A stretch of 64,000 nucleotides of DNA, from assembly GCA_017503285.1 (NCBI GenBank), contig JAFVTH010000022.1, positions 4,749-68,748 on the forward strand. Direction: 5' to 3'. The translations under genes were made by a program, and so were the position numbers. Position 1 is the first letter of the stretch. The number at the start of each line of letters is the position of its first letter. Origin of the DNA: Clostridia bacterium (GTDB taxonomy: Bacteria > Bacillota > Clostridia > Oscillospirales > CAG-272). Positions 1 to 64,000 of this stretch are shown piece by piece. The notes below the pieces were generated by a model, which ran no database searches, had not been told where the DNA came from, and saw nothing but the letters and a program-made list of their open reading frames with translations.

Positions 1-731
1 TCAAACTCCGGTCCGTCAACGCACGCAAATACAGTTTTGCCACCAACGCTAAGACGACAGCCACCGCACATACCTGTACCGTCAATCATAATCGGGTTCA
101 TTGATGCAACGGTTTTTATGCCGTACTCCTTTGTAAGCAGGCACACAAACTTCATCATTGGCAAAGGTCCGATGGTAATAACCTCATCAAACTTATGCCC
201 TGCCTCAATAAGCTCCTTAAGTGCATTTGTAACAAGCCCCTGCTTGCCTGCTGTGCCGTCATCTGTCATAAGCACAAAATTGCTTGACGCTTTCTTGAAC
301 TCGTCCTCTAAAATAACAAGGTCCTTGCTTCTGAAGCCACAAATTGCGTGAACCTCACAGCCCAAGCCGTGGAGCTTTTTGGCAACCGGATATGCAATAG
401 CGCAGCCAACACCACCACCAACAACGGCAACCTTTTTAAGCCCATCTGTATGGGTAGCCTTGCCAAGCGGACCAACAAAGTCACAAAGCGCCTCGCCCTT
501 TTCCATATGGGCAAGCCTTTCGGTTGTTGCGCCAACTACTTGGAAAATGATTGTAACGCTACCGCGCTTTCTGTCAAAGTCTGCTATTGTGAGAGGAATC
601 CTCTCACCGTCCTCGTGAGTACGAAGAATTATAAACTGCCCCGGCTCTGCCTTTTTGGCAACCAAGGGAGCTTCTATATCCATAAGCACAACCGTTGGGT
701 TGAGAACCTTTTTCTTAAGTATCTTGTACAT
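1..731 (-). CDS. FAD/NAD(P)-binding oxidoreductase subunit of the sulfide/dihydroorotate dehydrogenase-like (NfnA / ferredoxin-NADP+ reductase alpha) family; 3' end runs off the window
   Basis: Absent from the ORF track because it is open at the window edge. Minus-strand translation from ATG 731..729 (GGAG 5 nt upstream) reads MYKILKKKVLNPTVVLMDIEAPLVAKKAEPGQFIILR...VAVVGGGVGCAIAYP...MIDGTGMCGGCRLSVGGKTVFACVDGPEF with no stop. It has a GGGxG fold and a C-terminal Cys cluster. Plus-strand ORFs 37..746 are shadow frames. Confidence 0.7.
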   Translation of the reverse strand, partial: MYKILKKKVLNPTVVLMDIEAPLVAKKAEPGQFIILRTHEDGERIPLTIADFDRKRGSVTIIFQVVGATTERLAHMEKGEALCDFVGPLGKATHTDGLKKVAVVGGGVGCAIAYPVAKKLHGLGCEVHAICGFRSKDLVILEDEFKKASSNFVLMTDDGTAGKQGLVTNALKELIEAGHKFDEVITIGPLPMMKFVCLLTKEYGIKTVASMNPIMIDGTGMCGGCRLSVGGKTVFACVDGPEF

Positions 732-740
732 ATCTACTCC

Positions 741-1577
741 TTATAGGTCGTAGGTAGCCTTTGAAAGCTTTTTGCTAAGCACCTGATAAAAGCTTCTTTC
801 TGCCACCTTGATAATTTTTGCGCATTTACTATGCTTCCTAATTCTAACCACGTCGCCGTCGTATATATCAATTGCGTTTTCGCCATCAATTTGGAGTGAT
901 GGGTTGCCAACCTTGGTAATGCTGTTTACGCTAACCTTGATTTCAAGAGTGTCGCCACCACCGATAACAATAGATGAACGCGGATAATATTTCGGAGAAA
1001 CAGGTGTTAGAACCATATTGTCCGCAGTCGGGGTCAAAACAGGTCCGCCGGCAGACATATTGTACGAGGTGGAGCCGGTTGGGGTTGCAACAATAAAGCC
1101 GTCACCAACTGCGGTTTGGGTAAGCGCACCGTTTATGTAAATCTCCAAGGAAAATGCCTTGAGCAAGGATGAACGATAAAACGCAGCCTCGTTAAGTGCA
1201 ACGAAGGAGCAAACCACCTTGTCCTCTCTTACAATCTCGCCCTCAATAAGAAGCCTGTTTTCAATGTTATATTTACCTTCAACAACGCTGGATATAGCTT
1301 CAATTGCTGTATCCGGATTACACTCGGTAAGATAGCCAAGGCTACCAAAATTAATGCCAAGCACAGGCGTGTTTACGGTACACATTTTTTTGCAGGCACG
1401 CAAAAGTGTACCGTCTCCACCAAGGACAAGAGCAAAATCTGCGCCCTCCCTTGGCATTTCATGCTCGGTTAGCACGGAAACCTCGTAGCCATTATTTATT
1501 AAAATTTCAGTTGCGATTTTAGAAAAGGAAACGCTTTGTTCTTTTAGGTAATTGGGTACTATAATTGCCTTCTTCAT
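741..1577 (-). CDS. nadK: NAD kinase
   Basis: 278 aa with LVLGGDGTLL and ATPTGSTSYN motifs. The stop lies 10 nt upstream of the next minus-strand gene. Confidence 0.9.
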   Translation of the reverse strand: MKKAIIVPNYLKEQSVSFSKIATEILINNGYEVSVLTEHEMPREGADFALVLGGDGTLLRACKKMCTVNTPVLGINFGSLGYLTECNPDTAIEAISSVVEGKYNIENRLLIEGEIVREDKVVCSFVALNEAAFYRSSLLKAFSLEIYINGALTQTAVGDGFIVATPTGSTSYNMSAGGPVLTPTADNMVLTPVSPKYYPRSSIVIGGGDTLEIKVSVNSITKVGNPSLQIDGENAIDIYDGDVVRIRKHSKCAKIIKVAERSFYQVLSKKLSKATYDL

Positions 1578-1654
1578 AGTAAATCCCCCTTAAACTGATT
1601 AATAAAAACATTTTAGCACGTTATATGCTATTTGTCAATTATAAAATAATATAA

Positions 1655-1678
1655 ATAAAAAAGGCGGTATAAACCGCC
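1655..1678 (-). terminator. Rho-independent terminator closing the cotJ operon
   Basis: Hairpin GGCGGT-ATAA-ACCGCC (1663..1678) followed by a T-run on the minus strand, 5 nt after the cotJC stop (1683..1685). Confidence 0.75.
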
Positions 1679-1682
1679 AATT

Positions 1683-1874
1683 TTATTTGTCAAATGCCGG
1701 GTTGTAGCCGTAGAAGTTCTTTGAATCCATATTGTCCTGTGCTATTCTTAGTGCGTCACAGAAGCGCTGATAGTGAACTACCTCGCGGGCACGAAGGAAC
1801 TTAATTGCGTCGCAAACATCCGGGTCGTCAACAAGCCTTAAAATGTTGTCGTAGGTTGTTCTTGCCTTTTGCTC
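1683..1874 (-). CDS. cotJC: cotJC 3' segment (C-terminal 63 codons of the spore-coat manganese-catalase-family protein CotJC), separated from its 5' segment by the 9.1-kb element
   Basis: Encodes EQKARTTYDNILRLVDDPDVCDAIKFLRAREVVHYQRFCDALRIAQ..., collinear with B. subtilis CotJC EEKARATYQWLIDISDDPDLNDSLRFLREREIVHSMRF. It has no credible start or RBS of its own. The TTG-initiated extension to 1910 in the ORF track lies in element DNA. Confidence 0.85.
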   Translation of the reverse strand, partial: EQKARTTYDNILRLVDDPDVCDAIKFLRAREVVHYQRFCDALRIAQDNMDSKNFYGYNPAFDK

Positions 1875-1900
1875 CGGTGCATTGTTACTAATGCAACCTA
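1875..1900. repeat. Element-side recombination arm (left junction), the inverted partner of 10935..10960
   Basis: cggtgcattgttactaatgcaaccta matches the reverse complement of 10935..10960 at 20 of 26 positions. It starts immediately after the TC dinucleotide at 1873..1874 and overlaps the recombinase stop codon (1898..1900). Confidence 0.7.
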
Positions 1901-3382
1901 AAAATTCCAAAAAATTGTAACGGGGACGATTTTTGTGCCCTTTACCCTTTTTTCAACTACTATTTTCTCAACAAGCATATCCACAAGCTCTCTTGTCAAA
2001 TGTGTCGGGTGTATATAACTATCCAAATTTAGCTCTTTTTCGCCTTTTTGGGTGGTTTTATAGACACGTCTTAGGCTTTTTTGCTCGTTTTCGATTTTTA
2101 TAAGCATTTGCAAAAACAAGTCCTTGCTAATTATTCCGTTTAGCTTATCCTCGTAAATTTGTCTGATTTTGTCCTCGTTTTTCTTAATTTTTTCTTCTGT
2201 GGTTTTGGTATGGCTAAGTGGTTTTATTTTTAACGAAAGCAGCCTTTTTTTGTCTAAATACCGGTCAAATATTTTGTTAAGCTCGGAAAGAACTGTTTTC
2301 TCCAAGCTATCAACCGATATAAACGAGCCTATGCATTCATTTTTAGAAATATAGTGAGTTGGGCATTTTAAGTATGTCTTGCCTTTTGACTTGGAGCTTT
2401 TTAGGGTATAGCCACAATGGGCACAGAAAACCTTTTTTGAAAATACACCTATTTCTCCTGCTTTTTGCGGTCTTGTTTTTTCTGAAAGCATTGCCTGAGC
2501 CTTTTCCCACACTATTTTGTCTATTATAGGTGGGTGGGTGTTTTTTACTATGTACCACCTGTCCCTTGGACGAGGCTTGTTTATCTTGCTTTTGTATGAC
2601 ACGCTGCCATACTTACCCTGCACCATATTTCCTATATACATTTGGTTGTTTAGAATCGATGAAATCGTGGAATACCGCCACAGGGTGCCACTTTTTTCAT
2701 TATTTGTCTTAAATTTTAGTCCCTTTTGTCTTTTGTATGATGAGGGGTTTGGCACACCTTTTTCGTTAAGTGTCTTTGCTATCTTGCTTTTGCCATAACC
2801 ACTGATATAAAGATTAAAAATCAGCCTTACTATCTCTGCTGCCTCCGGGTCGATTTTTAATTTTCCTCTTTCGTTTTCGTCCTTGAGGTAGCCATAAAGT
2901 GCAAAGGAGCCTATGTGTAAGCCGTTTTTCCTTTTAATATCAAACACGCTCTTTATGCTTTCTGACATATCCTCTAAATACCACTCGTTTACAAGCCCGT
3001 TTATTTGTCTTGCCTTTTTGTTGCCCTTTATTTCTGTATCTATGCCATCAACAATGCTCACAAAGCGAATGCCCCACAAGGGAAAAAGGTAGTGTATATA
3101 CCTTTCTACCAGCTCCATCTCCCTTGTGAAGCGTGACTGGGTCTTGCAAAGAATGATTTGAAAAAGTCCTTTCTTGGCATCCTCTATCATTTGATTAAAG
3201 GCAGGGCGATTGCGGTCTGCACCTGTATAGTCGTCATCGCTGTAGATTTTATATATTCCCCAGCCCTTTTTTTCTGCATAATCCCTAAGCATTTGCTTTT
3301 GATTTATAATACTTTCCGAGTCCTTTTCTTCTCTTTTATTCCTGTCCTCCTCGGAGAGTCTACAATAAATTGCGACCTGCAT
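1898..3382 (-). CDS. Large serine recombinase (resolvase/invertase N-domain + recombinase domain + zinc ribbon + coiled coil)
   Basis: 494 aa from ATG 3382 (RBS GAGGAAAG). Contains MQVAIYCRLSEEDRNK...SESIINQ (catalytic Ser motif), a conserved central recombinase region and a zinc ribbon CAHCGYTLKS..KCPTH. The track's TTG start at 3397 is less likely. Confidence 0.9.
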   Translation of the reverse strand: MQVAIYCRLSEEDRNKREEKDSESIINQKQMLRDYAEKKGWGIYKIYSDDDYTGADRNRPAFNQMIEDAKKGLFQIILCKTQSRFTREMELVERYIHYLFPLWGIRFVSIVDGIDTEIKGNKKARQINGLVNEWYLEDMSESIKSVFDIKRKNGLHIGSFALYGYLKDENERGKLKIDPEAAEIVRLIFNLYISGYGKSKIAKTLNEKGVPNPSSYKRQKGLKFKTNNEKSGTLWRYSTISSILNNQMYIGNMVQGKYGSVSYKSKINKPRPRDRWYIVKNTHPPIIDKIVWEKAQAMLSEKTRPQKAGEIGVFSKKVFCAHCGYTLKSSKSKGKTYLKCPTHYISKNECIGSFISVDSLEKTVLSELNKIFDRYLDKKRLLSLKIKPLSHTKTTEEKIKKNEDKIRQIYEDKLNGIISKDLFLQMLIKIENEQKSLRRVYKTTQKGEKELNLDSYIHPTHLTRELVDMLVEKIVVEKRVKGTKIVPVTIFWNF

Positions 3383-3479
3383 TTTTTCTTTCCTCAAGCG
3401 CCTTTATTTGCTCAATATACCATTTTGTAAGCTCCTGCTTTTTTAGCTCATTCTTGAAGATGTTTGTTACTTTTTCCAT
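3360..3479 (-). CDS. Hypothetical 39-aa ORF overlapping the recombinase start (possible directionality-factor candidate, or just 5' UTR)
   Basis: MEKVTNIFKNELKKQELTKWYIEQIKALEERKNAGRNLL. Its 3' end overlaps the recombinase start by 23 nt in another frame. No Shine-Dalgarno sequence is visible. A TAAAAT box ends 5 nt before the ATG, so only a leaderless mRNA would work. Confidence 0.2.
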   Translation of the reverse strand: MEKVTNIFKNELKKQELTKWYIEQIKALEERKNAGRNLL

Positions 3480-3504
3480 GTTACATTTTATGTTAGATAT
3501 GAAA

Positions 3505-3530
3505 GAAAAAAGACAGGAAAACCCTGTCTT
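3505..3530 (-). terminator. Rho-independent terminator of the STAND gene
   Basis: Minus strand GACAGG-gtttt-CCTGTC followed by TTTTTT, starting 6 nt after the stop at 3536. Confidence 0.75.
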
Positions 3531-3535
3531 TTTAA

Positions 3536-6500
3536 TTAATTTAGCTTTTCCTTTATCGTCTCTATAAGCTCTTGGATTTGCTTTTTTTGCTCCTGACAAG
3601 CAAGCTCAAGCACAGCTTCAGCCTCGCTATTAAACAATTGTAGATACTTTTTAGTGCCTTCGCTATCTATTTCATAAATTTGAATAAGCATTTCCCCGCA
3701 AGCGATTACCATATTGTGGCTTTGCGCTTCGTTTATTTGCGCATGCATCTTAGCAAGCATTATGACAGCCTCACAGGACTTGGTTCTTATATCTTCCTTT
3801 ATTAGCAAACCGTATTTATCTGCTGTGCCAACAAGTCTAACAGCATATTTTTCAGCAAGACGCATTTCCTCGCGCTTTAGTGCAAATTCAAGCCCCTCGT
3901 TGTAAGTATTTATAAGCTGTTCTAAGGCTTTATCGCTATTTGTTTTGATAACCAATAGCTCCATTGCCCTTGCTTTGCTTGCTATACAGCTTTGTCTTTT
4001 TTGCTTGTCGTGGAAATATTTACGTTTAGCATAGGCGTTCTTTAGTTTATCAAAGGTTTGTGCAAGTACATTGCAGTAATCCTCCGCCCCTTGCTCATCC
4101 ATAGCGTTTATAGTGCTTTCCACCTGTTCAAGGGCAAGCCTTGCATGCTTCAGAGCGTTAGGATAGTACATTTTTCTGTCATTTTCAGCTATAATTTCGA
4201 CAGTTGTTACAGCAAAATTAAAGGCTTTTTCTAAGTACTCCCACTCTTTTTCCTTATCTCCTGCATTTTTATATCCGTTTGCAATAGATAAAAGAATGTC
4301 GTAGACCTTCAAATCCTCATAGGTGCATTCTTCCCTTGCGTCGATTTCATATAGTTGTCCTATAAGATCAAGAATCTCCTCTTGCATATCTATGCCAAGT
4401 AGAGCTGTTTCCTTGTTTTCAGAGCTTGTGTATGCAGTTGCCATCTCAATCCTTGCATGTAATGGATAAAGAATTTTATCCTGCTCATCGGCAAAATCCA
4501 GGTTGTTTATTATTTCAAATGCCATTTCTGCCTCATCAAGGCGCTTTACATTTGAAGCGGCAGCTATCATTTCTCTGTAAATCTCGCTTTTTGCCTCTGG
4601 AGCAAGTATGCTTTTATCTCCAAGCATGCTAAGCATAGTGTCTGCTACATTTTCTAAAGCTTCCCTCTCGGCAATAATTGATACAGCTTCCTTCATGAGC
4701 TCAAAGCTATAATCGTATTTATCAGTTATTTTACAGAGTCTAATGATTTTTGCAAGCTTATAATTCATAAGTGCTATATCAAGTGGCTCTTCACCATCAA
4801 GTGCTTTAATGATTTCTCTTGCCCTTGATAAATAATCATAGGAATTTATGTAACTTGAAGAGCCATAGTATGTGCATCCAAGACGATAATATGTTATATA
4901 TTGTAGCTTTTTGTAAATATTATCATCAAAATCATTTACAAGCCCGTCTATAACTTGCCTTGCCTCCTTGCCTATCCTTTGGGCACGAAGATAGCCACGC
5001 ATAGTGTCGGTAAATATGCAAGCCTCCATATATCTTGCAAGAAGACAATATTTCGAAAGCCTTGATTCCTTGCTATTTTGACCTTCTAAAATTGCCATTC
5101 TTCTTTTGTAGGCTCTTTCTAACATTTCTCTGCCTTCATTACACTCAGAAATCATAAGAAAGCTGAGATTGCCAAAAATAGCGTTTTCATAATCGCAGTT
5201 TTGATAATCCTTTTCAAAGTTCTTTTCCTTGTCAAGACCAAAAACCGACCATTCAGTAGCTTCATTTTGACTATATTCAAATAGAGGTGACATGGCATCC
5301 ATCATCGCCTGGTCCCTATTCATAGCTCCACTTAAGTCGCCAAAATACATAAGTCCGATGACATTTATGCCTGCAAGAGCCTGCTTGCTTTTAGAGGTTT
5401 GGGTTTCGTCGCTTATTTTTTTATAAAGGCTTTTTGCCTTTTTATAGGCTTTTTTTGCATCATTATCCTTTATAGCGCCACCAAGCATTTTCGTAATTGA
5501 CGAAAAGATTGAAGCTTGGGAATCGTTTTCCTCGAACATACCCATACCGCACCTTGCAACCGCAGTGTTTACTATATCCTGATAAAGTGAGGCAAGCACA
5601 TCTTGTACCTCGTAGCTTACCACAGGCTTTGTGTCCATATACGCCTCAATTTCTTTGATTAGCTGGCTGGAAAAATCTACTTCAAGCGCGCTACTATACT
5701 GCTTTTCCTTTGACAAAATCGCACGCTCGGCAAGGGTCAATCTTCTATATATTTCCGCTTTTTTGATTAGATAACTTTCTTTTTCCAGATTTTTTTCATC
5801 AAGCAAAGCCACTGCCTTTAAAAAGTAATCCTTTGCGTTTTGACCTGCTTTTTGCTCACCCATACCGATGTAAGCCTCAAGCAAGGTATCCTTATCGTCG
5901 CTGTCTTCTAAAAGCTCAATTGCCTTTTGATAATATTCCGTTGCACACAAGCAATACTCTGTACCACTAAAGGTGTTATAGCCCTTTGCCACCCCAGTAT
6001 ATGCCCTTGCCAAGGCAGTTTTATTTTCCAGCCTCTGTGCATAGCTAACAGCTGTTTCATAGCTTATGCACATATCCTCCATTGAAAAGCCAAGGCTGAT
6101 TTCTGCACTTACATTTCCAAGTAAAATATAGGCATTTATCAAAAGCTCAAGCATTTTGTCATCCTGCGGCAATGATTCTATTAGCTTGATGCTTGCATAC
6201 AAGCTTCTCGCTCTTGCCTCAAGCTGGCTTTTTGTTTGTCCGAAATATGATGGTAATGTATTAACTAAGAATTCTAACACCTCATAGCTTGGATTTTCTT
6301 TGATGTAAGAGCAAAGCTCGTCAAGCCATACGCCCTCATCCTCCAAGCATTTTTCTGCTAAGGCAGATGCAACATATGAAAGCGATTCCTTGGTGGCTGA
6401 CACAATTTGCTCCACAAAGGATAATTTGTTATCAGCACAAATTGCGTGATAAGCACATTCTTGAGCCTTTAGTAAATCATCGTTTTCTAAGCTTGATATA

Positions 6501-8239
6501 TATTTCAAAAGCTGGGCGTGGATTTTACTCTTTTCCTCTGCGAGGGTATGGCACAAGCCCTGTCTAAAGCTACGGTGGACAAAGTCAACCCTACCATCTG
6601 CACGAATAAATAGTGAGTCTCTTAAATAGTGAATAAATGAAGAAAAATCAAGTCCGTTCCATTGGTCCTTAAGGAGAGCCTTTAGATCGCCTTGCCTCAA
6701 GCCATAGCGAGAAAAAGCAAGATATCTAGCACATTTTCCTATAAGCTCAGGGTTGATTCTTTCAGCTGAATCAAGAAACAGGCAAACGCTCATTTCCTCA
6801 AGGGTGTGTGGTACATTTTCAAGCAAGGATAATTGATGCTCCGTTATGGCTGACATACCATCACCAGCCTCACGAATACGCAAAAAGTCCTCCTCGTTCA
6901 TCATAACGAGGCGTTGCATTAACAAGTCAAGATAAAGTGGGTTTTTTGCCCCTGCTTTTCTCATAACGGCATTTTTTACCTCTTTGGAAAGCTCTCTGCG
7001 TCTTGCCTTTTCAATGCCTACTATTATTTCACCTATTTCTTCGTCGCTTGCGCATTTCCAAGTATATTTGGATAGGTGTGTGCTTGTCTTAAAATCGCTT
7101 GTGGCGGTTGAAACGAATTTTACATATTTTGATGTTTTGGTTGGAACAAAAATAAGCTGGTCACGGTTTTCGTCTGCTGAAAGCTGGTCAAGGCTATCTA
7201 CCAAAATAGCAACCATTTGCTTTTTAACTTGGCATTGGTTTGTTAAGAGGTATAGTCTATTTTTTAATTCCTCTATTGTGTTAATTTTTAGCTCTCTTGT
7301 AAGTCCAAGCTGTAATTCCAATGCTTCTACAATAACCTCTAAAACACCATATGCATTACTTGTTTTGGTGGTAAGAGACGAAAAAACAGGTATAGTTTTA
7401 TATCCCTTTTTCTCAAAAGCATCGTTATAATATGCCATTAGTGTGCTTTTACCACTTCCACTTTCGCCAAGAATTAAAGCGCCTGCATCATTTGCGTTTA
7501 TGTTTGAAAATAGCTTATCGGCTTCTTTCCTTTTTGCGTAAAAATGAGTTAGCTTGTCCTTGGCATATAGCCTATGCACCCTTAGTTCCTTTTCAATAGG
7601 AGTCAGGCTGGCTGTTGCCTGCCAGTCTGATTTTAGGATTGACAAAACATCCTCTGCCACCATTTTGGCAAAGGAATCTATTTGTGTAAGCTCATTATTT
7701 TCCCATTTTACCCTGTAGGTTTTTACAGAGCCACCACTAATTTTCATTATCCTTTGCTTAAGCTCCTTAAGCTTTTGATAATGATAGTCGTCCTCTTGCT
7801 TGTAAATATCAGGGATATCACCCTCGATTTCTCTAAAATAGAAAAGAGTTCGTCCGTTTTTTCTCTTTTCATTAAGAGCGCCATATTCTATTTCCAATGT
7901 GGTAACGCTCTTTTCCAAATCGTCAAGCTTGATACCATATCTTTTGGCAGCAGAGCCAACGATTTTTTCATCTGGAATCCAACCGTAGCGATATCCTAAA
8001 ATAACAACCATAGGTGGCTGACAATGGTCGATTTCGTCAAGGCAAACATTTAAAACCTTTGTTGAGCCTGCGTCACTTTCCATATCCTCGGTATTTACGC
8101 CCCAACGAAGGTCGCATATTTCCACGCTTTCCCCCCATTTTTTTGCTTCCTCATATAGAATAGGGAGAGTGATTTTTTGCAGAGCATCGCGCTCCTTATG
8201 CATATCCTTAAAGGTGCTTGATACAAATATTGTTTTCAT
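3536..8239 (-). CDS. NLR-like STAND NTPase: DUF4062-type N-terminal domain + NACHT-like P-loop NTPase + long TPR-like repeat region (1567 aa)
   Basis: The start is moved to ATG 8239 (GGAGG 8 nt upstream); the 25-codon extension in the track has no RBS. The N-terminus MKTIFVSSTFKDMHKERDAL...ICDLRWGV...CLDEIDHC..VVILGYRYGWIP matches the DUF4062 pattern seen at the N-terminus of NWD1-type NACHT proteins. Walker A is GESGSGKST (7442..7468) and Walker B is MVAILVDSLDQL (7181..7216, like the NACHT DGxDE motif). The C-terminal ~1100 aa are helical TPR-like repeats (for example ARAYTGVAKGYNTFSG..YYQKAIELLE). Confidence 0.75.
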   Translation of the reverse strand: MKTIFVSSTFKDMHKERDALQKITLPILYEEAKKWGESVEICDLRWGVNTEDMESDAGSTKVLNVCLDEIDHCQPPMVVILGYRYGWIPDEKIVGSAAKRYGIKLDDLEKSVTTLEIEYGALNEKRKNGRTLFYFREIEGDIPDIYKQEDDYHYQKLKELKQRIMKISGGSVKTYRVKWENNELTQIDSFAKMVAEDVLSILKSDWQATASLTPIEKELRVHRLYAKDKLTHFYAKRKEADKLFSNINANDAGALILGESGSGKSTLMAYYNDAFEKKGYKTIPVFSSLTTKTSNAYGVLEVIVEALELQLGLTRELKINTIEELKNRLYLLTNQCQVKKQMVAILVDSLDQLSADENRDQLIFVPTKTSKYVKFVSTATSDFKTSTHLSKYTWKCASDEEIGEIIVGIEKARRRELSKEVKNAVMRKAGAKNPLYLDLLMQRLVMMNEEDFLRIREAGDGMSAITEHQLSLLENVPHTLEEMSVCLFLDSAERINPELIGKCARYLAFSRYGLRQGDLKALLKDQWNGLDFSSFIHYLRDSLFIRADGRVDFVHRSFRQGLCHTLAEEKSKIHAQLLKYISSLENDDLLKAQECAYHAICADNKLSFVEQIVSATKESLSYVASALAEKCLEDEGVWLDELCSYIKENPSYEVLEFLVNTLPSYFGQTKSQLEARARSLYASIKLIESLPQDDKMLELLINAYILLGNVSAEISLGFSMEDMCISYETAVSYAQRLENKTALARAYTGVAKGYNTFSGTEYCLCATEYYQKAIELLEDSDDKDTLLEAYIGMGEQKAGQNAKDYFLKAVALLDEKNLEKESYLIKKAEIYRRLTLAERAILSKEKQYSSALEVDFSSQLIKEIEAYMDTKPVVSYEVQDVLASLYQDIVNTAVARCGMGMFEENDSQASIFSSITKMLGGAIKDNDAKKAYKKAKSLYKKISDETQTSKSKQALAGINVIGLMYFGDLSGAMNRDQAMMDAMSPLFEYSQNEATEWSVFGLDKEKNFEKDYQNCDYENAIFGNLSFLMISECNEGREMLERAYKRRMAILEGQNSKESRLSKYCLLARYMEACIFTDTMRGYLRAQRIGKEARQVIDGLVNDFDDNIYKKLQYITYYRLGCTYYGSSSYINSYDYLSRAREIIKALDGEEPLDIALMNYKLAKIIRLCKITDKYDYSFELMKEAVSIIAEREALENVADTMLSMLGDKSILAPEAKSEIYREMIAAASNVKRLDEAEMAFEIINNLDFADEQDKILYPLHARIEMATAYTSSENKETALLGIDMQEEILDLIGQLYEIDAREECTYEDLKVYDILLSIANGYKNAGDKEKEWEYLEKAFNFAVTTVEIIAENDRKMYYPNALKHARLALEQVESTINAMDEQGAEDYCNVLAQTFDKLKNAYAKRKYFHDKQKRQSCIASKARAMELLVIKTNSDKALEQLINTYNEGLEFALKREEMRLAEKYAVRLVGTADKYGLLIKEDIRTKSCEAVIMLAKMHAQINEAQSHNMVIACGEMLIQIYEIDSEGTKKYLQLFNSEAEAVLELACQEQKKQIQELIETIKEKLN

Positions 8240-8270
8240 ACAGATTCCTCCAAATGATGTCCTTATCTTA

Positions 8271-8299
8271 ATTATACAGGTTTTTTTCACATATTGCAA
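8271..8299 (-). promoter_or_regulatory. SigmaA-type promoter of the STAND gene
   Basis: Minus strand TTGCAA-17 nt-TATAAT, about 30 nt upstream of the RBS. Confidence 0.6.
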
Positions 8300-8300
8300 G

Positions 8301-8327
8301 AAAAAAAGCGACACGGGGGTCGCTTTT
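8301..8327 (-). terminator. Terminator of asnA
   Basis: GCGAC-CCCCGT-GTCGC hairpin with a T-run on the minus strand, directly after the asnA stop (8328..8330). Confidence 0.7.
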
Positions 8328-9335
8328 TTATAGTAGAACTATGTTGTTTTCCTTGCACACCTTATATGTTTCCTCGTCCCAAATGGAAACCTGCACCTCG
8401 CCAATATGCGCCTTGCCGAGAAGAAGCATGGAAAGACGAGATTGACCGATACCGCCACCCATTGTAAGCGGAAGCTCGCCATTTAAGAGCATTTTGTGGA
8501 ATGGAAGGCTTCTCCTTTCATCCTTGCCGGATGCGCTAAGCTGGTAGTCAAGTGATTTTTCATCAACTCTAATACCCATTGAGGAAATTTCAAAGGCGTG
8601 GCCGAGCAGCTCATTATAGAAAAGAATGTCGCCGTTTAGCTCCCAGTCATCATAGTCGGGGGCACGGTTGTCATGAGGCATACCGGACTTAAGCTTGCCA
8701 CCGATTTTCATAATGAAGGCTGTGCCAACCTCCTTTAGGTAAAGGTCCTCCCTTTCCTTAGAGGTTTTGCCGGGGTACATATCCTCAAGCTCCTGTGAGG
8801 TGATAAATGAAACCTCACGATTGAGATTTACATTAATTTGTGGGTAGGAGCATTTTAGAACATCAAGTGTTTCGCAAATTGCGCCAACGATGCATTTTAC
8901 CACCGTTTTCATATATTCTATGGTGCGTGTTTCGGTTGTTATAATCTTTTCCCAGTCCCATTGGTCGGTGTAGATGGAGTGGATATTATCCATTTCCTCA
9001 TCACGGCGAATAGCGTTCATATCTGTATAGATGCCCTCGCCTGCTGAAAAGCCGTATTCCTTAAGTGCCATACGCTTCCATTTCGCAAGAGAGTGAACGA
9101 TAACCGCGCTTTTACCGGTTTCCTTAATTTCAAAGTCAACTGCACGCTCAACACCGCTCAAATCGTCGTTAATACCCATATTTGGGTCAACGAACAATGG
9201 CGCAGATACACGCCTTAGGTTGAGGGCAAGGCAAAGCTTATCCTCGAAGGTCCTTTTAAGAGTGCCGATGGCTCTTTGTGTTTCATACATTGTAAGGGCA
9301 GATTTGTAGCCCTTGGGAATAATAATCTTGCTCAT
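8328..9335 (-). CDS. asnA: Aspartate-ammonia ligase (asparagine synthetase A)
   Basis: 335 aa from ATG 9335 (MSKIIIPKGYKS). Collinear with E. coli AsnA, including HSLAKWKR, DQWDWEK, APDYDDW, GGGIGQSRL and HIGEVQ. Confidence 0.9.
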   Translation of the reverse strand: MSKIIIPKGYKSALTMYETQRAIGTLKRTFEDKLCLALNLRRVSAPLFVDPNMGINDDLSGVERAVDFEIKETGKSAVIVHSLAKWKRMALKEYGFSAGEGIYTDMNAIRRDEEMDNIHSIYTDQWDWEKIITTETRTIEYMKTVVKCIVGAICETLDVLKCSYPQINVNLNREVSFITSQELEDMYPGKTSKEREDLYLKEVGTAFIMKIGGKLKSGMPHDNRAPDYDDWELNGDILFYNELLGHAFEISSMGIRVDEKSLDYQLSASGKDERRSLPFHKMLLNGELPLTMGGGIGQSRLSMLLLGKAHIGEVQVSIWDEETYKVCKENNIVLL

Positions 9336-9431
9336 AATATGTCCTTTATGCCTTACGGGAGTGAAACGAATCAGTTTTGGAACGGACAAAAAACCCGTCT
9401 TTGGCGTTAAAATTTTTTGAAATATTTTTAT

Positions 9432-9456
9432 AAAAGGGGCTTTGAAGCCCCCTTTG
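9432..9456 (-). terminator. Terminator of asnS
   Basis: GGGGC/GCCCC hairpin followed by TTTT on the minus strand, about 10 nt after the asnS stop. Confidence 0.6.
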
Positions 9457-9465
9457 TTTCTTGAA

Positions 9466-10842
9466 TTAGAGGCTACCTACTGTTCTTGGGAACAAAAGTG
9501 TATCTCTTATGTTTTGTACGCCTGTTAGATACATCATGGCTCTGTCAAAGCCAAGACCGAAACCACTATGTGGAACGCTGCCAAACTTTCTTGTATCAAG
9601 GTATTCCTTGTACATTTCAAGCGGCATGCCACGCTGTAGCATTGCACTTTCAAGCTTCTTGTAGTCCCATTCTCTTTCACTGCAGCCGATGATTTCGCGA
9701 ATGCCAGGAACTAAAAGGTCAGTTGCGGCAACGGTTTTTCCGTCGTCATTTTGCTTCATATAGAACGCCTTAATATCCTTTGGATAATCAACAACGAATA
9801 CAGGCTTCTTAAAGTATTCATCAGTTAGGTACTTCTCGTGCTCTGTCTGAAGGTCACAGCCCCACTCAACAGGATACTTAAAGTCCTTGCCACTCTTTTT
9901 GAGAACCTCAACAGCCTCGGTATAGGTAATTCTACCAAAGTCGCTATTTACAACGTTATTTAGCTTGTCAATAAGACCGGGCTCAACCCATTGATTAAAG
10001 AACTGAAGCTCCTCCGAGCAAACGTCCATAACATAGCGGATGATGTACTTAATAAAGTCCTCGGCGATTTCGATAATATCATCAATTTCAGCAAAGCAAA
10101 CCTCAGGCTCAATCTGCCAGAACTCTGCTGCGTGACGAGTTGTATTACTATGCTCTGCGCGGAAGGTTGGACCAAAGGTGTAAATCCTACCAAGACCCAT
10201 AGCAGCCATTTCGCCCTCTAGCTGAGCAGAAACGGTAAGACCTGCCTTTTGACCGAAGAAGTCGTTTTGATAATACTCCTCCTCGCTCTTAAAATCGGTT
10301 GTCCAAGGCTGAGTTGTTACACGGAACATCTCGCCTGCGCCCTCACAGTCACTACCTGTGATGATTGGTGCGTGAACATATTTATAATCGTTTTCGTTAA
10401 AGTACTTGTGTACAGCAAAGGAAAGCTGGTTACGAACTGCAAAAACAGCCTCGAAGTATCTTGCCCTTGGACGAAGATGTGGGATTGTACGAAGGAACTC
10501 AAGAGTATGTCTCTTCTTCTGGAGAGGATAATCCTGTGGACACTCGCCCAAAACCTTAATATCAGTAACGGTGATTTCATATCCGTTCTTTTCAGATACG
10601 ATAAACTTGCCCTCAACACGGAGTGAGGCACCAACCACCATTGCATTTTTCATATCATCAAGCTGGAGATTTTCCTTTTCCAAAATGAGCTGAATATTCT
10701 TAAGGCAGGTGCCATCATTAAGCTCAATAAAGGAAATAGTTTTAGAATCTCTTGCTGTTCTAACCCAACCACAAATAACTACGCTTTGGTCAATATAATC
10801 CTGTGGGTTTTGGAAAAGCTTTTTTATGTCTGTATGCTTCAT
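9466..10842 (-). CDS. asnS: Asparaginyl-tRNA synthetase (class IIb)
   Basis: 458 aa from ATG 10842 (MKHTDIKKLF). An N-terminal OB-fold anticodon-binding region is followed by a class II core (FRAE..TTRHAAEFWQIEPE, GFGLGFDR). ATG 10860 is an alternative start. Confidence 0.9.
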   Translation of the reverse strand: MKHTDIKKLFQNPQDYIDQSVVICGWVRTARDSKTISFIELNDGTCLKNIQLILEKENLQLDDMKNAMVVGASLRVEGKFIVSEKNGYEITVTDIKVLGECPQDYPLQKKRHTLEFLRTIPHLRPRARYFEAVFAVRNQLSFAVHKYFNENDYKYVHAPIITGSDCEGAGEMFRVTTQPWTTDFKSEEEYYQNDFFGQKAGLTVSAQLEGEMAAMGLGRIYTFGPTFRAEHSNTTRHAAEFWQIEPEVCFAEIDDIIEIAEDFIKYIIRYVMDVCSEELQFFNQWVEPGLIDKLNNVVNSDFGRITYTEAVEVLKKSGKDFKYPVEWGCDLQTEHEKYLTDEYFKKPVFVVDYPKDIKAFYMKQNDDGKTVAATDLLVPGIREIIGCSEREWDYKKLESAMLQRGMPLEMYKEYLDTRKFGSVPHSGFGLGFDRAMMYLTGVQNIRDTLLFPRTVGSL

Positions 10843-10883
10843 TTTGAACATAGCCCCCATAAATATTTATAATTAATATGATT

Positions 10884-10912
10884 ATTATACAACTTTTATA
10901 TTTACAAGTCAA
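10884..10912 (-). promoter_or_regulatory. SigmaA-type promoter of asnS, inside the element
   Basis: Minus strand TTGACT-17 nt-TATAAT. It sits between the right junction and asnS. Confidence 0.65.
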
Positions 10913-10934
10913 CAACTTTTTTTATTTTTTGCAT

Positions 10935-10960
10935 AAGCTTGCATTTGTAGCTATGCACCA
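10935..10960. repeat. Element-side recombination arm (right junction), the inverted partner of 1875..1900
   Basis: aagcttgcatttgtagctatgcacca. Its reverse complement, tggtgcatagctacaaatgcaagctt, matches 1875..1900 at 20 of 26 positions. It ends immediately before the TC at 10961..10962. Confidence 0.7.
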
Positions 10961-11367
10961 TCTGCTGCTAAGTCCTCGTTTAAGTCTGTTATAACATCGC
11001 CCTTGGACTGGAATTGAGCTGCGCTGTATGGGAAGCCACTGGCTGCAACCGGGTATATGCCTGTTGTGTGGTCTACAAAGTAGGTGTCAAAGCCACTCTT
11101 TACTATTTCGTCAGGGGTTAGGTTTCTTGTAAGCTGATAGAGGATTGCGGATATCATCTCAAAGTGCGCAAGCTCCTCCGTGCCAACATCCGTTAGGATT
11201 CCAACCACCTTGGAGTATGGCATTGCTATTCTTTGAGTAAGGTAGCGAAGCGATGCTCCGATTTCTCCATCAGGTCCACCTAATTGGCTGACTATAATTT
11301 GAGCATATTTTGGGTTTGGATTTTTAATGTTTACAGGGTATTGAAGCTTTTTCTCGTATTGCCACAT
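10961..11367 (-). CDS. cotJC: cotJC 5' segment (N-terminal 135 codons plus the first 2 nt of the split Glu codon); as integrated, the frame runs 3 codons into element DNA to a TAG at 10951
   Basis: MWQYEKKLQYPVNIKNPNPKYAQIIVSQLGGPDGEIGASLRYLTQR...LTDVGTEELAHFEMI...SKGDVITDLNEDLAA is collinear with B. subtilis CotJC MWVYEKKLQYPVKV...LTDIGTEEFAHLEMI...AKGDPIADLYEDIAA. RBS GGAGG. Confidence 0.9.
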
Positions 11368-11370
11368 ATA

Positions 11371-11637
11371 TTATTTCCTCCCCTCGTCGTTTTGCCATGG
11401 CCATGGTCCCTCTGTCCATTGCCAGCTTGTTGCATCCTCCGGCATTGTAATAGGTCCATATTTTTGCTCATATTCTGCCCTTGCCCTTGCCTCAAGCTTT
11501 TTGTACTTGTTGTAAAAGTCCAAGGCAGCCTTGGAGTCCGGGTAGGCATCAAGATACAAAAGCGCCTCGTATACAGCAAAGGAATAGCTTTGAAGCTCTC
11601 TTAGGCATCTTTGTCTGGTTCTGTCATTTTTCATCAT
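11371..11637 (-). CDS. cotJB: Spore coat protein CotJB
   Basis: 88 aa with LQSYSFAVYEALLYLDAYPDSKAAL and the C-terminal WQWTEGPWPWQ signature. Strong RBS GGGGAGGGG. Confidence 0.85.
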   Translation of the reverse strand: MMKNDRTRQRCLRELQSYSFAVYEALLYLDAYPDSKAALDFYNKYKKLEARARAEYEQKYGPITMPEDATSWQWTEGPWPWQNDEGRK

Positions 11638-11928
11638 TTACAGACACCCCTCCCCACCATTTTGTCTTTTGTTGCCACAGCCACTGCGCATAAAGGGCTT
11701 GTGAAGCTGGGAAAAGATTGTGCCATTGACTAATGCAATTTCAGGGTCGTAAAGACTACAAAAATCCTGTCTTACAGGGTAAACCATAGCAAGATGGGGC
11801 GACCCTGTGTTTGAATTTGTATGATTTTCGCACTTTGACTCTGCTTTAGCAATAAATGCAGAAAAGGCATTAAAATCTGCTTCTCTTTGTCTTCTTGACA
11901 TAGAATCAAGTCTCATATTGTTCTCCAT
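11638..11928 (-). CDS. cotJA: Spore coat-associated protein CotJA
   Basis: LAMVYPVRQDFCSLYDPEIALVNGTIFSQLHKPF matches the CotJA signature. The start is ATG 11928, or more likely ATG 11916 (GGAG 6 nt upstream). The 176-aa form in the track, reaching 12168, crosses the divergent promoter region and is rejected. Confidence 0.8.
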   Translation of the reverse strand: MENNMRLDSMSRRQREADFNAFSAFIAKAESKCENHTNSNTGSPHLAMVYPVRQDFCSLYDPEIALVNGTIFSQLHKPFMRSGCGNKRQNGGEGCL

Positions 11929-11952
11929 TCTGAGCCTTTTCGGCTCTTTAAT

Positions 11953-11979
11953 AGCATATGACAAAATAAGACAATATTC
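11953..11979 (-). promoter_or_regulatory. Candidate sigmaE-type (mother-cell) promoter of cotJABC
   Basis: Minus strand GAATATT-12 nt-CATATGCT, compared with the B. subtilis sigmaE consensus kmATATT / CATACAmT. cotJ is sigmaE-dependent in B. subtilis. The spacer may be a little short. Confidence 0.35.
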
Positions 11980-12091
11980 TACTTTCTTTTTATTTATACC
12001 GGTAAAATTGTTGTAATTTTTTTCTTTTCTCTTCCTTTTTTTGTTTTTTGGTGCTATAATGACCTTATATATTCTAAAAAGGAGCTTACTT

Positions 12092-13447
12092 ATGAATATA
12101 GTTATTATCGGCCTTGGCACCATTGGCGAAACAGTCCTTAAAAGCCTTTCCGGCGAGGGACACACCATAACAATTATTGACGGAAACGAAAATAAGGTTG
12201 AGTCCCTAATTGAAAAGTATGATATTTTCGGCGTGGTTGGTAACGGCGCTTGTATGGATATTCAAAGGGAGGCCGGTGTTGAAAACGCTGACCTTGCTAT
12301 TGTTCTTACCAACAGTGATGAGCTTAATGTTTTTGCTTGTCTTGTTGCAAAAAGGCTTGGTGTGCAAAACACAATTGCTCGTGTAAGAAACCCAGACTAT
12401 CAGCAGCAAATTATAGATATGAAGGACACCCTTGGCCTTTCTATGATTGTAAATCCTGAGATGGAAACAGCACAGGAAATTTTTAATCTTATAAGCCTAC
12501 CCTCCATTGAGCAGGTTGAGCGTTTTGCTAAGGGCAAGGCACTTTTGGTTGAAATTTATCTTGAAAAGGGCTGCTCTCTTATCGGCGAAAGCCTTATTAC
12601 CATGTCAAAAAAGGTAAATACAAGGGTGCTTATCTGTGCTGTACAGCGCGGTGACCAGGTTGTTATACCTTCCGGTAACTTTGTGTTTGAAGAGGGTGAC
12701 TGCGTACACTTTACCTCTGATGCAAGCTCTCTTGACGACTTTTTAAGAGAGGTTAACATTGTTAGCTCCCCTCTTAAGAGAATTATGATTATTGGTGGTG
12801 GCAGAATCGGCTTTTATCTTGCCGAAATGCTTTCCTCTAAAAAATACGAAATCAAGCTTATGGCAAGCAATCTTGAGGAGGCTGAGGAGCTGGCGGAAAC
12901 TCTGCCTAAGGTTACTGTTATCCATGGTAATGGCACTCAGCACGACTTATTGATTGAAGAGGGCATTGAGGCTATGGACGCCTTTGTTGCTCTTACAAAA
13001 ATCGATGAGGAGAATATGATTGCCTCAATGTTTGCAAATAAGATGAAGGTAAAAAAGACTATCTCTCAAATTAAGAACGATAGCCTTTACGATATGCTTA
13101 GCGAGCTTGATATCGACAACAACGTTTCTCCTAAGAACATTGTTGCAAACAAAATTATAAGCTATGTGCGCGCCCTTGCAAACAAGCGTGGCAGTAACAT
13201 ACTTACACTTTATCGTCTTGTTAACAACCGGGTTGAGGCCCTTGAATTTCTTGCTAAAAAAGAGGAGAAGTTCTTTAACAAGCCTCTTAGAACTATTAAA
13301 ACAAAGGATAACTGCCTTGTTGCCTGCATTATCAGAGATGGCAAGGTTATTATCCCTGACGGTAATTCTTCAATTCAGCTTGGAGATAATGTTATCGTCG
13401 TTACCACACACAAAAGCTTTGATGACTTAAATGATATTCTTGATTAA
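12092..13447 (+). CDS. trkA: Trk system K+ uptake protein TrkA (double RCK)
   Basis: 451 aa from ATG 12092 (AAGGAG RBS). Two NAD-binding motifs, IIGLGTIG and IIGGGRIG, each followed by an RCK_C region. Confidence 0.85.
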   Translation: MNIVIIGLGTIGETVLKSLSGEGHTITIIDGNENKVESLIEKYDIFGVVGNGACMDIQREAGVENADLAIVLTNSDELNVFACLVAKRLGVQNTIARVRNPDYQQQIIDMKDTLGLSMIVNPEMETAQEIFNLISLPSIEQVERFAKGKALLVEIYLEKGCSLIGESLITMSKKVNTRVLICAVQRGDQVVIPSGNFVFEEGDCVHFTSDASSLDDFLREVNIVSSPLKRIMIIGGGRIGFYLAEMLSSKKYEIKLMASNLEEAEELAETLPKVTVIHGNGTQHDLLIEEGIEAMDAFVALTKIDEENMIASMFANKMKVKKTISQIKNDSLYDMLSELDIDNNVSPKNIVANKIISYVRALANKRGSNILTLYRLVNNRVEALEFLAKKEEKFFNKPLRTIKTKDNCLVACIIRDGKVIIPDGNSSIQLGDNVIVVTTHKSFDDLNDILD

Positions 13448-13458
13448 GGTGGCTATTT

Positions 13459-14988
13459 ATGAATTATAAGGCACTGGGCAGAATACTTGGAAAAATCATG
13501 ATACTTGAGGGTGGGCTTATGCTTGCGCCACTTATAGTAGGCTTGATTTACAAAGAGCCGATTATGAACATCGTCGGCTTTATTATTCCTATTGTTGCCC
13601 TTGTTGGTATTGGATTTCTTTTGCAAATCCCCAAGCCAAAAAGGACCTCTCTTTACCAAAAGGAGGGCTTTGCACTTGTTGCTATGGTTTGGATTGTTAT
13701 GGCGCTGTTTGGCGCGCTCCCCTTTGTTATAAGCAACGATATTGAGGGCTTTACCTATGTTGATGCTTGCTTTGAGATAATGTCCGGCTTTACAACGACC
13801 GGTGCCAGTGTTATTGCTGACATTACACAGGTTTCCCACTCTCTTCTCTTTTGGCGTAGCTTCTCCCACTGGATTGGCGGTATGGGTATACTTGTTTTTG
13901 TGCTTATTTTCATTCCGGAAAGCAACGACGGCTCATCCATGCACCTTTTGAGGGCAGAAAGCCCGGGACCTCAGGTTGGTAAGATTGCTTCTAAAATGAA
14001 GGTTACTGCACGAATACTTTATCTCATTTATTTGTGTCTTACTGTTCTTGAGGTTATTGTCCTTGTTTGCGGTCCGTTAATTGACTATGAAATGGCAGCC
14101 GCTGCCGGTCATATTGTTAGCGAAAACGACAAGTTCTTCCATGCCCTTCTTACCGCCTTCGGCTCTGCCGGAACAGGTGGATTTGGTTTCATTCCAAACA
14201 GCATGGAATATTTTACGCCTTTTGCACAATATACCATTTCAATTTTCCTGCTTATTTTTGGATGCAACTTTGCTCTCTACTATTTGATTTTGCTCGGAAA
14301 AATCAAGGAGGTTTTCAAAAGCGAGGAGTTTAGATGCTATCTAATTGTCATTGTTACTGCTGTAGCTATAGTATTTATCAGCCTTATGACGCAGTATCAG
14401 CAGTATGGAGCCGCGGAAGCATTTAGGCACACCCTTTTCCAGGTTTCGTCTATTATGACCACAACCGGCTATACAACCGCTAACTTTGATTTATGGCCTC
14501 AGTTGGCTAAAACCGTGCTTATACTTCTTATGTTTGGCGGCGCTATGGCAGGTTCCACCGCCGGCGGCATTAAGCTTTCAAGAATAGTTATTGCAATGAA
14601 GGGTACTATGGTCAATATAAGAAAGCTAATCAACCCAAGATATGTTCCAAAAACCAAATTTGAAGGCAAGAGCCTTGCAGAGAAAACAACTAATGATGTT
14701 TTTGCCTTTATCACCCTTTATCTTTTCATAATTCTTGGCTCTGTGCTTCTTTTATCCTTTGACCCTGTAAACGCAAACGAGGGTCATGGATTTTTCTCAA
14801 ACTTCTCCGCTTCGCTAGCCTGCATTTCAAATATTGGTCCCGGCTTTGAGGCTGTTGGCCCGTATCTGAGTTATGCGAGCTATAATCCGTTTTCAAAGAT
14901 TATTTTAACCTTTGTAATGCTTATGGGCAGACTTGAAATTCTTCCCGTTTTAATTCTTTTCACTCCAAAAACATGGAAAAAGGTATAA
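13459..14988 (+). CDS. trkH: TrkH-family K+ transporter membrane subunit
   Basis: 509 aa and polytopic, with repeated pore-loop MSGFTTTGAS / TTTGYT / AGSTAGGIK motifs. Confidence 0.85.
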   Translation: MNYKALGRILGKIMILEGGLMLAPLIVGLIYKEPIMNIVGFIIPIVALVGIGFLLQIPKPKRTSLYQKEGFALVAMVWIVMALFGALPFVISNDIEGFTYVDACFEIMSGFTTTGASVIADITQVSHSLLFWRSFSHWIGGMGILVFVLIFIPESNDGSSMHLLRAESPGPQVGKIASKMKVTARILYLIYLCLTVLEVIVLVCGPLIDYEMAAAAGHIVSENDKFFHALLTAFGSAGTGGFGFIPNSMEYFTPFAQYTISIFLLIFGCNFALYYLILLGKIKEVFKSEEFRCYLIVIVTAVAIVFISLMTQYQQYGAAEAFRHTLFQVSSIMTTTGYTTANFDLWPQLAKTVLILLMFGGAMAGSTAGGIKLSRIVIAMKGTMVNIRKLINPRYVPKTKFEGKSLAEKTTNDVFAFITLYLFIILGSVLLLSFDPVNANEGHGFFSNFSASLACISNIGPGFEAVGPYLSYASYNPFSKIILTFVMLMGRLEILPVLILFTPKTWKKV

Positions 14989-14999
14989 AATTTCATAAG

Positions 15000-15027
15000 G
15001 GAACGGCAAAAAGCCGTTCCTTTTTTT
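15000..15027 (+). terminator. Terminator after trkH
   Basis: GGAACGGC-aaaaa-GCCGTTCC plus T7. Confidence 0.8.
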
Positions 15028-15123
15028 GTTTTTTTGTTTACTTTTTTTGATTTTTGTGCTACACTTAACTTGTCTAAATAAACATTGCTTGTTTTTCAAG
15101 CTTACTTATAATAAGGAATTTTA

Positions 15124-16452
15124 ATGAAACGAAAAATCAACATATCTCCGCCTCAGGTTTTGGCGCTTGGCTTTTTTGGCATCATTTTGTTGGGCACCTT
15201 GCTTTTATGCCTTCCCATTTCCTCGGCAGACGGATATACTCATTTTGCGGACGCGCTGTTTACTGCCACAAGCGCAACCTGCGTAACAGGTCTTGTTACT
15301 CTTACCACAGCCACCCATTGGACTCTTTTTGGGAAAATTGTTATTTTGATACTGATTCAAACGGGCGGCCTCGGCTTTATGACCTTTATATCCCTTAGCG
15401 CCTTTATTGCAAAGAAAAAATTAAATCTAAAGGACAGACAGCTTATAATGCAGTCCTCCGGATCTCTTGAGATTAACGAGCTTTCAAGATTTCTTAAAAA
15501 AATCGTTATCGGAACGGTAATCGTTGAGAGTATAGGTGCGATTTTGCTTTCTATTCGTTTTTGGACTTACGGTCATAACTTTATAAACGGTCTTTGGTAT
15601 GGCATATTCCACTCAATTTCTGCCTTTTGTAATGCAGGCTTTGATGTTTTTGGAGATAGCTCCGTTGAGCAATTTTATAACGACCCATACATCCTTCTGG
15701 TGCTTTCGATATTGATTATTGTAGGTGGCATCGGGTTCCTCGTTTGGGACGACATTACCAAGCACGGATTAAGAATAAAGCGATATTCTCTCCACAGCAA
15801 GCTTGCACTGTCAATTACCTGTATGCTTCTTCTTGTCGGCACGCTTGTTCTCTACGGAACCGAGTATAACTATGCCTTTTCAGGTCTTAACCAGTGGCAA
15901 AAATGGTTAAATGCCTTTTTTGAATCCGTTACTCTAAGAACTGCCGGTTTTGCCGCTGTAAATCAAGGCTCCTTAAGCCCTGCGGGTACTATATTTTCTT
16001 GTGCGCTTATGCTAATAGGCGGTTCCCCGGGTTCAACCGCAGGTGGCATTAAAACCGTTACCTTTTTCGTAGTCATAATAAATGCTGTGGCTCTTGCAAA
16101 AAGCAAAAACAGCCTAACTATTTTCAAAAAAAGAATTCACGATTCAGTAATCAAGCAAGCAACGGCTATTATAAGCCTTTATATTGCGCTTGCGATAACA
16201 GTAATTATTGTCCTTCTCATTTTAGAACCGAATATGGCTACCGAGGACATTATTTTCGAAGTATTTTCTGCTATTGCCACGGTTGGCTTAACAAGAGGCA
16301 TTACACCAAGTCTTTGTATCGCCTCAAAAATCATAATTGCCTTTACTATGTATTTTGGTCGTTTAGGTGGTCTTACACTTCTTCTCGCACTAACCAATAC
16401 ACGTCCAAGACCAACAGCAGACAGACCTTACGGAAAAATTTTAATAGGCTAA
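15124..16452 (+). CDS. ktrB: KtrB/TrkG-type K+ transporter membrane subunit
   Basis: 442 aa with selectivity-filter-like TCVTGL, QTGGLGF, FCNAGF and GSPGSTAGGIK motifs. Confidence 0.8.
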   Translation: MKRKINISPPQVLALGFFGIILLGTLLLCLPISSADGYTHFADALFTATSATCVTGLVTLTTATHWTLFGKIVILILIQTGGLGFMTFISLSAFIAKKKLNLKDRQLIMQSSGSLEINELSRFLKKIVIGTVIVESIGAILLSIRFWTYGHNFINGLWYGIFHSISAFCNAGFDVFGDSSVEQFYNDPYILLVLSILIIVGGIGFLVWDDITKHGLRIKRYSLHSKLALSITCMLLLVGTLVLYGTEYNYAFSGLNQWQKWLNAFFESVTLRTAGFAAVNQGSLSPAGTIFSCALMLIGGSPGSTAGGIKTVTFFVVIINAVALAKSKNSLTIFKKRIHDSVIKQATAIISLYIALAITVIIVLLILEPNMATEDIIFEVFSAIATVGLTRGITPSLCIASKIIIAFTMYFGRLGGLTLLLALTNTRPRPTADRPYGKILIG

Positions 16453-16461
16453 GGAGATAAT

Positions 16462-17118
16462 ATGAAAACTAAATCCTTTTTGATAATCGGCTTAGGCCGC
16501 TTTGGTAAGCATCTTGCACACCGTTTAATTGATATGGGGCATGATGTTATGATCGTTGACAAGGACCCGGCTATTGTTGATACATTAATTGATATTTGTC
16601 CCGACGCAAGCATTGGAGATTGCACCAATGAAAGCGTTTTGAAAAGTCTTGACGTTGGCGCATTTGATGTTTGCTTCGTTACCATCGGCGAGGACTTTGA
16701 ATCATCGCTAATTATTACAACATATCTGAAAAAGTACGGTGCTAAATGCGTTGTTGCAAAGGCAAATCAAACTATACAGGCAGATTTGCTTAAGCGAATA
16801 GGTGCAGACGAAATTCTTTTCCCGGAAAAAGAAATGGCTGATAAAATTGCCGTAAGATACGATTCCGGAAATATCTTTGACTATATTCCTCTTACCGGAG
16901 AATATTCAATTTACGAATTGGCTATTTTGAAGGATTGGATCGGCAAAACTATTATTGAGGTTAATGTAAGAAAAAATTATCAACTAAATATAATAGCAAT
17001 AAAGACAGGCACTTCTCTAAATCCTGTGCCCGGCGCTGATTATGTTTTCACAAAGGACGACCACATAGTTGTAATAGGAAAGCTTGCGGATGTAGCAAAA
17101 ATCACTTCAAAGCAGTAA
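16462..17118 (+). CDS. ktrA: KtrA/TrkA-type RCK regulatory subunit
   Basis: 218 aa; IIGLGRFGKHLA Rossmann motif plus an RCK_C region. Confidence 0.85.
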   Translation: MKTKSFLIIGLGRFGKHLAHRLIDMGHDVMIVDKDPAIVDTLIDICPDASIGDCTNESVLKSLDVGAFDVCFVTIGEDFESSLIITTYLKKYGAKCVVAKANQTIQADLLKRIGADEILFPEKEMADKIAVRYDSGNIFDYIPLTGEYSIYELAILKDWIGKTIIEVNVRKNYQLNIIAIKTGTSLNPVPGADYVFTKDDHIVVIGKLADVAKITSKQ

Positions 17119-17122
17119 AAAA

Positions 17123-17149
17123 AGAGGCTTCAAAATGAAGCCTCTTTTT
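17123..17149. terminator. Bidirectional terminator between ktrA and gap
   Basis: AGAGGCTTC-aaaat-GAAGCCTCT flanked by an A-run and a T-run. Confidence 0.8.
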
Positions 17150-17159
17150 GTTTGTTTAA

Positions 17160-18173
17160 TTAGATCTCAGCGAAGTACTTAATTGTACGAACCATCTGGC
17201 TTGTGTAGCTGTTCTCGTTATCGTACCAAGAAACAACCTGTACCTGATATGTGTCGTCATCAATCTTAGCTACCATTGTCTGTGTAGCATCGAAGAGTGA
17301 ACCATAGCTCATACCGATGATATCAGAAGAAACGATTTCATCTGTGTTGTAACCGTAGGAAGCAGAAGCTGCTGCCTTCATAGCTGCGTTGATGGAATCC
17401 TTTGTTACATCTGTACCCTTAACAACTGCAACGAGAAGTGTTGTAGAACCTGTGCAGGTTGGAACTCTCTGTGCAGAGCCGATAAGCTTACCGTTAAGCT
17501 CAGGAATTACAAGACCGATAGCCTTTGCAGCGCCTGTGGAGTTAGGAACGATGTTCTGAGCGCCTGCTCTTGCTCTTCTAAGGTCACCCTTTCTGTGAGG
17601 ACCGTCAAGGATCATTTGGTCGCCTGTGTAAGCATGAACAGTTGTCATGATACCGCTCTGGATTGGGTATGTGTCGTTAAGAGCCTTAGCCATTGGTGCA
17701 AGGCAGTTTGTTGTGCAGGATGCAGCAGAGATAATCTGGTCATCTGCAGTAAGTGTATTTTCGTTAACGCCGAATACGATTGTCTTAAGGTCATTACCAG
17801 CCGGAGCAGAGATAACTACCTTCTTTGCGCCTGCGTTGATGTGAGCCATTGACTTTTCCTTGGAGCAGTAGAAGCCTGTGCACTCGAGAACTACGTCAAC
17901 ACCAAGCTCACCCCATGGGCAGTTTGCAGCGTCCTTTTCTGCATAAATCTTAATTGTCTTACCGTCTACTGTGATGCTGTCCTCTGTGTTGGAAACAGTA
18001 TCAGCAAGAGCGTACTTACCCTGTGCTGTGTCATACTTAAGAAGATGAGCAAGCATCTTTGGGCTGGTAAGATCGTTGATAGCTACGATTTCGTAACCTT
18101 CTGCGCCGAACATCTGTCTGAATGCAAGACGTCCGATACGGCCAAAGCCGTTAATTGCAACTTTAACTGACAT
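17160..18173 (-). CDS. gap: Glyceraldehyde-3-phosphate dehydrogenase, type I
   Basis: 337 aa with INGFGRIGR and SCTTNCLAP active-site motifs. RBS GGAGG. Confidence 0.95.
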
Positions 18174-18346
18174 TTTGAAATTCCTCCGAATTTTTATAAT
18201 TGTGTAGCTTATACTACCATTTACATATTTTATACTATTTTTTGGAAATATACAAGTACTTTTTTAAATTTTGTAACTTTTTTGCTTTTCTTTAGAAAAA
18301 ATTTCCGGTTTTTATGCAATTTTCATAAAATTACTTTTATTTAGGT

Positions 18347-18375
18347 TTGACATCTTGAATTTTCTTTGTTATACT
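18347..18375 (+). promoter_or_regulatory. SigmaA-type promoter of holB
   Basis: TTGACA-17 nt-TATACT. Confidence 0.6.
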
Positions 18376-18414
18376 ATATTGTGGTATTAAATTTTTGAAA
18401 GGTGTGTGTGCTTA

Positions 18415-19386
18415 ATGGAGCTTTTTAAGGGTCTTATCGGCAATGAGGATATTAAAAATACCCTTGGCGTGGCTATTAAAAATCGCGAATTTCTGCATGC
18501 ATACATTATCGAGGGTCCCTTTGGCACGGGCAAGCATACTATTGCAAGGCTTGCTGCTGCATCTATTATGTGTAAGGGCATTGGCGATGTGCCCTGCGGC
18601 AAATGCAACAGCTGTGAAAAAATATTAAACGACAACTGTGCTGATGTTAGATTTTTTGATGCGTTTAAGGTTGACGAGGTTAGGAAAATCAAGGAAACGC
18701 TATACGAAAGCGCTACTGAGTGTGAGTACAAGGTTTACATTTTGAACGATGCCCACAAGATGGGTATCAAGGCGCAAAATGCTCTCCTTATTTCACTTGA
18801 GGAGCCACCTAAGAATGTTGTTTTCTTTCTCCTTTGCGAAAGTGCCTCTTCACTGCTTGAAACCATACGCTCAAGGGCGCAAATTCTAAGGACCAAGCCA
18901 CTTGATGACGATACAATTTTTCAGTACATAAAGGAAAACTGCAAAACCTCTCTTTCTGATGAAAGGCTTAAGGAAATTATTGTTTCCTCCGGTGGGTCTT
19001 TAGGCTATGCTCTTAACATGCTTGATGAAAAAAGCGCAGAGCTGCTTATCAAGGAGCGTGAAAGGGCAAGGGAGCTTTGTGTTTCTCTCCTAAAGGCTGA
19101 CTCTGATTCTCTTTCCTTCATTACCTCTCTTTTCTCTATGAACAGGGAAAAGCTAAAGGAGCTGCTTAGCACCTGTCTTACCGTACTACGCGACCTTGCT
19201 GTCTTGAAAAGACAGAAGGATGTACCACTTTGCTTTTTCTCCTCAAGAGATGAGGCGTTACAGCTAAGCACCGGCTTCCATCTGAAAAAGCTACTTGAGC
19301 TTTATGATTCTATTTCAAGGGCGATAGATGACCTTAACACAAATGCGTCTGTTTCTAACACCCTAATTTCTATTTTGACAAAATGA
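18415..19386 (+). CDS. holB: DNA polymerase III delta' subunit
   Basis: GPFGTGKHT P-loop-like motif and CGKCNSC zinc module, with synteny to yaaT. GTG 18406 is an alternative start. Confidence 0.8.
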   Translation: MELFKGLIGNEDIKNTLGVAIKNREFLHAYIIEGPFGTGKHTIARLAAASIMCKGIGDVPCGKCNSCEKILNDNCADVRFFDAFKVDEVRKIKETLYESATECEYKVYILNDAHKMGIKAQNALLISLEEPPKNVVFFLLCESASSLLETIRSRAQILRTKPLDDDTIFQYIKENCKTSLSDERLKEIIVSSGGSLGYALNMLDEKSAELLIKERERARELCVSLLKADSDSLSFITSLFSMNREKLKELLSTCLTVLRDLAVLKRQKDVPLCFFSSRDEALQLSTGFHLKKLLELYDSISRAIDDLNTNASVSNTLISILTK

Positions 19387-19399
19387 AAGGCAGTTTAAT

Positions 19400-20275
19400 A
19401 TGGCTGATATAACAAATAATGAAAATAAGCAGGTAGAGGTTATTGGCATCCGTTTCAAGGATGGCGGAAAAACCTACTACTTTACTCCAAATAACAATGT
19501 GGCTAAGGCAAGTGACTACTGCGTTGTTGAAACTGCAAGAGGTCTTGAGTTTGGCAAGGTTGCCTGCCCTAACAAGATGGTTGATGAAAGCGAGATTGTG
19601 CCTCCTCTCCGTCCTGTTGTCAGAGTTGCAACACCTAAGGATATAAAAACTAACGAGGAAAACAAGAAAAAGGAAGCTGAGGCTTTACGAGTTTGTCAGG
19701 GTAAGATTGCAGCACACGGGCTTGAGATGAAGCTTATCGAGGCTGAATATACCTTTGATGCGTCCAAGCTGACCTTTTACTTTACTGCTGATGGCAGAAT
19801 TGACTTCCGTGAGCTTGTAAAGGACCTTGCCTCCACCTTTAAGACAAGAATTGAGCTTAGACAAATTGGTATTCGTGATGAGGCAAAGTTTATGGGTGGT
19901 CTTGGTATTTGCGGCCGTCCCTTCTGCTGCAGCACGTTTCTCCCGGACTTTTGTCAGGTTTCTATCAAGATGGCTAAGGAGCAAAGCCTTTCTCTTAACT
20001 CATCTAAAATTTCCGGTGCTTGCGGTAGGCTTATGTGCTGTCTGCGCTTCGAGCACGATACATATGTACAGGAAATTAAGAACACCCCACCTGTTGATGC
20101 TACTGTAAGAACTGCTGACGGTGTTGGCGAGGTTACCGAGATTAATCCTTTGCAGGGTACAATCAAGGTAAAGATTAATGAAAGCATACGCACCTATAAG
20201 CGTGAGGATGTAAAAATCCTTTCTATGCCAAAGAAGAAATCAAGTGACGACAAGGATGACGGAGGTGAGGAATAA
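19400..20275 (+). CDS. ricT: PSP1-domain protein YaaT/RicT
   Basis: 291 aa; conserved CGRPFCCSTFL and CGRLMCCLRFE Fe-S cysteine motifs; lies next to holB as in Bacillus. Confidence 0.85.
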   Translation: MADITNNENKQVEVIGIRFKDGGKTYYFTPNNNVAKASDYCVVETARGLEFGKVACPNKMVDESEIVPPLRPVVRVATPKDIKTNEENKKKEAEALRVCQGKIAAHGLEMKLIEAEYTFDASKLTFYFTADGRIDFRELVKDLASTFKTRIELRQIGIRDEAKFMGGLGICGRPFCCSTFLPDFCQVSIKMAKEQSLSLNSSKISGACGRLMCCLRFEHDTYVQEIKNTPPVDATVRTADGVGEVTEINPLQGTIKVKINESIRTYKREDVKILSMPKKKSSDDKDDGGEE

Positions 20276-20276
20276 G

Positions 20277-20447
20277 ATGTTTAAGGTTATCGAAGAGAGC
20301 TGTATCGGCTGCGGCGCTTGCTTTAGCAGCTGTCCTGTTGGGGCTATTAAAATTGATGACAAGGCTATAATTGACAAGGATAGTTGCATAGGCTGTGCCT
20401 CGTGTGCTGTTAACTGTCCTGTTGATGCGATTGTTATGGAGCATTAA
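20277..20447 (+). CDS. 2x[4Fe-4S] ferredoxin (56 aa)
   Basis: MFKVIEESCIGCGACFSSCPVGAI...CIGCASCAVNCPVDAI, two CxxCxxCxxxCP motifs. ATG 20277 follows GGAGGTGAGG. Confidence 0.85.
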   Translation: MFKVIEESCIGCGACFSSCPVGAIKIDDKAIIDKDSCIGCASCAVNCPVDAIVMEH

Positions 20448-20530
20448 TTATCACTTTTTTGTGGTATTTACTTGACAAATATATTTTTTGTGATAAAATT
20501 AAGTTATACTAAATATACGGAGGTATCATC

Positions 20531-20701
20531 ATGGCTTATAAGATTACTGACGATTGCATTTCTTGTGGCGCTTGTGCTGACGCATGTCCTTGCGGCTGCA
20601 TCACAGAGGGTGACGGCAAGTATGTTATCAATGCTGACGAATGCATTTCTTGTGGCGCATGTGCAGGCTCTTGCCCTGTTTCTGCTCCTGTTGAGGAATA
20701 A
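20531..20701 (+). CDS. Clostridial-type 2x[4Fe-4S] ferredoxin (56 aa); not in the ORF track
   Basis: My translation: MAYKITDDCISCGACADACPCGCITEGDGKYVINADECISCGACAGSCPVSAPVEE. RBS ACGGAGG. It replaces the out-of-frame 86-aa track ORF 20472..20732. Confidence 0.85.
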   Translation: MAYKITDDCISCGACADACPCGCITEGDGKYVINADECISCGACAGSCPVSAPVEE

Positions 20702-20807
20702 TTCAGAGATACTTAAAAAGACTGTTATCTAAATAGGTTGGAAAGCTACTTAGATATTACATAATACATATTATGGAAAGCCTTGAAAGAAGAGTATAAA
20801 ATAGGTT

Positions 20808-20846
20808 GAGACTTCTGCTTTTTTGAGCAAAAGTCTCTTCTTTTTT
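20808..20846 (+). terminator. Terminator after the ferredoxin genes
   Basis: Imperfect hairpin GAGACTT..AAGTCTC followed by a T-rich run. Confidence 0.6.
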
Positions 20847-20859
20847 CTAAGGAGATGCT

Positions 20860-21597
20860 ATGATTAAGGAAAATGAAAGAATAAACGAGATAAACGAAAA
20901 TCTTAAGCTCATTGAGAACAAGGACAGCCTTACCTTTGGCACAGATGCATATCTCCTTTCTGCTTATCTGCCAAAAAGAAGCCGTGCAAGAGGCGCAGAG
21001 CTTGGTGCAGGCAGCGGAGTTATATCTTTGCTTGCTTTAAGCAAGAAAAAGTGCCGACACGTGTACGGAATTGAGGTGCAGGAGGCTATTTCAGATATTG
21101 CTTATCGCAACGGAGTGCTTAATGGTCTTGATAAGGAATTTACAGTTATAGGTAAGGACCTACGTGAGGTTAGCACCATTGACACAGAGGGCGAGGTTGA
21201 TTTTGTTTTTTCAAATCCACCTTATATGAAGGACGACAGCGGCAAGCTAAACGAAAATCAATGCAAGCGCATTTCAAGACACGAAATGCTTGGTGATATT
21301 GGCGACTTTTGTGCTTGTGCAAAAAGACTGCTTAAGCAGGGTGGCGACTTTTATGTAGTATATAGACCCGACAGGCTTTCCGACTTGATTTTTGCATTAA
21401 AAAACAATAAATTTGAGCCAAAAAGGCTCACCTTTATACATTCAAGCACAGACACTCCCCCCTCGCTTTTATTAATTCAAGCCAAGCTAGGCGCAAAAAG
21501 CGGAATGGTGATAGACAAGCCTGTTTACATTTACAAGAATGGCACACAGGAATACACGAAAGAGTTTGAAAACATATACAGAAGCTGTAGTTTTTAG
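20860..21597 (+). CDS. tRNA1(Val) (adenine37-N6)-methyltransferase-like SAM methyltransferase (YabB/TrmN6 family)
   Basis: 245 aa with ELGAGSG SAM motif and FSNPPYM catalytic motif. It occupies the yabB position of the conserved Firmicute cluster. Confidence 0.75.
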   Translation: MIKENERINEINENLKLIENKDSLTFGTDAYLLSAYLPKRSRARGAELGAGSGVISLLALSKKKCRHVYGIEVQEAISDIAYRNGVLNGLDKEFTVIGKDLREVSTIDTEGEVDFVFSNPPYMKDDSGKLNENQCKRISRHEMLGDIGDFCACAKRLLKQGGDFYVVYRPDRLSDLIFALKNNKFEPKRLTFIHSSTDTPPSLLLIQAKLGAKSGMVIDKPVYIYKNGTQEYTKEFENIYRSCSF

Positions 21598-21634
21598 CAA
21601 CAAAATATTCCAACTGAATTGCTAGGAGAATAAT

Positions 21635-22516
21635 ATGCGTAGCTCAGGAAACAGAAACGCCTCACACGAGGATAAAAATCAAATAATCGGCGGCACCCTA
21701 TATTTAGTTGCCACACCCATTGGAAATCTGTCCGATATTTCGGAAAGAGCCCTTAAGGTGCTTTCAGAGGTGGACTTTGTTGCCGCAGAGGACACAAGAA
21801 ACTCCGGAAAGCTGCTTAGCTACTTTGGTATTTCCAAGCCTATGGTTAGCTACTTTGAGCATAACAAGAGAGAGCGTGGGCTTGTTATTTTAGAAAGGCT
21901 TAAGGCGGGAGAGAGCTGTGCCTTGGTAACTGATGCGGGCACTCCTGCCATTTCCGACCCGGGCGAGGATTTGGTAGTTTTATGTAGTGAAAACGGTGTG
22001 CCGGTAACCTCAATCCCAGGCTGCTCAGCCGTTGTAAATGCTCTTGCGTTATCAGCACTACCGACGGGTAGATTTTGCTTTGAGGGCTTTTTAAGCACCA
22101 ACAAAAACGAGCGTTATGAAAGGCTTAACGAAATTAAGAACGACACACGCACAACCATCTTTTATGAAGCACCACACAAGCTAATTAAGACCCTTGAGGA
22201 CCTACTAAGTGTCTTTGGCGACAGAAAAATTACTCTTTGCAGGGAGCTTACCAAGCTAAACGAGGAGATTTTAAGAACCACCATTTCCGGCGCACTAAGG
22301 CACTACGAGGAAATAAGCCCACGCGGTGAGTATGTTTTGGTTGTTGAGGGCTGCACGACGCCAGCCGGGGAAAACGCATTTTGGAGCGACATGTCCATTG
22401 ACGACCATGTGGAATACTATATTTCCCGGGGAATAAAAAAGATGGACGCAATTAAGGCTGTTGCCAAGGACAGAGGCGTTTCAAAAAGTGAAATTTATAA
22501 AATAATTAATACTTAA
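21635..22516 (+). CDS. rsmI: 16S rRNA (cytidine1402-2'-O)-methyltransferase
   Basis: GTLYLVATPIGNLSDISERAL..VAAEDTR and TDAGTPAISDPG motifs. Confidence 0.9.
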   Translation: MRSSGNRNASHEDKNQIIGGTLYLVATPIGNLSDISERALKVLSEVDFVAAEDTRNSGKLLSYFGISKPMVSYFEHNKRERGLVILERLKAGESCALVTDAGTPAISDPGEDLVVLCSENGVPVTSIPGCSAVVNALALSALPTGRFCFEGFLSTNKNERYERLNEIKNDTRTTIFYEAPHKLIKTLEDLLSVFGDRKITLCRELTKLNEEILRTTISGALRHYEEISPRGEYVLVVEGCTTPAGENAFWSDMSIDDHVEYYISRGIKKMDAIKAVAKDRGVSKSEIYKIINT

Positions 22517-22519
22517 AAG

Positions 22520-22541
22520 GCGAGCTCTGGCTCGCTTTTTT
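22520..22541 (+). terminator. Terminator after rsmI
   Basis: GCGAGC-tctg-GCTCGC plus T6. Confidence 0.8.
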
Positions 22542-22667
22542 ATTCTCCTCTCTGCTCTTTTACAAAATTTGTCGAATTTTTGTTTGGGAAAATACCCCAA
22601 ATTACTTGATATATTTATTTTTTTTGTTATAATATATTTTGAGATATTTTAATAAGGAGGCGCTATA

Positions 22668-23834
22668 ATGAAGCATCGTGTAGCATTTGTTGACGGCTTG
22701 GTTTTTGATTCAACCACCGAAAGCTTTCAAAAAGTAAATATTTTTTGTGAGGACGGCTATATTGTTGATATGTGTCAGGACACAACAAGGGATGGATATA
22801 CTGTAATTTCTCTTGATGGCAAGCACATAATCCCCGGTCTTGTTGATGTGCATACCCACGGCATTTGTGGAAACGACTTTAACCTTGCAAATGAACAGCA
22901 GGTTGAAGAAATGTGCAAATCCTATGCAAGGCACGGCACAACCTCTGTTATGGCAACCCTTGCCTCTGCCGGCTTTTCCAAGCTTATGAATTCAATTTTT
23001 GCAATTAATCCTAACAGGCTTTCAAGCAAGGCAGGATATGCAAACCTTATCGGTATTCATATGGAAGGCAGATACTTAAATCCCACAAAAAAGGGTGCTC
23101 ACAATCCGGAATATTTGGCTCTGCCTAATCTTGAGGAGCTTGACACCCTTGCGCAGGCTATGATGCCCGCTCCGTTACACTTCTCTATAGCTCCCGAGCT
23201 TGAGGGTGGCGAGGCATTTATAAAAAAGGCTAAGGAATATGGCGCAACCATTGGCGTTGCACATACAAACGCAACCTATGAGGAAGCTATGATGGCGCTT
23301 TCCTGGGGTGCTACTGCTTTTACACACACCTTTAACGCTATGACATCAATACACCATCGAATGCCGGGTGCGACCACCTGTGCTTTAACTACTGATTCTG
23401 CTTATGCAGAGGTTATTTGCGACGGCTTGCACTTACATCCTGCCATCGTAAGATTAATTTACAAGGCAAAGCCTACTGACAAGCTTGTGCTTATTACCGA
23501 TTCCTTGGCTGCTGCCGGTGCCAAAGATGGCGAATACGATCTTGCCGGCACAGGTGTTATTGTTAAAAACGGCTGTGCAATGGATAAAAACGGTACGCTT
23601 GCCGGCAGTACATTAACAATGTTTAAGGCTCTTAAGAACTTTATGAGCTTTTGCGGCTTGCCACTTAACAAGGCTATTCGCTTTGCTACAATAAATCCTG
23701 CAAGCATGGTTGGTGCTTTGTTTGTAGGTAAGCTTGAAAAATGCTATCGCGCTGACTTTATTGTGCTTACTGATGTAAGCAACCCGGAAATTGATGAGGT
23801 TTATGTCGGCGGAAGGAAGGTTGAAAATGAATAA
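22668..23834 (+). CDS. nagA: N-acetylglucosamine-6-phosphate deacetylase
   Basis: 388 aa with DVHTHG, HMEGRYLNP and THTFNAM motifs. Confidence 0.85.
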   Translation: MKHRVAFVDGLVFDSTTESFQKVNIFCEDGYIVDMCQDTTRDGYTVISLDGKHIIPGLVDVHTHGICGNDFNLANEQQVEEMCKSYARHGTTSVMATLASAGFSKLMNSIFAINPNRLSSKAGYANLIGIHMEGRYLNPTKKGAHNPEYLALPNLEELDTLAQAMMPAPLHFSIAPELEGGEAFIKKAKEYGATIGVAHTNATYEEAMMALSWGATAFTHTFNAMTSIHHRMPGATTCALTTDSAYAEVICDGLHLHPAIVRLIYKAKPTDKLVLITDSLAAAGAKDGEYDLAGTGVIVKNGCAMDKNGTLAGSTLTMFKALKNFMSFCGLPLNKAIRFATINPASMVGALFVGKLEKCYRADFIVLTDVSNPEIDEVYVGGRKVENE

Positions 23835-25764
23835 GGAAAAATTTTATATAACTACTGCTATTGCATATGCATCAGGCAAGCCACACTTTGGTAATACCTA
23901 TGAGGCTATTGCTACCGATGCTATTGCAAGATACAAAAGACAAAGAGGCTTTGATGTACGCTTTATGACCGGTACTGACGAGCATGGACAAAAGATTCAA
24001 GACAAGGCAAAGGCAGCCGGTGTTACACCACAGGAGTTTGTTGACGGTGTTGCCGGCGAGATTAAGGACCTTTGGAATCTTATGGACACCTCTTATGACT
24101 ATTTCATAAGAACTACTGACTCTTATCATAAAACCGCTGTTGAGCATATCTTCAAAAAGCTTTATGACCAGGGCGATATTTATAAGGGCTACTATGAGGG
24201 TCTTTACTGCACTCCTTGCGAGTCCTTCTTTACAGAGACACAGCTTGTTGACGGCAAATGCCCGGACTGTGGCCGTGAGGTAACAAAGACTAAGGAGGAG
24301 GCTTACTTCTTCAAGATGAGCAAATATGCTGACAGGCTTATGGAGCATATTGAGTCCCATCCGGAGTTTATCCAGCCAGAGTCAAGAAAAAAGGAAATGA
24401 TAAACAATTTCCTAAAGCCGGGTCTTCAGGACCTTTGCGTTTCTCGTACCTCCTTTAACTGGGGTGTGCCTGTTTCCTTTGACCCTAAGCACGTTACCTA
24501 CGTTTGGATTGACGCTCTTTCTAACTACATTACAGGTCTTGGCTACGACCCGGACAATGAGGTACAGCCGGAGCTTTTCCAAAAATACTGGCCCTGTGAT
24601 GTACATGTTATTGGTAAGGATATTGTCCGCTTCCATACTATTTACTGGCCAATTATGCTAATGGCACTTGGTGTGGAGCTTCCTAAGAAGGTGTTTGGTC
24701 ACCCTTGGTTCAACTTTGGTATGGACAAGATGTCAAAATCTAAGGGTAATGTGGTTTATGCTGACGAGCTTGCAAAGCGCTTTGGCGTTGACGGTGTAAG
24801 ATACTACGCACTTTCCGAAATGCCTTACGCAAACGATGGCAGTATTACCTATGAGGCTGTTATTAATCGCTTTAATACTGACCTTGCAAACAATCTTGGC
24901 AACCTTGTTAGCCGTTCAATTGCAATGACTAAGAAGTATTTTGACGGTATTGTTCCTGTACCACAGGGTGATGAGGGCGTAGATAGCGAACTTAAGGCAA
25001 CCTGTAAAAAGGCAAAGGAAGACTTCTGCCAGCTTATGGACACATACCATATCAGCGAGGCTTGTGAGGCTGTATTTACAATGCTTAGCCGCGCAAACAA
25101 ATATATTGATGAAACTACACCTTGGGTGCTTGCTAAGGACGAGGCTAATAAGCCAAGGCTTGGCACTGTGCTTTACAATCTTTTAGAGACAATAAGAATC
25201 AGCGCTGTGCTTCTTAGCCCTATTATGCCTAAGACCTGCGAGGAAATCTTTAGACAGCTTAACACGGAATTTGCTTGCTACAAGTCCATTGAGGAATTTG
25301 GCAAGCTTGAGAGTGGCAAATCTCTTGGAGAGAGCAAGATTCTCTTTGCAAGAATTGACGAGCAAAAGATGCTTAGCGAGGTTGAGGCTGAAAGACAGGC
25401 AAAGCTTGAGGCTGAGAAGGCAAAGGAAAAGCCACAGGGCTGTGCTATTATTGGCATTGATAAGTTTATGGAGGTTGAGCTAAGAACAGCCGAGATAATA
25501 GAGTGCGAAAGAGTGCCAAAGGCAAAGAAGCTTCTTAAGCTTAAGGTTGACCTTGGATACGAAAAGCGCCAAATCGTTTCAGGCATTGCTAAGTTCTATG
25601 AGCCGGAGGCTCTTGTGGGAAAGAAGGTTGTTGTAGTTGCAAACCTTGCACCTGCTAAGCTTTGTGGCATTGAGAGCGAGGGCATGCTCCTTGCATCGGG
25701 CGAGGAAACTGTAAGGGTTATTTTCCTTGACAAGGACACTCCAAACGGCGAAAGAGTACACTGA
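23827..25764 (+). CDS. metG: Methionyl-tRNA synthetase with C-terminal tRNA-binding (Trbp111-like) domain
   Basis: 645 aa from ATG 23827. HIGH variant (KPHFGN), KMSKS and a CPDCG zinc knuckle. Overlaps the nagA stop by 8 nt. Confidence 0.95.
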   Translation: MNKEKFYITTAIAYASGKPHFGNTYEAIATDAIARYKRQRGFDVRFMTGTDEHGQKIQDKAKAAGVTPQEFVDGVAGEIKDLWNLMDTSYDYFIRTTDSYHKTAVEHIFKKLYDQGDIYKGYYEGLYCTPCESFFTETQLVDGKCPDCGREVTKTKEEAYFFKMSKYADRLMEHIESHPEFIQPESRKKEMINNFLKPGLQDLCVSRTSFNWGVPVSFDPKHVTYVWIDALSNYITGLGYDPDNEVQPELFQKYWPCDVHVIGKDIVRFHTIYWPIMLMALGVELPKKVFGHPWFNFGMDKMSKSKGNVVYADELAKRFGVDGVRYYALSEMPYANDGSITYEAVINRFNTDLANNLGNLVSRSIAMTKKYFDGIVPVPQGDEGVDSELKATCKKAKEDFCQLMDTYHISEACEAVFTMLSRANKYIDETTPWVLAKDEANKPRLGTVLYNLLETIRISAVLLSPIMPKTCEEIFRQLNTEFACYKSIEEFGKLESGKSLGESKILFARIDEQKMLSEVEAERQAKLEAEKAKEKPQGCAIIGIDKFMEVELRTAEIIECERVPKAKKLLKLKVDLGYEKRQIVSGIAKFYEPEALVGKKVVVVANLAPAKLCGIESEGMLLASGEETVRVIFLDKDTPNGERVH

Positions 25765-25766
25765 TA

Positions 25767-25796
25767 AATATGGGGACGCTTGCTCCCCATATTTTT
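25767..25796 (+). terminator. Terminator after metG
   Basis: AATATGGGGA-cgcttgc-TCCCCATATT plus a T-run. Confidence 0.8.
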
Positions 25797-25842
25797 GAAA
25801 ATCGACACAGGGTCGCATTTTTAGACCCAAAAGGAACATTAA

Positions 25843-26622
25843 ATGAAATTTTTTGACACACATGCCCATTGTGATGACAGTCGCTTTGAAAACGAGTATG
25901 AGGGTGGTACACACCAGCTGATTAAGGACTGCTTTGCAAGCAATATTGAGCATATTATAAACATAGGCACTAATCTTGAAAACTCAAAAAAATCCGTTGA
26001 GCTGGCAAATATGTATGAGGGGCTTTATGCCTCCTGTGGCATACATCCATCAGATGTATTTTACGAGGATGCGGATAAGGCTGTTTCCGTTATTGAGGAG
26101 CTTTTGAAAAACGAAAAGGCTGTTGCCCTTGGAGAAATAGGACTTGATTATCACTACGAGGACATACCGAGGGATTTGCAAATGCTCTACTTCAGAAAGC
26201 AAATGGAGCTGGCAAAAAGGCTTGACATTCCTGTTATTATACATGACAGAGATGCCCACGGCGATTGCCTTAATGTAATAAAGGAGTTTCCAGAGGTTAA
26301 GGGTGTTTTTCACAGCTTCTCCGGTAGTGCCGAGATGGCACAGGAGCTTGTTAAGCTTGGCTGGTATATTTCCTTTTCCGGCACTGTAACCTTCAAAAAC
26401 GCAAGAGTACCAAAGGAAGCATGCCGTGTTGTGCCCATTGACAGGCTGCTTATAGAAACCGACGCGCCATATCTTGCACCAACACCGCACAGAGGTCAGT
26501 TGAACAACTCAATGTACGTGGAGCTGACGGCTGCTGAAATTGCAAATCAGCGTGGGGTAACGCTTGAGGAAATAAGAAATGCCACAAGCGAAAACGCAAA
26601 GCGCCTTTTTCATATAAAATAG
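25843..26622 (+). CDS. tatD: TatD-family metal-dependent DNase/hydrolase
   Basis: 259 aa; FDTHAH, GEIGLDY and ETDAPYL motifs; follows metG as yabD does in Bacillus. Confidence 0.9.
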   Translation: MKFFDTHAHCDDSRFENEYEGGTHQLIKDCFASNIEHIINIGTNLENSKKSVELANMYEGLYASCGIHPSDVFYEDADKAVSVIEELLKNEKAVALGEIGLDYHYEDIPRDLQMLYFRKQMELAKRLDIPVIIHDRDAHGDCLNVIKEFPEVKGVFHSFSGSAEMAQELVKLGWYISFSGTVTFKNARVPKEACRVVPIDRLLIETDAPYLAPTPHRGQLNNSMYVELTAAEIANQRGVTLEEIRNATSENAKRLFHIK

Positions 26623-26668
26623 AATAAACAGGGTTTTTCCTACATAAGTTTTTATCGAGGTGATAAAA

Positions 26669-27409
26669 ATGAACAAGGAAGGACCCTTTTTATATTCTCT
26701 TAGATTTTTTCTTTTAGCCGTTATTACAATTGGCTCAATTGCTATAATGGGGCTTGCTATAACAAGCCACTTGAATAGCAGAAAAACAGACACTTCCCTG
26801 CCTGTTTTCGGCGAAAACGACGAATACATGATTGTTATCGACCCGGGGCACGGCGGAGAGGATGCAGGGGCTATTGCCTCTGACGGAACACTTGAAAAGG
26901 ACTTGAATTTGGAAATTTCAAATCTTCTTTACGCCCTTTGTCAGTTAAACTGCACAGATGCAAAAATGACAAGAACAGAGGACACTCTGCTTTATGATTA
27001 CTATAACGACCTTTCGGACTACACAGGGCAAAAAAAGGTTTACGACCTAAAAAACAGATTAAAGATAACCGAGAGCGAGGAAAATCCCGTTTATGTAGGG
27101 ATACATATGAACAAGTTTTCCCAAAGCAAATATAGTGGGGCGCAAATATACTATTCATCAAATAACGACAAAAGCAAGGAGCTTGCCGGCGACCTTAGGT
27201 CACTTATCAAGACACATTTGCAGCGGGATAACAACAGAAATATAAAAAAGGCAGACTCCTCTATTTATATTCTTAATAATATAAATGCACCTGCCATTTT
27301 GGTTGAGTGTGGCTTTCTTTCAAATGAAAAGGAGCTAAGCCAGCTAAAGGACGAGAGCTATCGCTCCGGTCTGGCGCTTACTATTTTTGCATCAATTTGC
27401 GACCTTTGA
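26669..27409 (+). CDS. cwlD: N-acetylmuramoyl-L-alanine amidase, CwlD-like (spore cortex muramic-lactam formation)
   Basis: N-terminal membrane anchor. IDPGHGGEDAGA, IHMNKFSQSKYSGAQIYY and ECGFLSN are collinear with B. subtilis CwlD. Confidence 0.7.
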   Translation: MNKEGPFLYSLRFFLLAVITIGSIAIMGLAITSHLNSRKTDTSLPVFGENDEYMIVIDPGHGGEDAGAIASDGTLEKDLNLEISNLLYALCQLNCTDAKMTRTEDTLLYDYYNDLSDYTGQKKVYDLKNRLKITESEENPVYVGIHMNKFSQSKYSGAQIYYSSNNDKSKELAGDLRSLIKTHLQRDNNRNIKKADSSIYILNNINAPAILVECGFLSNEKELSQLKDESYRSGLALTIFASICDL

Positions 27410-27492
27410 GTCAAAATTGGGACAGGTAAAGGTTGACGAAAATATTATATTATGGTAAAATAATTATGATATTTAGTCGAAAGGACACTAAA

Positions 27493-28872
27493 ATGAAGGA
27501 AAAGAAGGTTTATGTTTGCACAGAGTGTGACCACCAAGCGCCAAAATGGACCGGTCAATGCCCTGCCTGCAAAAAATGGAATACATTAGTTGAGGAAACT
27601 TATCAGCCACAGCCACAGGCTACTGTAAAAAATCAGCGCACATCTATCCTTTCCGACCTTTCCGAGCCTGTGCTCTTTAAGGATATGGAAATGCCCGAAT
27701 ACATACGCACAAACACAGGCATTGGCGAGCTTGACAGGGTTTTAGGCGGTGGAATTGTTTCCGGTAGCGTTATTTTGCTTGCAGGCGAGCCCGGCATTGG
27801 CAAGTCTACTCTACTTATGCAAATTTGCTCGCAAATCGGCTCTCGTGTGCTTTATGTTTCCGGAGAGGAATCTAAGGGTCAGCTAAAGCTAAGAGGTCAG
27901 CGTCTTGAGATTGACGGAGAAAGCACATATTTTCTTACCGAAACAAATGTGGACTCTGTGCTTGAATACTCCGACAAGCTAAGCCCGGAGGTAATTATAA
28001 TTGACTCTATACAGACTATGTTTGACCCTGCCTGCACATCTATCCCCGGTAGTATAAATCAGGTTAAGGAATGTGCTGTAAAGCTTATTGCTAAGGCTAA
28101 GATGAAGGGCATCTCCATTGTCCTTGTAGGACACGTAAACAAGGAAGGCACAATAGCAGGCCCTAAAATTCTTGAGCATATGGTGGATGCTGTGCTTTAC
28201 TTTGAGGGCGAAAGAATACAGTCGTATAGAATTATACGCGCCATAAAGAACCGTTTTGGCTCTACAAACGAAATTGGCGTTTTTGAAATGACGGACAGAG
28301 GGCTTACCGAGGTGCCAAGCCCATCGGAGATGCTGCTTTCCGGAAGACCTATTGGGGTTAGCGGCAGCTGTGCCCTTTGCGTTATGGAGGGAACACGCCC
28401 TATTATTGCAGAGGTACAGGCTCTTGTTACGCCAACCACATTTCCTGCGCCACGCAGAACCTCAAACGGTGTTGACTATAATCGACTTTGTCTGCTTTTG
28501 GCGGTTTTGGAAAAAAGGCTTGGGCTTAAGTTTTCGCAATGCGACATATATGTAAATGTTGTTAGTGGCTTAAGGCTTGATGAGCCATCTATTGACCTTG
28601 CGGTTGCTCTTGCCCTTATTTCAAGCATAAAGGATATTCCTATTCCACAAAGCGTGCTTGCTATGGGCGAAATCGGTCTTGCCGGAGAGGTAAGAGCCAT
28701 CAACCATATTGAAAAAAGGCTAAACGAGTCATATAGACTTGGCTTTGACACTATTGCAATACCACACAAGTCTATGAACGAAAAGATAAAAATCCCCAAG
28801 GGAGTGTCTATAATTCCTATTGAGAGCGTTTACGATGCGCTATCACTTTTCAAAAAAAAGGACAATGAATAA
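27493..28872 (+). CDS. radA: DNA repair protein RadA/Sms
   Basis: 459 aa; CTECDHQAPKWTGQCPAC zinc finger, GEPGIGKST Walker A, KNRFG motif and a Lon-like C-terminus. Confidence 0.95.
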   Translation: MKEKKVYVCTECDHQAPKWTGQCPACKKWNTLVEETYQPQPQATVKNQRTSILSDLSEPVLFKDMEMPEYIRTNTGIGELDRVLGGGIVSGSVILLAGEPGIGKSTLLMQICSQIGSRVLYVSGEESKGQLKLRGQRLEIDGESTYFLTETNVDSVLEYSDKLSPEVIIIDSIQTMFDPACTSIPGSINQVKECAVKLIAKAKMKGISIVLVGHVNKEGTIAGPKILEHMVDAVLYFEGERIQSYRIIRAIKNRFGSTNEIGVFEMTDRGLTEVPSPSEMLLSGRPIGVSGSCALCVMEGTRPIIAEVQALVTPTTFPAPRRTSNGVDYNRLCLLLAVLEKRLGLKFSQCDIYVNVVSGLRLDEPSIDLAVALALISSIKDIPIPQSVLAMGEIGLAGEVRAINHIEKRLNESYRLGFDTIAIPHKSMNEKIKIPKGVSIIPIESVYDALSLFKKKDNE

Positions 28873-28965
28873 TACAAAAGGGTGAGCAGTTTTTCTGCCC
28901 ACCCTTTTGTATTATTTTTCCATAGGCTGCATATACTAAAAAGAGATTTACTCTTGGAGGTTTAT

Positions 28966-30780
28966 ATGTGCTCTATTTGTGGAGAAATTAATTTTTGGGT
29001 GCCAAATAACAGGCAAGAAATTGTTAAGAAAATGAGCCAGACAATGAAGCACCGTGGTCCTGATGAAAGTGACATTTTTAATGATGGCTACGCTACCCTT
29101 GCCCACAACAGGCTAAGCGTTGTGGACATTGAAAACGGCAAGCAGCCTATGAGCGTTATATACGGAAACAAAAAATATACTATCGTTTATAATGGCGAGA
29201 TTTACAACTGCGACGAGCTGCGCAGGGAGATAAGAAAGCAAGGGATATTTTTAAGAACAAATTGCGACACCGAGGTGGTGCTATACTCATATATCCTTTT
29301 TGGGCAGGACGCGCCAAAGCATCTTAATGGTATTTTTGCATTTTGTGTATATGATGGAGAGCGTGCGTTTTTTGCAAGGGATAGGTTTGGTGTAAAGCCC
29401 TTATACTATTCCTTTAAGGAAAACTCTTTGATTTTTGCATCGGAAATCAAGGCTATGCTTGCCCATCCTAAAATCAGCCATAATATTACAAAAGAGGCTC
29501 TTTGGGAAATTTTGTACTTAAGCCCGAATTTTGTAGGTGGCAGAAGTGCTTTTAAGGATATTTTAGAGCTTTTGCCGGGGGAGTGTATGATTTTTGACAA
29601 AAATCATACCACAAAAAGCAAATATTGGCAGATTGAAGCAAAGCCATTTTTTAAGGACAGAGACTATGCTATTGAGAAAACAAGGTACTTAGTTTGCGAT
29701 GCTGTAAAAAGGCAGCTTGGCGCTGATGTGCCTCTTTGCGTTTTGCTTTCCGGCGGACTTGACTCCAGCGTAGTAACTGCAATAGCAAATGAGGAATATA
29801 AAAAAGATAAAAGGGTGCTTTCTACCTATTCCTTCGAATACGAGGGGAACAAGGAAAGCTTTAGAAATAGCCTTTTCCAGCCCGAAAAGGACGATGATTT
29901 TGCTGTTTATTTGGCAGATTATTTGGGTACAGACCACACCGTGCTAACCTGTCCGACCTCTACCCTTGCACAAAATCTTATACCATCTACTGATTTTAGG
30001 GATTTGCCGGGGCAGGCAGATATTGACTCCTCTCTCTTGTATTTCTGCAAAGAAATTAAAAAGCGCCACACCGTTGGGCTAAGTGGAGAATGCTCTGATG
30101 AAATTTTTGGCGGATATCCTTGGTTTTACAGACCCGAAATGCTTTACTCCGACTTTTTCCCCTGGATACACTCCCCACGACTGCGACCATCGCTTTTCAA
30201 GGACGATATTTCAAACAGTAAAGAGGGCTTTGATTACGTCAAGGGTATTTACAGCGACACACTAAAGGGCTGTCCCACCCTATCCTACGACTCAGCAGAG
30301 ATGAAAACCTCAAGGCTTGCCTCCCATCTTAGTGTTAATTTCTTTATGACATCTCTTCTGCAAAGAAAGGACAGAATGAGCATGGCAAGCGGTGTTGAGA
30401 TAAGAGTTCCCTTTGCCGACCATAGAATTTATGAATTTTTGTTTAATGTTCCTTGGGAAATTAAGTTTGAGGGTAAGGTGGAAAAGGCACTTTTGCGAAA
30501 CAGCATGGTTGGGTATTTGCCCGAGAAGATTTTATTCAGAAAAAAGAGCCCCTATCCAAAGACACACAACCCAAAATATATGGACGCTGTTCTTAAAATG
30601 CTTGATGAGCGTCTTTTGAGCGGTGGATATCTTAAAAACACACTTGATAAGACTAAGCTTGATAGTGTTATTGCCTCGGGTGGAACGTGGTTTGGTCAGC
30701 TGATGGACACACCGCAGCTTGTAGCTTGGCTTATTCAGCTTGACTATTGGTTTGAGAAAAACAATATAAATATTGTTTAG
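28966..30780 (+). CDS. asnB: Asparagine synthase (glutamine-hydrolysing)
   Basis: 604 aa from ATG 28966 (GGAGG RBS). The N-terminus MCSICG supplies the Cys nucleophile of an Ntn amidotransferase. SGGLDSS PP-loop. Confidence 0.85.
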   Translation: MCSICGEINFWVPNNRQEIVKKMSQTMKHRGPDESDIFNDGYATLAHNRLSVVDIENGKQPMSVIYGNKKYTIVYNGEIYNCDELRREIRKQGIFLRTNCDTEVVLYSYILFGQDAPKHLNGIFAFCVYDGERAFFARDRFGVKPLYYSFKENSLIFASEIKAMLAHPKISHNITKEALWEILYLSPNFVGGRSAFKDILELLPGECMIFDKNHTTKSKYWQIEAKPFFKDRDYAIEKTRYLVCDAVKRQLGADVPLCVLLSGGLDSSVVTAIANEEYKKDKRVLSTYSFEYEGNKESFRNSLFQPEKDDDFAVYLADYLGTDHTVLTCPTSTLAQNLIPSTDFRDLPGQADIDSSLLYFCKEIKKRHTVGLSGECSDEIFGGYPWFYRPEMLYSDFFPWIHSPRLRPSLFKDDISNSKEGFDYVKGIYSDTLKGCPTLSYDSAEMKTSRLASHLSVNFFMTSLLQRKDRMSMASGVEIRVPFADHRIYEFLFNVPWEIKFEGKVEKALLRNSMVGYLPEKILFRKKSPYPKTHNPKYMDAVLKMLDERLLSGGYLKNTLDKTKLDSVIASGGTWFGQLMDTPQLVAWLIQLDYWFEKNNINIV

Positions 30781-30783
30781 TTA

Positions 30784-30812
30784 TTGACTTTCCTATTTTG
30801 CTGTGCTAAAAT
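30784..30812 (+). promoter_or_regulatory. SigmaA-type promoter preceding a ~190-nt untranslated leader
   Basis: TTGACT-17 nt-TAAAAT. The next start codon with coding potential is at 31005. Confidence 0.55.
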
Positions 30813-31004
30813 TACGGAAGTAACTTATTTAGTAGCAAAAAATTTCGAACCGAATTGGTTTGAAGCGGTAGAATAAATCGGTAGAGAGTTTTTTCCAGCT
30901 TTGCTATTGTAAGTTAAAAAATTTCAATACAAAAGTCGGACATAGGCTCAACGATTTTCGCTCCGAGACAGCCCAGCCCGAATCTTTTGCTAGGACGGCG
31001 CAAA

Positions 31005-32200
31005 ATGAACATTAAAGCTAACTACAAGGCAACGGTTTTTACCTGTTGCCTTGGATATATAACACAGGCAATTATGCTAAACTTTCCACCTTTGCTTTAT
31101 CTTTTCTTTCAAGAGAAAATGGGGCTTTCGCTGGGTCAGGTTTCCGTGCTTATTTCGGCAAACATTATAACCGAACTTGTGGTGGATGTTATAGTTTCAA
31201 AATTGCAAACAAAATCGGTCAAAGAAGGCTTTTGATTTTTGCAACAGCAATGGCAATTGTGGGTCTTTGCTCCATGGTAATATTGCCGGATTTGCTTTCT
31301 AACACCTTTATTGCTCTTCTTATTTCCATGGCTGTTTGCGGTATGGGCGGAGGCATTATGGAGGTGCTTATCAGCCCTATTGTCGAGGCTTGCCCAACTG
31401 ATAGCAAGGGCGGCTCTATGAGCTTTCTGCACTCCTTCTACTGCTGGGGTCAGGCAGGTGTTGTTATAATCTCCACCCTGTTCTTCCTTTTATTTGGAAT
31501 TGACAACTGGATTATAATCGCGCTCCTTTGGACAATTATCCCATTTGCTTGTATGATTCTATTTACAATGGTGCCTATTTACGAGCTGGGAGACGAGGAA
31601 AGGCAAGCAGGCTTTTTGGAGCTTTTCAAATCCGGTCTTTTCTGGATTTTGGTAGTTATGATGATTTGTGCAGGCGCTTCCGAGCTGGCAATGGCACAAT
31701 GGGCATCAGCCTTTGCCGAAACTGCAATAAATAATAGCTCCCTTAAGTGGCTGACAGATATTTTAGGTCCAGGTCTTTTCGCAATTTGCATGGCGGTTAC
31801 CCGTATGCTGCACGGCAAATTTGCCGACAAGCTTCCGCTTGAGCATTCGCTCATTGTGTCCTCTGTAATTTGCATAGTGTCTTATCTTATAACAATTTTA
31901 GCACCTGTTCCCGCTGTGGCATTAATTGGATGTAGCCTTTGCGGTGTTGGTGTTGCTATTATGTGGCCTGCAACCTTTAGTATGTCAGCCGCAAGAATGC
32001 CAAACGGTGGCGTTTTGCTCTTTGGTCTTCTTGCCCTTGCCGGTGACTTTGGTTGTCTTGCCGGTCCATTTATGGCTGGACAGATTTCCACATTTTTCGG
32101 AGATGATTTGCGTGCCGGCTTTGTCTTTGCCCTTATCTTCCCAATTACACTTGCTATTATGTCAGCAATTTTACTGATAAGAAAAAAGAAGAATAAATAA
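31005..32200 (+). pseudogene. MFS transporter interrupted by a 1-nt frameshift in an A-run
   Basis: Frame A (31005..31235) encodes TM1-2 and stops at 31233. Frame B continues as KIANKIGQRRLLIFATAM... through 10 more TM segments. The frames reconnect if the A4 run at 31199..31202 is read as A5 (VSKIANKIG). Confidence 0.7.
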
Positions 32201-32202
32201 AA

Positions 32203-32225
32203 ACGAGGCATTTGCCTCGTTTTTT
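32203..32225. terminator. Bidirectional terminator between the MFS gene and the GH78-like gene
   Basis: ACGAGGCA-tt-TGCCTCGT flanked by an A-run and a T-run. Confidence 0.8.
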
Positions 32226-34299
32226 ATTTTACTATTTTTATTTCCTTTGGAGCTTTTATAGACACACCCTCGCCCTTTTTCTGACAAATTTCGATTTTGC
32301 CGTAAGGTGTCGAAATTTCTGTTTTTGCAAGCTCCAAGCCAAAAAGCTGAGGTCTTAGCCTAACCCTTTTATAGCCGGGCTCTAAAATTTCAAGCCCGGA
32401 AAGAGCTTTTTTAAGGATATAAGCAGGGGTTGCGCCCCAAGCGTGTGAAAAGTCACAATCCATATTTTCCCAAGCCTCGGAAAGACCCTTATTGCACCTG
32501 TCAATCAGCACCTTGTAGCGACTAATCAGCTCAAGCCCGTGCCTTTCGAAAAGGTCTGCCTTATAAAGCGCTTCCAAAAGGAAGTGGTAAAAATATGGCT
32601 GAAGCTCATATTTGTTTAGGTCCTTAATCACATATTCAAGGATTTCTTGATGCTTTTCCTTAGGTGCAATATCGTAAAGCACGGCAAGAATGTTTGCTTG
32701 CTTTAGATAGTAAACCGTTTGGTTGTTTTTAGGTAGCCAAGCATTTTCCTCTACTCGGTTTTCTGTATTTAATCCACCGATATAAAGTCCCCTTTCCTTA
32801 TCAAAAAGATGGGTGTTTATGCTTTCCTTTATTTTGTGCGCTTTGTCCCCACATGCCTTGGCAGCATTTTCGTCCCCAAGCAGGGAAAGGATTTTACTAA
32901 GGTATAAAAGCGACTGATAGTAAAACATACAAAGCACGCTTTGACCAAGGGATTTTGGCGGGTGATGAAGACTAAAGCCCTCCATTTTCCCGTGGGACAT
33001 CATTTTGCCGCCGTCAAGAAAGGCTGGCTCATTGCTTGATGCCACAACCCAGTCAACAAACATATAGTCCGGTGCGTATTCCAAAAGCCCATTGTCCTTA
33101 GCAACATAGCCCTCAAAGCGCTTTATGAGCATCCTTAGGGATTTTTCGCATTTTTGGACAAGGGAAATATCCCCCGTGTGCATATAATAGTCGTATATCC
33201 ACATTGGATAAATAAGGCTATATGTGGTGTGAAAGAGCCTACCGTCCTGACACTCTAAAATCTTGCTTGTGCGATAGATGTCAAAGGCGGTTAGGGTTGG
33301 GTCATACATATTCAAATATTCAATTAATGCTTGGATATAGTAGTCTCCTGTGCATGCAAGATGCTCCTTGTGAGTTGGGGAGTCAAGATGAATATCCTGC
33401 CTGCAGATCTTTAAGGTGTGAATACACAAATCGTATATGTCGTTAAGAAGCTTATTTGAGGTTTTCAGTCCTGCCTCGTTGGACACGGGATAGTGAGTAT
33501 ATATAAGGTAAAAGTCGTCTATTATAACAGGGGCGTTTCCCTGGTTTGTAACCTCAACCCTCGCCTCACCTACGCTTGTTAAAATATATGAGGTGTGGAT
33601 AACATCCTTGTTAGTTACAATAGCTTCGTCCTTCCAGCCTGTGCTTCCTTGCTCGGTGGTAATAAGCTTTACGGTGGCTCTATCCTTTGCCTTTATTGAA
33701 ATAACACAATATGCAGAGTAAATTTTGTCAAATTCCAGACACAGGGTGCCTTTTTCCTGTGGATTAACCACAAATGGCTTAAAGCTAACCGGGCAGATTT
33801 TTTCCTCTACTAAATGCTTAATTTGGCTTGGCTCCATTTTAGGTGGATTTTGGATAAGCACCGGATTTTGAAAGGTGCCGTTTGCCTTGGTATAGTCAGT
33901 AAGGCGAGGCTCTACCCTTTCATTAAGCTCTCTTATTTCTAAGTCCTCTGCGCTAAAAATGCACTTGCTATTTTCAAAAGCCTCCAGGTATAAGCCGGGG
34001 TTGTTAAAGGTGGTTTGGCAAAGTGCAGTTGGCAGGGCTTGTATCTCTATGCAAAGCGATATTTTACCAATATCTTTAATTTCATAGGTATCAAAATATG
34101 TATTTTCAACTACGCCGTTAAGGAAATCCGACCCTGCACTAACAGGACCCTTTCCTATTTTTTTGCCGTTTACATAAAGAATATAGCGACAATCGGCGCA
34201 AATTCTGATTTCTGTGAGGCTATTTGAATGGTACTCTCCCCTTGCCTCGGCGGCAAAGGCGTTTATACCGTTATTTAGCCATACCCATTTTTTATTCAT
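32224..34299 (-). CDS. GH78-like alpha-L-rhamnosidase family glycoside hydrolase (six-hairpin)
   Basis: 691 aa. N-terminal CRYILYVNGKKIGKGP pattern and C-terminal FSHAWGATPAYIL..GLEILEPGYKRVRLRPQ pattern typical of bacterial rhamnosidases. The family call is by motif only. Confidence 0.55.
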   Translation of the reverse strand: MNKKWVWLNNGINAFAAEARGEYHSNSLTEIRICADCRYILYVNGKKIGKGPVSAGSDFLNGVVENTYFDTYEIKDIGKISLCIEIQALPTALCQTTFNNPGLYLEAFENSKCIFSAEDLEIRELNERVEPRLTDYTKANGTFQNPVLIQNPPKMEPSQIKHLVEEKICPVSFKPFVVNPQEKGTLCLEFDKIYSAYCVISIKAKDRATVKLITTEQGSTGWKDEAIVTNKDVIHTSYILTSVGEARVEVTNQGNAPVIIDDFYLIYTHYPVSNEAGLKTSNKLLNDIYDLCIHTLKICRQDIHLDSPTHKEHLACTGDYYIQALIEYLNMYDPTLTAFDIYRTSKILECQDGRLFHTTYSLIYPMWIYDYYMHTGDISLVQKCEKSLRMLIKRFEGYVAKDNGLLEYAPDYMFVDWVVASSNEPAFLDGGKMMSHGKMEGFSLHHPPKSLGQSVLCMFYYQSLLYLSKILSLLGDENAAKACGDKAHKIKESINTHLFDKERGLYIGGLNTENRVEENAWLPKNNQTVYYLKQANILAVLYDIAPKEKHQEILEYVIKDLNKYELQPYFYHFLLEALYKADLFERHGLELISRYKVLIDRCNKGLSEAWENMDCDFSHAWGATPAYILKKALSGLEILEPGYKRVRLRPQLFGLELAKTEISTPYGKIEICQKKGEGVSIKAPKEIKIVK

Positions 34300-35527
34300 T
34301 GTTTTCCTCTTTTTTTACCTCAACAGGTACAAGCTCATCAGTTTCCTCTGTCTCAACCGGGGCGGGGGCTGACTTTTTCTTAAGGCTGAAGCCACGATAG
34401 CCCTCCAGGTGTAGGTCGTTTTCCTTTATCCAGCCAAGCTTTTTGAAAAGCAAGCCAACCAGCACGGAAATTGCTGCCGGCAAAACGATGCAAAGGAGTA
34501 TAAGTCCTGTCCACATAAGAGCAGGGTTTTGATTTGGCTCAGCTATAACACCGATAGGTCCAACAAGACCGCAGGTGCCCATACCTGCGCTAACGCCTTG
34601 ACATTTAAGCTTAAACAGCATTGTGGAAAGTGGACCGCATATTGCACCTGCAAGCGTTGGCGGTATCCAAATAACAGGGTTTTTGCAAATATTGCCCATT
34701 TGGAGCATACTGGTGCCTATGCCCTGTGATACAAGGCCGCCCCAACCGTTTTCCTTAAAGGACATGGCAGCAAAGCCAACCATTTGGGCACAGCAGCCAA
34801 CAACGGCAGCGCCACCGGCAAGCAAGAAGCCCTCCTCTGTACCATTGGCAACTGCAACCTCAAGAGCTGAGGTTGAAAAGATCATAGCGCAAATTGCTGC
34901 GCTGGAGATTGGAAGCGTTAAAATCATACCAACAACCACGGCAACCACAACACCCATTATAAATGGCTGGAAGGTTGTAGCTGTTGAGATAAATATACCA
35001 AGATAGTACATTACATATGCTACAAGTGGGCAGAATACAAAGGATGCGCCAAAGCCCACAAGAATTGTTGTAACAGGGGTAACAAGGATATCAACCCTTG
35101 TTTTCTTGGAAACAAGCTTGCCTATTTCGCAAGCGATAATAACTGCAAAGAATGCGCCTGCCGGGCCTGCTGAATAGAAAACGCCCTCGGCGTCCCCCTT
35201 GGCACTAACTGCCCAAGCAGAGATTAAGCCGTTGTTTATTACAGCGCCTATGGCATTACCCATTGCACCAACAACCGCAGCTGAAAGCACAACCAAAAGA
35301 TCTGACTTTAAGGAAATTGCGATTGCAACACCTATTGCCATACCTGTTGCAGATGAAGCAAAGCCAGCAACGTCAACTAAAAACGAAAGAAATGGAACAT
35401 ACTGACCTATTGTTTTAAGAATTGTACCGATGAGCAAGGTGGCAAAAAGACCTTGAGCCATAGCGCCCATGGCAGTAACGAAATACTTATGTGAGTATTC
35501 CTTGAGAATTGTTTTTACCCTTGACAT
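34292..35527 (-). CDS. PTS EIIC-type membrane permease (PTS_EIIC_2-like), with no cognate EIIA/EIIB in the window
   Basis: 411 aa from ATG 35527 (GAGGAG RBS). Polytopic, glycine-rich, with GAMAQGLFATLLIGTILKTIG at the N-terminus. Overlaps the GH78-like start by 8 nt. Confidence 0.5.
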   Translation of the reverse strand: MSRVKTILKEYSHKYFVTAMGAMAQGLFATLLIGTILKTIGQYVPFLSFLVDVAGFASSATGMAIGVAIAISLKSDLLVVLSAAVVGAMGNAIGAVINNGLISAWAVSAKGDAEGVFYSAGPAGAFFAVIIACEIGKLVSKKTRVDILVTPVTTILVGFGASFVFCPLVAYVMYYLGIFISTATTFQPFIMGVVVAVVVGMILTLPISSAAICAMIFSTSALEVAVANGTEEGFLLAGGAAVVGCCAQMVGFAAMSFKENGWGGLVSQGIGTSMLQMGNICKNPVIWIPPTLAGAICGPLSTMLFKLKCQGVSAGMGTCGLVGPIGVIAEPNQNPALMWTGLILLCIVLPAAISVLVGLLFKKLGWIKENDLHLEGYRGFSLKKKSAPAPVETEETDELVPVEVKKEENNE

Positions 35528-35665
35528 AATTTCTCTCCTCTTAATTTTATTAAAAATTAAAGATATTTTAGCACCACTTAACACCATTGTCAATATTTCG
35601 TTGATTTTTTTCTTTTTTTGTGGTATATTTACTTTGTCGAATAATTTACAAAAAGGAGATTTTTC

Positions 35666-36607
35666 GTGGATTTTTTATGGTTTCTTTCAAATATCAGGTG
35701 CGAATTTTTAGATAAGCTTTTCCTTATCATTACCGCCCTTGGAGAAAAGGAAGCCTTTTTGGCTGTTGCCATTATTGTGCTTTGGTGCTTTTCCAAGCGT
35801 GATGGCTACTATATTATGTCAGTTGGCTTTATCGGTACAATTGCAAACCAGTTTTTGAAGTTTATTTTTAGGATTGAGCGCCCTTGGGTTTTGGATAAGA
35901 ATTTCAAGGCTGTTGAGGAAGCTATCCCAGAGGCAACGGGCTACTCCTTCCCCAGTGGGCACACACAAAACTCCGTTGGCACATTCGGCGCTATGGCTTA
36001 CTTACACAAAAAGCCGTATTTAAGAATTCCCTTTATCGCTCTTTGCGTGCTTATACCGTTTTCGCGTATGTATCTTGGGGTGCATACACCTAAGGATGTT
36101 TTGGTTTCTGTGGCTATTGCCCTTTGCCTTGTTTTCCTTTTGCGCCCTGTTGTTTATTGGGCAACCGACAGGCTAAGAAATATGATGATTTTCCTTGGGG
36201 TTATGGTAAGCCTTTGTGTGGCTTTTATATTTTTTATGTATTTTGCTCCACTTGATTTTGTAAAGGAGTACCACGAAAGTGGGCTTGAAAACGGCTTTAC
36301 CCTGCTGGGCGCGCTCTTAGGCATGCTTGTTGCCTACCCTATTGAAAGCAAATTTATAGGCTTTAAGGTCCAGGGTAAATGGTATACACAGATTTTCAAA
36401 ATAATTGTGGGTTTGCCGCTTTGCCTTGCTCTTATGGAGCTTCTAAAGCTGCCCCTTGACAATCTTATACCTGTTATGTATCTTGGCAGAGTTATAAGAT
36501 ATTCTCTTGTGGTTATGTTTGCCGTGGTTGTTTACCCACTGACCTTTAAGCTTTGGGCAAGGCTTGAGAATATTATTGAATCAAAAAGAAACAAAAAAGG
36601 CTGCTAG
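35666..36607 (+). CDS. PAP2-family membrane phosphatase
   Basis: 313 aa, GTG start after AAGGAG. Acid-phosphatase motifs KFIFRIERP, PSGH and SRMYLGVHTPKD. Confidence 0.8.
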   Translation: MDFLWFLSNIRCEFLDKLFLIITALGEKEAFLAVAIIVLWCFSKRDGYYIMSVGFIGTIANQFLKFIFRIERPWVLDKNFKAVEEAIPEATGYSFPSGHTQNSVGTFGAMAYLHKKPYLRIPFIALCVLIPFSRMYLGVHTPKDVLVSVAIALCLVFLLRPVVYWATDRLRNMMIFLGVMVSLCVAFIFFMYFAPLDFVKEYHESGLENGFTLLGALLGMLVAYPIESKFIGFKVQGKWYTQIFKIIVGLPLCLALMELLKLPLDNLIPVMYLGRVIRYSLVVMFAVVVYPLTFKLWARLENIIESKRNKKGC

Positions 36608-36621
36608 AGGCAGCCTTTTTA

Positions 36622-37215
36622 TTATTTTTTCTTTTTCTCCGGGAAGATGCATCTTTGCCCTGCTATGCCGGAAATATAAGAAAGTGTTGCAACAAGTGCG
36701 CCCGGTAGCATAATAATCCAGTACATAACAAACGGTGGAATACCATCAATTAAGAAAAGGTTAAGATATATACCGTTTGCAAATCTTAAAATAATATCAA
36801 CAACGCCGGAGCCGTTTGTCCATACAAAGTAAAATATTGTGCTAAGAACAGTCAAAAGAATTAAGGGGCTATTGGCAAAAAGCCAAACCTTAATGCCGTG
36901 GGCATTATCTCTTTTAAGCCTGCCACCGTCCATTTTGATTTTATCAGCAGCACCAGCCTCCCACATATTAACATAAATGAGTGCAAGGTACAAAAGCGCG
37001 CCGATTGTGCCACCAACGTGTGTTATCCAGCCATAGCCCTCTCCCAGCTTGGTAGCCAAGCCGGCACAGGCGATAACAACTATAAGACCGAAAACGCAGA
37101 TTGCAACATGGCACAAAATCAGATTTACAATTTGCTTTTGGTTATTTCTAAAAAACCTGAGGATGGGGTTTTTAACCTCTGTCTCCTCGTGGTCGAACTT
37201 CATATTTTCTTCCAA
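36622..37215 (-). CDS. Hypothetical integral membrane protein
   Basis: 197 aa with about 5 predicted TM helices. No motif recognised. Confidence 0.5.
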   Translation of the reverse strand: MEENMKFDHEETEVKNPILRFFRNNQKQIVNLILCHVAICVFGLIVVIACAGLATKLGEGYGWITHVGGTIGALLYLALIYVNMWEAGAADKIKMDGGRLKRDNAHGIKVWLFANSPLILLTVLSTIFYFVWTNGSGVVDIILRFANGIYLNLFLIDGIPPFVMYWIIMLPGALVATLSYISGIAGQRCIFPEKKKK

Positions 37216-37368
37216 GATAGTTACCTCTTTTTAAGCATTCTTACAACTAATTATATATTATAAAAAAAATAAATGCAATATTTTTTAGAAAATTAATAAA
37301 TTTGATACAAATCATATAAAAAGTATGCTACAATATTATTATACAAAATAATTTTAGAAGGAGACACC

Positions 37369-38382
37369 ATGGCACAAAGATTTCCCATTGAGACAATGCC
37401 TACCTTGGTACGTGATTTTGCAGCATATAAGCTAACTATCCAGGGCTGCTCTCAAAAGACGGTTGACGAGTATCTTTCCGACCTTAGGCTATTTTTCAAA
37501 TTTATCTATGCTAAGCGAAACGGTGTAAAAATCCCATCTGATTTTTTTGAGGGGCTTGACATTTCAAGGCTTGATACAGATTTTATTACAGCCACAACTC
37601 CTGAGGAAATATATGATTTCTTTATATATGTTTCAAACGAAAGGAGTAACGGTCCCTCTGCAAAATCAAGAAAGCTATCGGCTATTAAGGCGTTTTTTAA
37701 GTTCATTTGTCAAAAGCGCAGGATTATGGAAAAAAACCCTGCCATTGATATTGAAGCGCCTAAGAAAAAGCAATCTCTACCTAAGTTTTTGTCAATGGAG
37801 GAAAGTGTTTTGCTTTTAGAGGCTGTTGAAAATGACAGCGAGTCCAAAACCAAAGAAAGGGACTATGCAATTATCACTCTTTTCTTAAACTGCGGTATGC
37901 GTCTTTCGGAGCTTTGCGGAATCAACCTTAACGACCTTGACAGGGAGCTGCGCTCCTTGCGTGTTATCGGTAAGGGAAACAAGGAAAGAATTGTTTATCT
38001 TAACGATGCATGCCGTGACGCTCTTTCTACATATCTTATTATAAGAAAAAGCGAAAGGTATTATAAGATTAACACCAATGCTCTTTTCATAAGCAAGCAA
38101 AACAAGCGCATCAGCAATAAAACCGTGCAATGGCTTGTTTACAAATATTTGACTCTTGCAGGACTTGACTATAAGCACTACTCTACCCATAAGCTAAGGC
38201 ATACAGCTGCAACACTTATGTATCAAACGGGCAAGGTAGATGTGCGTGTGCTTAAGGAAATATTAGGGCACGAGCAGTTAAACACCACACAAATTTACAC
38301 CCATGTGTCTAACAAGGGCATGCAGGACGCAATCGACAACAATCCTCTTGCTAACATAAAAAGGCAAAAAAAGGGCGACTAA
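37369..38382 (+). CDS. Tyrosine recombinase, XerC/XerD family
   Basis: 337 aa; N-terminal SAM-like core-binding domain and C-terminal R..HxxR..Y pattern (HKLRHTAATLMY, LGHEQLNTTQIYTHV). Confidence 0.8.
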   Translation: MAQRFPIETMPTLVRDFAAYKLTIQGCSQKTVDEYLSDLRLFFKFIYAKRNGVKIPSDFFEGLDISRLDTDFITATTPEEIYDFFIYVSNERSNGPSAKSRKLSAIKAFFKFICQKRRIMEKNPAIDIEAPKKKQSLPKFLSMEESVLLLEAVENDSESKTKERDYAIITLFLNCGMRLSELCGINLNDLDRELRSLRVIGKGNKERIVYLNDACRDALSTYLIIRKSERYYKINTNALFISKQNKRISNKTVQWLVYKYLTLAGLDYKHYSTHKLRHTAATLMYQTGKVDVRVLKEILGHEQLNTTQIYTHVSNKGMQDAIDNNPLANIKRQKKGD

Positions 38383-38451
38383 ATCAACATTTTCTGTCAT
38401 AAATTTACAACTTTTGACAAAAGGCGACCTTAATTTTGTGCAATATGACTA

Positions 38452-38480
38452 TTGACATATTCAAAAAAAGCCTGTATAAT
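38452..38480 (+). promoter_or_regulatory. Consensus sigmaA promoter of the ACP gene
   Basis: TTGACA-17 nt-TATAAT. Confidence 0.7.
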
Positions 38481-38504
38481 TATCAAGGTTAGTCATTCAC
38501 ACTT

Positions 38505-38520
38505 TACGGCACGTGCCGTA
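38505..38520. promoter_or_regulatory. Perfect 16-nt palindrome in the ACP leader (operator or RNA hairpin)
   Basis: TACGGCACGTGCCGTA, about 20-25 nt downstream of the predicted transcription start and 30 nt upstream of the start codon. Confidence 0.4.
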
Positions 38521-38549
38521 CACAAGTACCCCTATGGGTAAAAAAATAT

Positions 38550-38789
38550 TTGGAGGATTTTTCAATGTTTGAAAGATTAAAGAAAATTTTGGTAGAGGAG
38601 CTTGCTCTCAACGCTGAGGATATCACACCTTCTGCTGAGCTTGCAAACGATTTAGGAGTTAACTCTCTTGAGCTTGCTGACCTTGTTCTTACCTGCGAGG
38701 AGGAATTTGGTGTAGAATTCAATGAGGACGATATGCACAAGTTTATCACTGTTGGCGACGTTGTTGAATTTTTAGAGGCTAACGCATAA
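38550..38789 (+). CDS. acpP: Acyl carrier protein (stand-alone)
   Basis: 79 aa, acidic. LGVNSLELADLV carries the phosphopantetheine Ser in a four-helix ACP pattern. No fab genes are adjacent. Confidence 0.7.
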   Translation: MEDFSMFERLKKILVEELALNAEDITPSAELANDLGVNSLELADLVLTCEEEFGVEFNEDDMHKFITVGDVVEFLEANA

Positions 38790-38812
38790 TTAAACAGAAT
38801 TATAATAAAAAA

Positions 38813-38836
38813 AGAGGCTTTTTAGCCTCTTTTTTT
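38813..38836. terminator. Bidirectional terminator between acpP and the cytidylate-kinase-like gene
   Basis: AGAGGCT-tttt-AGCCTCT flanked by an A-run and a T-run. Confidence 0.75.
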
Positions 38837-39457
38837 CATTTGATTTATGTACTCGCAAATAATCTTAACAGCACCCTCTGTGCCCACCTTGCCGGTGTCT
38901 ATCATAAGATTGTAGTTGTCGCTTTTGCCCCACTTTAGCGAGGTGTAGTAGTTATAATAGTTCGCCCTTTTCTTATCGGTTTTGTAAATAAGCACACGGG
39001 CATCCTGCTCCGAAACGCCAACTATTCTTGAAACGCGCTCCACACGGGAATCCATACCGCCATAAATATAGACCTTTACAATATTTGGGTGGTCATTAAG
39101 AATGTAGTCAGCGCAGCGACCGACAAAAACCGAACTGCCCTTTTTTGCCTCTTCTCTGATTATATCCGCTTGCAAATTGAAGAGCCTATCATTAATTGGC
39201 ATATCATATGGGGACATATTAATCGAAAGCGGGTACATATCATAGTTGCCCATTGCTATTGAGTAAAGAAAGCTTGATGTTGCCTTTTCATCCACGCTTT
39301 TTAGCACCTCAAGGCTAATGCCTGACTTTTCTGCCGCCTTTTCAATGAGGCTCTTATCGTGAAAGGCATAACCAAGGGCATCGGCAAGACGTCTGCCCAC
39401 CTCGTGTCCACCACTGCCATATTGACGGGCGATTGTGATTATAATATTGTCATTCAT
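38822..39457 (-). CDS. Cytidylate kinase-like family protein
   Basis: 211 aa; IITIARQYGSGGHEVG P-loop variant typical of this Clostridia-wide family. Confidence 0.7.
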   Translation of the reverse strand: MNDNIIITIARQYGSGGHEVGRRLADALGYAFHDKSLIEKAAEKSGISLEVLKSVDEKATSSFLYSIAMGNYDMYPLSINMSPYDMPINDRLFNLQADIIREEAKKGSSVFVGRCADYILNDHPNIVKVYIYGGMDSRVERVSRIVGVSEQDARVLIYKTDKKRANYYNYYTSLKWGKSDNYNLMIDTGKVGTEGAVKIICEYINQMKKRG

Positions 39458-39565
39458 AACACATACTCCTTTCGTCTTATTCTAACTATATTTTAACCTT
39501 TTTTAGGATAAATTGCAATATATACACGCAAAATATGTGAATATGCACAAAAATTCAAAAACATA

Positions 39566-39594
39566 TTGATTTTGCAAACATTTTGTAGTAAAAT
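39566..39594 (+). promoter_or_regulatory. SigmaA-type promoter of fba
   Basis: TTGATT-17 nt-TAAAAT. Confidence 0.6.
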
Positions 39595-39633
39595 ATTAAG
39601 GATAAAATTTTGATATTCAAGGAGAAATTAAAA

Positions 39634-40497
39634 ATGTTAGTTTCAGCAAAAGAAATGCTTGAAAAAGCAAAAGCAGGCAAATATGCAGTTGGTCAGTTCA
39701 ATATCAACAATATGGAATGGACCAAGGCTATCCTTCTTACAGCACAGGAGCTTAACTCCCCTGTTATTCTTGGTGTTTCCGAGGGTGCAGGAAAGTATAT
39801 GTGTGGCTATGATACAGTAGTTGGTATGGTAAAGGGCATGATCAAGTGCCTTAACATTACTGTTCCGGTTGCTCTTCATCTGGACCACGGCTCATACGAG
39901 GGCGCAAAGGCTTGTATCAATGCAGGCTTCTCCTCTGTTATGTTCGACGGCTCACACTACCCAATTGAGGAAAACATTGCAAAGACAACCGAGCTTGTAA
40001 ATGCTTGTAATGTTCTTGGCATCTCTCTTGAGGCTGAGGTTGGCTCAATCGGCGGCGAAGAGGACGGTGTTATCGGTGCCGGCGAATGTGCAGACCCTAA
40101 CGAGTGCAAGATGGTTGCAGACCTTGGCGTAACAATGCTCGCTGCAGGTATCGGTAATATCCATGGTAAGTATCCGGCTAACTGGGCAGGTCTTAACTTC
40201 GATGTTCTCGGCGCTATTTCTGAAAAGGTTGGCAATATGCCTCTCGTTCTTCACGGCGGTACAGGTATCCCTGAGGATATGATTAAGAAGGCTATTTCAC
40301 TTGGCGTTTCTAAGATCAACGTTAATACTGAATGTCAGCTTGCTTTCGCTGCTGCTACAAGAAAGTATGTTGAGGACGGCAAGGATCTTAGCGGTAAGGG
40401 CTTTGACCCAAGAAAGCTTCTTGCTCCCGGCTTTGAGGCTATTAAGGCTACTGTTAAGGAAAAGATGGAGCTTTTCGGTTCTGTAAACAAGGCTTAA
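39634..40497 (+). CDS. fba: Fructose-1,6-bisphosphate aldolase, class II
   Basis: 287 aa from ATG 39634 (AAGGAG RBS). Has HLDHG, GSIGGEEDG and VLHGGTG motifs. Confidence 0.9.
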   Translation: MLVSAKEMLEKAKAGKYAVGQFNINNMEWTKAILLTAQELNSPVILGVSEGAGKYMCGYDTVVGMVKGMIKCLNITVPVALHLDHGSYEGAKACINAGFSSVMFDGSHYPIEENIAKTTELVNACNVLGISLEAEVGSIGGEEDGVIGAGECADPNECKMVADLGVTMLAAGIGNIHGKYPANWAGLNFDVLGAISEKVGNMPLVLHGGTGIPEDMIKKAISLGVSKINVNTECQLAFAAATRKYVEDGKDLSGKGFDPRKLLAPGFEAIKATVKEKMELFGSVNKA

Positions 40498-40541
40498 TTT
40501 CTTATAGATATATTAAAAAGGCACCCAAAAGGTGCCTTTTT

Positions 40542-40904
40542 TTATTCTGCTTGTGAGGCTTCATTACCTTCAACAGGCGCTTCGGTAGCTTCGGGGGGCT
40601 GGTCCATTGGTGGCTCCCCGTTCATTTCCCTTAGCTTTTCAAAGATTGCTATATTTTCCTTTTCAAGCCTGTCAATTCTTGCATTTAGATATTCCTCAAG
40701 AATAAGCTGATTTTCCTGTATGTTTGCAAGAGCAAAGAACATACAAGTGGCAACAACGGTGGCAAATGCACCTAAAAGAATTGCAAGCAAGCCAAGTGCC
40801 GGGTTCATCTTAAAGCCTAAGACGGCAAAAACAACGGTTGCTATAATGCCTATTATGCCAAAGGCAACGCCAACTGCCCTTATAGTTACGTGGTTACTTT
40901 TCAT
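40542..40904 (-). CDS. Small membrane protein with C-terminal coiled coil
   Basis: 120 aa with two TM helices. Its start overlaps the stop of the DUF1292 gene (ATGA). Confidence 0.5.
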   Translation of the reverse strand: MKSNHVTIRAVGVAFGIIGIIATVVFAVLGFKMNPALGLLAILLGAFATVVATCMFFALANIQENQLILEEYLNARIDRLEKENIAIFEKLREMNGEPPMDQPPEATEAPVEGNEASQAE

Positions 40905-41227
40905 TCTTCCTCGTCACCTTGGCTTTCTATGTTATCAAGTAAACGATTGTATTCCTTGAAAACTGCGTCTATAATTTCGTCGTCAAGCTCAATTTCAAAC
41001 TTGTCCTCTCCATTTTCGGTTCTCGAAACCTTGAAAACAAGCGCCTCATCATCAGCCATACCCTCTAAAAGCTCAACCGGCTGTAAAATTGCATAAAAGC
41101 TACCCTTGTGGGCAATACCGGCAATTTCAATAAAATCAATCTCCTCGCCATCTGCACTAAGCAGGGTCACTATATCGTCTTCATCCTGCATAAGCTCATC
41201 ATCTTGGATTTCGTTTATATCTGCCAT
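40901..41227 (-). CDS. DUF1292-family acidic protein
   Basis: 108 aa; DGEEIDFIEIAGIAHKGSFYAILQPVE pattern. Confidence 0.7.
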   Translation of the reverse strand: MADINEIQDDELMQDEDDIVTLLSADGEEIDFIEIAGIAHKGSFYAILQPVELLEGMADDEALVFKVSRTENGEDKFEIELDDEIIDAVFKEYNRLLDNIESQGDEEE

Positions 41228-41237
41228 AATTATCTCC

Positions 41238-41753
41238 TTAAACTATATTAATTTGACACATTTTCATTGCCTCAAGGGCATTTTTGTGGCTACTTGGAGT
41301 AACTCCTGCACAGGCTGATGCATCAACCACTATTTCTGTGTCCAAAAGTGCAGCCTTCAAAAGCATTGCGTTTGAAATAACGCAAATATCGGTACAAAGA
41401 CCAACAAGGGTTATTTCGCTTATAGGATTTATTTGGTTCTCCTCAAGCATCCTTGCAACAAGCTCATAGGAGCCGAAGGTGGGCTTTTCTATAACGTCGG
41501 TTGCGTAGGGCAAAAGTCTATCGTTTATTTCCCAGCCCTTAGTGCCCCTTATACAATGCTCAACAGGTAGCTTTTTGCCCTCCTGTGTCTGTAAATAGCC
41601 CTTTTCGTGGGTGTCCTTGGTAAAAATCACCTTGCCGGAAAAGCTCTTTACAAGCCTTTCCACATTTGGCACTATTGATACAGCCTCGGCTGTGCCGAGT
41701 GCCATATCAATAAAATCATTTTGCATATCAACTACAACTAAAATTTCCTGCAT
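41238..41753 (-). CDS. pncA: Isochorismatase-family cysteine hydrolase (nicotinamidase-like)
   Basis: 171 aa with VVDMQNDF, a lysine region and the GLCTDICV catalytic Cys. Confidence 0.7.
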   Translation of the reverse strand: MQEILVVVDMQNDFIDMALGTAEAVSIVPNVERLVKSFSGKVIFTKDTHEKGYLQTQEGKKLPVEHCIRGTKGWEINDRLLPYATDVIEKPTFGSYELVARMLEENQINPISEITLVGLCTDICVISNAMLLKAALLDTEIVVDASACAGVTPSSHKNALEAMKMCQINIV

Positions 41754-41762
41754 AATAGCTCC

Positions 41763-44468
41763 TTACATAAGGAATTTAACAGAAAGGAGCTTAACATCTG
41801 CCTCAGAGCTAAAGGTAAGCTTGTGCTTTCCACCCATTACAGAAATCGGTGCCCTTACTATTCCCCTTTTGCCATCTGTTCCCTTTGCTACAAGTGTAAC
41901 AGCCTCGGTTCTGTCAAGAAGCAACGGAATTTTGATTTGGGCAAGGGCTGAAAGTGTTGTTGTAAACTCAACCTCAAGAATAAACTTTCCTGCCTTATTA
42001 AGCTCTATCTCTGTTGCTACGCCAAGCTCAACATTTTCTATTTGAGCCTCTTTATTCATATTAGAGGTATCAAGGTCGCCAATGTCGTACTTAAAGCCAT
42101 TTGCCTTAAAGCGCTCGTATGCGTGGGTGTACATTGCAAACTCACAAATTCTCTTTGCGCAGGTCTGAAGCTCTGCTATTGTAAGATAGCCGTTATCAAG
42201 AGACGGCTCAAGGTTATCTGTGTTGGTTTTTGCGTTTTCCATAACCATGTAAATGTCGTTTTGCGCCTTTACCATGGAAGCAAAGTCACTGGTGCTTGTT
42301 GTGCCGTCAAGGTTGGTAATGTGTGCCCACCAGTCGGTCATAACAAAGCCCTCATATCCCCAGTCGTCACGAAGAAGTGTTTTTGTAAGGTCATAGTTTG
42401 AAGCAGCGTGATAGCCGTTTACTGCGTTATATGCAGTCATAATTGACTTAACGCCACCCTCTTTAACTGCAATTTCAAATGGGCGCGCATAGATTTCACG
42501 CAGCGCTCTTTCAGAAAGCACAGAGTCGTTTGTATGTCTATACCACTCCTGGCTGTTTGCCATAAAGTGCTTGATTGTTGCATAAACGCCAACCCTGTTA
42601 AGACCCTTGGAAATGGCTGTTGCCATTTTACCTGTCAGATATGGGTCCTCAGAGAAATATTCAAAGTTTCTGCCATTTAGCGGGCTTCTGTGAATATTAA
42701 TACCCGGGCCAAGGATAACGTCAATTTCATATGCGGTCATCTCAACGCCCTCAAGGGAATAAAGGTCCATAACAAGCTGATCATTAAAGGTACATGCAAG
42801 GCAGGTGCCGTTTGGCATGCTTGTTGCCAAAAGACCACAGTCCATTCTAATACCGGAAGGACCATCTGTGCCACAAATAACAGGCACGCCGTAAGCAATA
42901 AGCTCGTTTGTAACGCCACCGAAGGCGCAGCCTGTACCGGGGGTAACCTTAGGGCTGTTCATACCCTCGCCGCGAACAAGACAGCAAAGCTCACTTCTTG
43001 TTAGCTGAGCAATAAACTCATCCATCGTGCTTTTGCCCTGTCTTACATCCTCAAGGGTAATGCCCTTGTTTCCTGTAAATGGAATTTCCTTTGGCAGATT
43101 TTCGTTTATTCTATCCTTAATGTCATATTTTGCTGTTGGAACAGGCTCTGTTGTGATTTTGCCGTTTTCGTTCTTAATTCTTTCAAAATCCATTCTTGGA
43201 GCAAGAGTCTGCACGCATTTTCTTACTACCCTTGTTTCGTCCTCAAGGTATGCAAACACAGGCTCACTGTCTCTTACAGAATTACCAACATAAATTATGT
43301 ACTGTCCTGCCTCTAAAACATAAGAAAATTCGTTTCCTGTCACGCCGGAATCGTCATAGCAAGCCATGTCATCAATGTTAAAAGATAGACACAGGGTCTC
43401 TTTTTCGTTAGGCTCAAGCAATTTTGTTTTGGCATAAGCAATAAGCTCACGGCTTGCCTTGCCAAGCTTGCCGTTTGGTGCGCCAAAGTATACCTGCACA
43501 ACCTCTTTTCCTGCTTTTTTGCCAACGTTTGTTACTGTCGCTTCAACTACAATTTTGTCGTTTTCCACCCTTGCCTGTGAGCTTATTTCAAAGCTTGTGT
43601 AGGAAAGGCCAAAGCCGAACGGATAAAGAGCCTTTTCCTTATCGAAGGTTTCAAAATAACGGTATCCGACATAAATATCCTCTTTATAAAGGTTTCTTTC
43701 CTTGCCACCGAAATTAGGGCTTGATGGATAGTCCTCAATATCATAGGCAATGGTGTCAGCAAGCTTACCAGAAGGAGAATCACCCATAAGCACCTGAGCA
43801 CACGCCTTGCCACCGCACATACCTCCCTGCCATACGTAAAGCACAGAGGAAATGTTATACTTGTCTACCCACTTCATATCTATAATTGCGCCAACGTTAA
43901 GCACAACTATAATCTTGTCAAAAATTTGGCTAACCTTGTTAAGCAGCTCCTCCTCGCCACGGCTAAGAAGATAGCTGCCCTCGCTTTTTGAGTTATCCTT
44001 ATCCTCGCCTGCGGTTCTGCCGATTACTACAATCGCCTTTTCGCCAAACTCCCTTGCCTTTTTGACAAGCTCTATATCAATATCCATTTCCTTTTGGCAC
44101 CAAGGCTCTTGACCCCAGCCCTGACCCTTGTCAAAGGGATTTTCCTTTTTCCATTCCTCATAAACGGAAAGAAGCTCCTTATTTACTTCAATATCATCAT
44201 AAGCCATAAGCTCATCAACGATATTTGTTACATATTTTACATTAACAAGACCACCGGAGCCTGTGCCACTCTTGTAATACTCTCTCTGAATTCTGCCAAA
44301 AACAGACACTCTGTCCCCTTTTTTTAGTGGAAGAGTCTCTTTTTCGTTTTTGAGCATTACAATTCCCTCTTTTGCGCTTTCGAGGGATAAAAGCTCCAGC
44401 TCCTTAACAGAATCCTTTGGCAAGCTGCCAAGGTCATAGCCCTTATAGTAGTTATTTTCGTATTTCAT
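41763..44468 (-). CDS. Glycoside hydrolase family 3 beta-glucosidase/xylosidase-like enzyme
   Basis: 901 aa; KHFMANSQEWYR and GFVMTDWW (nucleophile Asp) motifs plus a GH3 C-terminal sandwich domain. Confidence 0.85.
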   Translation of the reverse strand: MKYENNYYKGYDLGSLPKDSVKELELLSLESAKEGIVMLKNEKETLPLKKGDRVSVFGRIQREYYKSGTGSGGLVNVKYVTNIVDELMAYDDIEVNKELLSVYEEWKKENPFDKGQGWGQEPWCQKEMDIDIELVKKAREFGEKAIVVIGRTAGEDKDNSKSEGSYLLSRGEEELLNKVSQIFDKIIVVLNVGAIIDMKWVDKYNISSVLYVWQGGMCGGKACAQVLMGDSPSGKLADTIAYDIEDYPSSPNFGGKERNLYKEDIYVGYRYFETFDKEKALYPFGFGLSYTSFEISSQARVENDKIVVEATVTNVGKKAGKEVVQVYFGAPNGKLGKASRELIAYAKTKLLEPNEKETLCLSFNIDDMACYDDSGVTGNEFSYVLEAGQYIIYVGNSVRDSEPVFAYLEDETRVVRKCVQTLAPRMDFERIKNENGKITTEPVPTAKYDIKDRINENLPKEIPFTGNKGITLEDVRQGKSTMDEFIAQLTRSELCCLVRGEGMNSPKVTPGTGCAFGGVTNELIAYGVPVICGTDGPSGIRMDCGLLATSMPNGTCLACTFNDQLVMDLYSLEGVEMTAYEIDVILGPGINIHRSPLNGRNFEYFSEDPYLTGKMATAISKGLNRVGVYATIKHFMANSQEWYRHTNDSVLSERALREIYARPFEIAVKEGGVKSIMTAYNAVNGYHAASNYDLTKTLLRDDWGYEGFVMTDWWAHITNLDGTTSTSDFASMVKAQNDIYMVMENAKTNTDNLEPSLDNGYLTIAELQTCAKRICEFAMYTHAYERFKANGFKYDIGDLDTSNMNKEAQIENVELGVATEIELNKAGKFILEVEFTTTLSALAQIKIPLLLDRTEAVTLVAKGTDGKRGIVRAPISVMGGKHKLTFSSEADVKLLSVKFLM

Positions 44469-44539
44469 TTTGTTCTCCTTTGATTATAGGTCATTAAATT
44501 TAGTTTACCATTTTGTGTTACAAAAATCAATATATATAA

Positions 44540-44568
44540 GAAAAAACGCACATTTATTTATGTGCGTT
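44540..44568 (-). terminator. Terminator of tyrS
   Basis: ACGCACAT-ttattt-ATGTGCGT with a T-run on the minus strand. Confidence 0.75.
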
Positions 44569-44577
44569 TCTTCTTTA

Positions 44578-45795
44578 TTATAATGTAACCTTTTTGAATG
44601 CTTTTTTACCGCGGCGAACAACAATACCGTTTGCGAGCATATCTTTTGTATAAGTAGCTCTAATATCAGCAACCTTATTGCCATCAACTGTAACTCCGCC
44701 CTGCTCAACAGCGCGCCTTGCCTCACTTCTTGAAGGAACAAGCTCTGCCTTTACAAGGATTGAAAGAATGTCGATTGCACCATCACGAAGATCAGCCTCG
44801 TCAAGCTTACACTCCGGCATATTCTCGCTGCCACCTGCGGAGAAGATTGATTTAGCAGCGGTCTGCGCCTTTTCTGCCTCCTCCTCACCGTGAACAAGCT
44901 TTGTAAGCTCATATGCGAGAATTTCCTTTGCTGTATTAAGCTGGCTACCCTCCCAGGAGTCCATCTTATTAATTTCCTCAAGTGGCAAGAATGTAAGCAT
45001 TCTTATGCACTTAAGAACATCTGCGTCGTTAACATTTCTCCAATACTGGTAAAAGTCGTATGGTGGGGTTTTAACAGGGTCAAGCCATACAGCGCCGGAC
45101 TGTGTTTTGCCCATCTTTTTGCCCTCGGAGTTAAGGAGCAGGTTGATTGTCATTGCATGGGCATCCTTACCAAGCTTTTTTCTTATAAGCTCTGTACCGC
45201 CAAGCATGTTGGACCATTGGTCATCTCCGCCGAATTGCATATTACAGCCGTAGCGATTATAAAGCTCTAAAAAGTCGTAGGACTGCATAAGCATATAGTT
45301 AAACTCTAGGAAGGAAAGACCCTTCTCAAGCCTTTGCTCATAACACTTTGCTCTTAGCATATTATTTACAGAAAAGCAGGAGCCAACCTCACGGATAAAC
45401 TCAATATAGTTAAGGTCAAGAAGCCAGTCGGCATTGTTAACCATCATAGCCTTGCCCTCTCCAAACTCGATAAAGCGGGACATCTGCTTCTTAAAGCACT
45501 CACAGTTATGGTCAATAGTTTCCTTAGTCATCATTGAACGCATATCTGTTCTACCGGATGGGTCGCCGATATGTGCTGTACCACCACCGATAAGCGCAAT
45601 TGGCTTATTGCCTGCCATTTGAAGCCTTTTCATAAGGCAAAGCGCCATAAAGTGGCCAACATGAAGGCTGTCCGCAGTTGGGTCAAAGCCGATATAGAAA
45701 ACCGCCTTGCCGTTATCCACCATTTCTCTTATTTCTTCCTCGTTAGTTACCTGCGCGATAAGTCCGCGGGCAAGCAGCTCGTCATAAATCTTCAT
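44578..45795 (-). CDS. tyrS: Tyrosyl-tRNA synthetase
   Basis: 405 aa; HVGH (HIGH), KMGKT (KMSKS) and a C-terminal S4 domain. Confidence 0.95.
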
Positions 45796-45852
45796 AATAT
45801 TACCTCTAAAGTTATATAATATATGTTATTTTAGCAAATAGATGCATATTTG

Positions 45853-46302
45853 TCAAGGCTTGAAGGCTAAAACCTTGTTTCTATACTCCTTATTTTTGCT
45901 TATATCCTCGCCAAACCAGGTGGGAGCAATAAACGCCTCTGCATCCTCTATGGTTTCAAACTCGACCTCAACCACGATAAGCCCCTTTAATCTGCCCTCG
46001 TAAATATCAAGCTCTGCTTTGTGCTTTCCTATATCTATAATGTATCTTGTTTTTTCAACAAGATAGCTCCTTACCTGTGAAAAAAGATTTTCGCCCTCCA
46101 TTGGGTCAAGCTCTCTTTCCTCCTCGGTACGAATTATATCTCCCTCGCCCTTTATTGTAAGATAGTATTTTTCATCTCTTTTTCGTACACGTGTCTCAGG
46201 ATTTAAGGAAATATAGCCCTGCACAATATGGCTGACAGGTGCGTTTTTCAGGCTTGGTAATTCCTTTACCAAAAACTTTCTTTCAATCTCCAAAATAATC
46301 AC
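45853..46302 (-). CDS. CYTH-domain protein (triphosphatase / class IV adenylate cyclase fold)
   Basis: 149 aa beginning EIERKFLV, the CYTH signature. Confidence 0.8.
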   Translation of the reverse strand: MIILEIERKFLVKELPSLKNAPVSHIVQGYISLNPETRVRKRDEKYYLTIKGEGDIIRTEEERELDPMEGENLFSQVRSYLVEKTRYIIDIGKHKAELDIYEGRLKGLIVVEVEFETIEDAEAFIAPTWFGEDISKNKEYRNKVLAFKP

Positions 46303-46384
46303 CTCTTTATTATTTTAACACAAAGTATTGGAAAATCCAAGAATTAATGATAAAATAGAAATATATTGTTTTTGCGAGGTTTTT

Positions 46385-47365
46385 ATGGTTACACTAAATC
46401 AAATTTTTGCATCAAATATGATTATGCAGGCAAACAAGCCTGTCCGTCTTTTTGGTTTCGGCAAGGGTCAGGTAAAAATCACCTTCAACGATGTGACAAA
46501 GGAAGTATACTCCGACGGTGCTTGGCTTTTAGAATTTGAGCCTGTGGGATATGGCGGCCCTTACCAATTTTCAGTAGAGCTTGATGGCATTTTCTCTCTT
46601 ATTAAAAATGTATATTTCGGAGATGTTTATTTGCTTGGCGGTCAGTCTAATATGCAGTTTAAGCTATGGGAGTCAAATGAGCCGAAAAGCAAGTACAGGG
46701 AGAACAAAAATGCCTGCATTTATACCGTTGATAGGATGGAAGACGGAGAGTATTTTGCAGAAAGGGACGGATGGGTGCCGCTTACACTAGAAAATGTCCC
46801 CAATATCAGCGCTATTGGCTATTTTGTAGCCGATGAGCTGGCAAAGGCGGACAAAAAAGTCGGACTTATTGCTTGCTATCAGGGTGCTTCTGTTATTCAA
46901 AGCTGGCTGCCGAAAGAGGTTGCTTTGCAGCCCAAATTTAATATTGAAAATCGTTTTTGCGACCACGAATGGTATCCGATTTGGAACGACGACGGTGTGC
47001 TTTTTGAAAATATGATAGAAAAAATACTGCCATTTTCTATGGCAGGTGTCTTATGGTACCAAGGCGAAAGCAACGCAAGCAACAATGAGGCTGATCTTTA
47101 TCTTGAATTTTTAAGAGCACTTACCTGCTCTTGGAGAGAACGCTTTAGGGATAGCTCTCTTCCTTTCTATATTGTTCAGCTTGCGGACCATGACCCAAGG
47201 GCAGGCTATGCTTGGTCTAAAATCCAAGAAATGCAGGCGCTGGCGGAAGGTGAGCTAAAATTTGTTAAGACTATTGTGTGCAAAGATGTGTGCGAAAGGG
47301 ACGATATACACCCAAAAAGCAAGAAAATTTTATCAGAGCGTTTGGCTAAGGCGATTTTGGGCTAA
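46385..47365 (+). CDS. Sialate O-acetylesterase-like SGNH carbohydrate esterase
   Basis: 326 aa from ATG 46385; GGQSNM catalytic Ser block, WYQGESN block and a DDIHP block. Confidence 0.7.
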   Translation: MVTLNQIFASNMIMQANKPVRLFGFGKGQVKITFNDVTKEVYSDGAWLLEFEPVGYGGPYQFSVELDGIFSLIKNVYFGDVYLLGGQSNMQFKLWESNEPKSKYRENKNACIYTVDRMEDGEYFAERDGWVPLTLENVPNISAIGYFVADELAKADKKVGLIACYQGASVIQSWLPKEVALQPKFNIENRFCDHEWYPIWNDDGVLFENMIEKILPFSMAGVLWYQGESNASNNEADLYLEFLRALTCSWRERFRDSSLPFYIVQLADHDPRAGYAWSKIQEMQALAEGELKFVKTIVCKDVCERDDIHPKSKKILSERLAKAILG

Positions 47366-47393
47366 AATTTTCTAAAATATTAATATTTTACTA

Positions 47394-47422
47394 TTGCAAA
47401 AGCTACTGTATTTTGTTATAAT
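47394..47422 (+). promoter_or_regulatory. SigmaA-type promoter of the PEPCK gene
   Basis: TTGCAA-17 nt-TATAAT. Confidence 0.6.
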
Positions 47423-47482
47423 TAAAATGGTTAAAATTGGGTTTTAACTAAGGTTGTAATTCTAAGAAAGAGGTATAGATCT

Positions 47483-49288
47483 ATGATCAAATTTGAAAAC
47501 AAGGCATTGACTGACTCAAAGCTTATCCTTGACTGGATCGAGGAAATGGCTGAGCTTGTTAACCCAGACAAGATTGTTTGGATTGACGGTAGCGAGGAGC
47601 AAACAGAGGCTCTTCGTGCGGAGGCTTGCTCTACCGGCGAGCTTATTAAGCTTAATGAGGAAATTTTGCCTAACTGCTATCTCCACAGAACTGCTATTAA
47701 TGACGTTGCTCGTGTAGAGGGCAGAACCTTCATTTGTACAAGAACAAAGGAAGATGCTGGTAACATCAACAACTGGATGGACCCTAAGGAATGCTACGAA
47801 AAGCTTGGTAAGCTTTACAAGAACTCCTACAAGGGAAGAACAATGTATGTTATTCCTTACGCTATGGGACAGGTTGGCTCTGATTTTGCTAAGTATGGCA
47901 TTGAGCTTACCGACTCTATCTACGTTGTACTAAATATGCTTATTATGACAAGAGCCGGCGCACACGTTGCAAAGGCTATGGGTAATGGCGAGGGCTTTAT
48001 TAAGGGTCTGCATGCAAGAAAGGATATTGACGAGGAAAACCGTTATATCTGCCACTTCCCAGAGGATAACACAATTTGGTCTGTAAACTCCGGTTACGGC
48101 GGAAACGTTCTTCTTGGTAAGAAGTGCTTTGCTCTTCGTATCGCTTCCTACCTTGGTAGAAAAGAGGGCTGGATGGCTGAGCATATGCTTATTCTTGGCG
48201 TTGAGTATCCAAATGGCGAGACAAAGTACATCTCTGCTGCTTTCCCATCTGCTTGTGGTAAGACTAACCTTGCAATGCTTATTCCACCTAAGGCTTACAC
48301 AGAAAAGGGCTATAAGGTTTGGTGCGTAGGCGATGATATTGCTTGGCTCCGTGTTGGTAAGGACGGCAGACTTTGGGCTATCAACCCGGAAAACGGCTTC
48401 TTTGGTGTTGCTCCGGGTACAAACGACAAGTCCAATCCAAACGCTCTTGCTACTACAATGAGAGATACTATCTTTACAAACGTTGGTCACGTTCTTGATA
48501 ACAATACAGTTTGGTGGGAGGGTCTTAACGACAACGCTCCTGACAACTGCATTAACTGGAAGGGCGAAAAGTGGGATAAGGCTAAGTATGACAAGAAGGA
48601 TAAGGTTAACACCTCCGCTGCTCATCCTAACTCCAGATTTACTGCTCTTGCAAAGAACTGCCCTTGCATTTCTAAGGAATTTGATAATCCTGCCGGCGTT
48701 CCTATCTCTGCTATCGTATTTGGTGGCCGTCGCGCAAAGACTGCTCCGCTTGTATATCAATCATTTAACTGGCAGCACGGCTCATTTGTTGGTTCTATCA
48801 TGGCATCTGAGACAACTGCAGCTGCTGCAGGCGCAGTTGGTGTTGTTCGCCGTGACCCAATGGCTATGGGACCATTCGTTGGCTACAACATGGGTGACTA
48901 CTTCCAGCATTGGCTTGATATGGGACACAAGATTCCAAACGCACCAAAGATCTTCCACGTTAACTGGTTCAGAACAGACGACGAGGGTCACTTCATTTGG
49001 CCGGGCTTTGGTGACAACATGAGAGTTCTTGACTGGATCCTACAAAGATGCGAGGATAAGGTTGAGGCAAGAGAAACAGCTATCGGTTATGTTCCTTATG
49101 CTAAGGATATCAACATTGACGGTCTTGATATTGGCGTTGATACAATTGAGGATCTTCTTTCCGTTGACAAGGCTTCTTGGCTTGAGGACGTTGAAAACAT
49201 TAAAGCATTCTACGCACAGGTTGGCGATAGAGTTCCTGCTATTATGTACGACGAGCTTAAGGCTCTTGAGGAAAGACTCAGCAAGTAA
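47483..49288 (+). CDS. pckG: Phosphoenolpyruvate carboxykinase (GTP)
   Basis: 601 aa; FPSACGKTN kinase-1a motif, collinear with GTP-type PEPCK. Confidence 0.95.
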   Translation: MIKFENKALTDSKLILDWIEEMAELVNPDKIVWIDGSEEQTEALRAEACSTGELIKLNEEILPNCYLHRTAINDVARVEGRTFICTRTKEDAGNINNWMDPKECYEKLGKLYKNSYKGRTMYVIPYAMGQVGSDFAKYGIELTDSIYVVLNMLIMTRAGAHVAKAMGNGEGFIKGLHARKDIDEENRYICHFPEDNTIWSVNSGYGGNVLLGKKCFALRIASYLGRKEGWMAEHMLILGVEYPNGETKYISAAFPSACGKTNLAMLIPPKAYTEKGYKVWCVGDDIAWLRVGKDGRLWAINPENGFFGVAPGTNDKSNPNALATTMRDTIFTNVGHVLDNNTVWWEGLNDNAPDNCINWKGEKWDKAKYDKKDKVNTSAAHPNSRFTALAKNCPCISKEFDNPAGVPISAIVFGGRRAKTAPLVYQSFNWQHGSFVGSIMASETTAAAAGAVGVVRRDPMAMGPFVGYNMGDYFQHWLDMGHKIPNAPKIFHVNWFRTDDEGHFIWPGFGDNMRVLDWILQRCEDKVEARETAIGYVPYAKDINIDGLDIGVDTIEDLLSVDKASWLEDVENIKAFYAQVGDRVPAIMYDELKALEERLSK

Positions 49289-49301
49289 TTATAAAATTAA
49301 A

Positions 49302-49326
49302 AGCTCCGACAAAATCGGAGCTTTTT
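49302..49326 (+). terminator. Terminator after the PEPCK gene
   Basis: AGCTCCGA-caaaa-TCGGAGCT plus a T-run. Confidence 0.8.
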
Positions 49327-49563
49327 CTTTAGTTTATATATTCATTATATGTTCACTTGTGCATATATTAATATATAATTAACGGATAATACTTCTCTTT
49401 ACTTTTTGCCCTTGGTGGGGGAAGAATGTAGATTTTTAATGATTTTTGGCGCTTTTTGAAAATAGCTCTGCTTATATTATAATAATATATAGCGTTAGTA
49501 TTGATTTTTTGTCCTTGTGGTGGTAAAATACTATTGTATTTTCTAAGGAAGGAGAAAAAGGGC

Positions 49564-50355
49564 TTGGACATTGGAAATTTACTGCTATCCTTTTTGATGC
49601 AGCTTCTTTTTACAATTGGTATACTTTGGCTTTTTGGCTTTTTGATTTCCCTTTGCAGTAAGGCCTTTTACTCTAACTTTGGAGATTGGGGCTTTATCGC
49701 CTGCTTTGTAACCGGTGCGGTTGGCACTCCGGTGCATGAGCTTTCCCACGCTTTATTCTGTCTTATCTTTGGGCACAGAATAGAGGAAATCAAGCTTTTT
49801 CAGTTTGATGAAGAAAGTGGCTCACTTGGTTACGTGCTACACAGCTATAACAGAAAAAACCCTTACCACCTTATTGGTTGCTTCTTTATAGGTATTGCGC
49901 CTATACTAATTATAACCGCACTTCTTTATTTAATTGCTTGGCCTCTTGTGCCTGATATGTTTTTTGGCATTATCTCACAGGTTAGCTCAATTGACGTGCA
50001 TTCGGGATTTTATGGCGTGTTTGCGTCATTTTGGGAGATAATCAAGCTAATTTTCTCCTTTGCAGGTAACTATCGCTGGTGGATACTTATGTTTATCGGT
50101 GTTTTCCTTTGCTTGCATATGAACCTTTCCCTTGAGGATATAAAATCTGCCCTTTCCGGTGCCGGTATTTTGGTTGGGCTTTTGTTTATTGCTGACCTTG
50201 TGCTTGCCATAATCGGAAAGGACACCCTTGCTGTATTTACAAACGCAGTTTTATCAGTAGGCACCTATCTTGCTGCCTTTTTAATTCTTGCCTTAATAAT
50301 CGCCCTTGTTGCAGTTATATTTTCCTTAATTATAAGGCTTGTTTTCAGAAAATAA
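49564..50355 (+). CDS. Polytopic membrane protein with an HExxH motif (putative membrane zinc metalloprotease, DUF3267-like)
   Basis: VHELSHALFC in a loop after TM2, and about 6 TM helices. A TTG start at 49564 sits 9 nt after AAGGAAGGAG; the track start at 49501 lies inside the predicted promoter (TTGATT-17-TAAAAT at 49501..49529). Confidence 0.45.
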   Translation: MDIGNLLLSFLMQLLFTIGILWLFGFLISLCSKAFYSNFGDWGFIACFVTGAVGTPVHELSHALFCLIFGHRIEEIKLFQFDEESGSLGYVLHSYNRKNPYHLIGCFFIGIAPILIITALLYLIAWPLVPDMFFGIISQVSSIDVHSGFYGVFASFWEIIKLIFSFAGNYRWWILMFIGVFLCLHMNLSLEDIKSALSGAGILVGLLFIADLVLAIIGKDTLAVFTNAVLSVGTYLAAFLILALIIALVAVIFSLIIRLVFRK

Positions 50356-50381
50356 AAAAGCACCCGTTTGGGTGCTTTTTG

Positions 50382-51878
50382 TTATTCAAGAGTATACGTT
50401 TTTACAACCTTATATTTATCACATTCTGTGCAATAGACCTTGGTATATCCCATCTTATCAAGAGTTGTTTCGCAAACCTCTTCAATCTCTCCGGCAAAAT
50501 TGCAACCTGCAGAGGTGTATAGGGTTTTATATGTATGCTCACATCTTGTGCATATTTTTTCTGTATAGCCACATGTGTCATGTGTTGGTTCAACAACCTC
50601 GTTAATGACATAGGTATGTGTGCCACAACCGTTTCTGAACTGTTTATTACCACCGATATAAACCTTAACATCTGCATCCTTTACGGGAACATCAAGAACT
50701 GTAACGTATGGCGCACCACCGCGCTCAAAATCCTTAGTGATGACAAGCGCCTGATACTGACCGTTTACAGTTGCATAAGCAGAGTCAACGAAGTTTGGCA
50801 AATAAACCCTTATTGACATTGGAATGTTGTAGATTGTTTCATCAAGGGGGCTATCTATTGTAAATGACATAGACTCCCTGTCGCAGGCTGTATATTTAAC
50901 CTTAGCATTTTGATATTGCATCAGATAAATCGAAACATCCTCGAAGGAGCCAAACCACATATCGTCTCTGTGGTTGCTGTATAGATAATACACGTGGTTT
51001 CTGAAGGTTGCCTCATCAATGTCAACTCCATTTGCAGTAGGTTTAACACCGTGAAAAAGCTCAACCATCCAGTTGCCATTTGTTATAGCCTCGTTAATTT
51101 TACTTTTTATAGTTTCATTTGACGTGCGTACATTATAGGAAACAGCCGTGATATGATAGTTGCTAAATTTATCGCTTGCAATATCATTGGTGCCGTTGCC
51201 CTCTAAGCGATTAGTTATTACAAGGTCATCGAGATATTCCTTATAGTTATCATCAATGCGAGCAAGTGGAGTCGCATATGTAAGAACCCTTTGAGATGGG
51301 AACTTTTCTCTGAGCCACTCGATGGCATCCTTGATTTCATGCTCATATTCGTTTGATGGAAGTCCAACAGGCTCCGTGTGGCTCCAGCTGTGACAGCCGG
51401 CGTCCATATAGCCTCTTGCAAAAACACTATTCCATTTATTTATGGCGTTTTCATTATTGATGCAAGAAACCCAAAGCATAGCCGTACCACGGAAAATACC
51501 GTACTTTTCAAATTCCTCTGTTACTATGTCGCCGGTTGTAAGCTCATAACCGTCATCAAAGGTCATGGAAAGGGCTGCCTTGTATCCGTGATAATATTTA
51601 GTTAGCTCCGGAGCAAAGAAATTATAGTTGTTTGTGTAGTAAATTCTTTCACCATCGGGTGATGTTTTTGCCTCATATTTTATCATATCAGGAAAATATG
51701 TAGGGGTGACAACCGGTGGTGTTTGAGTTGTGCCTGTGCCACCCGTACCAGTTGTAGGAGTTGAGCCAGTTGTTGCACCTGTTCCGCCTGTGCCGTTATC
51801 TGCCGGTGGTAGCGCACAGGAAGCTAAGGAAAACAGCATAATGAGCACCAGCAAAATTGAAATAATCTTGTTTTTCAT
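50382..51878 (-). CDS. Lipoprotein: polysaccharide deacetylase (NodB/CE4) domain plus C-terminal Cys-rich CxxC modules
   Basis: Signal peptide and lipobox LASC, then a Gly/Thr-rich linker. NodB motifs MTFDDGY and HSWSH. The C-terminus reads HTYVINEVVEPTHDTCGYTEKICTRCEH...CETTLDKMGYTKVYCTECD. Confidence 0.75.
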   Translation of the reverse strand: MKNKIISILLVLIMLFSLASCALPPADNGTGGTGATTGSTPTTGTGGTGTTQTPPVVTPTYFPDMIKYEAKTSPDGERIYYTNNYNFFAPELTKYYHGYKAALSMTFDDGYELTTGDIVTEEFEKYGIFRGTAMLWVSCINNENAINKWNSVFARGYMDAGCHSWSHTEPVGLPSNEYEHEIKDAIEWLREKFPSQRVLTYATPLARIDDNYKEYLDDLVITNRLEGNGTNDIASDKFSNYHITAVSYNVRTSNETIKSKINEAITNGNWMVELFHGVKPTANGVDIDEATFRNHVYYLYSNHRDDMWFGSFEDVSIYLMQYQNAKVKYTACDRESMSFTIDSPLDETIYNIPMSIRVYLPNFVDSAYATVNGQYQALVITKDFERGGAPYVTVLDVPVKDADVKVYIGGNKQFRNGCGTHTYVINEVVEPTHDTCGYTEKICTRCEHTYKTLYTSAGCNFAGEIEEVCETTLDKMGYTKVYCTECDKYKVVKTYTLE

Positions 51879-51888
51879 TTTGTCTCCT

Positions 51889-52800
51889 TTAATCGGCTAT
51901 ACCGTTATTTTTCAGCCACAAAAGCTGTTCCATTGTCTTTTCGGAAATATGTCCTTCTTGGTAGGGTGCAACGTTATACGCAAACACTCCCCCGCCTTTT
52001 TTTACCTTTTTTACATATTCAAGCACCTTTTCATTTGAGTGAACAGGCACAGGGTCCCCCTCTGTTTCGTGAACCCAATATTTGTCCATCCAGCACAGGG
52101 CAAACCATTGTAGCCCACCCTCGCCGGAAAATCTGCCGTTTGGATAAAATGTAAGGTCGTTTTCCTCGCCAGCCTGGTAGTCAGCAATACCACTTCCCCA
52201 TGTGCTACCCCAAGGCTCAACACCTCTGAAGTTAAAGGCAACTATTGAGTTAGGGTTTCCTGCGCGCATAGCATCTGCATACCTTTTGTAGTCGTATCTT
52301 GTGCCTCTGCCACCGCAAATGCCCGGCTCATAGCAGCAATCAACCCACCAGCCGGAAATTTTATCTCCATATTTTTTGGAAATTGCCTCGGCAATTTTGT
52401 AGCAATACTCTGCGTGGACCTTGGGATCCTCATTGAATTTGGTCACATTTTGCCAAGATGCGCCAGCGGAGTCCTCACCGTTAAAATACACCATAAGCTT
52501 AATGCCGTGCGGGCTTAGCCTTTCATATATTTCAAGAAGCAAATCACGCTTTGAGGTGTATCCCTCTACTATATCATCAAGCTCCTTTAGCGGAAACGGA
52601 ACCTTCATTTCGGAATGGGTTATCGTAAAGCACAAAAAGCGCGCCCCTGTGTCGATAATTTGCTGCGTAAAGGTATCAACATCGAAATCAAGAACTGCCC
52701 TTTCGTGGGTTTTTTTCTCCCCGTTTTTAGGAAGAGTTTTTGTGGTCCAATGGCAAAAAATGCCATAGCCTGCCTCATAAAACCATTTTGTCCTATCCAT
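51889..52800 (-). CDS. Alpha-L-fucosidase (GH29)-like protein, short form
   Basis: 303 aa. WFYEAGYGIFCHWT resembles the GH29 N-terminal WF..FGIFIHWG block. No signal peptide. Weak call. Confidence 0.4.
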   Translation of the reverse strand: MDRTKWFYEAGYGIFCHWTTKTLPKNGEKKTHERAVLDFDVDTFTQQIIDTGARFLCFTITHSEMKVPFPLKELDDIVEGYTSKRDLLLEIYERLSPHGIKLMVYFNGEDSAGASWQNVTKFNEDPKVHAEYCYKIAEAISKKYGDKISGWWVDCCYEPGICGGRGTRYDYKRYADAMRAGNPNSIVAFNFRGVEPWGSTWGSGIADYQAGEENDLTFYPNGRFSGEGGLQWFALCWMDKYWVHETEGDPVPVHSNEKVLEYVKKVKKGGGVFAYNVAPYQEGHISEKTMEQLLWLKNNGIAD

Positions 52801-52977
52801 TTTTCCCTCGTTTAGGTAAAGTTTATTCTATAATATATAATAACATATAATATTTTGAATATCAAGAAATATAATCCTTTTATGTGTTTTTTTGATGAAT
52901 TTTTTAGACTTTTTATTGACTTGGGTAATATTTGTTATATAATTATATTATCTTTTTATTTTGAAAGGGGTATTCAC

Positions 52978-55821
52978 ATGCTACAGCTTAAGAATATAAC
53001 TAAGCAGTATGTAACAGGCGACACTACGGTGCATGCCCTACGTGGGGTTTCTCTGGAGTTTCGTAAAAGCGAATTCGTGTCCATCCTGGGTCAGAGTGGA
53101 TGCGGTAAGACAACCCTGCTTAACATCATTGGTGGTCTTGACCAATATACAAGTGGTGACCTTATCATAAGGGGTAAATCCACAAAGGAATTTAAGGATA
53201 GAGATTGGGATACATACAGAAATCACTCTGTTGGATTTATTTTCCAAAGCTACAACCTTATTCCTCATCAAACTGTTTTGCAAAACGTTGAGCTTGCGCT
53301 CACTATTTCCGGTGTTTCCTCCAAGGAAAGGAAAAAGCGCGCTATTGAGGCGCTTGAAACTGTTGGTCTTGGGGATCAAATCAACAAAAAGCCTAACCAA
53401 ATGTCCGGTGGACAAATGCAGAGAGTTGCTATTGCCCGCGCACTTGTTAACGACCCTGATATTCTTTTGGCTGACGAGCCAACAGGCGCACTTGACTCTG
53501 AAACAAGCGTACAGGTTATGGATTTGCTCCAGGAGATTGCAAGAGATAAGCTTGTTGTTATGGTAACACACAACCCTGACCTTGCAAAGGAATATTCTAC
53601 AAGAATTATTAATTTGCTTGATGGTAATGTTATAAGTGACTCGAACCCATACTGCTCTGAGACTGAGGGCAGAAAGCAGACCTATGTTGACCCTGTTATA
53701 GTAAAGGACGGCAAGGAAATAAGAAGCCCTAAAAAGGCCTCTAAGACTAAGAAAAAGAAGGCGTCCATGTCCTTCCTTACTGCGCTTTTGCTTTCTCTTA
53801 ATAACCTGCTTACAAAGAAGGGACGCACATTTTTAACATCCTTTGCAGGCTCTATCGGCATTATAGGCATTGCCCTTATTCTTTCTGTTTCTACCGGTGT
53901 AAACGCTTATATAAACAGCGTTGAGGAAAGCACAATGTCATCCTACCCTGTGCAGATAAACGAAAGCTCTATGGATACAATGACTCTTCTCGGCTCATTT
54001 ATGGGTGGCGAAGAAAGAGATGAGGTAGACAAGGACACTATTTACTCCAGCGATATTATGATTAAGGTCATGAACGCCTTTTCGGCAGGACTAACAAAGA
54101 ATAACCTTGAAAAGCTTAAGAGCTATATTGAGGGACTTGAAAAGGACGAAAATGGCAACATTATCGACACGGATACGACTATTGAGCTAAACTCCACGGA
54201 TATTAAGTACACATATGATGCCAAGCTAAATGCCTTTACCATTATCAAAAACGAGACCGGAGAGGTTGTTGGTAGCTTTGAAAATCTTGAGGGTCTTGGG
54301 GACCTTATGAACGAGCTTGACCTTGGAGAAATGTTCGGCGGCTCTGCCTCCTCTATGGATATGATTGGCGGAAACGCTTGGAGCGAGCTTGTTGGTGACC
54401 TTGACTATATCAAGGGACAATATGAGCTTATTGCAGGCGACTTCCCAAGTCAAGAGGGTCAAGCAAACGAGGTTGTGCTTATTGTAGATAAGAACAACCA
54501 GGTTTCCGACTTTGTCCTTTATATTCTTGGCATAAGAAACATTCAAGAGCTACACTCTTGGGTGGCTGACCAGAAAAACCCTGATATCCCAGCTGATGAA
54601 AAATACAAAATTCCAGAGGCTTCTTACTCTACGGAAACACTTTTAGGCTACGAGTTTATGGTGCTTCCGGAAAGTGAAAAATATATGCTTGACGAAAATG
54701 ACCACATTGTACCAAGAGAGGATCTTACCGACTTTGTTGTTTCCGAGGACTCAACTGCTATGAAGGTAAAGATTGTCGGTATCGTTAAGCCAAATGACGA
54801 TTCTGCTGTTATCGGCTCTATCGGCTACACCTCTGCTCTTATGAACAAGGTTTTGGATCTTTCAAATAACAGCGAGGTTATAAAGGCTCAAGAGGAAAAC
54901 AAGACAAACAGCCTTATTTCCGGCTTGCCATTTGAAAAGGCAGAGCCAGATATGACTTATATTGACGCTATGCTTTCTGCTAACCCACAGGTTGCACCTT
55001 ATGTTAGCCAAATGACAACTGCGCAAAAGATTAACATTATAAAGGCTTCCCTTGGAGATGCCTTTGGCGCTATCCTTGATAATGCTCCATATGGTGGCTT
55101 TTCCGAGGCGCAGCTACCTATGCTAAAGATGTTTACAAGCGCAATTTTCCCTTATGAAAGCGATGAAAACCTACTTAAGATAATGAACTATATGCTTGAT
55201 AGCCAAACATATAGCGAGGTTATGACCGACCTTGGCTACATTGACCTTAATAAGCCTAAGGCTATCCTTATTTATCCTAAGGATTTTGATGCTAAAGAGG
55301 TTGTAAACAACGAGATTACAAAATACAACGATGCGCAGACGGACAAGGCTGACAAAATCACCTATTCTGACACAGTTGCTGCTCTTATGTCCTCTGTGAC
55401 AACAATAGTTGACGCTATTACCTATGTGCTTGTTGCATTTGTATCAATTTCCCTTATTGTTTCATCAATTATGATTGGTATTATAACCTATATTTCAGTT
55501 CTTGAAAGGACAAAGGAAATTGGTATTCTCCGTGCTATCGGTGCATCAAAGCGAGATATTTCCCGTGTATTCAATGCAGAAACACTTATTGTGGGCTTTG
55601 TTGCCGGTATGATTGGTATTGGCGCAACGCTACTGCTTAACGTTCTTATTAATATTATTCTATACTCACTAACAGGAATTGCTGCTCTAAAGGCTGCCCT
55701 TGACCCTGTATCTGCTGTTGTGCTTGTGCTTATCAGCATGGGACTTACACTTATTGCAGGTCTTGTTCCATCAAGCATGGCATCTAAAAAGGACCCTGTT
55801 ATCGCACTTAGAAGCGAGTAA
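52978..55821 (+). CDS. Fused ABC transporter ATPase + FtsX/MacB-type permease with a very large extracytoplasmic domain
   Basis: 947 aa from ATG 52978. GQSGCGKTT Walker A, MSGGQMQR signature and ILLADEPTGALD Walker B. One TM, a roughly 500-aa external domain, then a C-terminal FtsX four-helix bundle. Confidence 0.85.
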   Translation: MLQLKNITKQYVTGDTTVHALRGVSLEFRKSEFVSILGQSGCGKTTLLNIIGGLDQYTSGDLIIRGKSTKEFKDRDWDTYRNHSVGFIFQSYNLIPHQTVLQNVELALTISGVSSKERKKRAIEALETVGLGDQINKKPNQMSGGQMQRVAIARALVNDPDILLADEPTGALDSETSVQVMDLLQEIARDKLVVMVTHNPDLAKEYSTRIINLLDGNVISDSNPYCSETEGRKQTYVDPVIVKDGKEIRSPKKASKTKKKKASMSFLTALLLSLNNLLTKKGRTFLTSFAGSIGIIGIALILSVSTGVNAYINSVEESTMSSYPVQINESSMDTMTLLGSFMGGEERDEVDKDTIYSSDIMIKVMNAFSAGLTKNNLEKLKSYIEGLEKDENGNIIDTDTTIELNSTDIKYTYDAKLNAFTIIKNETGEVVGSFENLEGLGDLMNELDLGEMFGGSASSMDMIGGNAWSELVGDLDYIKGQYELIAGDFPSQEGQANEVVLIVDKNNQVSDFVLYILGIRNIQELHSWVADQKNPDIPADEKYKIPEASYSTETLLGYEFMVLPESEKYMLDENDHIVPREDLTDFVVSEDSTAMKVKIVGIVKPNDDSAVIGSIGYTSALMNKVLDLSNNSEVIKAQEENKTNSLISGLPFEKAEPDMTYIDAMLSANPQVAPYVSQMTTAQKINIIKASLGDAFGAILDNAPYGGFSEAQLPMLKMFTSAIFPYESDENLLKIMNYMLDSQTYSEVMTDLGYIDLNKPKAILIYPKDFDAKEVVNNEITKYNDAQTDKADKITYSDTVAALMSSVTTIVDAITYVLVAFVSISLIVSSIMIGIITYISVLERTKEIGILRAIGASKRDISRVFNAETLIVGFVAGMIGIGATLLLNVLINIILYSLTGIAALKAALDPVSAVVLVLISMGLTLIAGLVPSSMASKKDPVIALRSE

Positions 55822-55830
55822 TTATAAAAA

Positions 55831-55857
55831 GGCTACCCATTTGGGATAGCCTTTTTT
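55831..55857 (+). terminator. Terminator after the ABC gene
   Basis: GGCTACCCA-tt-TGGGATAGCC plus T6. Confidence 0.8.
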
Positions 55858-55870
55858 CTTTGTGTGAAAT

Positions 55871-55904
55871 AAAAAAGCAACCGAAAAAAATCGGTTGCTT
55901 TTTT
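55871..55904. terminator. Second, bidirectional terminator (serves the minus-strand lipoprotein gene)
   Basis: GCAACCGA-aaaaaa-TCGGTTGC flanked by A6 and T6. Confidence 0.8.
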
Positions 55905-55912
55905 GTTATAAA

Positions 55913-58726
55913 TTATTGAGCCTTTTCAACTGCTATGATTTCAAATACAGCACCCTCTGCTTGAGTATAGTTTGTATAAACTGTTACAGAAATTTTTGCA
56001 ACAGCTGTGCTATATGTGCTCATATCAATGGTAATTTCTGTCTTATCCTTGGAGCTTGCAGATGTGTTTGTTATTTCGCTACCATTTGCATCAAATACCT
56101 TTACATCAATTGTAGCACCATAGTTTGTATCAGTTACATCTCCAAAATGTCCAAGATTACCTGTTCCGTTACAAACAACTATTACCTCGCTAAGATTTAC
56201 AGCCTCTTCCCATGTTAGGTAGTATGTAACCTCGCGCAATGATCCTACCATTGGCTTTGAACCGGTTGCAAGGTTGCCGTCATTGATTGATGGGATTGTA
56301 TTTGGTCCCCAATTTGTACCATTACCAGCAACCTGCCATGCATCAGTATTTGCTGACGCAGTAGCATTTAGAGCTGCGTTTACAAGCTTAGGAATTTCAG
56401 TTGCTTCAGAAACTGTTTCGCCACAAGCAGTACATGTGGTTGTACCTGTTGAGCCTGCCTCGTCAAGTGTTGGCTCTTTTGCGCCTGTTGTAACAAGCTC
56501 AATGTGATCGCCCGGCTCAACTGTCTGTGTTTCTGTAACGCCACAGTCTGTGTTTTGACAGGTTCTTTCTCTTGTGCCACCGTTTGTGCAGCTAAAGCCT
56601 GTGCTATTTGACCATGCACCCCAGCTGTGAGGTGTTGGCATCGGGATAACCTCTTCTACAAAATAATCACAAAGTGTGCAGTCCTTTCTCTTAAGTCCGT
56701 CAACACCGCATTTTGCAGGCTCTACCTCATCCCAGTCTGACATTTCGTGGTTGCAAACCAACTTATCAGTTACAAGTCCACCTGAGTAAGCTTCAACCTC
56801 CCAAAGGTAGCCGTTAACTGAATAGCTATGACCGTCACGAATAATCTTAATCTTCTTTACATTTGTTGTTTCCGGAAGCTCAACAACAATTTCTGTTTTG
56901 TCAGCTGTCTGGTAGGTTTCAGCTGTATAAACAACCTGATCGTTGCCATCATAAAGGATAAATGTGATCTTATAGTCGTGGTTGGTAAGTGTATCGAATG
57001 TGTTATTTTCGTTTGTTTTACCCTTGCTATTTACAACCAAAACTATTTTGTCAACGCCCTGCTCAGAAGCAAGTGCAATTGTATACATTGTGGATCTGTC
57101 TTTCCAGTTGTTACATACACCTGTTTCTCTGTTGCCGTCAACCATATATGCCAATAAGCCTTCGGCAAATGACCAGTTTGTAGTTGATGGAACCGGAGAT
57201 GTTACGGTTGCACCGGATGTTACGCTAACAAGCTTAGAAATTACGTATGACTTGGAAATTTCTGCTTCACATACTGTGCAGTATGTTCTACCTGTTGCAC
57301 CCTCTTCCTCAGTTGTTGGTGCCTTGTAGCCCTCTGTTACAACATTCATATGTGTGCCAGCCGGAACAGTTTCCCTTTCGTAGCCGTCACAGTTTGGTGT
57401 GGTACAATGTCTTTCTCTTTCGCCACCGCTTTCACAGGTGATTGTGCCTATAATAGCCCAGTCACCCCAAGCGTGTGGTTGTGTTTCCGGAATTTCTCTA
57501 TCCTCTGAAATGCCACAGCTTGTGCAGTCTCTAACCTCAATACCTGGTGTACCGCATCTTGCAGGCTCAAGCACCTCCCAAGTATCCGGGAAGCTATGAG
57601 AAGCCTTTATTACCTCTGTTTCCTTATGTCCGCAAACGGTACATGTCCATTGCTTTAGACCGTCGTGAAGAGCACCATCGTCAGTACCGTCGTCCTCACA
57701 GTACGCCTCTTCAACGATTTCAGCACCACCGTATTGGTGACCCTTTACGTCACATTCTGTTTCAAGAATGGAGCCTTGAACATTAAATTCCCAAATATAT
57801 TCGCTACCGCTATTTGTGCCATCGAAAATCTGAAGCTCAATTCTGCTTGCGAATGTTGGCTCAGTAAATGTGTTAAGACCCTCGCCTGTAAGGGTTGAAA
57901 TCTTAACCTGTGTAAGAGCTGTTGTATCAATTCTACCTGTTTCGTAGTACATCTTGTAAACAGGATTACCATCGCTACCCATTTCGCTAATTGTATAGAT
58001 AACAATGTTGATTGCCTTTGTGTTGTATGCAACTGAGTTTATCTTTGTGCCGTCAGCCATAAGTGAGCCGGAGCCGTTTATGTCAACAATAATGTCAGTT
58101 ACATATGCCGGGTCCTCAAAATCAAATACATAAGAATAATCCTTACCCTTAAGTGCGTGTGTACCAACGTCAAGCTTGCCGTCATAAAGAGCTTCCTTCT
58201 TGAACGCCCAGAAATCTGTTGCATTTTTTGAAGTAACTGTGCTCTTGCCGGTTATATTGGAAAGTCTTGCGTATGTATAGGACTTTTGAAGCTGCTCGTC
58301 GCAAACTTCGCACTTTGTGCCCTTGCTGCAGCCGGTTTCTGTAAGAGTTGGAAGCTTTTCAGCAACCTCAACAACCTCAACGTGGCCCTTTGCAGGGATA
58401 TCAGAGGTTTCCTCCTTGTCACAAGCCAAGCAAACTCTTGTGCCTCTACCACCCTCGGTACAGGTTGGCTCTACATCATAATCCCACTCGTCCCAATCGT
58501 GCTGAGCAGGAACAGCCTCGGACTCTACCTTGTAGCAAATTGAGCAGGTCCTTGATCTATCGCCCGGGGTTGTACAGGTTGGCTCTGGGTTGTACTCCCA
58601 ATCCCACCACTCGTGGTCACAGGTTTCAGGGTCAACAGGGTCGCCACCGCCACCACAAGCAACAAAAGCAACTAAAAGTGACATGCACAAAAGTGCCACT
58701 AATATTGCTAAAATGTGTTTTTTCAT
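55913..58726 (-). CDS. 937-aa lipoprotein built from three ~310-aa super-repeats, each a Cys-rich CxxC triple module plus a beta-sandwich (discoidin/CBM-like) domain
   Basis: Signal peptide and lipobox FVAC. Cys-rich blocks at about aa 36-150, 325-495 and 658-778 share the pattern H.W..W....EP.C...G.R.R.C..C...E...IP. Each is followed by a block of about 150 aa ending in a W/F-E-hydrophobic motif (IWEFNV, LWEVEAY, VFEIIAV). Confidence 0.7.
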   Translation of the reverse strand: MKKHILAILVALLCMSLLVAFVACGGGGDPVDPETCDHEWWDWEYNPEPTCTTPGDRSRTCSICYKVESEAVPAQHDWDEWDYDVEPTCTEGGRGTRVCLACDKEETSDIPAKGHVEVVEVAEKLPTLTETGCSKGTKCEVCDEQLQKSYTYARLSNITGKSTVTSKNATDFWAFKKEALYDGKLDVGTHALKGKDYSYVFDFEDPAYVTDIIVDINGSGSLMADGTKINSVAYNTKAINIVIYTISEMGSDGNPVYKMYYETGRIDTTALTQVKISTLTGEGLNTFTEPTFASRIELQIFDGTNSGSEYIWEFNVQGSILETECDVKGHQYGGAEIVEEAYCEDDGTDDGALHDGLKQWTCTVCGHKETEVIKASHSFPDTWEVLEPARCGTPGIEVRDCTSCGISEDREIPETQPHAWGDWAIIGTITCESGGERERHCTTPNCDGYERETVPAGTHMNVVTEGYKAPTTEEEGATGRTYCTVCEAEISKSYVISKLVSVTSGATVTSPVPSTTNWSFAEGLLAYMVDGNRETGVCNNWKDRSTMYTIALASEQGVDKIVLVVNSKGKTNENNTFDTLTNHDYKITFILYDGNDQVVYTAETYQTADKTEIVVELPETTNVKKIKIIRDGHSYSVNGYLWEVEAYSGGLVTDKLVCNHEMSDWDEVEPAKCGVDGLKRKDCTLCDYFVEEVIPMPTPHSWGAWSNSTGFSCTNGGTRERTCQNTDCGVTETQTVEPGDHIELVTTGAKEPTLDEAGSTGTTTCTACGETVSEATEIPKLVNAALNATASANTDAWQVAGNGTNWGPNTIPSINDGNLATGSKPMVGSLREVTYYLTWEEAVNLSEVIVVCNGTGNLGHFGDVTDTNYGATIDVKVFDANGSEITNTSASSKDKTEITIDMSTYSTAVAKISVTVYTNYTQAEGAVFEIIAVEKAQ

Positions 58727-58772
58727 AACATTCTCCTTATTTTAGTGTGTTCAAACACTTATTTGCACTTAT

Positions 58773-58801
58773 ATTCTATCACTTTATAGATAAATTGTCA
58801 A
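58773..58801 (-). promoter_or_regulatory. SigmaA-type promoter of the 937-aa lipoprotein gene
   Basis: Minus strand TTGACA-17 nt-TAGAAT. Confidence 0.6.
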
Positions 58802-58878
58802 CATATACTTATATAATAAAGGAAGTTTTGTGCAAATGGCACAATAAAAGCTCGACTGATTTTACAGCCGAGCCTTTT

Positions 58879-59316
58879 TTATTCGATTGCTATAAGCTTT
58901 ACATTGGAAACGCCGTCAATTTTAGTTAGCATTTCGTTAACTACGCCTATCTCGCCCTCAACATGGGAAACGTCTATGGAAAGAACAACGTGCGCCCTTT
59001 TGTTTACCGGTAGGTTTTGTGTAATGGTAAGTATGTTCGCACCACTTTTTGAAAGGGTGTTAAGCACCTCGCTAAGAACTCCGGATTTATGATATAGAGT
59101 TAGGGAAATAACTGCCTTTCTGCACTCTGTATCTTCATTTGTTGCAAAAACGTAATCCTTATATTTGTAATATGTACTGCGTGAAATGCCAACCATTTTG
59201 GTTGCCTCGGAAACGTCCTTTGCACGGCCTGCGCTAAGAAGCGCCTTTGCCTCAATAACCTTTTCATAATATGAGGGCAAAATTTCCTTATCAACAAGTA
59301 AATATTTACTAAGCAT
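58879..59316 (-). CDS. ACT-domain protein of the PheB/UPF0735 type (HTH-like N-terminus + ACT)
   Basis: 145 aa with an ACT fold (SLTLYHKSGVLSEVLNTLSKSGANILTI). Its start overlaps the thrB stop. Confidence 0.7.
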   Translation of the reverse strand: MLSKYLLVDKEILPSYYEKVIEAKALLSAGRAKDVSEATKMVGISRSTYYKYKDYVFATNEDTECRKAVISLTLYHKSGVLSEVLNTLSKSGANILTITQNLPVNKRAHVVLSIDVSHVEGEIGVVNEMLTKIDGVSNVKLIAIE

Positions 59317-60209
59317 TATAATACCTCTCTCGTTCCATTTACTGAAATGCGAAGCTCCTTTGCCACCCAGCCATTAGGCAAAGCTGAAATTTTTTCATTC
59401 AGCTCCTTCTCAATGGAGCGCTCTGACAGGCAAAGACAGGTTGAGCCGGCGCCACTTATCATAAAGGAAATAGCGCCACACTCGTAGGCTTGTTTTTTAA
59501 TGTCGTCAATATTCTTAAACAGCTTTTTTCTGTATTTTTGATGAAGTCTATCCCTGGTTACCACCTTGAGAAGGTCGAAATCTCCCTTTTCAAAGGCATA
59601 CGGCAGCAGAGCAATCCTTGACATATTGTAAATTGCGTCATCTCTTTCAATTTCGTGGGGCAAAACGCTCCTTGCGTCGCGTGTTTTAACCTCAAAATTG
59701 GGAATCAGCACGGTGAAGTGGATTTTTGGGCTAACCTCAAACCTTACTGTCCTTGGCTTTCCGTTTGTTATAAGAGATGTACAGAATGAACCAAAGAGTG
59801 CAGGTGCAACATTGTCCGGATGACCCTCTATCTCTGTGCAAATTTCAAAAACCTCATCCCAAGAAAGGGGTTGACCATAGAGACGGTTTGCAGCATAGGC
59901 ACCGGCACAAATAAGAGTTGCAGAGGAGCCAAGCCCTCTTGAAACGGGCACATTTGTCTCTAAAATTGTGATTTTTACAGACACAGGGGCGCCAATTTTC
60001 TTGCAAACGGCTGAATATGCAGCATAGGCAGGATTATCCTTGTTTGCATACTTTTCGTCACAGCCGTCGATAATCAGTCCTTCATCAATCGGCTCAAATT
60101 CGAACACATTATATAAATCGTAGGCAAGGCCTGCGCAGTCAAAGCCGGAGCCAAGATTGGCTGAGGTTGCCGGCACCTGTACCTTGATTTTTTCCATTAT
60201 TGGCTTCAT
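59316..60209 (-). CDS. thrB: Homoserine kinase
   Basis: 297 aa; PATSANLGSGFD and GLGSSA GHMP kinase motifs. Confidence 0.9.
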   Translation of the reverse strand: MKPIMEKIKVQVPATSANLGSGFDCAGLAYDLYNVFEFEPIDEGLIIDGCDEKYANKDNPAYAAYSAVCKKIGAPVSVKITILETNVPVSRGLGSSATLICAGAYAANRLYGQPLSWDEVFEICTEIEGHPDNVAPALFGSFCTSLITNGKPRTVRFEVSPKIHFTVLIPNFEVKTRDARSVLPHEIERDDAIYNMSRIALLPYAFEKGDFDLLKVVTRDRLHQKYRKKLFKNIDDIKKQAYECGAISFMISGAGSTCLCLSERSIEKELNEKISALPNGWVAKELRISVNGTREVL

Positions 60210-61705
60210 TAGTCCATCCAGACCTTCTTATTTACCATTTTGTCAACGAAGTCCTGCATTTCATCCTTCTCTACTGTTACGTTATGAACAATAGCCTTGC
60301 TTTCGATATTAACAAGAGATGAAGGGATTTTTGCCTTTGTGTACTCATAAAGCTTATTTACTGCGTCAAACTCTCCGTCGTACTCCTTGCCAAGAGCATT
60401 CATAACACTTGAGGAGAACTTATATGGAGATGCGGTTGAAAGAACAACTGTTTTGTTTTTATCGCCTGTTTTCTTAAGCCATTTTTCGTAAACATTCCAA
60501 GCAACGGCTGTGTGGGTATCCATAAGATATCCCTCTTTTTCATACACGTCCTTGATTGTTTTTAGAGTTTCTATGTCGTCGCAGAAGCCTGCGTCAAATT
60601 CCTTTCTTATGGTTGCAAGCTCCTTTTCAGTTAGCTTATACTCGCCATTTTCCTTAAGCTGCTTCATATATGATGCGCATCTTTCAGAGCCGCATACAAG
60701 ATAAAGAAGTCTTTCAAGATTTGAGGAAATAAGAATATCCATTGATGGGGATTTTGTAAGATAGAATTCTCTATTCTTGTTGTAAACACCCTCCTCAAAG
60801 AAGTCGGTAAGAACCTTGTTTGTATTTGATGCGCAAACAAGCTGACCAACAGGGAGTCCCATCTTCTTTGCAAAGTAGCCAGCCAAAATGTCGCCAAAGT
60901 TGCCTGTTGGAACAATGAAGTTTACCTTGTCGCCCATTTTGATTTCCCCGTTTGCCATAAGGTCTCTGTATGCCTTGAAGTAGTAGGCAACCTGTGGGGC
61001 AAGTCTACCTATATTTATAGAGTTAGCACTGGAGAGCTGAACGCCCTGTGGCAATTTGAGATTTGCAAAGATGCTTTTAACGCCACTTTGCGCATCGTCA
61101 AAGTTACCGCCAACGGAGCAAACGCAGGTGTTTTTGCCATCAACGGAAACCATTTGTCTTTCTTGAACTGCGCTAACACCGTTTCTTGGGTAGAAAACGA
61201 TAATTTTTACGCCGTCTACATTTGAAAAGCCGGAAAGCGCCGCGCTGCCTGTGTCGCCGCTTGTTGCTGTAAGGATAACAATTTCATCCTTCATACCCGT
61301 TGCCTTCTTTGACGCAGAAACAAGCTGTGGAAGAAGCTGAAGAGCAACGTCCTTAAAGGCGCAGGTCGGACCATGGTAAAGCTCCATAACATAAGCATCT
61401 GCCACCTTGGATAGCGGTGCAAAGTCCTCATTATCAAACTTTCCGTCGTATGCCTTGGATACAAGCTTATATGCTCCCTCAAGCTCACCCTTTTCGTCCT
61501 CAAGCATCTTGTCGCCCTTGAAAAGGAGAGCGATAACCTGTGCAGAGATTTCCTTATTTGTCATTTTTGAAAGCTGATCCATTGGGAAATCAACGCCCTC
61601 AAAGCTTTTTGGCATATATAATCCGCCATCCTTAGCAATGCCCTCAAGCACCGCCTCAGACGGTTTTTTCTCAATTTTGTTATTTCTTGTACTTAAATAC
61701 AACAT
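60209..61705 (-). CDS. thrC: Threonine synthase (long form)
   Basis: 498 aa with the PLP lysine context (PTCAFKD). Stop/start overlap with thrB. Confidence 0.9.
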   Translation of the reverse strand: MLYLSTRNNKIEKKPSEAVLEGIAKDGGLYMPKSFEGVDFPMDQLSKMTNKEISAQVIALLFKGDKMLEDEKGELEGAYKLVSKAYDGKFDNEDFAPLSKVADAYVMELYHGPTCAFKDVALQLLPQLVSASKKATGMKDEIVILTATSGDTGSAALSGFSNVDGVKIIVFYPRNGVSAVQERQMVSVDGKNTCVCSVGGNFDDAQSGVKSIFANLKLPQGVQLSSANSINIGRLAPQVAYYFKAYRDLMANGEIKMGDKVNFIVPTGNFGDILAGYFAKKMGLPVGQLVCASNTNKVLTDFFEEGVYNKNREFYLTKSPSMDILISSNLERLLYLVCGSERCASYMKQLKENGEYKLTEKELATIRKEFDAGFCDDIETLKTIKDVYEKEGYLMDTHTAVAWNVYEKWLKKTGDKNKTVVLSTASPYKFSSSVMNALGKEYDGEFDAVNKLYEYTKAKIPSSLVNIESKAIVHNVTVEKDEMQDFVDKMVNKKVWMD

Positions 61706-61768
61706 TTTTTTAAAATCCCCCTTGATTTTTTATATTTTATATGATACACTATCTCTCATAGAAAAACA

Positions 61769-61791
61769 AGTGTTTTTGAAAGAAAAACACT
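61769..61791. promoter_or_regulatory. Perfect 9-bp inverted repeat in the divergent thrC/hom control region
   Basis: AGTGTTTTT-gaaag-AAAAACACT, ending 20 nt before the hom start codon. There is no T-run after it, so it is not a simple terminator. Confidence 0.35.
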
Positions 61792-61810
61792 CAGAAAGGT
61801 AAAATTTTTT

Positions 61811-62950
61811 ATGAAAATAGCTATTCTCGGCTTTGGTGTCGTGGGTTCGGGCGCTTTTGAGGTGCTTAAAAATCACGGGCTGACGGTTAAGAAGGTTCTT
61901 GACATTCGCTCCCACCCAGAGCTTGGTAATATTCTTACCTCTAATTTTGATGATATATTAAATGATAAGGAAATCGGCGTTGTTGCCGAGGCAATTGGCG
62001 GTCTTGAGCCTGCGCACACCTTTGTTGTTAAGGCGCTTAAGGCAGGTAAGCACGTTGTTTCCTCTAACAAGCATTTGATTTGTCAATACTACGAGGAGCT
62101 ACACACCCTTGCAAGGGAAAACGGTGTTACCATTCGCTTTACCTCTGCTGTTGGTGGTGGTATCCCTTGGCTTTATAACCTTAAAAGGGCTGTAAGGTGC
62201 GACGATGTTTCCAAGGTTATGGGTATTATGAACGGCACAACCAACTTTATCCTTGACAATATGATTTCATATGGTCGCGATTTTGATGAGGTGCTTAAGG
62301 AAGCGCAGGCACTTGGCTATGCCGAGGCTAACCCTTCTGCCGATATTGACGGTCTTGATGTGGCAAGAAAGGCTGCTATTTCCAGCAGTATTGCCTTTAA
62401 TACTATAATAAAGGAAGAAAATGTTTCAATCCTTTCTATGCGCAACGTAACAAAGGCGGACATAGACTTTATTAAGGCTATGGGCAAGACACTTCGCTAT
62501 ATGGGCTTTGGCATAAAGACCAAGGATGCTATTTCCTGCTTTGTTGAGCCTGTTGTTTTGCCGGGTGACGCACTTGAAGCAAATGTAAATAAAAACTTTA
62601 ATCTCATTTCCTTGTTTGGTAAGAGCGTTGGCCGTCTTTCCTTCTACGGGCAGGGCGCTGGCAAATACCCAACCGGTAATGCCTTGGCGCAGGACGTTTG
62701 CGATATTGTAAACGGAGATTACAAGCTTTGCTGTGACTTTAATGAGGCTTTGGTTGACAACTCTCTTGTGGCAAGAAAATACTACATCAGAACAAGCGCA
62801 AGCCTTGATGGCGATTTTGAAAGCGCAATACGCAAGGACGGTATGTCCTTTGTGATTACAAAGCCTATGGCTGTTACAAGGCTACACAGCCTTATTAAAT
62901 CTATTACGGTTAAGGATCCCGCTGTATTCTGCGCGGGAATTGAGGAGTAA
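61811..62950 (+). CDS. hom: Homoserine dehydrogenase
   Basis: 379 aa; GFGVVGSG Rossmann motif and the NGTTNFIL catalytic region. Short form with no obvious C-terminal ACT domain. Confidence 0.9.
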   Translation: MKIAILGFGVVGSGAFEVLKNHGLTVKKVLDIRSHPELGNILTSNFDDILNDKEIGVVAEAIGGLEPAHTFVVKALKAGKHVVSSNKHLICQYYEELHTLARENGVTIRFTSAVGGGIPWLYNLKRAVRCDDVSKVMGIMNGTTNFILDNMISYGRDFDEVLKEAQALGYAEANPSADIDGLDVARKAAISSSIAFNTIIKEENVSILSMRNVTKADIDFIKAMGKTLRYMGFGIKTKDAISCFVEPVVLPGDALEANVNKNFNLISLFGKSVGRLSFYGQGAGKYPTGNALAQDVCDIVNGDYKLCCDFNEALVDNSLVARKYYIRTSASLDGDFESAIRKDGMSFVITKPMAVTRLHSLIKSITVKDPAVFCAGIEE

Positions 62951-62953
62951 ATT

Positions 62954-64000
62954 ATGTTAAAGGTATTAAAATTCGGTGGCTCTTCTCTTGCCTCCGGCGA
63001 AACCTTTGAAAAGGTTAAGAAAATTGTAGAGGCTGACCCATCCCGCGCTATTGTGGTTGTTTCAGCCCCAGGTAAAAGATATAGCGGAGATATGAAGGTT
63101 ACTGACCTTTTGTACCTCTGCCAGGCACACATTAAATATAATGCAAACTTTGATGCTCTCTTTAATGAAATTAAGGACAGATATCGTCAAATCCATAAGC
63201 ATTGTGGTCTTACACAGGACCTTGAGAGTGAGTTTGAGGCTATTAGCGCAAAGCTCAACAAGAAAACAAGCGTTGACTACATCGTTTCCCGTGGTGAGTA
63301 TCTAAACGCAAGGCTTATGGCTGAGTATCTCGGATACACCTTTGTTGACAGCACCGAGTGGCTTTACTTTAACTACAACGGTAAGGTTGATTTTGAAAAG
63401 TCCTACGAGGCACTTTCTGCCATTATTGAAAAGAATGCAAGAGTTGTTATCCCGGGCTTTTATGGTGTAACTCCTGACGGAAATGTTAAAACATTTTCAC
63501 GTGGTGGCTCTGATATTACAGGTGCTATTGCAGCAGCCGCTGTTAATGCTGATATGTACGAAAACTGGACAGACGTGTCCGGAATTATGACCGCTGACCC
63601 AAGAATTGTTGACAATCCAAGACCTATTGAAAACGTTACCTTTGCCGAGCTTAGAGAGCTTTCCTATATGGGCGCTGAGGTGCTTCACGAGGAGACTGTT
63701 TTCCCTGTTAGACAAAAGAATATTCCGCTTTATATTAAGAATACCAACGATATGAACGCACGCGGTACTCTTATTATGGAAGCCTTTGATGACGACCTTG
63801 AAAATAAGAATGCACACTTTATTACCGGTATTTCCGGCAAAAAGAACTTCTCTATTATTACAATTGCTAAAAATAGAATGAATGAGGAAATTGGATATGT
63901 AAGACGTGCCCTTGAGGTGTTTGAGCGCTTTGGTATTCCGATTGAGCATATTCCTTCCAGCATTGACAGCTTCTCTGTTGTGGTTGGCTCCTCACACATC
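62954..64000 (+). CDS. lysC: Aspartate kinase; 3' end runs off the window
   Basis: Not in the ORF track because it is open at the edge. From ATG 62954: MLKVLKFGGSSLASGE...SRGGSDITGA...TDVSGIMTADPR. Minus-strand ORFs 63497..63999 are shadow frames. Confidence 0.85.
   Translation, partial: MLKVLKFGGSSLASGETFEKVKKIVEADPSRAIVVVSAPGKRYSGDMKVTDLLYLCQAHIKYNANFDALFNEIKDRYRQIHKHCGLTQDLESEFEAISAKLNKKTSVDYIVSRGEYLNARLMAEYLGYTFVDSTEWLYFNYNGKVDFEKSYEALSAIIEKNARVVIPGFYGVTPDGNVKTFSRGGSDITGAIAAAAVNADMYENWTDVSGIMTADPRIVDNPRPIENVTFAELRELSYMGAEVLHEETVFPVRQKNIPLYIKNTNDMNARGTLIMEAFDDDLENKNAHFITGISGKKNFSIITIAKNRMNEEIGYVRRALEVFERFGIPIEHIPSSIDSFSVVVGSSHI

What the first reader, a model, noticed from the sequence alone, without database searches (positions are those of the whole stretch)
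1683..11367. cotJC is a split gene interrupted by a 9,088-bp recombinase-bearing intervening element
Seen in sequence:
- The cotJA-cotJB-cotJC operon (minus strand) runs normally until CotJC residue 135 (...NEDLAA, 10963..11367). It then enters foreign DNA and stops after 3 codons.
- The missing C-terminal 63 codons (EQKARTTYDNILRLVDDPDVCDAIKFLRAREVVHYQRF...) lie 9.1 kb downstream on the same strand (1683..1874).
- Those codons have no start or RBS of their own and are followed by the operon terminator.
- Concatenating the halves gives a 198-aa protein collinear with B. subtilis CotJC (189 aa). The junction reads DLAA-EQKAR, against DIAA-EEKAR in B. subtilis.
- A large serine recombinase gene sits 24 bp inside the left boundary.

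Established knowledge: this is the layout of the developmentally excised elements skin (sigK), SPbeta (spsM) and the spoVFB, spoVR and gerE elements. Those sit only in mother-cell-expressed genes and are removed by a large serine recombinase during sporulation. cotJ is a sigmaE mother-cell operon in Bacillus.

Inference: this element is excised in the mother cell to rebuild cotJC, while the germline copy stays interrupted. I cannot tell from memory whether a cotJC-resident element of this kind has been described.
Basis: partly seen in the sequence, partly recalled or inferred. Interest (0 to 1): 0.85.

Follow-up and report, generated by a model that had tools for sequence, protein, structure and literature searches.

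The report
Recombinase element splitting spore-coat gene cotJC
A spore-coat gene of an uncultured ruminant-gut Clostridia bacterium is cut in two by a 9.1-kb insertion that carries its own recombinase; both halves have stayed under strong selection, so the gene is most likely rejoined during sporulation, as in known cases such as skin/sigK.

Summary
cotJC is split after codon 135 by exactly 9,088 bp. Joining the halves gives a 198-aa Mn-catalase/CotJC that is collinear with 80 uninterrupted orthologues. The element ends in a shared GA dinucleotide and 24-nt imperfect inverted repeats. All its genes are on the minus strand: asnS, asnA, a 1,567-aa DUF4062-STAND NTPase, a conserved 39-codon ORF and a TndX-like large serine recombinase.

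New evidence: a sister species has the same architecture at the same site. Element genes there (dS 0.6-0.8) have diverged about as much as flanking host genes (dS 0.7-1.1). Both cotJC halves have dN/dS about 0.03, the same as intact orthologues. The gene has therefore been kept functional while split, which rules out a decayed pseudogene.

About 20 independent assemblies of this species carry the interrupted allele, in a 9.1-kb or a 21.5-kb form. No intact allele above 94% identity was found.

Mother-cell-specific excision remains inferred. No sporulation promoter or directionality factor is shown, and no excision junction could be searched for.

cotJC was already listed as an integration target (Abe 2013; Galperin 2022), so this is a new member of a known kind. 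The unusual feature is the housekeeping and defence cargo.

The parts
11953..11979 (-). Candidate sigmaE-type promoter of the cotJ operon (GAATATT-N12-CATATGCT)
   Evidence: Read from the sequence. The same motif and spacing are kept in two other species (L106, L104). The assignment to sigmaE rests on resemblance to the Bacillus consensus recalled from memory and was not tested.
11638..11916 (-). cotJA (92 codons as called in other assemblies; the mechanical ORF runs to 12168)
   Evidence: Pfam CotJA, 4.7e-09. Gene calls in L085/L087.
11371..11637 (-). cotJB
   Evidence: Pfam CotJB, 8.7e-25.
10963..11367 (-). cotJC 5' segment: codons 1-135, then read-through DGA-stop to 10951
   Evidence: 93-95% identical to the first 135 residues of intact orthologues. 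dN/dS 0.03 against the sister species.
10961..10962 (-). attL crossover dinucleotide GA, the first two bases of the Glu136 codon
   Evidence: It is the only identity shared by the two junctions. GA is invariant at this position in all 80 intact orthologues.
10936..10960 (-). Element end next to attL (P' arm), one arm of the terminal inverted repeat
   Evidence: Inverted repeat I6: 24 nt, 83% complementary to 1876-1899. Homologous arms occur in three other elements.
10884..10912 (-). Sigma70-type promoter of asnS (TTGACT-17-TATAAT)
   Evidence: 11 of 12 consensus positions. Nearly identical in the sister species.
9466..10860 (-). asnS, asparagine--tRNA ligase (cargo)
   Evidence: NCBIfam equivalog, 611 bits against a cut-off of 414. 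Pfam. 94% identical to the sister-species element copy, 80-83% to the best non-element homologues.
9436..9451 (-). Hairpin after asnS, terminator-like
   Evidence: One search lists it on the + strand. The stem is palindromic and lies 15 nt after the asnS stop.
8328..9335 (-). asnA, aspartate--ammonia ligase (cargo). The ATG at 9335 gives 335 aa, as called elsewhere; the mechanical ORF runs to 9389
   Evidence: TIGR00669, 321.8 bits against a cut-off of 292.8. Pfam AsnA, 3.6e-101.
8271..8299 (-). Sigma70-type promoter-like site in front of the STAND gene
   Evidence: TTGCAA-17-TATAAT, 10 of 12.
3536..8239 (-). 1,567-aa DUF4062 + STAND P-loop NTPase with a long helical C-terminal region (variable cargo, presumed defence or conflict gene)
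   Evidence: Pfam DUF4062 3.8e-14; nSTAND1 and AAA_22 below cut-off. Only a marginal PADLOC hit. Absent from the other same-species variant. 56% identical in the sister species.
3507..3533 (-). Terminator hairpin after the STAND gene
   Evidence: 12-pair stem followed by a T run.
3360..3479 (-). Conserved 39-codon ORF overlapping the recombinase start; candidate recombination directionality factor
   Evidence: The frame and protein are kept at 59% identity in the element whose recombinase is 71% identical, with synonymous and conservative changes. Identical in L084/L091. No family hit. Absent upstream of recombinases about 53% identical.
1898..3382 (-). Large serine recombinase, 494 aa from the ATG at 3382
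   Evidence: Pfam Resolvase, Recombinase, Zn_ribbon_recom and DUF4368. PHROG integrase, 1.4e-104. 32% identical over its full length to TndX. dN/dS 0.14 against the sister-species copy.
1875..1899 (-). Element end next to attR (P arm), the other arm of the terminal inverted repeat
   Evidence: I6..
1873..1874 (-). attR crossover dinucleotide GA
1683..1874 (-). cotJC 3' segment: codons 136-198 plus the stop
   Evidence: 95-97% identical to intact orthologues. dN/dS 0.03.
1663..1678 (-). Terminator of the cotJ operon
   Evidence: GC-rich hairpin plus T run.

Best explanation
This is a 9,088-bp non-phage integrated element sitting inside cotJC, with a short GA core at each junction.

Its recombinase is a TndX-like large serine recombinase. 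It most likely cuts at the two GA dinucleotides (attL 10962/10961 and attR 1874/1873). That would remove the element as a circle and restore the Glu136 codon, giving an in-frame 198-codon cotJC behind the cotJ promoter. By analogy with skin, SPbeta, vfbin, vrin and gin, this would happen in the terminally differentiated mother cell, and the spore genome would keep the element.

The 39-codon ORF that overlaps the recombinase start is the only candidate for a directionality or regulatory factor.

Shown here:
- the precise split and the att structure;
- an intact recombinase under selection;
- empty sites in relatives;
- an orthologous element in a sister species;
- strong purifying selection on both gene halves.

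Inferred:
- that excision occurs at all;
- its timing and its cell type;
- the role of the small ORF.
For: 1. The insertion is precise. Eighty relatives have uninterrupted cotJC. About 25 of them share the trkA | cotJABC - nadK synteny and carry none of the cargo genes within 10 kb.
2. GA is the only identity shared at both junctions. It is flanked by a 24-nt, 83% inverted repeat. GA is invariant in all 80 attB sites.
3. The recombinase has all large-serine-recombinase domains. It is 32% identical to TndX. TndX uses a central GA and is sufficient for both excision and integration (PMC4430133).
4. The sister species has the same layout: cotJC' - asnS - asnA - STAND - small ORF - recombinase - 'cotJC. 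Its left element end and asnS promoter are orthologous at nucleotide level.
5. Element asnS has dS 0.61 and asnA 0.76. Host trkA has 0.79, psp1 0.74, holB 0.93 and nadK 1.09. The insertion therefore predates the species split.
6. Over that divergence, the cotJC 5' half has dN 0.029, dS 0.92, ratio 0.03. The 3' half has dN 0.027, dS 0.90, ratio 0.03. Intact orthologues give 0.02-0.05.
7. The recombinase has dN/dS 0.14.
8. The interrupted allele is seen on about 20 contigs of this species. The exact rejoined protein is not in the 15-billion-protein collection, and the best full-length homologue in the clustered collection is 94% identical.
9. The split falls at the Glu of the AAE motif. This Glu aligns with AAE of solved Mn catalases. 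From memory, it is a metal ligand in helix 3.
Against: - No excision product (attB or attP junction) was observed. The only pattern-searchable metagenome collection lacks this species altogether.
- No convincing sigmaE or sigmaK promoter precedes the small ORF and recombinase. There is only a CATA-type -10-like box (CATAAAAT here, CATACAAT in the L084/L091 variant), with no matching -35.
- The small ORF has no Shine-Dalgarno sequence in this window. It has no known family and is absent from more distant relatives of the recombinase.
- TndX-type recombinases can act without a directionality factor, so cell-type restriction is not implied by the parts list.
- A second cotJC paralogue elsewhere in the genome cannot be excluded from 64 kb.
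- The link between the attL side (L106/L107) and the attR side (L081-83) of the sister species is inferred. It rests on matching inverted-repeat ends of an unassembled insertion, not on one contig.
Confidence: 0.7

Rival explanations
1. The element excises and re-integrates without developmental control. The TndX-like recombinase would act autonomously in any cell, so the element is an ordinary mobile island or a reversible on/off switch for cotJC. Enough cells would carry the rejoined gene for selection to act on it.
For: The closest characterised relative, TndX, is sufficient for both directions (PMC4430133). No sporulation-type promoter could be demonstrated. Cargo differs between strains and species at the same site, which shows that the site is used repeatedly.
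Against: Element genes have co-diverged with host genes, and the interrupted allele is seen on every contig of this species found. Both points argue for stable vertical inheritance rather than frequent loss and gain. The excised circle carries no recognisable replication or transfer genes. It also carries asnS, so loss in dividing cells should be costly.
Confidence: 0.15
2. cotJC is simply inactivated by a mobile-element insertion and is a pseudogene. The spore coat would manage without it or use a paralogue.
For: In C. difficile, CotJC-family paralogues are redundant and mutants have mild phenotypes (PMC11222575). The rest of this genome was not available to look for paralogues.
Against: Both halves show dN/dS about 0.03 over dS about 0.9 since the split from a sister species that carries the orthologous insertion. 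There are no stops or frameshifts. A neutral pseudogene would have decayed. The recombinase is also under purifying selection, with ratio 0.14.
Confidence: 0.07
3. The two gene pieces are translated separately, as 138 aa and 75 aa, and assemble without covalent joining into a working protein. In that case excision would not be needed.
For: An in-frame TTG opens a 75-codon ORF over the 3' piece in both species. Purifying selection on both halves would also fit this idea.
Against: There is no Shine-Dalgarno sequence before the TTG in either species. The break lies inside a helix, at the AAE Glu codon. The tails added to the 5' piece are not conserved: DGA, DGAHL, and 31 or 18 unrelated residues. 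The 3' piece would be expressed from the recombinase transcript, not from the cotJ promoter.
Confidence: 0.03
4. The split is an assembly or binning artefact that joined unrelated contigs.
For: The source appears to be a metagenome-assembled genome.
Against: The attL junction is reproduced in three other assemblies, and the attR junction in at least four. The 21.5-kb variant is contiguous on one 41.7-kb contig.
Confidence: 0.01

Closest known systems
gin element in gerE of Bacillus cereus ATCC 10987 (GirC recombinase plus the 42-aa GirX)
   Same: It is a non-prophage intervening element inside a small mother-cell sporulation gene. It has a large serine recombinase and a very small protein with no recognisable motif as directionality factor (PMC5595907). 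The 39-codon ORF here is of the same size class.
   Different: The target gene and host class differ (Clostridia, not Bacilli). The core here is 2 bp (GA), against a 9-bp consensus in gin. The cargo here is housekeeping asnS-asnA plus a STAND NTPase. Excision is not demonstrated here.
skin elements in sigK (B. subtilis SpoIVCA/Skr; C. difficile CD1231/CD1234)
   Same: A large serine recombinase sits near one end of an element that splits a mother-cell gene. In C. difficile a small factor controlled by sigmaE and SpoIIID confers cell-type specificity, while the recombinase itself is constitutive (PMC5025042).
   Different: skin is prophage-derived and interrupts a regulator whose rejoining gates the whole late programme. 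Here a structural coat gene is split, there are no phage genes, and no sigmaE or SpoIIID control has been shown.
SPbeta in spsM (SprA/SprB), vfbin in spoVFB, vrin in spoVR, yin in yabG
   Same: Same general layout and same presumed logic: excision in the terminal cell, retention in the spore (PMC4191935, PMC10747680).
   Different: Those are prophages or prophage remnants. This element has no phage genes, and its core cargo has diverged in step with the host.
cotJC-interrupting elements already noted in surveys (Abe et al. 2013; Laceyella sacchari in Galperin et al. 2022)
   Same: Same target gene. They are described as skin-like or as phage- or transposon-related integrations (bioRxiv 10.1101/2021.11.22.469490; bioRxiv 10.1101/2022.02.25.481979).
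   Different: Those are one-line mentions in other taxa. Their insertion site, recombinase family and cargo were not compared here, so it is unknown whether they are related to this element.
Tn5397 / TndX (and, from memory, Tn4451 / TnpX) large serine recombinases of clostridial transposons
   Same: Same domain set, including DUF4368. 32% identity over the full length. Central GA dinucleotide at the crossover (PMC4430133).
   Different: Tn5397 is a conjugative transposon with transfer and resistance genes and is not tied to sporulation. This element has no transfer genes and sits in a sporulation gene.

Membership tests
Sporulation-gene intervening elements (skin, SPbeta, vfbin, vrin, gin, yin) | Interrupts the coding sequence of a sporulation gene expressed in the mother cell | tested here: met
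   cotJC lies within a cotJA-cotJB-cotJC operon. Mother-cell (sigmaE) expression is taken from Bacillus knowledge. A sigmaE-like promoter motif is conserved upstream but was not tested.
Sporulation-gene intervening elements (skin, SPbeta, vfbin, vrin, gin, yin) | Encodes its own site-specific recombinase | tested here: met
   An intact large serine recombinase with four domains lies 24 bp from attR. Its dN/dS is 0.14.
Sporulation-gene intervening elements (skin, SPbeta, vfbin, vrin, gin, yin) | Short common core at both junctions, so that excision restores an in-frame gene | tested here: met
   GA core. The joined sequence is collinear with 80 intact orthologues.
Sporulation-gene intervening elements (skin, SPbeta, vfbin, vrin, gin, yin) | The split gene remains functional, so the halves do not decay | tested here: met
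   dN/dS is 0.03 for both halves against a sister species with the orthologous insertion.
Sporulation-gene intervening elements (skin, SPbeta, vfbin, vrin, gin, yin) | Excision occurs during sporulation, in the mother cell only, and the element is kept in the spore | not testable with these tools
   This needs DNA from staged cultures or read-level data. The pattern scan for attB and attP found nothing because the species is absent from that collection.
Sporulation-gene intervening elements (skin, SPbeta, vfbin, vrin, gin, yin) | Directionality factor and/or recombinase under a sporulation sigma factor | tested here: inconclusive
   A conserved 39-codon ORF is a candidate. Only a CATA-type -10-like box is present, and there is no sigma70 promoter.
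TndX/TnpX-type large serine recombinases | Resolvase, Recombinase, Zn-ribbon and DUF4368 architecture, with sequence similarity | tested here: met
   32% identity and E = 1e-60 to annotated TndX.
TndX/TnpX-type large serine recombinases | Crossover at a central GA dinucleotide | tested here: met
   GA is the only shared junction identity. The TndX property is taken from PMC4430133.
Prophage or prophage remnant | Phage structural, packaging or lysis genes | tested here: not met
   PHROGs matches only the integrase and finds nothing for the STAND protein or the small ORF. asnS and asnA are housekeeping equivalogs.
Integrative conjugative or mobilisable element | Relaxase, coupling protein or type IV secretion genes | tested here: not met
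   All four large ORFs are accounted for, and none is a transfer gene.
Antiviral STAND (Avs-like) defence NTPases (cargo gene only) | STAND NTPase core plus a sensor repeat region and an effector domain, recognised by defence-system models | tested here: inconclusive
   DUF4062 is significant. nSTAND1 and AAA_22 fall below their cut-offs. PADLOC gives only a marginal mad8 hit, E = 8e-4.

The most novel reading that the evidence does not exclude
The element may have captured the lineage's own asnS-asnA operon. If this is the only asparaginyl-tRNA synthetase gene in the genome, loss of the element from any dividing cell would be lethal. That would lock a developmentally excised element into the germ line and penalise premature excision. 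Only the terminal mother cell could then afford to cut it out. The same cotJC site would also serve as a swap-in platform for anti-phage cargo: a STAND NTPase here, a block with a PDC-M37B/DolB-like ATPase in other strains, and an Ssp-like phosphorothioation island in another species.
Probability: 0.25. Interest if true: 0.75.

Novelty: new member of a known kind. Interest (0 to 1): 0.55.

Why it matters
Gene-splitting elements that are cut out only in the dying mother cell are among the few programmed DNA rearrangements known in bacteria. The characterised cases are in Bacilli and Clostridium/Clostridioides.

This one extends the phenomenon to uncultured ruminant-gut Clostridia. It also supplies a purely comparative line of evidence that such a split gene stays functional: the element has diverged in step with the host, and both halves have a dN/dS of 0.03.

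Three further points would matter if confirmed.
- A housekeeping aminoacyl-tRNA synthetase operon riding on the element suggests a way such elements become irremovable.
- The variable defence-like cargo links sporulation-gene insertion sites to defence-island turnover.
- The recombinase, with its defined GA core and roughly 25-bp arms, is a candidate site-specific tool whose natural reaction is a precise excision.

Tried and rejected
- **Excision junctions.** One degenerate IUPAC pattern matching attB, attP, attL and attR together was validated on the window, where it gave 2 hits, the expected attL and attR. In JGI metagenome contigs it found nothing, not even attL or attR. The species is simply absent there, so the result is uninformative.
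- **Look-up of the rejoined protein.** The exact-sequence look-up shows the protein is not in the collection. A homology search found no full-length relative above 94% identity.
- **Structured RNAs.** Rfam found no T-box or other RNA in window 1-13000 or in L091/L106.
- **Sporulation promoter for the small ORF and recombinase.** There is a CATA-type -10-like box in three variants, but no consistent -35 and no conserved SpoIIID box. This is not claimed as a finding.
- **Small ORF as a known protein.** It has no PHROG hit and is not present as a called protein in the collection. It is absent upstream of phage recombinases about 53% identical in IMG/VR.
- **Defence family of the STAND protein.** PADLOC gives only a marginal hit, and NCBIfam gives none.
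- **Second copy of cotJC, asnS, asnA or the recombinase in the window.** None was found. This says nothing about the rest of the genome.
- **Base composition.** The recombinase and STAND region is slightly more AT-rich (0.36-0.41 GC) than asnS-asnA (0.42-0.46 GC) or the left flank (1-1600, 0.44-0.47 GC). The cotJ/trk flank (about 0.38-0.43 GC) overlaps both, so the signal is weak and was not used as evidence.


Full report
**Observation**

The cotJA-cotJB-cotJC operon lies on the minus strand. cotJC reads normally for 135 codons (10963..11367, ending NEDLAA). It then reads DGA and stops. The remaining 63 codons plus the stop are at 1683..1874 on the same strand. A terminator-like hairpin follows at 1663-1678.

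The joined 198-aa protein gives a single Mn_catalase domain hit at 1.8e-49. It aligns across the junction to solved Mn catalases. Every coordinate in the finding is correct, including the 9,088-bp length and the 24-bp gap between the recombinase stop and the boundary.

**Boundaries**

In gene orientation, attL reads ...TTAGCAGCA|GA|TGGTGCATAGCTAC... and attR reads ...AACAATGCACCG|GA|GCAAAAGGCAAG....

- GA is the only identity shared by the two junctions.
- Recombination there restores GAG (Glu136).
- The element ends form a 24-nt, 83% inverted repeat at 1876-1899 and 10936-10959.
- GA is invariant at this position in all 80 intact orthologues.

**Content of the element (all on the minus strand)**

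| Feature | Coordinates | Evidence |
|---|---|---|
| asnS, with a near-consensus sigma70 promoter | 9466-10860 | |
| asnA | 8328-9335 | |
| 1,567-aa DUF4062 + STAND NTPase, with its own promoter-like site and terminator | 3536-8239 | |
| 39-codon ORF overlapping the recombinase start | 3360-3479 | |
| 494-aa large serine recombinase (Resolvase, Recombinase, Zn-ribbon, DUF4368) | 1898-3382 | |

There are no phage or transfer genes. Rfam finds nothing.

**Empty sites in relatives**

A scan of one genome per species returned 80 loci. All have cotJC uninterrupted, with residues 1-198 collinear at 73-94% identity. In each, the 5' half ends exactly where the 3' half begins. About 25 loci share the trkA | cotJABC - nadK synteny, and none has asnS, asnA, the STAND gene or the recombinase nearby. 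Everything between the two GA dinucleotides is therefore an insertion. The hosts are ruminant-gut Clostridia (Oscillospiraceae/Ruminococcus-like genomes assembled from metagenomes).

**The same species in other samples**

- The exact 138-aa truncated product followed by asnS recurs in three further assemblies at 99.9-100% identity.
- A second form is more common. Sixteen contigs carry a 166-aa truncated product whose first 135 residues are identical.
- Its element is 21,464 bp and is contiguous on one 41.7-kb contig.
- It has a different but homologous left arm.
- It carries about 12.5 kb of extra cargo. This includes an ATPase matching the defence candidates PDC-M37B and DolB, a radical-SAM protein and large surface-type proteins.
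- That cargo is followed by the same asnS-asnA, small ORF and recombinase. The STAND gene is absent.
- The exact rejoined protein is not in a 15-billion-protein collection, and the best full-length homologue in the clustered collection is 94% identical.

**Other species**

- A sister species (host proteins 86-94% identical) has cotJC' - asnS - asnA - DUF4062-STAND on the attL side.
- It has the small ORF, the recombinase (71% identical), 'cotJC and nadK on the attR side.
- The two sides are separated by an unassembled insertion with roughly 40-nt inverted ends in the STAND terminator. This explains the contig breaks.
- Its left arm and asnS promoter are orthologous to the window's at nucleotide level.
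- A third species has the same cut site and a homologous left arm, but a cargo that looks like an Ssp-type phosphorothioation defence island.
- In a more distant relative, asnS-asnA sit in an ordinary chromosomal locus. The element copy is 80-83% identical to the best non-element homologues. This is what vertical descent within the clade would give, so the operon looks captured from the lineage itself.

**Selection**

Values below compare the window with the sister species.

| Gene | dN | dS | dN/dS |
|---|---|---|---|
| cotJC 5' half | 0.029 | 0.92 | 0.03 |
| cotJC 3' half | 0.027 | 0.90 | 0.03 |
| Intact orthologues of other species (compared with the window or among themselves) | | | 0.02-0.05 |
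| Element asnS | | 0.61 | |
| Element asnA | | 0.76 | |
| Flanking host genes (trkA, psp1, holB, cotJB, nadK) | | 0.74-1.09 | |
| Recombinase | | 1.44 | 0.14 |

The simplest reading is one ancestral insertion that has since been inherited vertically. Throughout that time both cotJC halves and the recombinase stayed under purifying selection. A dead gene would not behave this way.

**Recombinase family and control**

The recombinase is 32% identical over its full length to annotated TndX. TndX uses a central GA and is sufficient for both integration and excision (PMC4430133). Relatives about 53% identical are common in viral contigs.

The 39-codon ORF is kept in frame at 59% protein identity next to the 71%-identical recombinase. 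The differences are synonymous or conservative changes. It is absent from the 53% relatives. GirX of the gin element, a proven directionality factor, is 42 aa and has no motif (PMC5595907). The ORF is therefore a reasonable candidate, but nothing more.

No sigma70 promoter precedes it. A CATA-type box sits at a fixed distance in three variants, without a convincing -35. The cotJ operon itself has a conserved motif, GAATATT-N12-CATATGCT.

**Mechanism and rivals**

The best-supported model is excision at the GA dinucleotides that rebuilds cotJC, most likely in the mother cell (confidence 0.7).

- The main rival is excision without developmental restriction (0.15).
- The pseudogene reading (0.07) is contradicted by the selection data.
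- The two-polypeptide reading (0.03) is contradicted by three observations. There is no ribosome-binding site. The break is inside a helix, at the AAE Glu. The tails on the 5' product are not conserved.
- An assembly artefact is excluded by the independent assemblies.

**Prior knowledge**

cotJC is already listed among genes used for such integrations (Abe et al. 2013, as cited in bioRxiv 10.1101/2021.11.22.469490). A skin-like element in cotJC of Laceyella sacchari is also mentioned (bioRxiv 10.1101/2022.02.25.481979). None seems to have been characterised.

This is therefore a new member of a known kind. Its distinctive features are the captured asnS-asnA operon, the interchangeable defence-like cargo and the comparative evidence for long-term maintenance.

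Noticed in passing
L108:3751-11948 (also L109, L110): In another species with the same trkA | cotJA-cotJB synteny, cotJC is cut at a different place, after about codon 63 inside the TEELAH motif. The insert is a prophage with terminase small and large subunits, portal and major head protein. cotJC therefore has at least two independent insertion sites in this clade.
   Followed up: partly
L104:10405-20462 and L155:1-18800: A third species has an element at the same DLAA|E site with a homologous left arm. Its cargo resembles an Ssp-type DNA phosphorothioation defence island: PAPS reductase, DUF4007, a BrxC/PglY-like ATPase, cysteine desulfurase, helicase, HATPase_c_3, PLD, GmrSD_N, a protein kinase and an SMC-like ATPase. 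It also has a 220-aa Mn-catalase-family paralogue just inside attL. Its recombinase end was not reached.
   Followed up: partly
L098:10405-20501 joined to L091:1-14380: The commoner same-species variant of the element is 21,464 bp. It carries a transglutaminase-like protein, a 736-aa AAA ATPase matching the defence candidates PDC-M37B and DolB, a small radical-SAM protein, several proteins of 600-1,100 aa with no family, and a Flg_new-repeat surface protein. It lacks the STAND gene.
   Followed up: partly
window 8703-8704 (inside asnA): Three contigs from different assemblies (L085, L086, L095) all end at this same position inside asnA. This suggests a repeat or a strain-variant boundary. No cause was found.
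   Followed up: no
window 9390-9465, compared with L091:11396-11722 and L106:11903-12271: The asnS-asnA spacer is 76 bp in the window but about 330-370 bp in the other variant and in the sister species. The extra sequence has no Rfam match.
   Followed up: partly
L107:12939-13094 and L081:60-160: In the sister species an unassembled insertion sits in the STAND terminator, between the STAND gene and the small ORF. Its ends are roughly 40-nt inverted repeats, and an ORF starts MAKKGQKFKSYTKELKEE. It is probably a multi-copy insertion sequence, which would explain why every assembly breaks there.
   Followed up: partly
window 28882-30780 (+): A glutamine-dependent asparagine synthase (AsnB type) is encoded in the chromosome. 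Free asparagine can therefore be made without the element's asnA. A lineage that makes free asparagine would be expected to depend on an AsnRS.
   Followed up: no
window 37369-38382 (+) and 36622-37215 (-): A tyrosine recombinase (Phage_integrase family, 337 aa) lies next to a 197-aa ORF with no family hit. It could be a Xer-type housekeeping recombinase or the edge of another element.
   Followed up: no
window 55913-58726 (-): A 937-aa ORF has no Pfam family at E <= 1e-5.
   Followed up: no

Follow-up and report, generated by a model that had tools for sequence, protein, structure and literature searches.

The two stretches 1847..1900 and 10935..10988 of the window, by which we mean the whole 64,000-nt piece of DNA that was analysed, are best explained as the attL and attR of an element that a large serine recombinase has placed in the sporulation gene cotJC, with exchange at a TC dinucleotide (GA on the coding strand). 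The insertion would be reversible, and we give this reading a probability of about 0.8. According to it, the element (1875..10960, 9.1 kb) would have integrated through an exchange at TC with a 2-bp stagger, and the Glu136 codon takes its first two bases from this dinucleotide. On this view attP is split between the two arms on the element side and attB between the two host sides, attB itself lying within the conserved AAEQKAR metal-ligand motif. The recombinase at the left edge would rejoin the halves at TC, probably with a small upstream ORF as directionality factor, and the products of this reversal would be an intact cotJC and a 9.1-kb circle bearing attP. By analogy with skin, SPbeta and gin, and judging from a sigmaE-type promoter found in the family, excision would most likely take place in the mother cell during sporulation. 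The features concerned are as follows.

1683..1872, minus strand: C-terminal segment of cotJC (third base of Glu136, Q137 to stop; Pfam Mn_catalase profile positions 145-198; colinear with orthologues)
1873..1874: left TC core (coding-strand GA), where the 2-bp crossover is predicted, in register with the GA of 83 related junctions
1875..1900: element-side arm beside the recombinase (P arm, coding orientation), in 20/26 dyad with the right arm and including the stop codon 1898-1900
1898..3382, minus strand: large serine recombinase, 494 aa from the ATG behind GAGGAAAG (Pfam Resolvase, Recombinase, Zn_ribbon_recom and DUF4368)
3360..3479, minus strand: 39-aa ORF that overlaps the start of the recombinase gene; a divergent version of the family small ORF and candidate directionality factor (family HMM)
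3536..8314, minus strand: cargo gene with DUF4062 and STAND NTPase domains (start at 8239 and 1567 aa according to gene callers; Pfam DUF4062 and nSTAND1; gene call in L145)
8328..9389, minus strand: cargo gene asnA, aspartate-ammonia ligase (TIGR00669, 321.8 bits, above cut-off)
9466..10860, minus strand: cargo gene asnS, asparaginyl-tRNA synthetase (NF003037, 611 bits; about 55% identical to the core asnS of the genus)
10935..10960: far-end element-side arm (P' arm), dyad partner of 1875..1900
10961..10962: right TC core
10963..11367, minus strand: N-terminal segment of cotJC (M1 to A135; Pfam Mn_catalase profile positions 1-150; 99% match to the joined protein)
11371..12168, minus strand: cotJB and cotJA, the upstream operon genes (Pfam CotJB and CotJA)

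The interrupted cotJC gene and its junctions

The cotJA, cotJB, and cotJC genes form a minus-strand run from about 12168 down to 10963, where cotJC leaves the host sequence after ...GCA GCA GA and its frame then stops three codons on. The remainder of the gene (1683..1874) lies on the same strand 9.1 kb downstream. When the host flanks are joined at TC, a 597-nt ORF results, encoding a 198-aa CotJC that reads ...NEDLAAEQKAR..., just as the original prediction of an in-frame fusion restoring the Glu had it. Thirty intact cotJC genes, taken from genomes of the same genus and order, align with the joined gene without a gap at the junction, where these relatives have the codons GCN GCN GAG (GAA in one genome) CAA/CAG AAG, giving Ala-Ala-Glu in all of them. 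Both halves are intact ORFs, with 90-94% protein identity to the nearest intact orthologues. The sporulation gene is thus interrupted in such a way that precise excision would restore its frame, as the colinearity of the joined 198-aa product with the 30 intact genes indicates. At the empty site of the relatives the order is cotJA-cotJB-cotJC, followed by ppnK in about two thirds of the loci; this layout is the one expected for the window after excision, and neither asnS nor asnA was found near cotJC in the intact relatives. An exact-sequence look-up of the joined CotJC product returned no match on record. In Clostridioides difficile, cotJ-type Mn-catalase operons are sigmaK-dependent (PMC3789822).

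It had further been proposed, by analogy with manganese catalases, that the split Glu is a metal ligand, and the alignment of Glu136 to two Mn catalases supports this. In the Lactobacillus plantarum enzyme 1JKU the counterpart of Glu136 is the Glu of the motif ...vvrEseAR... (residue 148, counted along the alignment), and in KatB 4R42 it is that of AAE; His167 aligns with residue 181 of 1JKU, and E35, E65, and H68 with residues 35, 66, and 69. We take residues 35, 66, 69, 148, and 181 of 1JKU to be the five metal ligands, Glu148 presumably being one of the Glu3His2 set. Mn catalases of this type have a Glu3His2 dimanganese site (PMC8347308). Glu136 is therefore a predicted metal ligand supported by alignment, and because the split passes through its codon, neither fragment of cotJC should be able to form the active site, a complete metal site being impossible in either of them.

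The arm at 1875..1900 (CGGTGCATTGTTACTAATGCAACCTA) and the reverse complement of 10935..10960 (TGGTGCATAGCTACAAATGCAAGCTT) are identical at 20/26 positions. This recomputed value equals the one first put forward and exceeds the maximum of 17 matches among 20,000 random arm pairs drawn from the window (mean 6.7, SD 2.3). The same TC was found beside each arm, at 1873-1874 and at 10961-10962, and since the neighbouring bases differ between the junctions (C/A before, C/T after), TC is the entire common core and the sole common sequence of the two; a non-palindromic TC as core, which had been postulated for reasons of directionality, agrees with its presence at both junctions. A symmetry scan of the rebuilt attP placed the best dyad centre exactly at TC, with 20-21 of 26 matches, while the best of 300 random 122-nt pieces of the window, taken as a control, reached 19 (mean 13.2). 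The left arm also includes, as had been observed, the stop codon of the recombinase: its outermost triplet, 1898-1900, reads TAG on the minus strand. The 'weak dyad symmetry' ascribed to the host-side half-sites has to be abandoned, for in register they match at 2/26 positions, which is below chance level. The sites predicted for the window element are ...CTTGCCTTTTGC-TC-TGCTGCTAAGTCC... for attB and ...TAGCTATGCACCA-TC-CGGTGCATTGTTAC... for attP.

The cotJC gene is also broken elsewhere among the relatives, around residues 26-36, 59-65, and 173-180 (L037/L038 in G012, L039 in G045, L040/L041 in G049, L092, L095, L111, L112, and L121), and two of these additional break sites lie near the ligand motifs E35 and E65/H68. 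Some of these breaks are adjoined by unrelated serine recombinases (23-27% identity), and several genomes have two interruptions within one cotJC. One genome, G019, has an intact cotJC at C5:150822-151415 (94% identity) and, on another contig (C30:9-1784), a 55%-identical recombinase adjoining a C-terminal fragment of cotJC; this is either a second copy or a mixture of strains in the metagenome-assembled genome (MAG).

Element genes and the probable control of excision

The recombinase, the 39-aa ORF, the STAND gene, asnA, and asnS are all encoded on the minus strand. A good ribosome-binding site (RBS) precedes the recombinase, which is full length; its N-terminus is MQVAIYCRLSEED, in which a Y-C-R-L-S motif is readable, its domains PF00239, PF07508, and PF13408 are all above cut-off, its C-terminus matches DUF4368 weakly (PF14287, 28.1 bits with a cut-off of 25), and the protein belongs to the PHROG 95 integrases (1.4e-104). 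No phage genes were found in the window element, nor any conjugation or mobilisation genes in a Pfam search, and with the defence-system models the only match was a sub-threshold PADLOC match of the STAND protein. The G+C content of the element (39.8%, genome 41.9%) is not informative. The identical integrated element is present in four independent assemblies, that is, in all four contigs with this exact recombinase, and an assembly artefact or a chimeric contig is ruled out by this recurrence.

Relatives of the recombinase were collected by a scan of one genome per species, which found at least 473, and the best 80, with 51-55% identity to the window recombinase, were kept; they represent Lachnospiraceae, Oscillospiraceae, Anaerotignum, Anaerotruncus, Agathobaculum, Lacrimispora, and other groups. 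Over the full length, at least 80 homologues match at 51-56% identity. Directly before the recombinase, 79 of 83 loci encode on the same strand a small ORF of 45-55 aa with the consensus ..ICxSVFKSGEsTTsKxqFTKKWIELINrLEKNK... It matched no Pfam or PHROG family, which is usual for directionality factors because these share no common fold (PMC12286644); known partners of such recombinases measure 42 aa (GirX) and 72 aa (CD1234; PMC5595907, PMC5025042). The small ORF is a candidate recombination directionality factor. Most elements have upstream of it the sequence ..GTAATAGTGGACTTGCCGCTATTCATATAGTGTA.., that is, ATA-N17-CATAtAgT, the family promoter parts being AATAGTGGACTTGCC...CATATAGT. A strict pattern, ATA-N16-18-CATAnAnT, occurs in 18/38 unique upstream regions compared with 0.23% of controls, and a looser one in 32/38 compared with 2.3%. 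A sigmaE promoter has an ATA -35 and a CATA-type -10 element with 16-18 bp spacing (PMC3789822), and judging from these motifs the putative promoter of the family small ORF fits the sigmaE type. In two genomes (G019 and G035), TGGTATAAT stands between the small ORF and the recombinase and resembles a sigmaA promoter. Because the candidate directionality factor usually lies behind a sigmaE-type promoter, mother-cell excision is plausible for the family.

The source assembly is a 1.5-Mb MAG, 75% complete, in which SpoIVA was found and whose cotJABC genes lie in the window. The sigmaE and SpoIIID models had no match in this 75%-complete MAG. Near-complete genomes of the genus carry a sigmaE-like gene in 22 of 23 cases (327-346 bits). 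The sigmaE model found nothing at E <= 0.001 in the source MAG and gave a weak match in 10 of 14 control genomes. Any sigma-70-family gene should weakly match a sigmaE model. Several sigma-factor genes seem to be missing from the 75%-complete source assembly.

The genes that flank the core asnS in six relatives map to C5:72842-71424 and C5:71348-70113 of the source genome. They are only 75 nt apart there (C5:71349-71423), at a mid-contig position (the contig measures 115 kb), so that the ancestral site holds no asnS. The source assembly, a 75%-complete MAG, has a single asnS, the one on the element, which shares about 55% identity with the copy of the genus. We suggest, as a tentative idea, that the element may by now be an indispensable part of the chromosome through this sole asnS, held between intact recombination sites in a sporulation gene. 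If this is true and the element still excises, the removal of DNA from the mother cell would take with it a housekeeping translation gene and an immune gene, and the retention of the element in the germ line would be due to its asnS cargo and not to its own mobility.

The same insertion and the same crossover could also belong to an element that has become fixed, its excision absent, or rare and unregulated, and its cotJC permanently inactive. We regard this as unlikely, though by no means far-fetched. The small ORF of the window is the most divergent copy of the family: it has 39 aa, overlaps the recombinase start, and scores 18 bits against a leave-out family HMM (E = 0.01 over 26,964 ORFs). 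No RBS and no sigmaE-like promoter were found for this ORF, and the terminator of the STAND gene directly precedes the ORF, where relatives have the promoter. Regulated excision may thus be impaired in the window copy, and such a degenerate ORF is what a fixed element would show. The sole asnS, with its ancestral site empty, likewise speaks for fixation, since germ-line loss would be counter-selected, and so does the integrated state in all four assemblies. Essential cargo is, however, compatible with excision confined to the mother cell, and integrated-only assemblies are expected if only terminal cells excise. The two well-preserved halves of cotJC argue against permanent inactivity, as do the full-length recombinase and the arms, which are the most symmetric among the 12 non-redundant two-ended elements compared. 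We give more weight to an element that would still be excised, most likely in the mother cell, and the window copy may have kept this ability.

The predicted point of exchange across the recombinase family

A fragment of cotJC broken at residues 133-136 adjoins the recombinase in 74 of the 80 best homologues. From these loci 24 N-side and 59 C-side junctions were extracted, and all 83 switch between host and element at the same GA, in register. The recombinase-side arm has the consensus aaA.GTTGttCTTatatgaTtGCAgCA up to GA, and the far arm, from GA onwards, has the consensus TGGTGCAAT..TATAAGAACAAC, also written TGGTGCAAT....TAAGAACAAC; the two consensus arms are inverted copies of one another. 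In most elements the recombinase-side arm ends in GCAGCA, as the host does, so that most two-ended elements have 3-7 extra common bases before GA and their exchange point is ambiguous. Among 13 two-ended elements the common run ends directly after GA (once 1 nt later), and it extends 0-7 nt on the other side; in two of the 13, namely the window element and L112, GA alone is common to both ends. Serine recombinases cut with a 2-nt stagger. Together with a common run of GA alone, this mechanism points to exchange at GA/TC, although the phosphodiester bonds cut within or beside TC are indistinguishable from the sequence alone.

The two arms of an element also covary, with a mean of 17.2 matches within elements compared with 15.3 between elements (permutation p = 0.0005), which is expected if both arms are bound by the element's own recombinase. 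The outer arm motif is expected to be shifted by 5 bp between the half-sites of attP and those of attB (PMC3783163); weak peaks at +5 and -5, with about 5/10 matches, were observed, and our reading does not draw on them. The integrated copies comprise 53 with GA and 9 with TC, a count largely forced by geometry, and both orientations are present among them; for the polarity of the core, only free attP sites were counted as independent evidence. At one locus (L074, 6111-6200) the recombinase-proximal arm and TC are followed by G+C-rich DNA that corresponds neither to a second arm nor to cotJC; this may be an insertion into a different target or a decayed site.

Free attP sites were sought as both outer arm motifs, inverted, around GCAGA. 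Three un-integrated sites were found directly behind a recombinase gene, and in them both arms flank GA (two sites) or TC (one site); the arms predicted from attL and attR therefore coexist in nature. One site is in a match from a viral collection (L153/L154, IMG/VR UViG_3300045988_153380; 107,437 nt, rated 91% complete), which is a tailed phage with portal, tape-measure, minor-tail, and DNA-polymerase genes. In this 107-kb phage a 56%-identical recombinase is directly followed by AAAAGTTGTTCTTATAAGATTGCAGCA-GA-TGGTACGACCGTATAAGAACAAC, an intact attP in the middle of the genome, and the family small ORF is present as well. The other two are in the genome contigs L099 and L135, one with GA and one with TC after the recombinase-proximal arm. 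Both core polarities thus occur in free attP sites, matching the two insertion orientations of the integrated copies, and in size the family spans minimal elements of 3.8 kb as well as a phage of full size. In the GenBank phage set, no isolated phage carries this recombinase at more than 44% identity. Complete attP-like sites, with both arms around GA, were also observed in L150 (JAEIGA010110458.1, 1414-1461) and L151 (OGRO01001412.1), with no recombinase gene in about 4 kb around them and with ordinary metabolic or surface-protein genes as neighbours. The notion that the window junctions are the attP of a large serine recombinase split into attL and attR is supported by the recombinase domains, the imperfect dyad at a 2-bp core, the 83 family junctions, and the three free attP sites.

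A different origin of the insertion, a promiscuous transposon recombinase of the TnpX/TndX type that landed in cotJC by chance, appears very improbable to us. The DUF4368 match of 28 bits at the C-terminus and the GA core would suit such an enzyme, which needs no directionality factor: the targets of TndX always have a central GA (PMC4430133), and DUF4368 marks a clade of multi-targeting large serine recombinases (10.1101/2021.11.05.467528). However, insertion at one codon of one gene in 74 of the 80 best homologues is not promiscuous, a tightly linked small ORF is kept in 79 of 83 loci, and the window element has no conjugation or mobilisation genes. A crossover at another position within the arms, such as the palindromic TGCA located 4-7 nt inside the element, with the common TC as a coincidence, is hardly credible, for although 4/6 bases past TC are common to the left junction (CGGTGC) and the host (TGCTGC) and an in-frame product is conceivable, it would yield Ala-Pro-Glu in place of the Ala-Ala-Glu of all 30 intact relatives, it lies off the dyad centre, the 83 related junctions switch at GA with two elements having GA alone in common, and in free attP sites the arms directly flank GA or TC. 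Site-specific exchange at the TC within the Glu136 codon remains the explanation that we favour.

Comparison with known intervening elements

Elements that intervene in sporulation genes are well known, including skin in sigK, SPbeta in spsM, gin in gerE, and others (PMC4191935, PMC5595907, PMC5025042, PMC10747680). Interrupted cotJC genes have been noted as well: a skin-like element was reported in cotJC of Laceyella sacchari (10.1101/2022.02.25.481979), and Abe et al. (2013), cited in 10.1101/2021.11.22.469490, listed cotJC as one of the sporulation genes that are often interrupted. As far as the accessible parts of these reports go, they share with our case the target gene and the idea of an intervening element but concern Bacilli, contain no analysis of att sites or crossover, and do not mention the Clostridia family, its small ORF, or its promoter. 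Our literature search found no paper that pairs cotJC with large serine recombinases and no description of this Clostridia family, its crossover, small ORF, or promoter. Since an interrupted cotJC and this kind of element are already known, the window element adds a member, and the general picture of how such elements work is unchanged. What the window copy and L112 contribute is that their attL and attR have only the 2-bp core in common, narrowing the exchange point to two bases and so resolving the crossover for a family that counts hundreds of members among gut Clostridia. For work on recombinases, too, the family is a resource: it supplies matched attP/attB pairs by the dozen, in which the arms co-vary and the core occurs in either polarity, together with a linked candidate directionality factor.

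The closest counterpart is gin in gerE of Bacillus cereus ATCC 10987 (GirC with the 42-aa GirX; PMC5595907), which, like the window element, is a small non-prophage element in a mother-cell sporulation gene and combines a large serine recombinase with a tiny partner protein of no known family. It has a 27-bp imperfect inverted repeat around a central dinucleotide, comparable to the window arms, and its excision restores the reading frame, as is predicted for the window element. The target differs (gerE versus cotJC), as does the core (a 9-bp consensus versus 2 bp). In addition, the window element has a DUF4368-like recombinase tail and a cargo of STAND NTPase, asnA, and asnS, and its excision and the role of its partner protein are predictions.

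The skin element of C. difficile (skinCd; CD1231 with the 72-aa CD1234; PMC5025042) resembles the cotJC family in that a small ORF lies behind a sigmaE-type promoter and the recombinase behind an apparent sigmaA promoter (G019 and G035). In C. difficile, a constitutive recombinase is combined with a sigmaE-dependent directionality factor (PMC5025042), and judging from the promoter motifs the layout of the cotJC family would match this logic. The target of skinCd is sigK, its junctions have a 12-bp motif in common, the small proteins have no sequence similarity, and the window copy has no such promoter before its small ORF. Another parallel is SPbeta in spsM of Bacillus subtilis (SprA/SprB; PMC4191935, PMC5499854), where a phage-derived serine integrase rebuilds a spore-envelope gene in the mother cell; the cotJC family, too, has a full phage among its members, namely the 107-kb viral contig bearing a free attP. 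SPbeta differs from our element in its 16-bp core and its target gene, and the window element has no phage genes.

TndX of Tn5397 and TnpX of Tn4451 are, like the window enzyme, large serine recombinases of Clostridia with a DUF4368-type C-terminus and a central GA (PMC4430133). They differ in using several insertion sites, and TndX performs both integration and excision (PMC4430133), whereas the cotJC clade is site-specific and has a linked small ORF. DUF4368 was found in 63% of a multi-targeting recombinase clade versus 0.73% of site-specific ones (10.1101/2021.11.05.467528); the cotJC clade has a DUF4368 tail yet is site-specific. With this element cotJC joins sigK, spsM, gerE, spoVR, spoVFB, and yabG as a gene rebuilt by excision, which is predicted in the present case.

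Follow-up and report, generated by a model that had tools for sequence, protein, structure and literature searches.

The gene at 3536..8239 encodes a 1567-residue protein that is probably a single-gene, NLR-like abortive-infection sensor with a NIR/TeTIR (DUF4062) NADase effector. It lies within the window, i.e., the whole 64-kb stretch of DNA that was analysed, on an element that interrupts cotJC. This gene and all other features described here map to the minus strand. The reading frame runs from an ATG at 8239 to a stop codon at 3536-3538, and its translation yielded the expected length along with all of the motifs quoted in the first-pass annotation, namely IFVSSTFKDMHKERDAL (residues 4-20), DLRWGV (43-48), CLDEIDHC (66-73) and ILGYRYGWIP (80-89). 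An identical protein is present in public databases as [quoted passage not shown] (P0001). The effector-STAND-repeat architecture had been described as NLR-like from the outset, a description borne out by Pfam, AF2 models and Foldseek comparisons.

The N-terminal region (residues 1-215; 7595..8239) is a domain of the TIR-like DUF4062/NIR/TeTIR family with predicted NADase activity, as indicated by Pfam and by its match to human TEP1. Its early assignment to DUF4062 was upheld by PF13271, which matches residues 4-95 (E 3.6e-14) with 53.2 bits, above the gathering cut-off of 24.7; a search of NCBIfam returned nothing. The solved and enzymatically active domain of human TEP1 (PDB 11gz_A) matches residues 4-201 (E 1.2e-18), and a family profile of the N-domain matches the TEP1 domain at E 7.5e-29. 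The AF2 model (pLDDT 60-95) features alternating beta and alpha elements. The TIR-NLRs RPP1 and WRR4A are among the top Foldseek matches of a two-domain model, in which the N-domain was searched together with the STAND module.

The output of DUF4062 had been regarded as uncharacterised, a view overtaken by four 2026 papers. In these, the domain, renamed NIR or TeTIR, is described as a TIR-like NADase that releases ADP-ribose and nicotinamide and serves as an antiphage effector, active during phage infection. Depletion of NAD+ and protection against phages, both dependent on an equivalent glutamate, are reported for PsAvs2 (NIR-STAND-TPR), Vulcan, Vesta, Swarozyc and Evangelion. NADase activity of the domain studied here is predicted by homology and residue conservation, the enzymology being that reported for relatives in the literature.

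All six TEP1 activity residues are kept (F902/F5, R914/R17, R942/R45, C959/C66, R976/R84 and E1008/E116). F5, R17, R45 (located in the DLRWG "RWG loop"), C66 and R84 are invariant or at least 90% conserved in homologues. E116 (SVTTLE116IEYG; codon 7892..7894) aligns with TEP1 E1008, at chain position 115 (ten named residues confirmed the chain offset of 893), and does not vary across 83 homologues. E116 is thus the predicted catalytic glutamate, and R17, R45, C66 and R84 are predicted to bind the substrate. The first-pass annotation had instead proposed the glutamate of the KERD motif (E16; codons of E16-R17 at 8189..8194). Although E16, R17 and D18 are all invariant in the 83 homologues, the experimentally defined glutamate of the family (TEP1 E1008, KpSwz E97, PsAvs2 E108) aligns with E116, which becomes the residue of choice for mutation in place of E16. 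The KERD motif still matters, because R17 is the equivalent of TEP1 R914, an essential substrate-binding residue whose mutation abolishes activity.

A kept catalytic glutamate does not guarantee NADase activity; purified human NWD1 and NWD2 showed none. The same architecture could serve another output, i.e., the production of an NAD-derived signal, the cleavage of another N-glycosidic substrate (nucleotides or NADP+), or a role as oligomerisation scaffold. According to the literature, NPHP3 likewise shows no NADase activity, and NIR domains may have diversified as TIR domains did. Moreover, the fold family includes MilB/DNPH-type nucleotide hydrolases, the PsAvs2 domain was first annotated as a CMP hydrolase, and TEP1 also cleaves NADP+. 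We nevertheless consider a different output unlikely, as the residues conserved here are all six of those required for NAD+ hydrolysis by TEP1, all bacterial NIR systems tested to date deplete NAD+, with ADPR and nicotinamide as the products, and no signal-reading partner gene is conserved beside homologues.

The STAND NTPase module (residues ~230-640; 6320..7552) is composed of a P-loop core, a helical domain and a winged-helix arm. The Walker A motif GESGSGKST (residues 258-266) lies exactly at the position first reported for it, 7442..7468, whereas the end given for the Walker B motif, 7216, is 9 nt too far; ILVDSLDQL (residues 345-353) spans 7181..7207. G261, G263, K264, D348 and H555 are invariant in 83 homologues. 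The module contains a winged-helix FVHRSF motif, which we take to be NACHT-like, as is presumably the DxxDQL pattern in Walker B. Pfam scores for STAND-type families are all below threshold (NACHT, 17.2 vs 26.7; nSTAND1, 24.7 vs 27.1; NPHP3_N, 17.0 vs 24.8), but homologues do carry NPHP3_N, nSTAND1 and NACHT matches. Searching the sequence of the region against the PDB yielded no match below E 0.1, and the region was therefore classified only by fold comparison. In the AF2 model (pLDDT 88, pTM 0.82), the core is followed by helical and winged-helix arms structurally similar to those of NLRs and Apaf-1. Foldseek matches include Apaf-1 (E 6e-9), RPP1, WRR4A, Avs3, NRC4, CED-4, EfAvs5, MalT and NOD2. 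A reading of the protein as a MalT-like transcription regulator was rejected, as Pfam revealed no DNA-binding domain.

The remainder of the protein (residues 641-1567; 3539..6319) is a TPR-like alpha-solenoid and the putative sensor. Its AF2 model (pLDDT 75) is all-helical, with 45 helices, and Foldseek searches with a model of residues 600-1567 retrieved the TPR proteins Ctr9, Ski3, IFT-A and Naa15, which are generic scaffolds matched at TM ~0.2; Avs sensors were not among the matches. The earlier claim of about 1100 residues of TPR-like repeats holds as to helical content and fold matches. It does not hold as to Pfam, which detected no TPR in the 1567-residue protein at E<=1, or as to length, since the solenoid proper covers ~930 residues; about 240 of the 1100 (residues ~400-640) belong to the helical and winged-helix arms of the STAND module. 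Hydrophobicity autocorrelation of the sensor showed no clean 34-residue TPR period.

Sensor sequences diverge extremely fast, far faster than the rest of the locus. Between orthologous alleles, sensor identity is 43%, compared with 94-98% for flanking genes, and dN in the sensor is 0.43-0.72, compared with 0.014-0.035 in flanking genes (dS 0.44-0.83) and 0.04 in the NIR domain of the same protein. Pairwise dN/dS by region is 0.05-0.16, and below 0.2 wherever computable, or dS is saturated; for this reason positive selection is not claimed, and only the contrast in dN with the flanks is used. When the C-terminal 927 residues were searched against 1.84 billion representative proteins, four matches were obtained, none of them real beyond the sensor's own cluster. 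Because the sensor has no sequence relatives outside this cluster, no trigger can be inferred from relatives.

By analogy, the resting protein would be an autoinhibited monomer, presumably ADP-bound. The ~930-residue solenoid may bind a protein from the invader, the likeliest candidates being conserved structural or replication proteins of phages. As suggested by homology of fold and motifs, binding would allow nucleotide exchange in the NACHT-like STAND module and drive oligomerisation. The clustered N-terminal NIR/TeTIR domains would become active NAD+ glycohydrolases, and the collapse of NAD+ would arrest or kill the infected cell before phage release. The role in conflict or immunity originally suggested gains support from the homology of the effector to a family whose antiphage NADase activity has been demonstrated.

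The protein belongs to a large clade in uncultured gut Clostridia, and more than 900 proteins were retrieved. All feature an NPHP3/TEP1-like N-domain and a STAND module, and their sensors are highly variable. Homologues are also found in Gastranaerophilales. No conserved neighbours were observed among homologues, but some distant ones map to variable islands beside TIR_2 clusters, a CHAT protease and a second STAND gene, others lie inside conjugative or polyvalent-protein elements, and most have no linkage to recombinases. The variable-island placement expected of such a gene is seen in distant homologues. In this genome the gene is not part of a defence island, the surrounding 64 kb consisting, outside the element, of housekeeping genes. 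Searches by tblastn with residues 1-640 found nothing in phage genomes and two distant DUF4062 proteins in plasmids.

Membership of the Avs/bNACHT group, as currently modelled, is not supported. PADLOC v2 searches with the protein and seven homologues gave no significant match but P-loop noise, the best hit being Avs2 with one homologue (E 3.9e-4), and the Pfam NACHT score is sub-threshold, as reported above. The protein is consequently not filed under Avs1-5 or any other PADLOC family.

The gene is cargo of a 9,088-bp element (1873..10962) bounded by GA crossover dinucleotides at 1873-1874 and 10961-10962. A large serine recombinase (494 residues from ATG 3382; 1898..3382) with Pfam Resolvase, Recombinase, Zn_ribbon_recom and DUF4368 domains is encoded at the element end, and orthologues occupy the same position in L004, L005, L092 and L093. 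Its start is overlapped by a 39-residue ORF (3360..3479), a candidate recombination directionality factor. The ORF is identical at 37 of 39 residues in L004/L005, where the few nucleotide changes between alleles are almost all silent in frame, and it also accompanies a 71%-identical recombinase (L092/L093). Other cargo, in the 8328..10860 region, comprises asnA (8328..9389; Pfam AsnA) and asnS (9466..10860), which encodes an AsnRS-like class II tRNA synthetase (Pfam tRNA-synt_2 and anticodon OB fold). Rfam detected no family in the whole 64-kb window, and hence no T-box upstream of asnS.

The element splits cotJC into a 5' fragment (10961..11367), encoding residues 1-135 and matching Mn_catalase profile positions 1-150 of 284, and a 3' fragment (1683..1874; EQKARTTYDNIL...AFDK*). 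Precise excision at GA would restore a 198-residue CotJC whose residues 1-198 are up to 94% identical to those of intact relatives. The reconstructed attP is a 46-bp imperfect palindrome with 21-bp arms that match at 18 of 21 positions around GGAT, and the reconstructed attB matches intact cotJC genes of relatives, with 2-6 differences over 36 positions. Both L001 and L004 retain the att cores. Empty sites, in which the TrkH-TrkA-cotJABC-NADK locus carries no insert, are found in L011-L032. Taken together, recombinase, att sites, restorable cotJC and empty sites substantiate the view that the gene is carried on a discrete element with its own recombinase, which looks vertically inherited within a small clade. 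Exact-pattern searches for the attP junction, the mark of an excised circle, found none in JGI metagenome contigs or IMG/VR, and the attR junction pattern was not found in metagenome contigs; as the junction searches came back empty, they provide evidence neither for nor against excision.

The gene could serve the element itself, as an addiction or exclusion module that senses element loss or the entry of competing mobile elements; this would explain why the gene stays next to the recombinase in an element that is passed on vertically. The adjacency of STAND and recombinase genes is preserved in both contig-spanned alleles, the window (L004) and P0002 (L005), as is the asnS-asnA-STAND order in the window (L001) and P0003 (L002). 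The element carries asnS and asnA, genes on which the host might depend, and the homologues found inside conjugative or polyvalent-protein elements would also suit such a role. We find this quite improbable, given that the known triggers of relatives sharing this effector are phage proteins, among them terminase, portal and lambdap79, and that most homologues are unlinked to recombinases. Furthermore, hypervariability in an orphan sensor is more in keeping with an external target that evolves fast than with a fixed cue from the element itself.

The expression signals and distribution of the gene bear on a third alternative, in which the protein would be a developmental or regulatory STAND tied to sporulation, acting for instance through NAD+ collapse and lysis of the mother cell, and not an immune protein. 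This would suit the location of the gene within a spore-coat operon and the presumed loss of its element from the mother cell by excision. Regulatory roles are also widespread among bacterial STAND proteins, and the fold matches include MalT. A sigma-A-type promoter-like site (TTGCAA-17-TATAAT; 8271..8299) is located directly 3' of the asnA terminator, followed by the RBS GGAGG (8247..8251). The gene had been credited with its own consensus sigma-A promoter. The site is present and matches at 10 of 12 positions. AT-rich as the region is, such sites occur no less often than expected by chance (27 observed, 23.4 expected), but across three diverged alleles neither the two hexamers nor the RBS change, while the spacer varies. 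The terminator claimed for the gene was recovered as an intrinsic-terminator-like stem-loop and T-run just past the stop codon (3507..3533). From these signals, we infer that the gene may be expressed vegetatively. The promoter looks sigma-A-like, not sigma-E/K-like, and the NADase domain is the sole output domain revealed by Pfam, which found none for DNA binding. The distribution of homologues extends to Gastranaerophilales and to unrelated contexts. Close host relatives with intact cotJC lack the gene altogether, which implies that it is dispensable for sporulation. A sporulation role is thus very improbable, and an immune sensor remains the preferred reading.

During sporulation, the mother cell would presumably lose the element by excision, and the forespore lineage would retain it. 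The protein may represent the first documented case of an immune receptor conserved as cargo of a sporulation gene-intervening element: an NLR-like NADase retained in the germline (forespore) chromosome and removed from the mother-cell chromosome, together with asnS and asnA, as cotJC is rebuilt. Its sensor would evolve near the neutral rate, in contrast to the conserved remainder of the element, and among bacterial proteins its clade could be the nearest to the animal TeTIR-NACHT-TPR proteins of the TTC41/NPHP3 type. As a whole, this joint reading is improbable. Should immunity be functionally coupled to the timing of excision, the element would give soma and germline different immune states. 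For instance, a suicide effector might be silenced or unleashed in the terminal mother cell, or the spore lineage might be protected from phages hitch-hiking in spores. The system offers a test case for three questions: which phage component is recognised by the orphan solenoid sensor of an anaerobe, whether bacterial TeTIR-NACHT-TPR proteins were the source of the animal family, and whether the small gene-intervening elements of spore formers are carriers of immune genes. The NIR/TeTIR effector has so far been characterised in proteobacterial and staphylococcal systems and in human TEP1; it also heads a large clade in uncultured gut Clostridia.

Among known systems, PsAvs2 of Pseudomonas chlororaphis (Le Mouellic et al., bioRxiv 10.64898/2026.09.04.749371) has the same NIR(DUF4062)-STAND-TPR layout with an N-terminal effector, and its catalytic E108 is the counterpart of E116. 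PsAvs2 is a single-gene system in which sensing of a phage protein leads to abortive depletion of NAD+ to ADPR and nicotinamide. In contrast, the protein described here has no match to the PADLOC Avs2 model, which one homologue matches only at E 4e-4, its STAND module is NPHP3_N/nSTAND1/NACHT-like, its solenoid sensor is an orphan, and its host is a gut Clostridia MAG and not a proteobacterium. Swarozyc, Evangelion and Vulcan share the effector family and catalytic glutamate, and are single-gene abortive-infection systems often carried on mobile elements. However, they have no STAND NTPase, the DUF4062/NIR domain being fused to non-STAND sensors, and activation occurs either when they assemble directly on the portal or through a short AUX/HEAT domain. 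Sequence similarity to KpSwz is marginal (E 0.3, restricted to the beta-A motif). The logic of an effector, a STAND module and a large fold-recognising sensor is shared with Avs1-24 and bNACHT proteins (Gao et al. 2022; Nature 2026, PMC13581612; Kibby et al. 2023), and Avs3 and EfAvs5 are structural matches of the STAND module. The protein differs from these in having no HMM-level membership in any PADLOC family and a sub-threshold NACHT score. Orphan sensors are to be expected, since a 2026 survey lists at least 90 defence-associated STAND families and 684 sensor clusters (PMC13581612).

The protein may also be likened to the animal TeTIR-NACHT-repeat family, i.e., TEP1, NWD1, NWD2, TTC41 and NPHP3 (Hornebeck et al., bioRxiv 10.64898/2026.09.21.753143; Osinski et al., 10.64898/2026.05.01.722283). 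TeTIR domains are described as immediately preceding NACHT ATPases, with WD40 or TPR repeats coming next, and this layout extends to some bacteria, although bacterial members are mentioned only in passing in the TeTIR paper. The N-domain aligns with that of TEP1 across the whole ~200 residues, including the RWG loop and extra elements. The order of TTC41 and NPHP3, in which the TeTIR domain directly precedes a NACHT-like ATPase and TPR-like repeats, is the same, and one of the homologues matching Pfam NPHP3_N (P0085) also matches TPR_NPHP3. Unlike the animal proteins, which are associated with vaults or cilia, the protein is prokaryotic and presumably antiphage, lacks the TROVE/vWA extension, and does not end in WD40 repeats.

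The element resembles skin in sigK and gin in gerE (PMC5595907), in which a large serine recombinase element likewise splits a sporulation gene expressed in the mother cell and precise excision restores the reading frame, as it would here. Like gin, it is small and not prophage-like. The cotJC gene is an already reported target, as a skin-like element has been found in cotJC of Laceyella sacchari (bioRxiv 10.1101/2022.02.25.481979). Compared with known intervening elements, excision of the one described here is presumed, and the candidate directionality factor is the 39-residue ORF overlapping the recombinase start. The element further stands apart in belonging to an Oscillospiraceae-like gut MAG lineage and in carrying a putative NLR-like NADase together with asnA and asnS.

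The reverse-strand gene at 3536..8239, which comprises 1567 open codons starting at ATG 8239, probably encodes a single-gene abortive-infection receptor acting by NAD+ hydrolysis through residue E116. The motifs quoted in the first-pass annotation were all found where it had placed them. The Walker A motif GESGSGKST spans residues 258-266 (7442..7468, reverse strand), and the Walker B motif ILVDSLDQL spans residues 345-353 (7181..7207, reverse strand), although the end coordinate annotated for the latter lay 9 nt beyond the true end at 7207. The proposed N-terminal DUF4062 domain was confirmed by Pfam at residues 4-95 (53.2 bits, cut-off 24.7). In the NTPase region, Pfam matches were sub-threshold for nSTAND1 (24.7 versus 27.1), NACHT (17.2 versus 26.7) and NPHP3_N (17.0 versus 24.8).

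DUF4062, the biochemical output of which had been annotated as uncharacterised, was characterised in 2026 by Osinski et al., Le Mouellic et al., Ibarra-Chavez et al. (the source of Evangelion) and Hornebeck et al. Osinski et al. (10.64898/2026.05.01.722283) describe the domain as a TIR-like NADase. They also report Swarozyc as a defence system (catalytic E97 in KpSwz) and establish that human TEP1, the crystal structure of which they solved, is an NADase (E1008). Le Mouellic et al. (10.64898/2026.09.04.749371) rename the domain NIR. Hornebeck et al. (10.64898/2026.09.21.753143) describe TeTIR domains, some of them bacterial, located directly upstream of NACHT ATPases that are followed by WD40 or TPR repeats, and map essential residues via mutagenesis.

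When the first 230 residues of the window protein were used as the query, residues 4-201 matched the TEP1 domain (PDB 11gz_A) with an E value of 1.2e-18. A family profile built from 19 N-terminal domains covers the whole TEP1 domain (E 7.5e-29), whereas the similarity of KpSwz to this profile is marginal (E 0.3); these results place the clade in the extended, TEP1-like type. Chain positions in 11gz_A correspond to TEP1 residue numbers minus 893, an offset that puts 10 published residues (F902, S905, R908, R914, R942, W943, R954, C959, R976 and E1008) on the right amino acid. In the alignment, the catalytic E1008 corresponds to E116 of the window protein (SVTTLE116IEYG), and F902, R914, C959 and R976, all needed for TEP1 activity, correspond to F5, R17, C66 and R84, respectively. 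R942 corresponds to R45, within the DLRWG sequence of the "RWG loop". Across 83 homologues, E116, F5, R17, R45, C66 and R84 are each either invariant or conserved in at least 90% of sequences. An enzymatic output different from NAD+ hydrolysis, in a protein that carries these residues, is unlikely. The predicted catalytic Glu is thus E116 and not E16 of the KERD motif, the candidate first proposed. E16 is invariant among the 83 homologues and adjoins R17, and the KERD motif is therefore part of the active-site region; no role for E16 itself is assigned in the DUF4062/NIR/TeTIR literature. One member of the family alignment has an extension of approximately 340 aa preceding DUF4062, while all others begin with MKTIFVSSTF.

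An AlphaFold2 model of residues 1-640, obtained from an alignment of 83 sequences, is confident (pLDDT 88, pTM 0.82) and contains a predicted STAND/NLR fold. The best PDB fold matches of the model are Apaf-1 (E 6e-9), RPP1 and WRR4A (both TIR-NLRs of plants), Avs3, NRC resistosomes, CED-4, EfAvs5, MalT and NOD2. By sequence alone, the STAND region has no match in the PDB. Homologues match the Pfam families NPHP3_N, nSTAND1, nSTAND5 and sometimes NACHT. The Walker B motif DxxDQL and the invariant His of FVHRSF in the window protein are features that we take to be NACHT-like.

Residues 600-1567 are modelled as 45 helices (AlphaFold, pLDDT 75), and the modelled solenoid resembles the TPR scaffolds Ctr9, Ski3, IFT-A, Naa15 and APC/C subunits, with low TM scores. 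Pfam detected no TPR family in the window protein at E<=1. The annotated TPR-like repeats are thus retained as a helical solenoid and not as Pfam TPRs; because of the helical model and the scaffold matches, "TPR-like solenoid" is a fair label. A search of 1.84 billion representative proteins revealed no relative of the last 927 residues beyond their own cluster.

The full-length window protein retrieved 907 proteins, one of which is identical to it and derives from a Clostridia MAG. Two alleles (P0002 and P0003) share 56-57% identity with the window protein along its full length. Among the matches listed, the other relatives align solely with the N-terminal 40-70% of the query (32-47% identity within the alignment); their C-termini differ, and many of these contain clear TPR_12-type repeats. 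Rates of change were compared between the window and related elements, region by region. Flanking and co-cargo genes (TrkA, AsnRS, AsnA, NADK) are 94-98% identical at the amino acid level (dN 0.014-0.035, dS 0.44-0.83), the recombinase 84% (dN 0.095, dS 0.805) and the NIR domain approximately 90% (dN 0.04, dS 0.75). Identity falls to 43% over the whole sensor, where dN is 0.435 at residues 641-1200 (dS 2.634 at 901-1200, saturated at 641-900) and 0.716 at residues 1201-1567, for which dS is saturated and not computable. In the last third of the sensor, nonsynonymous change is therefore about as fast as synonymous change in the neighbouring genes, reflecting either near-neutral evolution, diversifying pressure or exchange of sensor modules. 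Positive selection is not claimed, since dN/dS within the STAND gene is 0.05-0.16 where computable.

Distant homologues are found in variable settings and not mainly in housekeeping neighbourhoods, and have no conserved neighbour genes (loci L006, L007, L008, L089, L090 and L091). A Gastranaerophilales homologue (P0006, L006) has as neighbours a UvrD helicase gene, a second STAND gene, which is NPHP3_N-like and lacks DUF4062, and a TPR-CHAT protease gene (the last two at L006 4522..7503 and 15447..18002). Other homologues reside within an element that encodes polyvalent-protein domains and a SNF2 helicase (L007), at a chromosomal spot (L008), next to a TIR-LRR gene (L089) or close to a T4SS coupling protein (L091). 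P0085, which has strong NPHP3_N and TPR_NPHP3 matches, is located among six TIR_2 genes in 20 kb (L090, ERZ28573941 scaffold_267, 1..20125), in what looks like a dense TIR island. One of the six TIR_2 genes is a TIR-HD fusion. None of the eight members tested is covered by a PADLOC model. Together with the neighbourhoods, this result fits a conflict gene still missing from current defence catalogues.

The promoter and terminator attributed to the STAND gene were both located by sequence scan, at 8299..8271 (TTGCAA-17-TATAAT) and 3533..3507, respectively, on the reverse strand. The promoter-like site immediately follows the asnA terminator. Both hexamers and the RBS GGAGG are invariant in three diverged alleles, in which the spacer varies, although consensus promoter matches in this region are no rarer than expected by chance.

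The STAND gene is carried by a 9,088-bp element (1873..10962) that splits cotJC, a gene of the Mn-catalase family. The first 135 codons of cotJC run to 10961 and are followed by 3 element-encoded codons and a stop; the remainder is located at 1683..1872, beyond the recombinase. Both junctions feature GA beside TGCA-rich arms. When the host halves are joined at GA, the sequence becomes ...GCAGCA-GA-GCAAAAGGCA..., which reads DLAAEQKAR, and the reconstructed attB (...GCAGCAGAGCAAAAGGCA...) falls in the conserved AAEQKAR codons. The joined element halves form a 46-bp imperfect palindrome, TTGCATTAGTAACAATGCACC-GGAT-GGTGCATAGCTACAAATGCAA, the form expected for a serine-integrase attP; this putative attP contains ...AATGCACCGGATGGTGCAT... 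and the crossover dinucleotides GA (1873..1874 and 10961..10962). Besides the STAND gene, the element carries asnA, an AsnRS-like synthetase gene and the recombinase gene, which encodes a large serine recombinase featuring Resolvase, Recombinase, Zn ribbon and DUF4368 domains. The rebuilt 198-aa CotJC aligns over residues 1-198, with up to 94% identity, to uninterrupted genes at 80 loci of related gut MAGs (Oscillospiraceae, Clostridia; mostly ruminant), the attB of which differs from the reconstructed one at 2-6/36 positions. Many of these genomes have an empty TrkH-TrkA-cotJABC-NAD kinase locus (more than 20 related MAG loci). The same element occupies the same site in the P0002 and P0003 genomes (L001-L005), a 71%-identical recombinase marks this site in one further MAG, and att cores are conserved among related elements. 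One earlier report has a skin-like element targeting cotJC, in Laceyella sacchari (bioRxiv 10.1101/2022.02.25.481979), and gerE is known to harbour small intervening elements of a non-prophage type (PMC5595907). Given the rebuilt CotJC, the empty sites, the att structure and these precedents, it is reasonable to infer that the element is excised in the mother cell. An attP junction was found neither in JGI metagenome contigs nor in IMG/VR. A sporulation role for the STAND gene itself is very improbable; close relatives have an intact cotJC and lack the STAND gene altogether, which argues against a developmental function.

A 39-aa ORF (MEKVTNIFKNELKKQELTKWYIEQIKALEERKNAGRNLL; 3360..3479, reverse strand), read in a different frame from the recombinase gene, overlaps the start of the latter and also occurs in related loci (L004, from 5658; L092/L093). 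Conservation across its region of approximately 130 nt exceeds that of the flanking coding genes, and nearly every one of the few substitutions is silent in the ORF frame. Alongside the 71%-identical recombinase there is a diverged version, with approximately 60% identity as judged by eye. The ORF is a candidate recombination directionality factor.

The co-cargo, asnA (aspartate-ammonia ligase) and an AsnRS-like class II tRNA synthetase gene (8328..10860, reverse strand), is 93-98% identical across alleles and unusual for an intervening element. Within the element, asnS is immediately preceded by a near-consensus promoter (TTGACT-17-TATAAT, 11/12; 10884..10912, reverse strand), which is approximately 50 nt away from the attL crossover; the Rfam search revealed no T-box leader upstream of asnS. 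That the STAND gene serves the element itself is quite unlikely. The host encodes a glutamine-dependent asparagine synthase as well (28882..30780). Elsewhere in the window, a 937-aa ORF (55913..58726, reverse strand) matches no Pfam family at E<=1e-5 and has housekeeping surroundings (MetRS, AsnB, PEPCK, GH3, an ABC transporter and threonine synthase).

In an abortive-infection receptor of this kind, the solenoid would sense an invader protein, the STAND module would then oligomerise, and the clustered NIR/TeTIR domains would hydrolyse NAD+ via E116. This reading is based on the homology, the conservation of catalytic residues, the STAND fold and independent expression signals, along with the variable context and the fast-evolving sensor. 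The enzymology and the phage triggers come from published work on relatives, and we infer the ligand, oligomerisation and phenotype. The receptor architecture and the effector chemistry are already published. Modestly new are the gut-Clostridia clade with a TEP1-like N-terminal domain, its orphan sensor, and carriage on a cotJC-intervening element. Interest would be greater if excision were linked to immunity, or if the clade were the bacterial sister of animal TeTIR-NACHT-TPR proteins.
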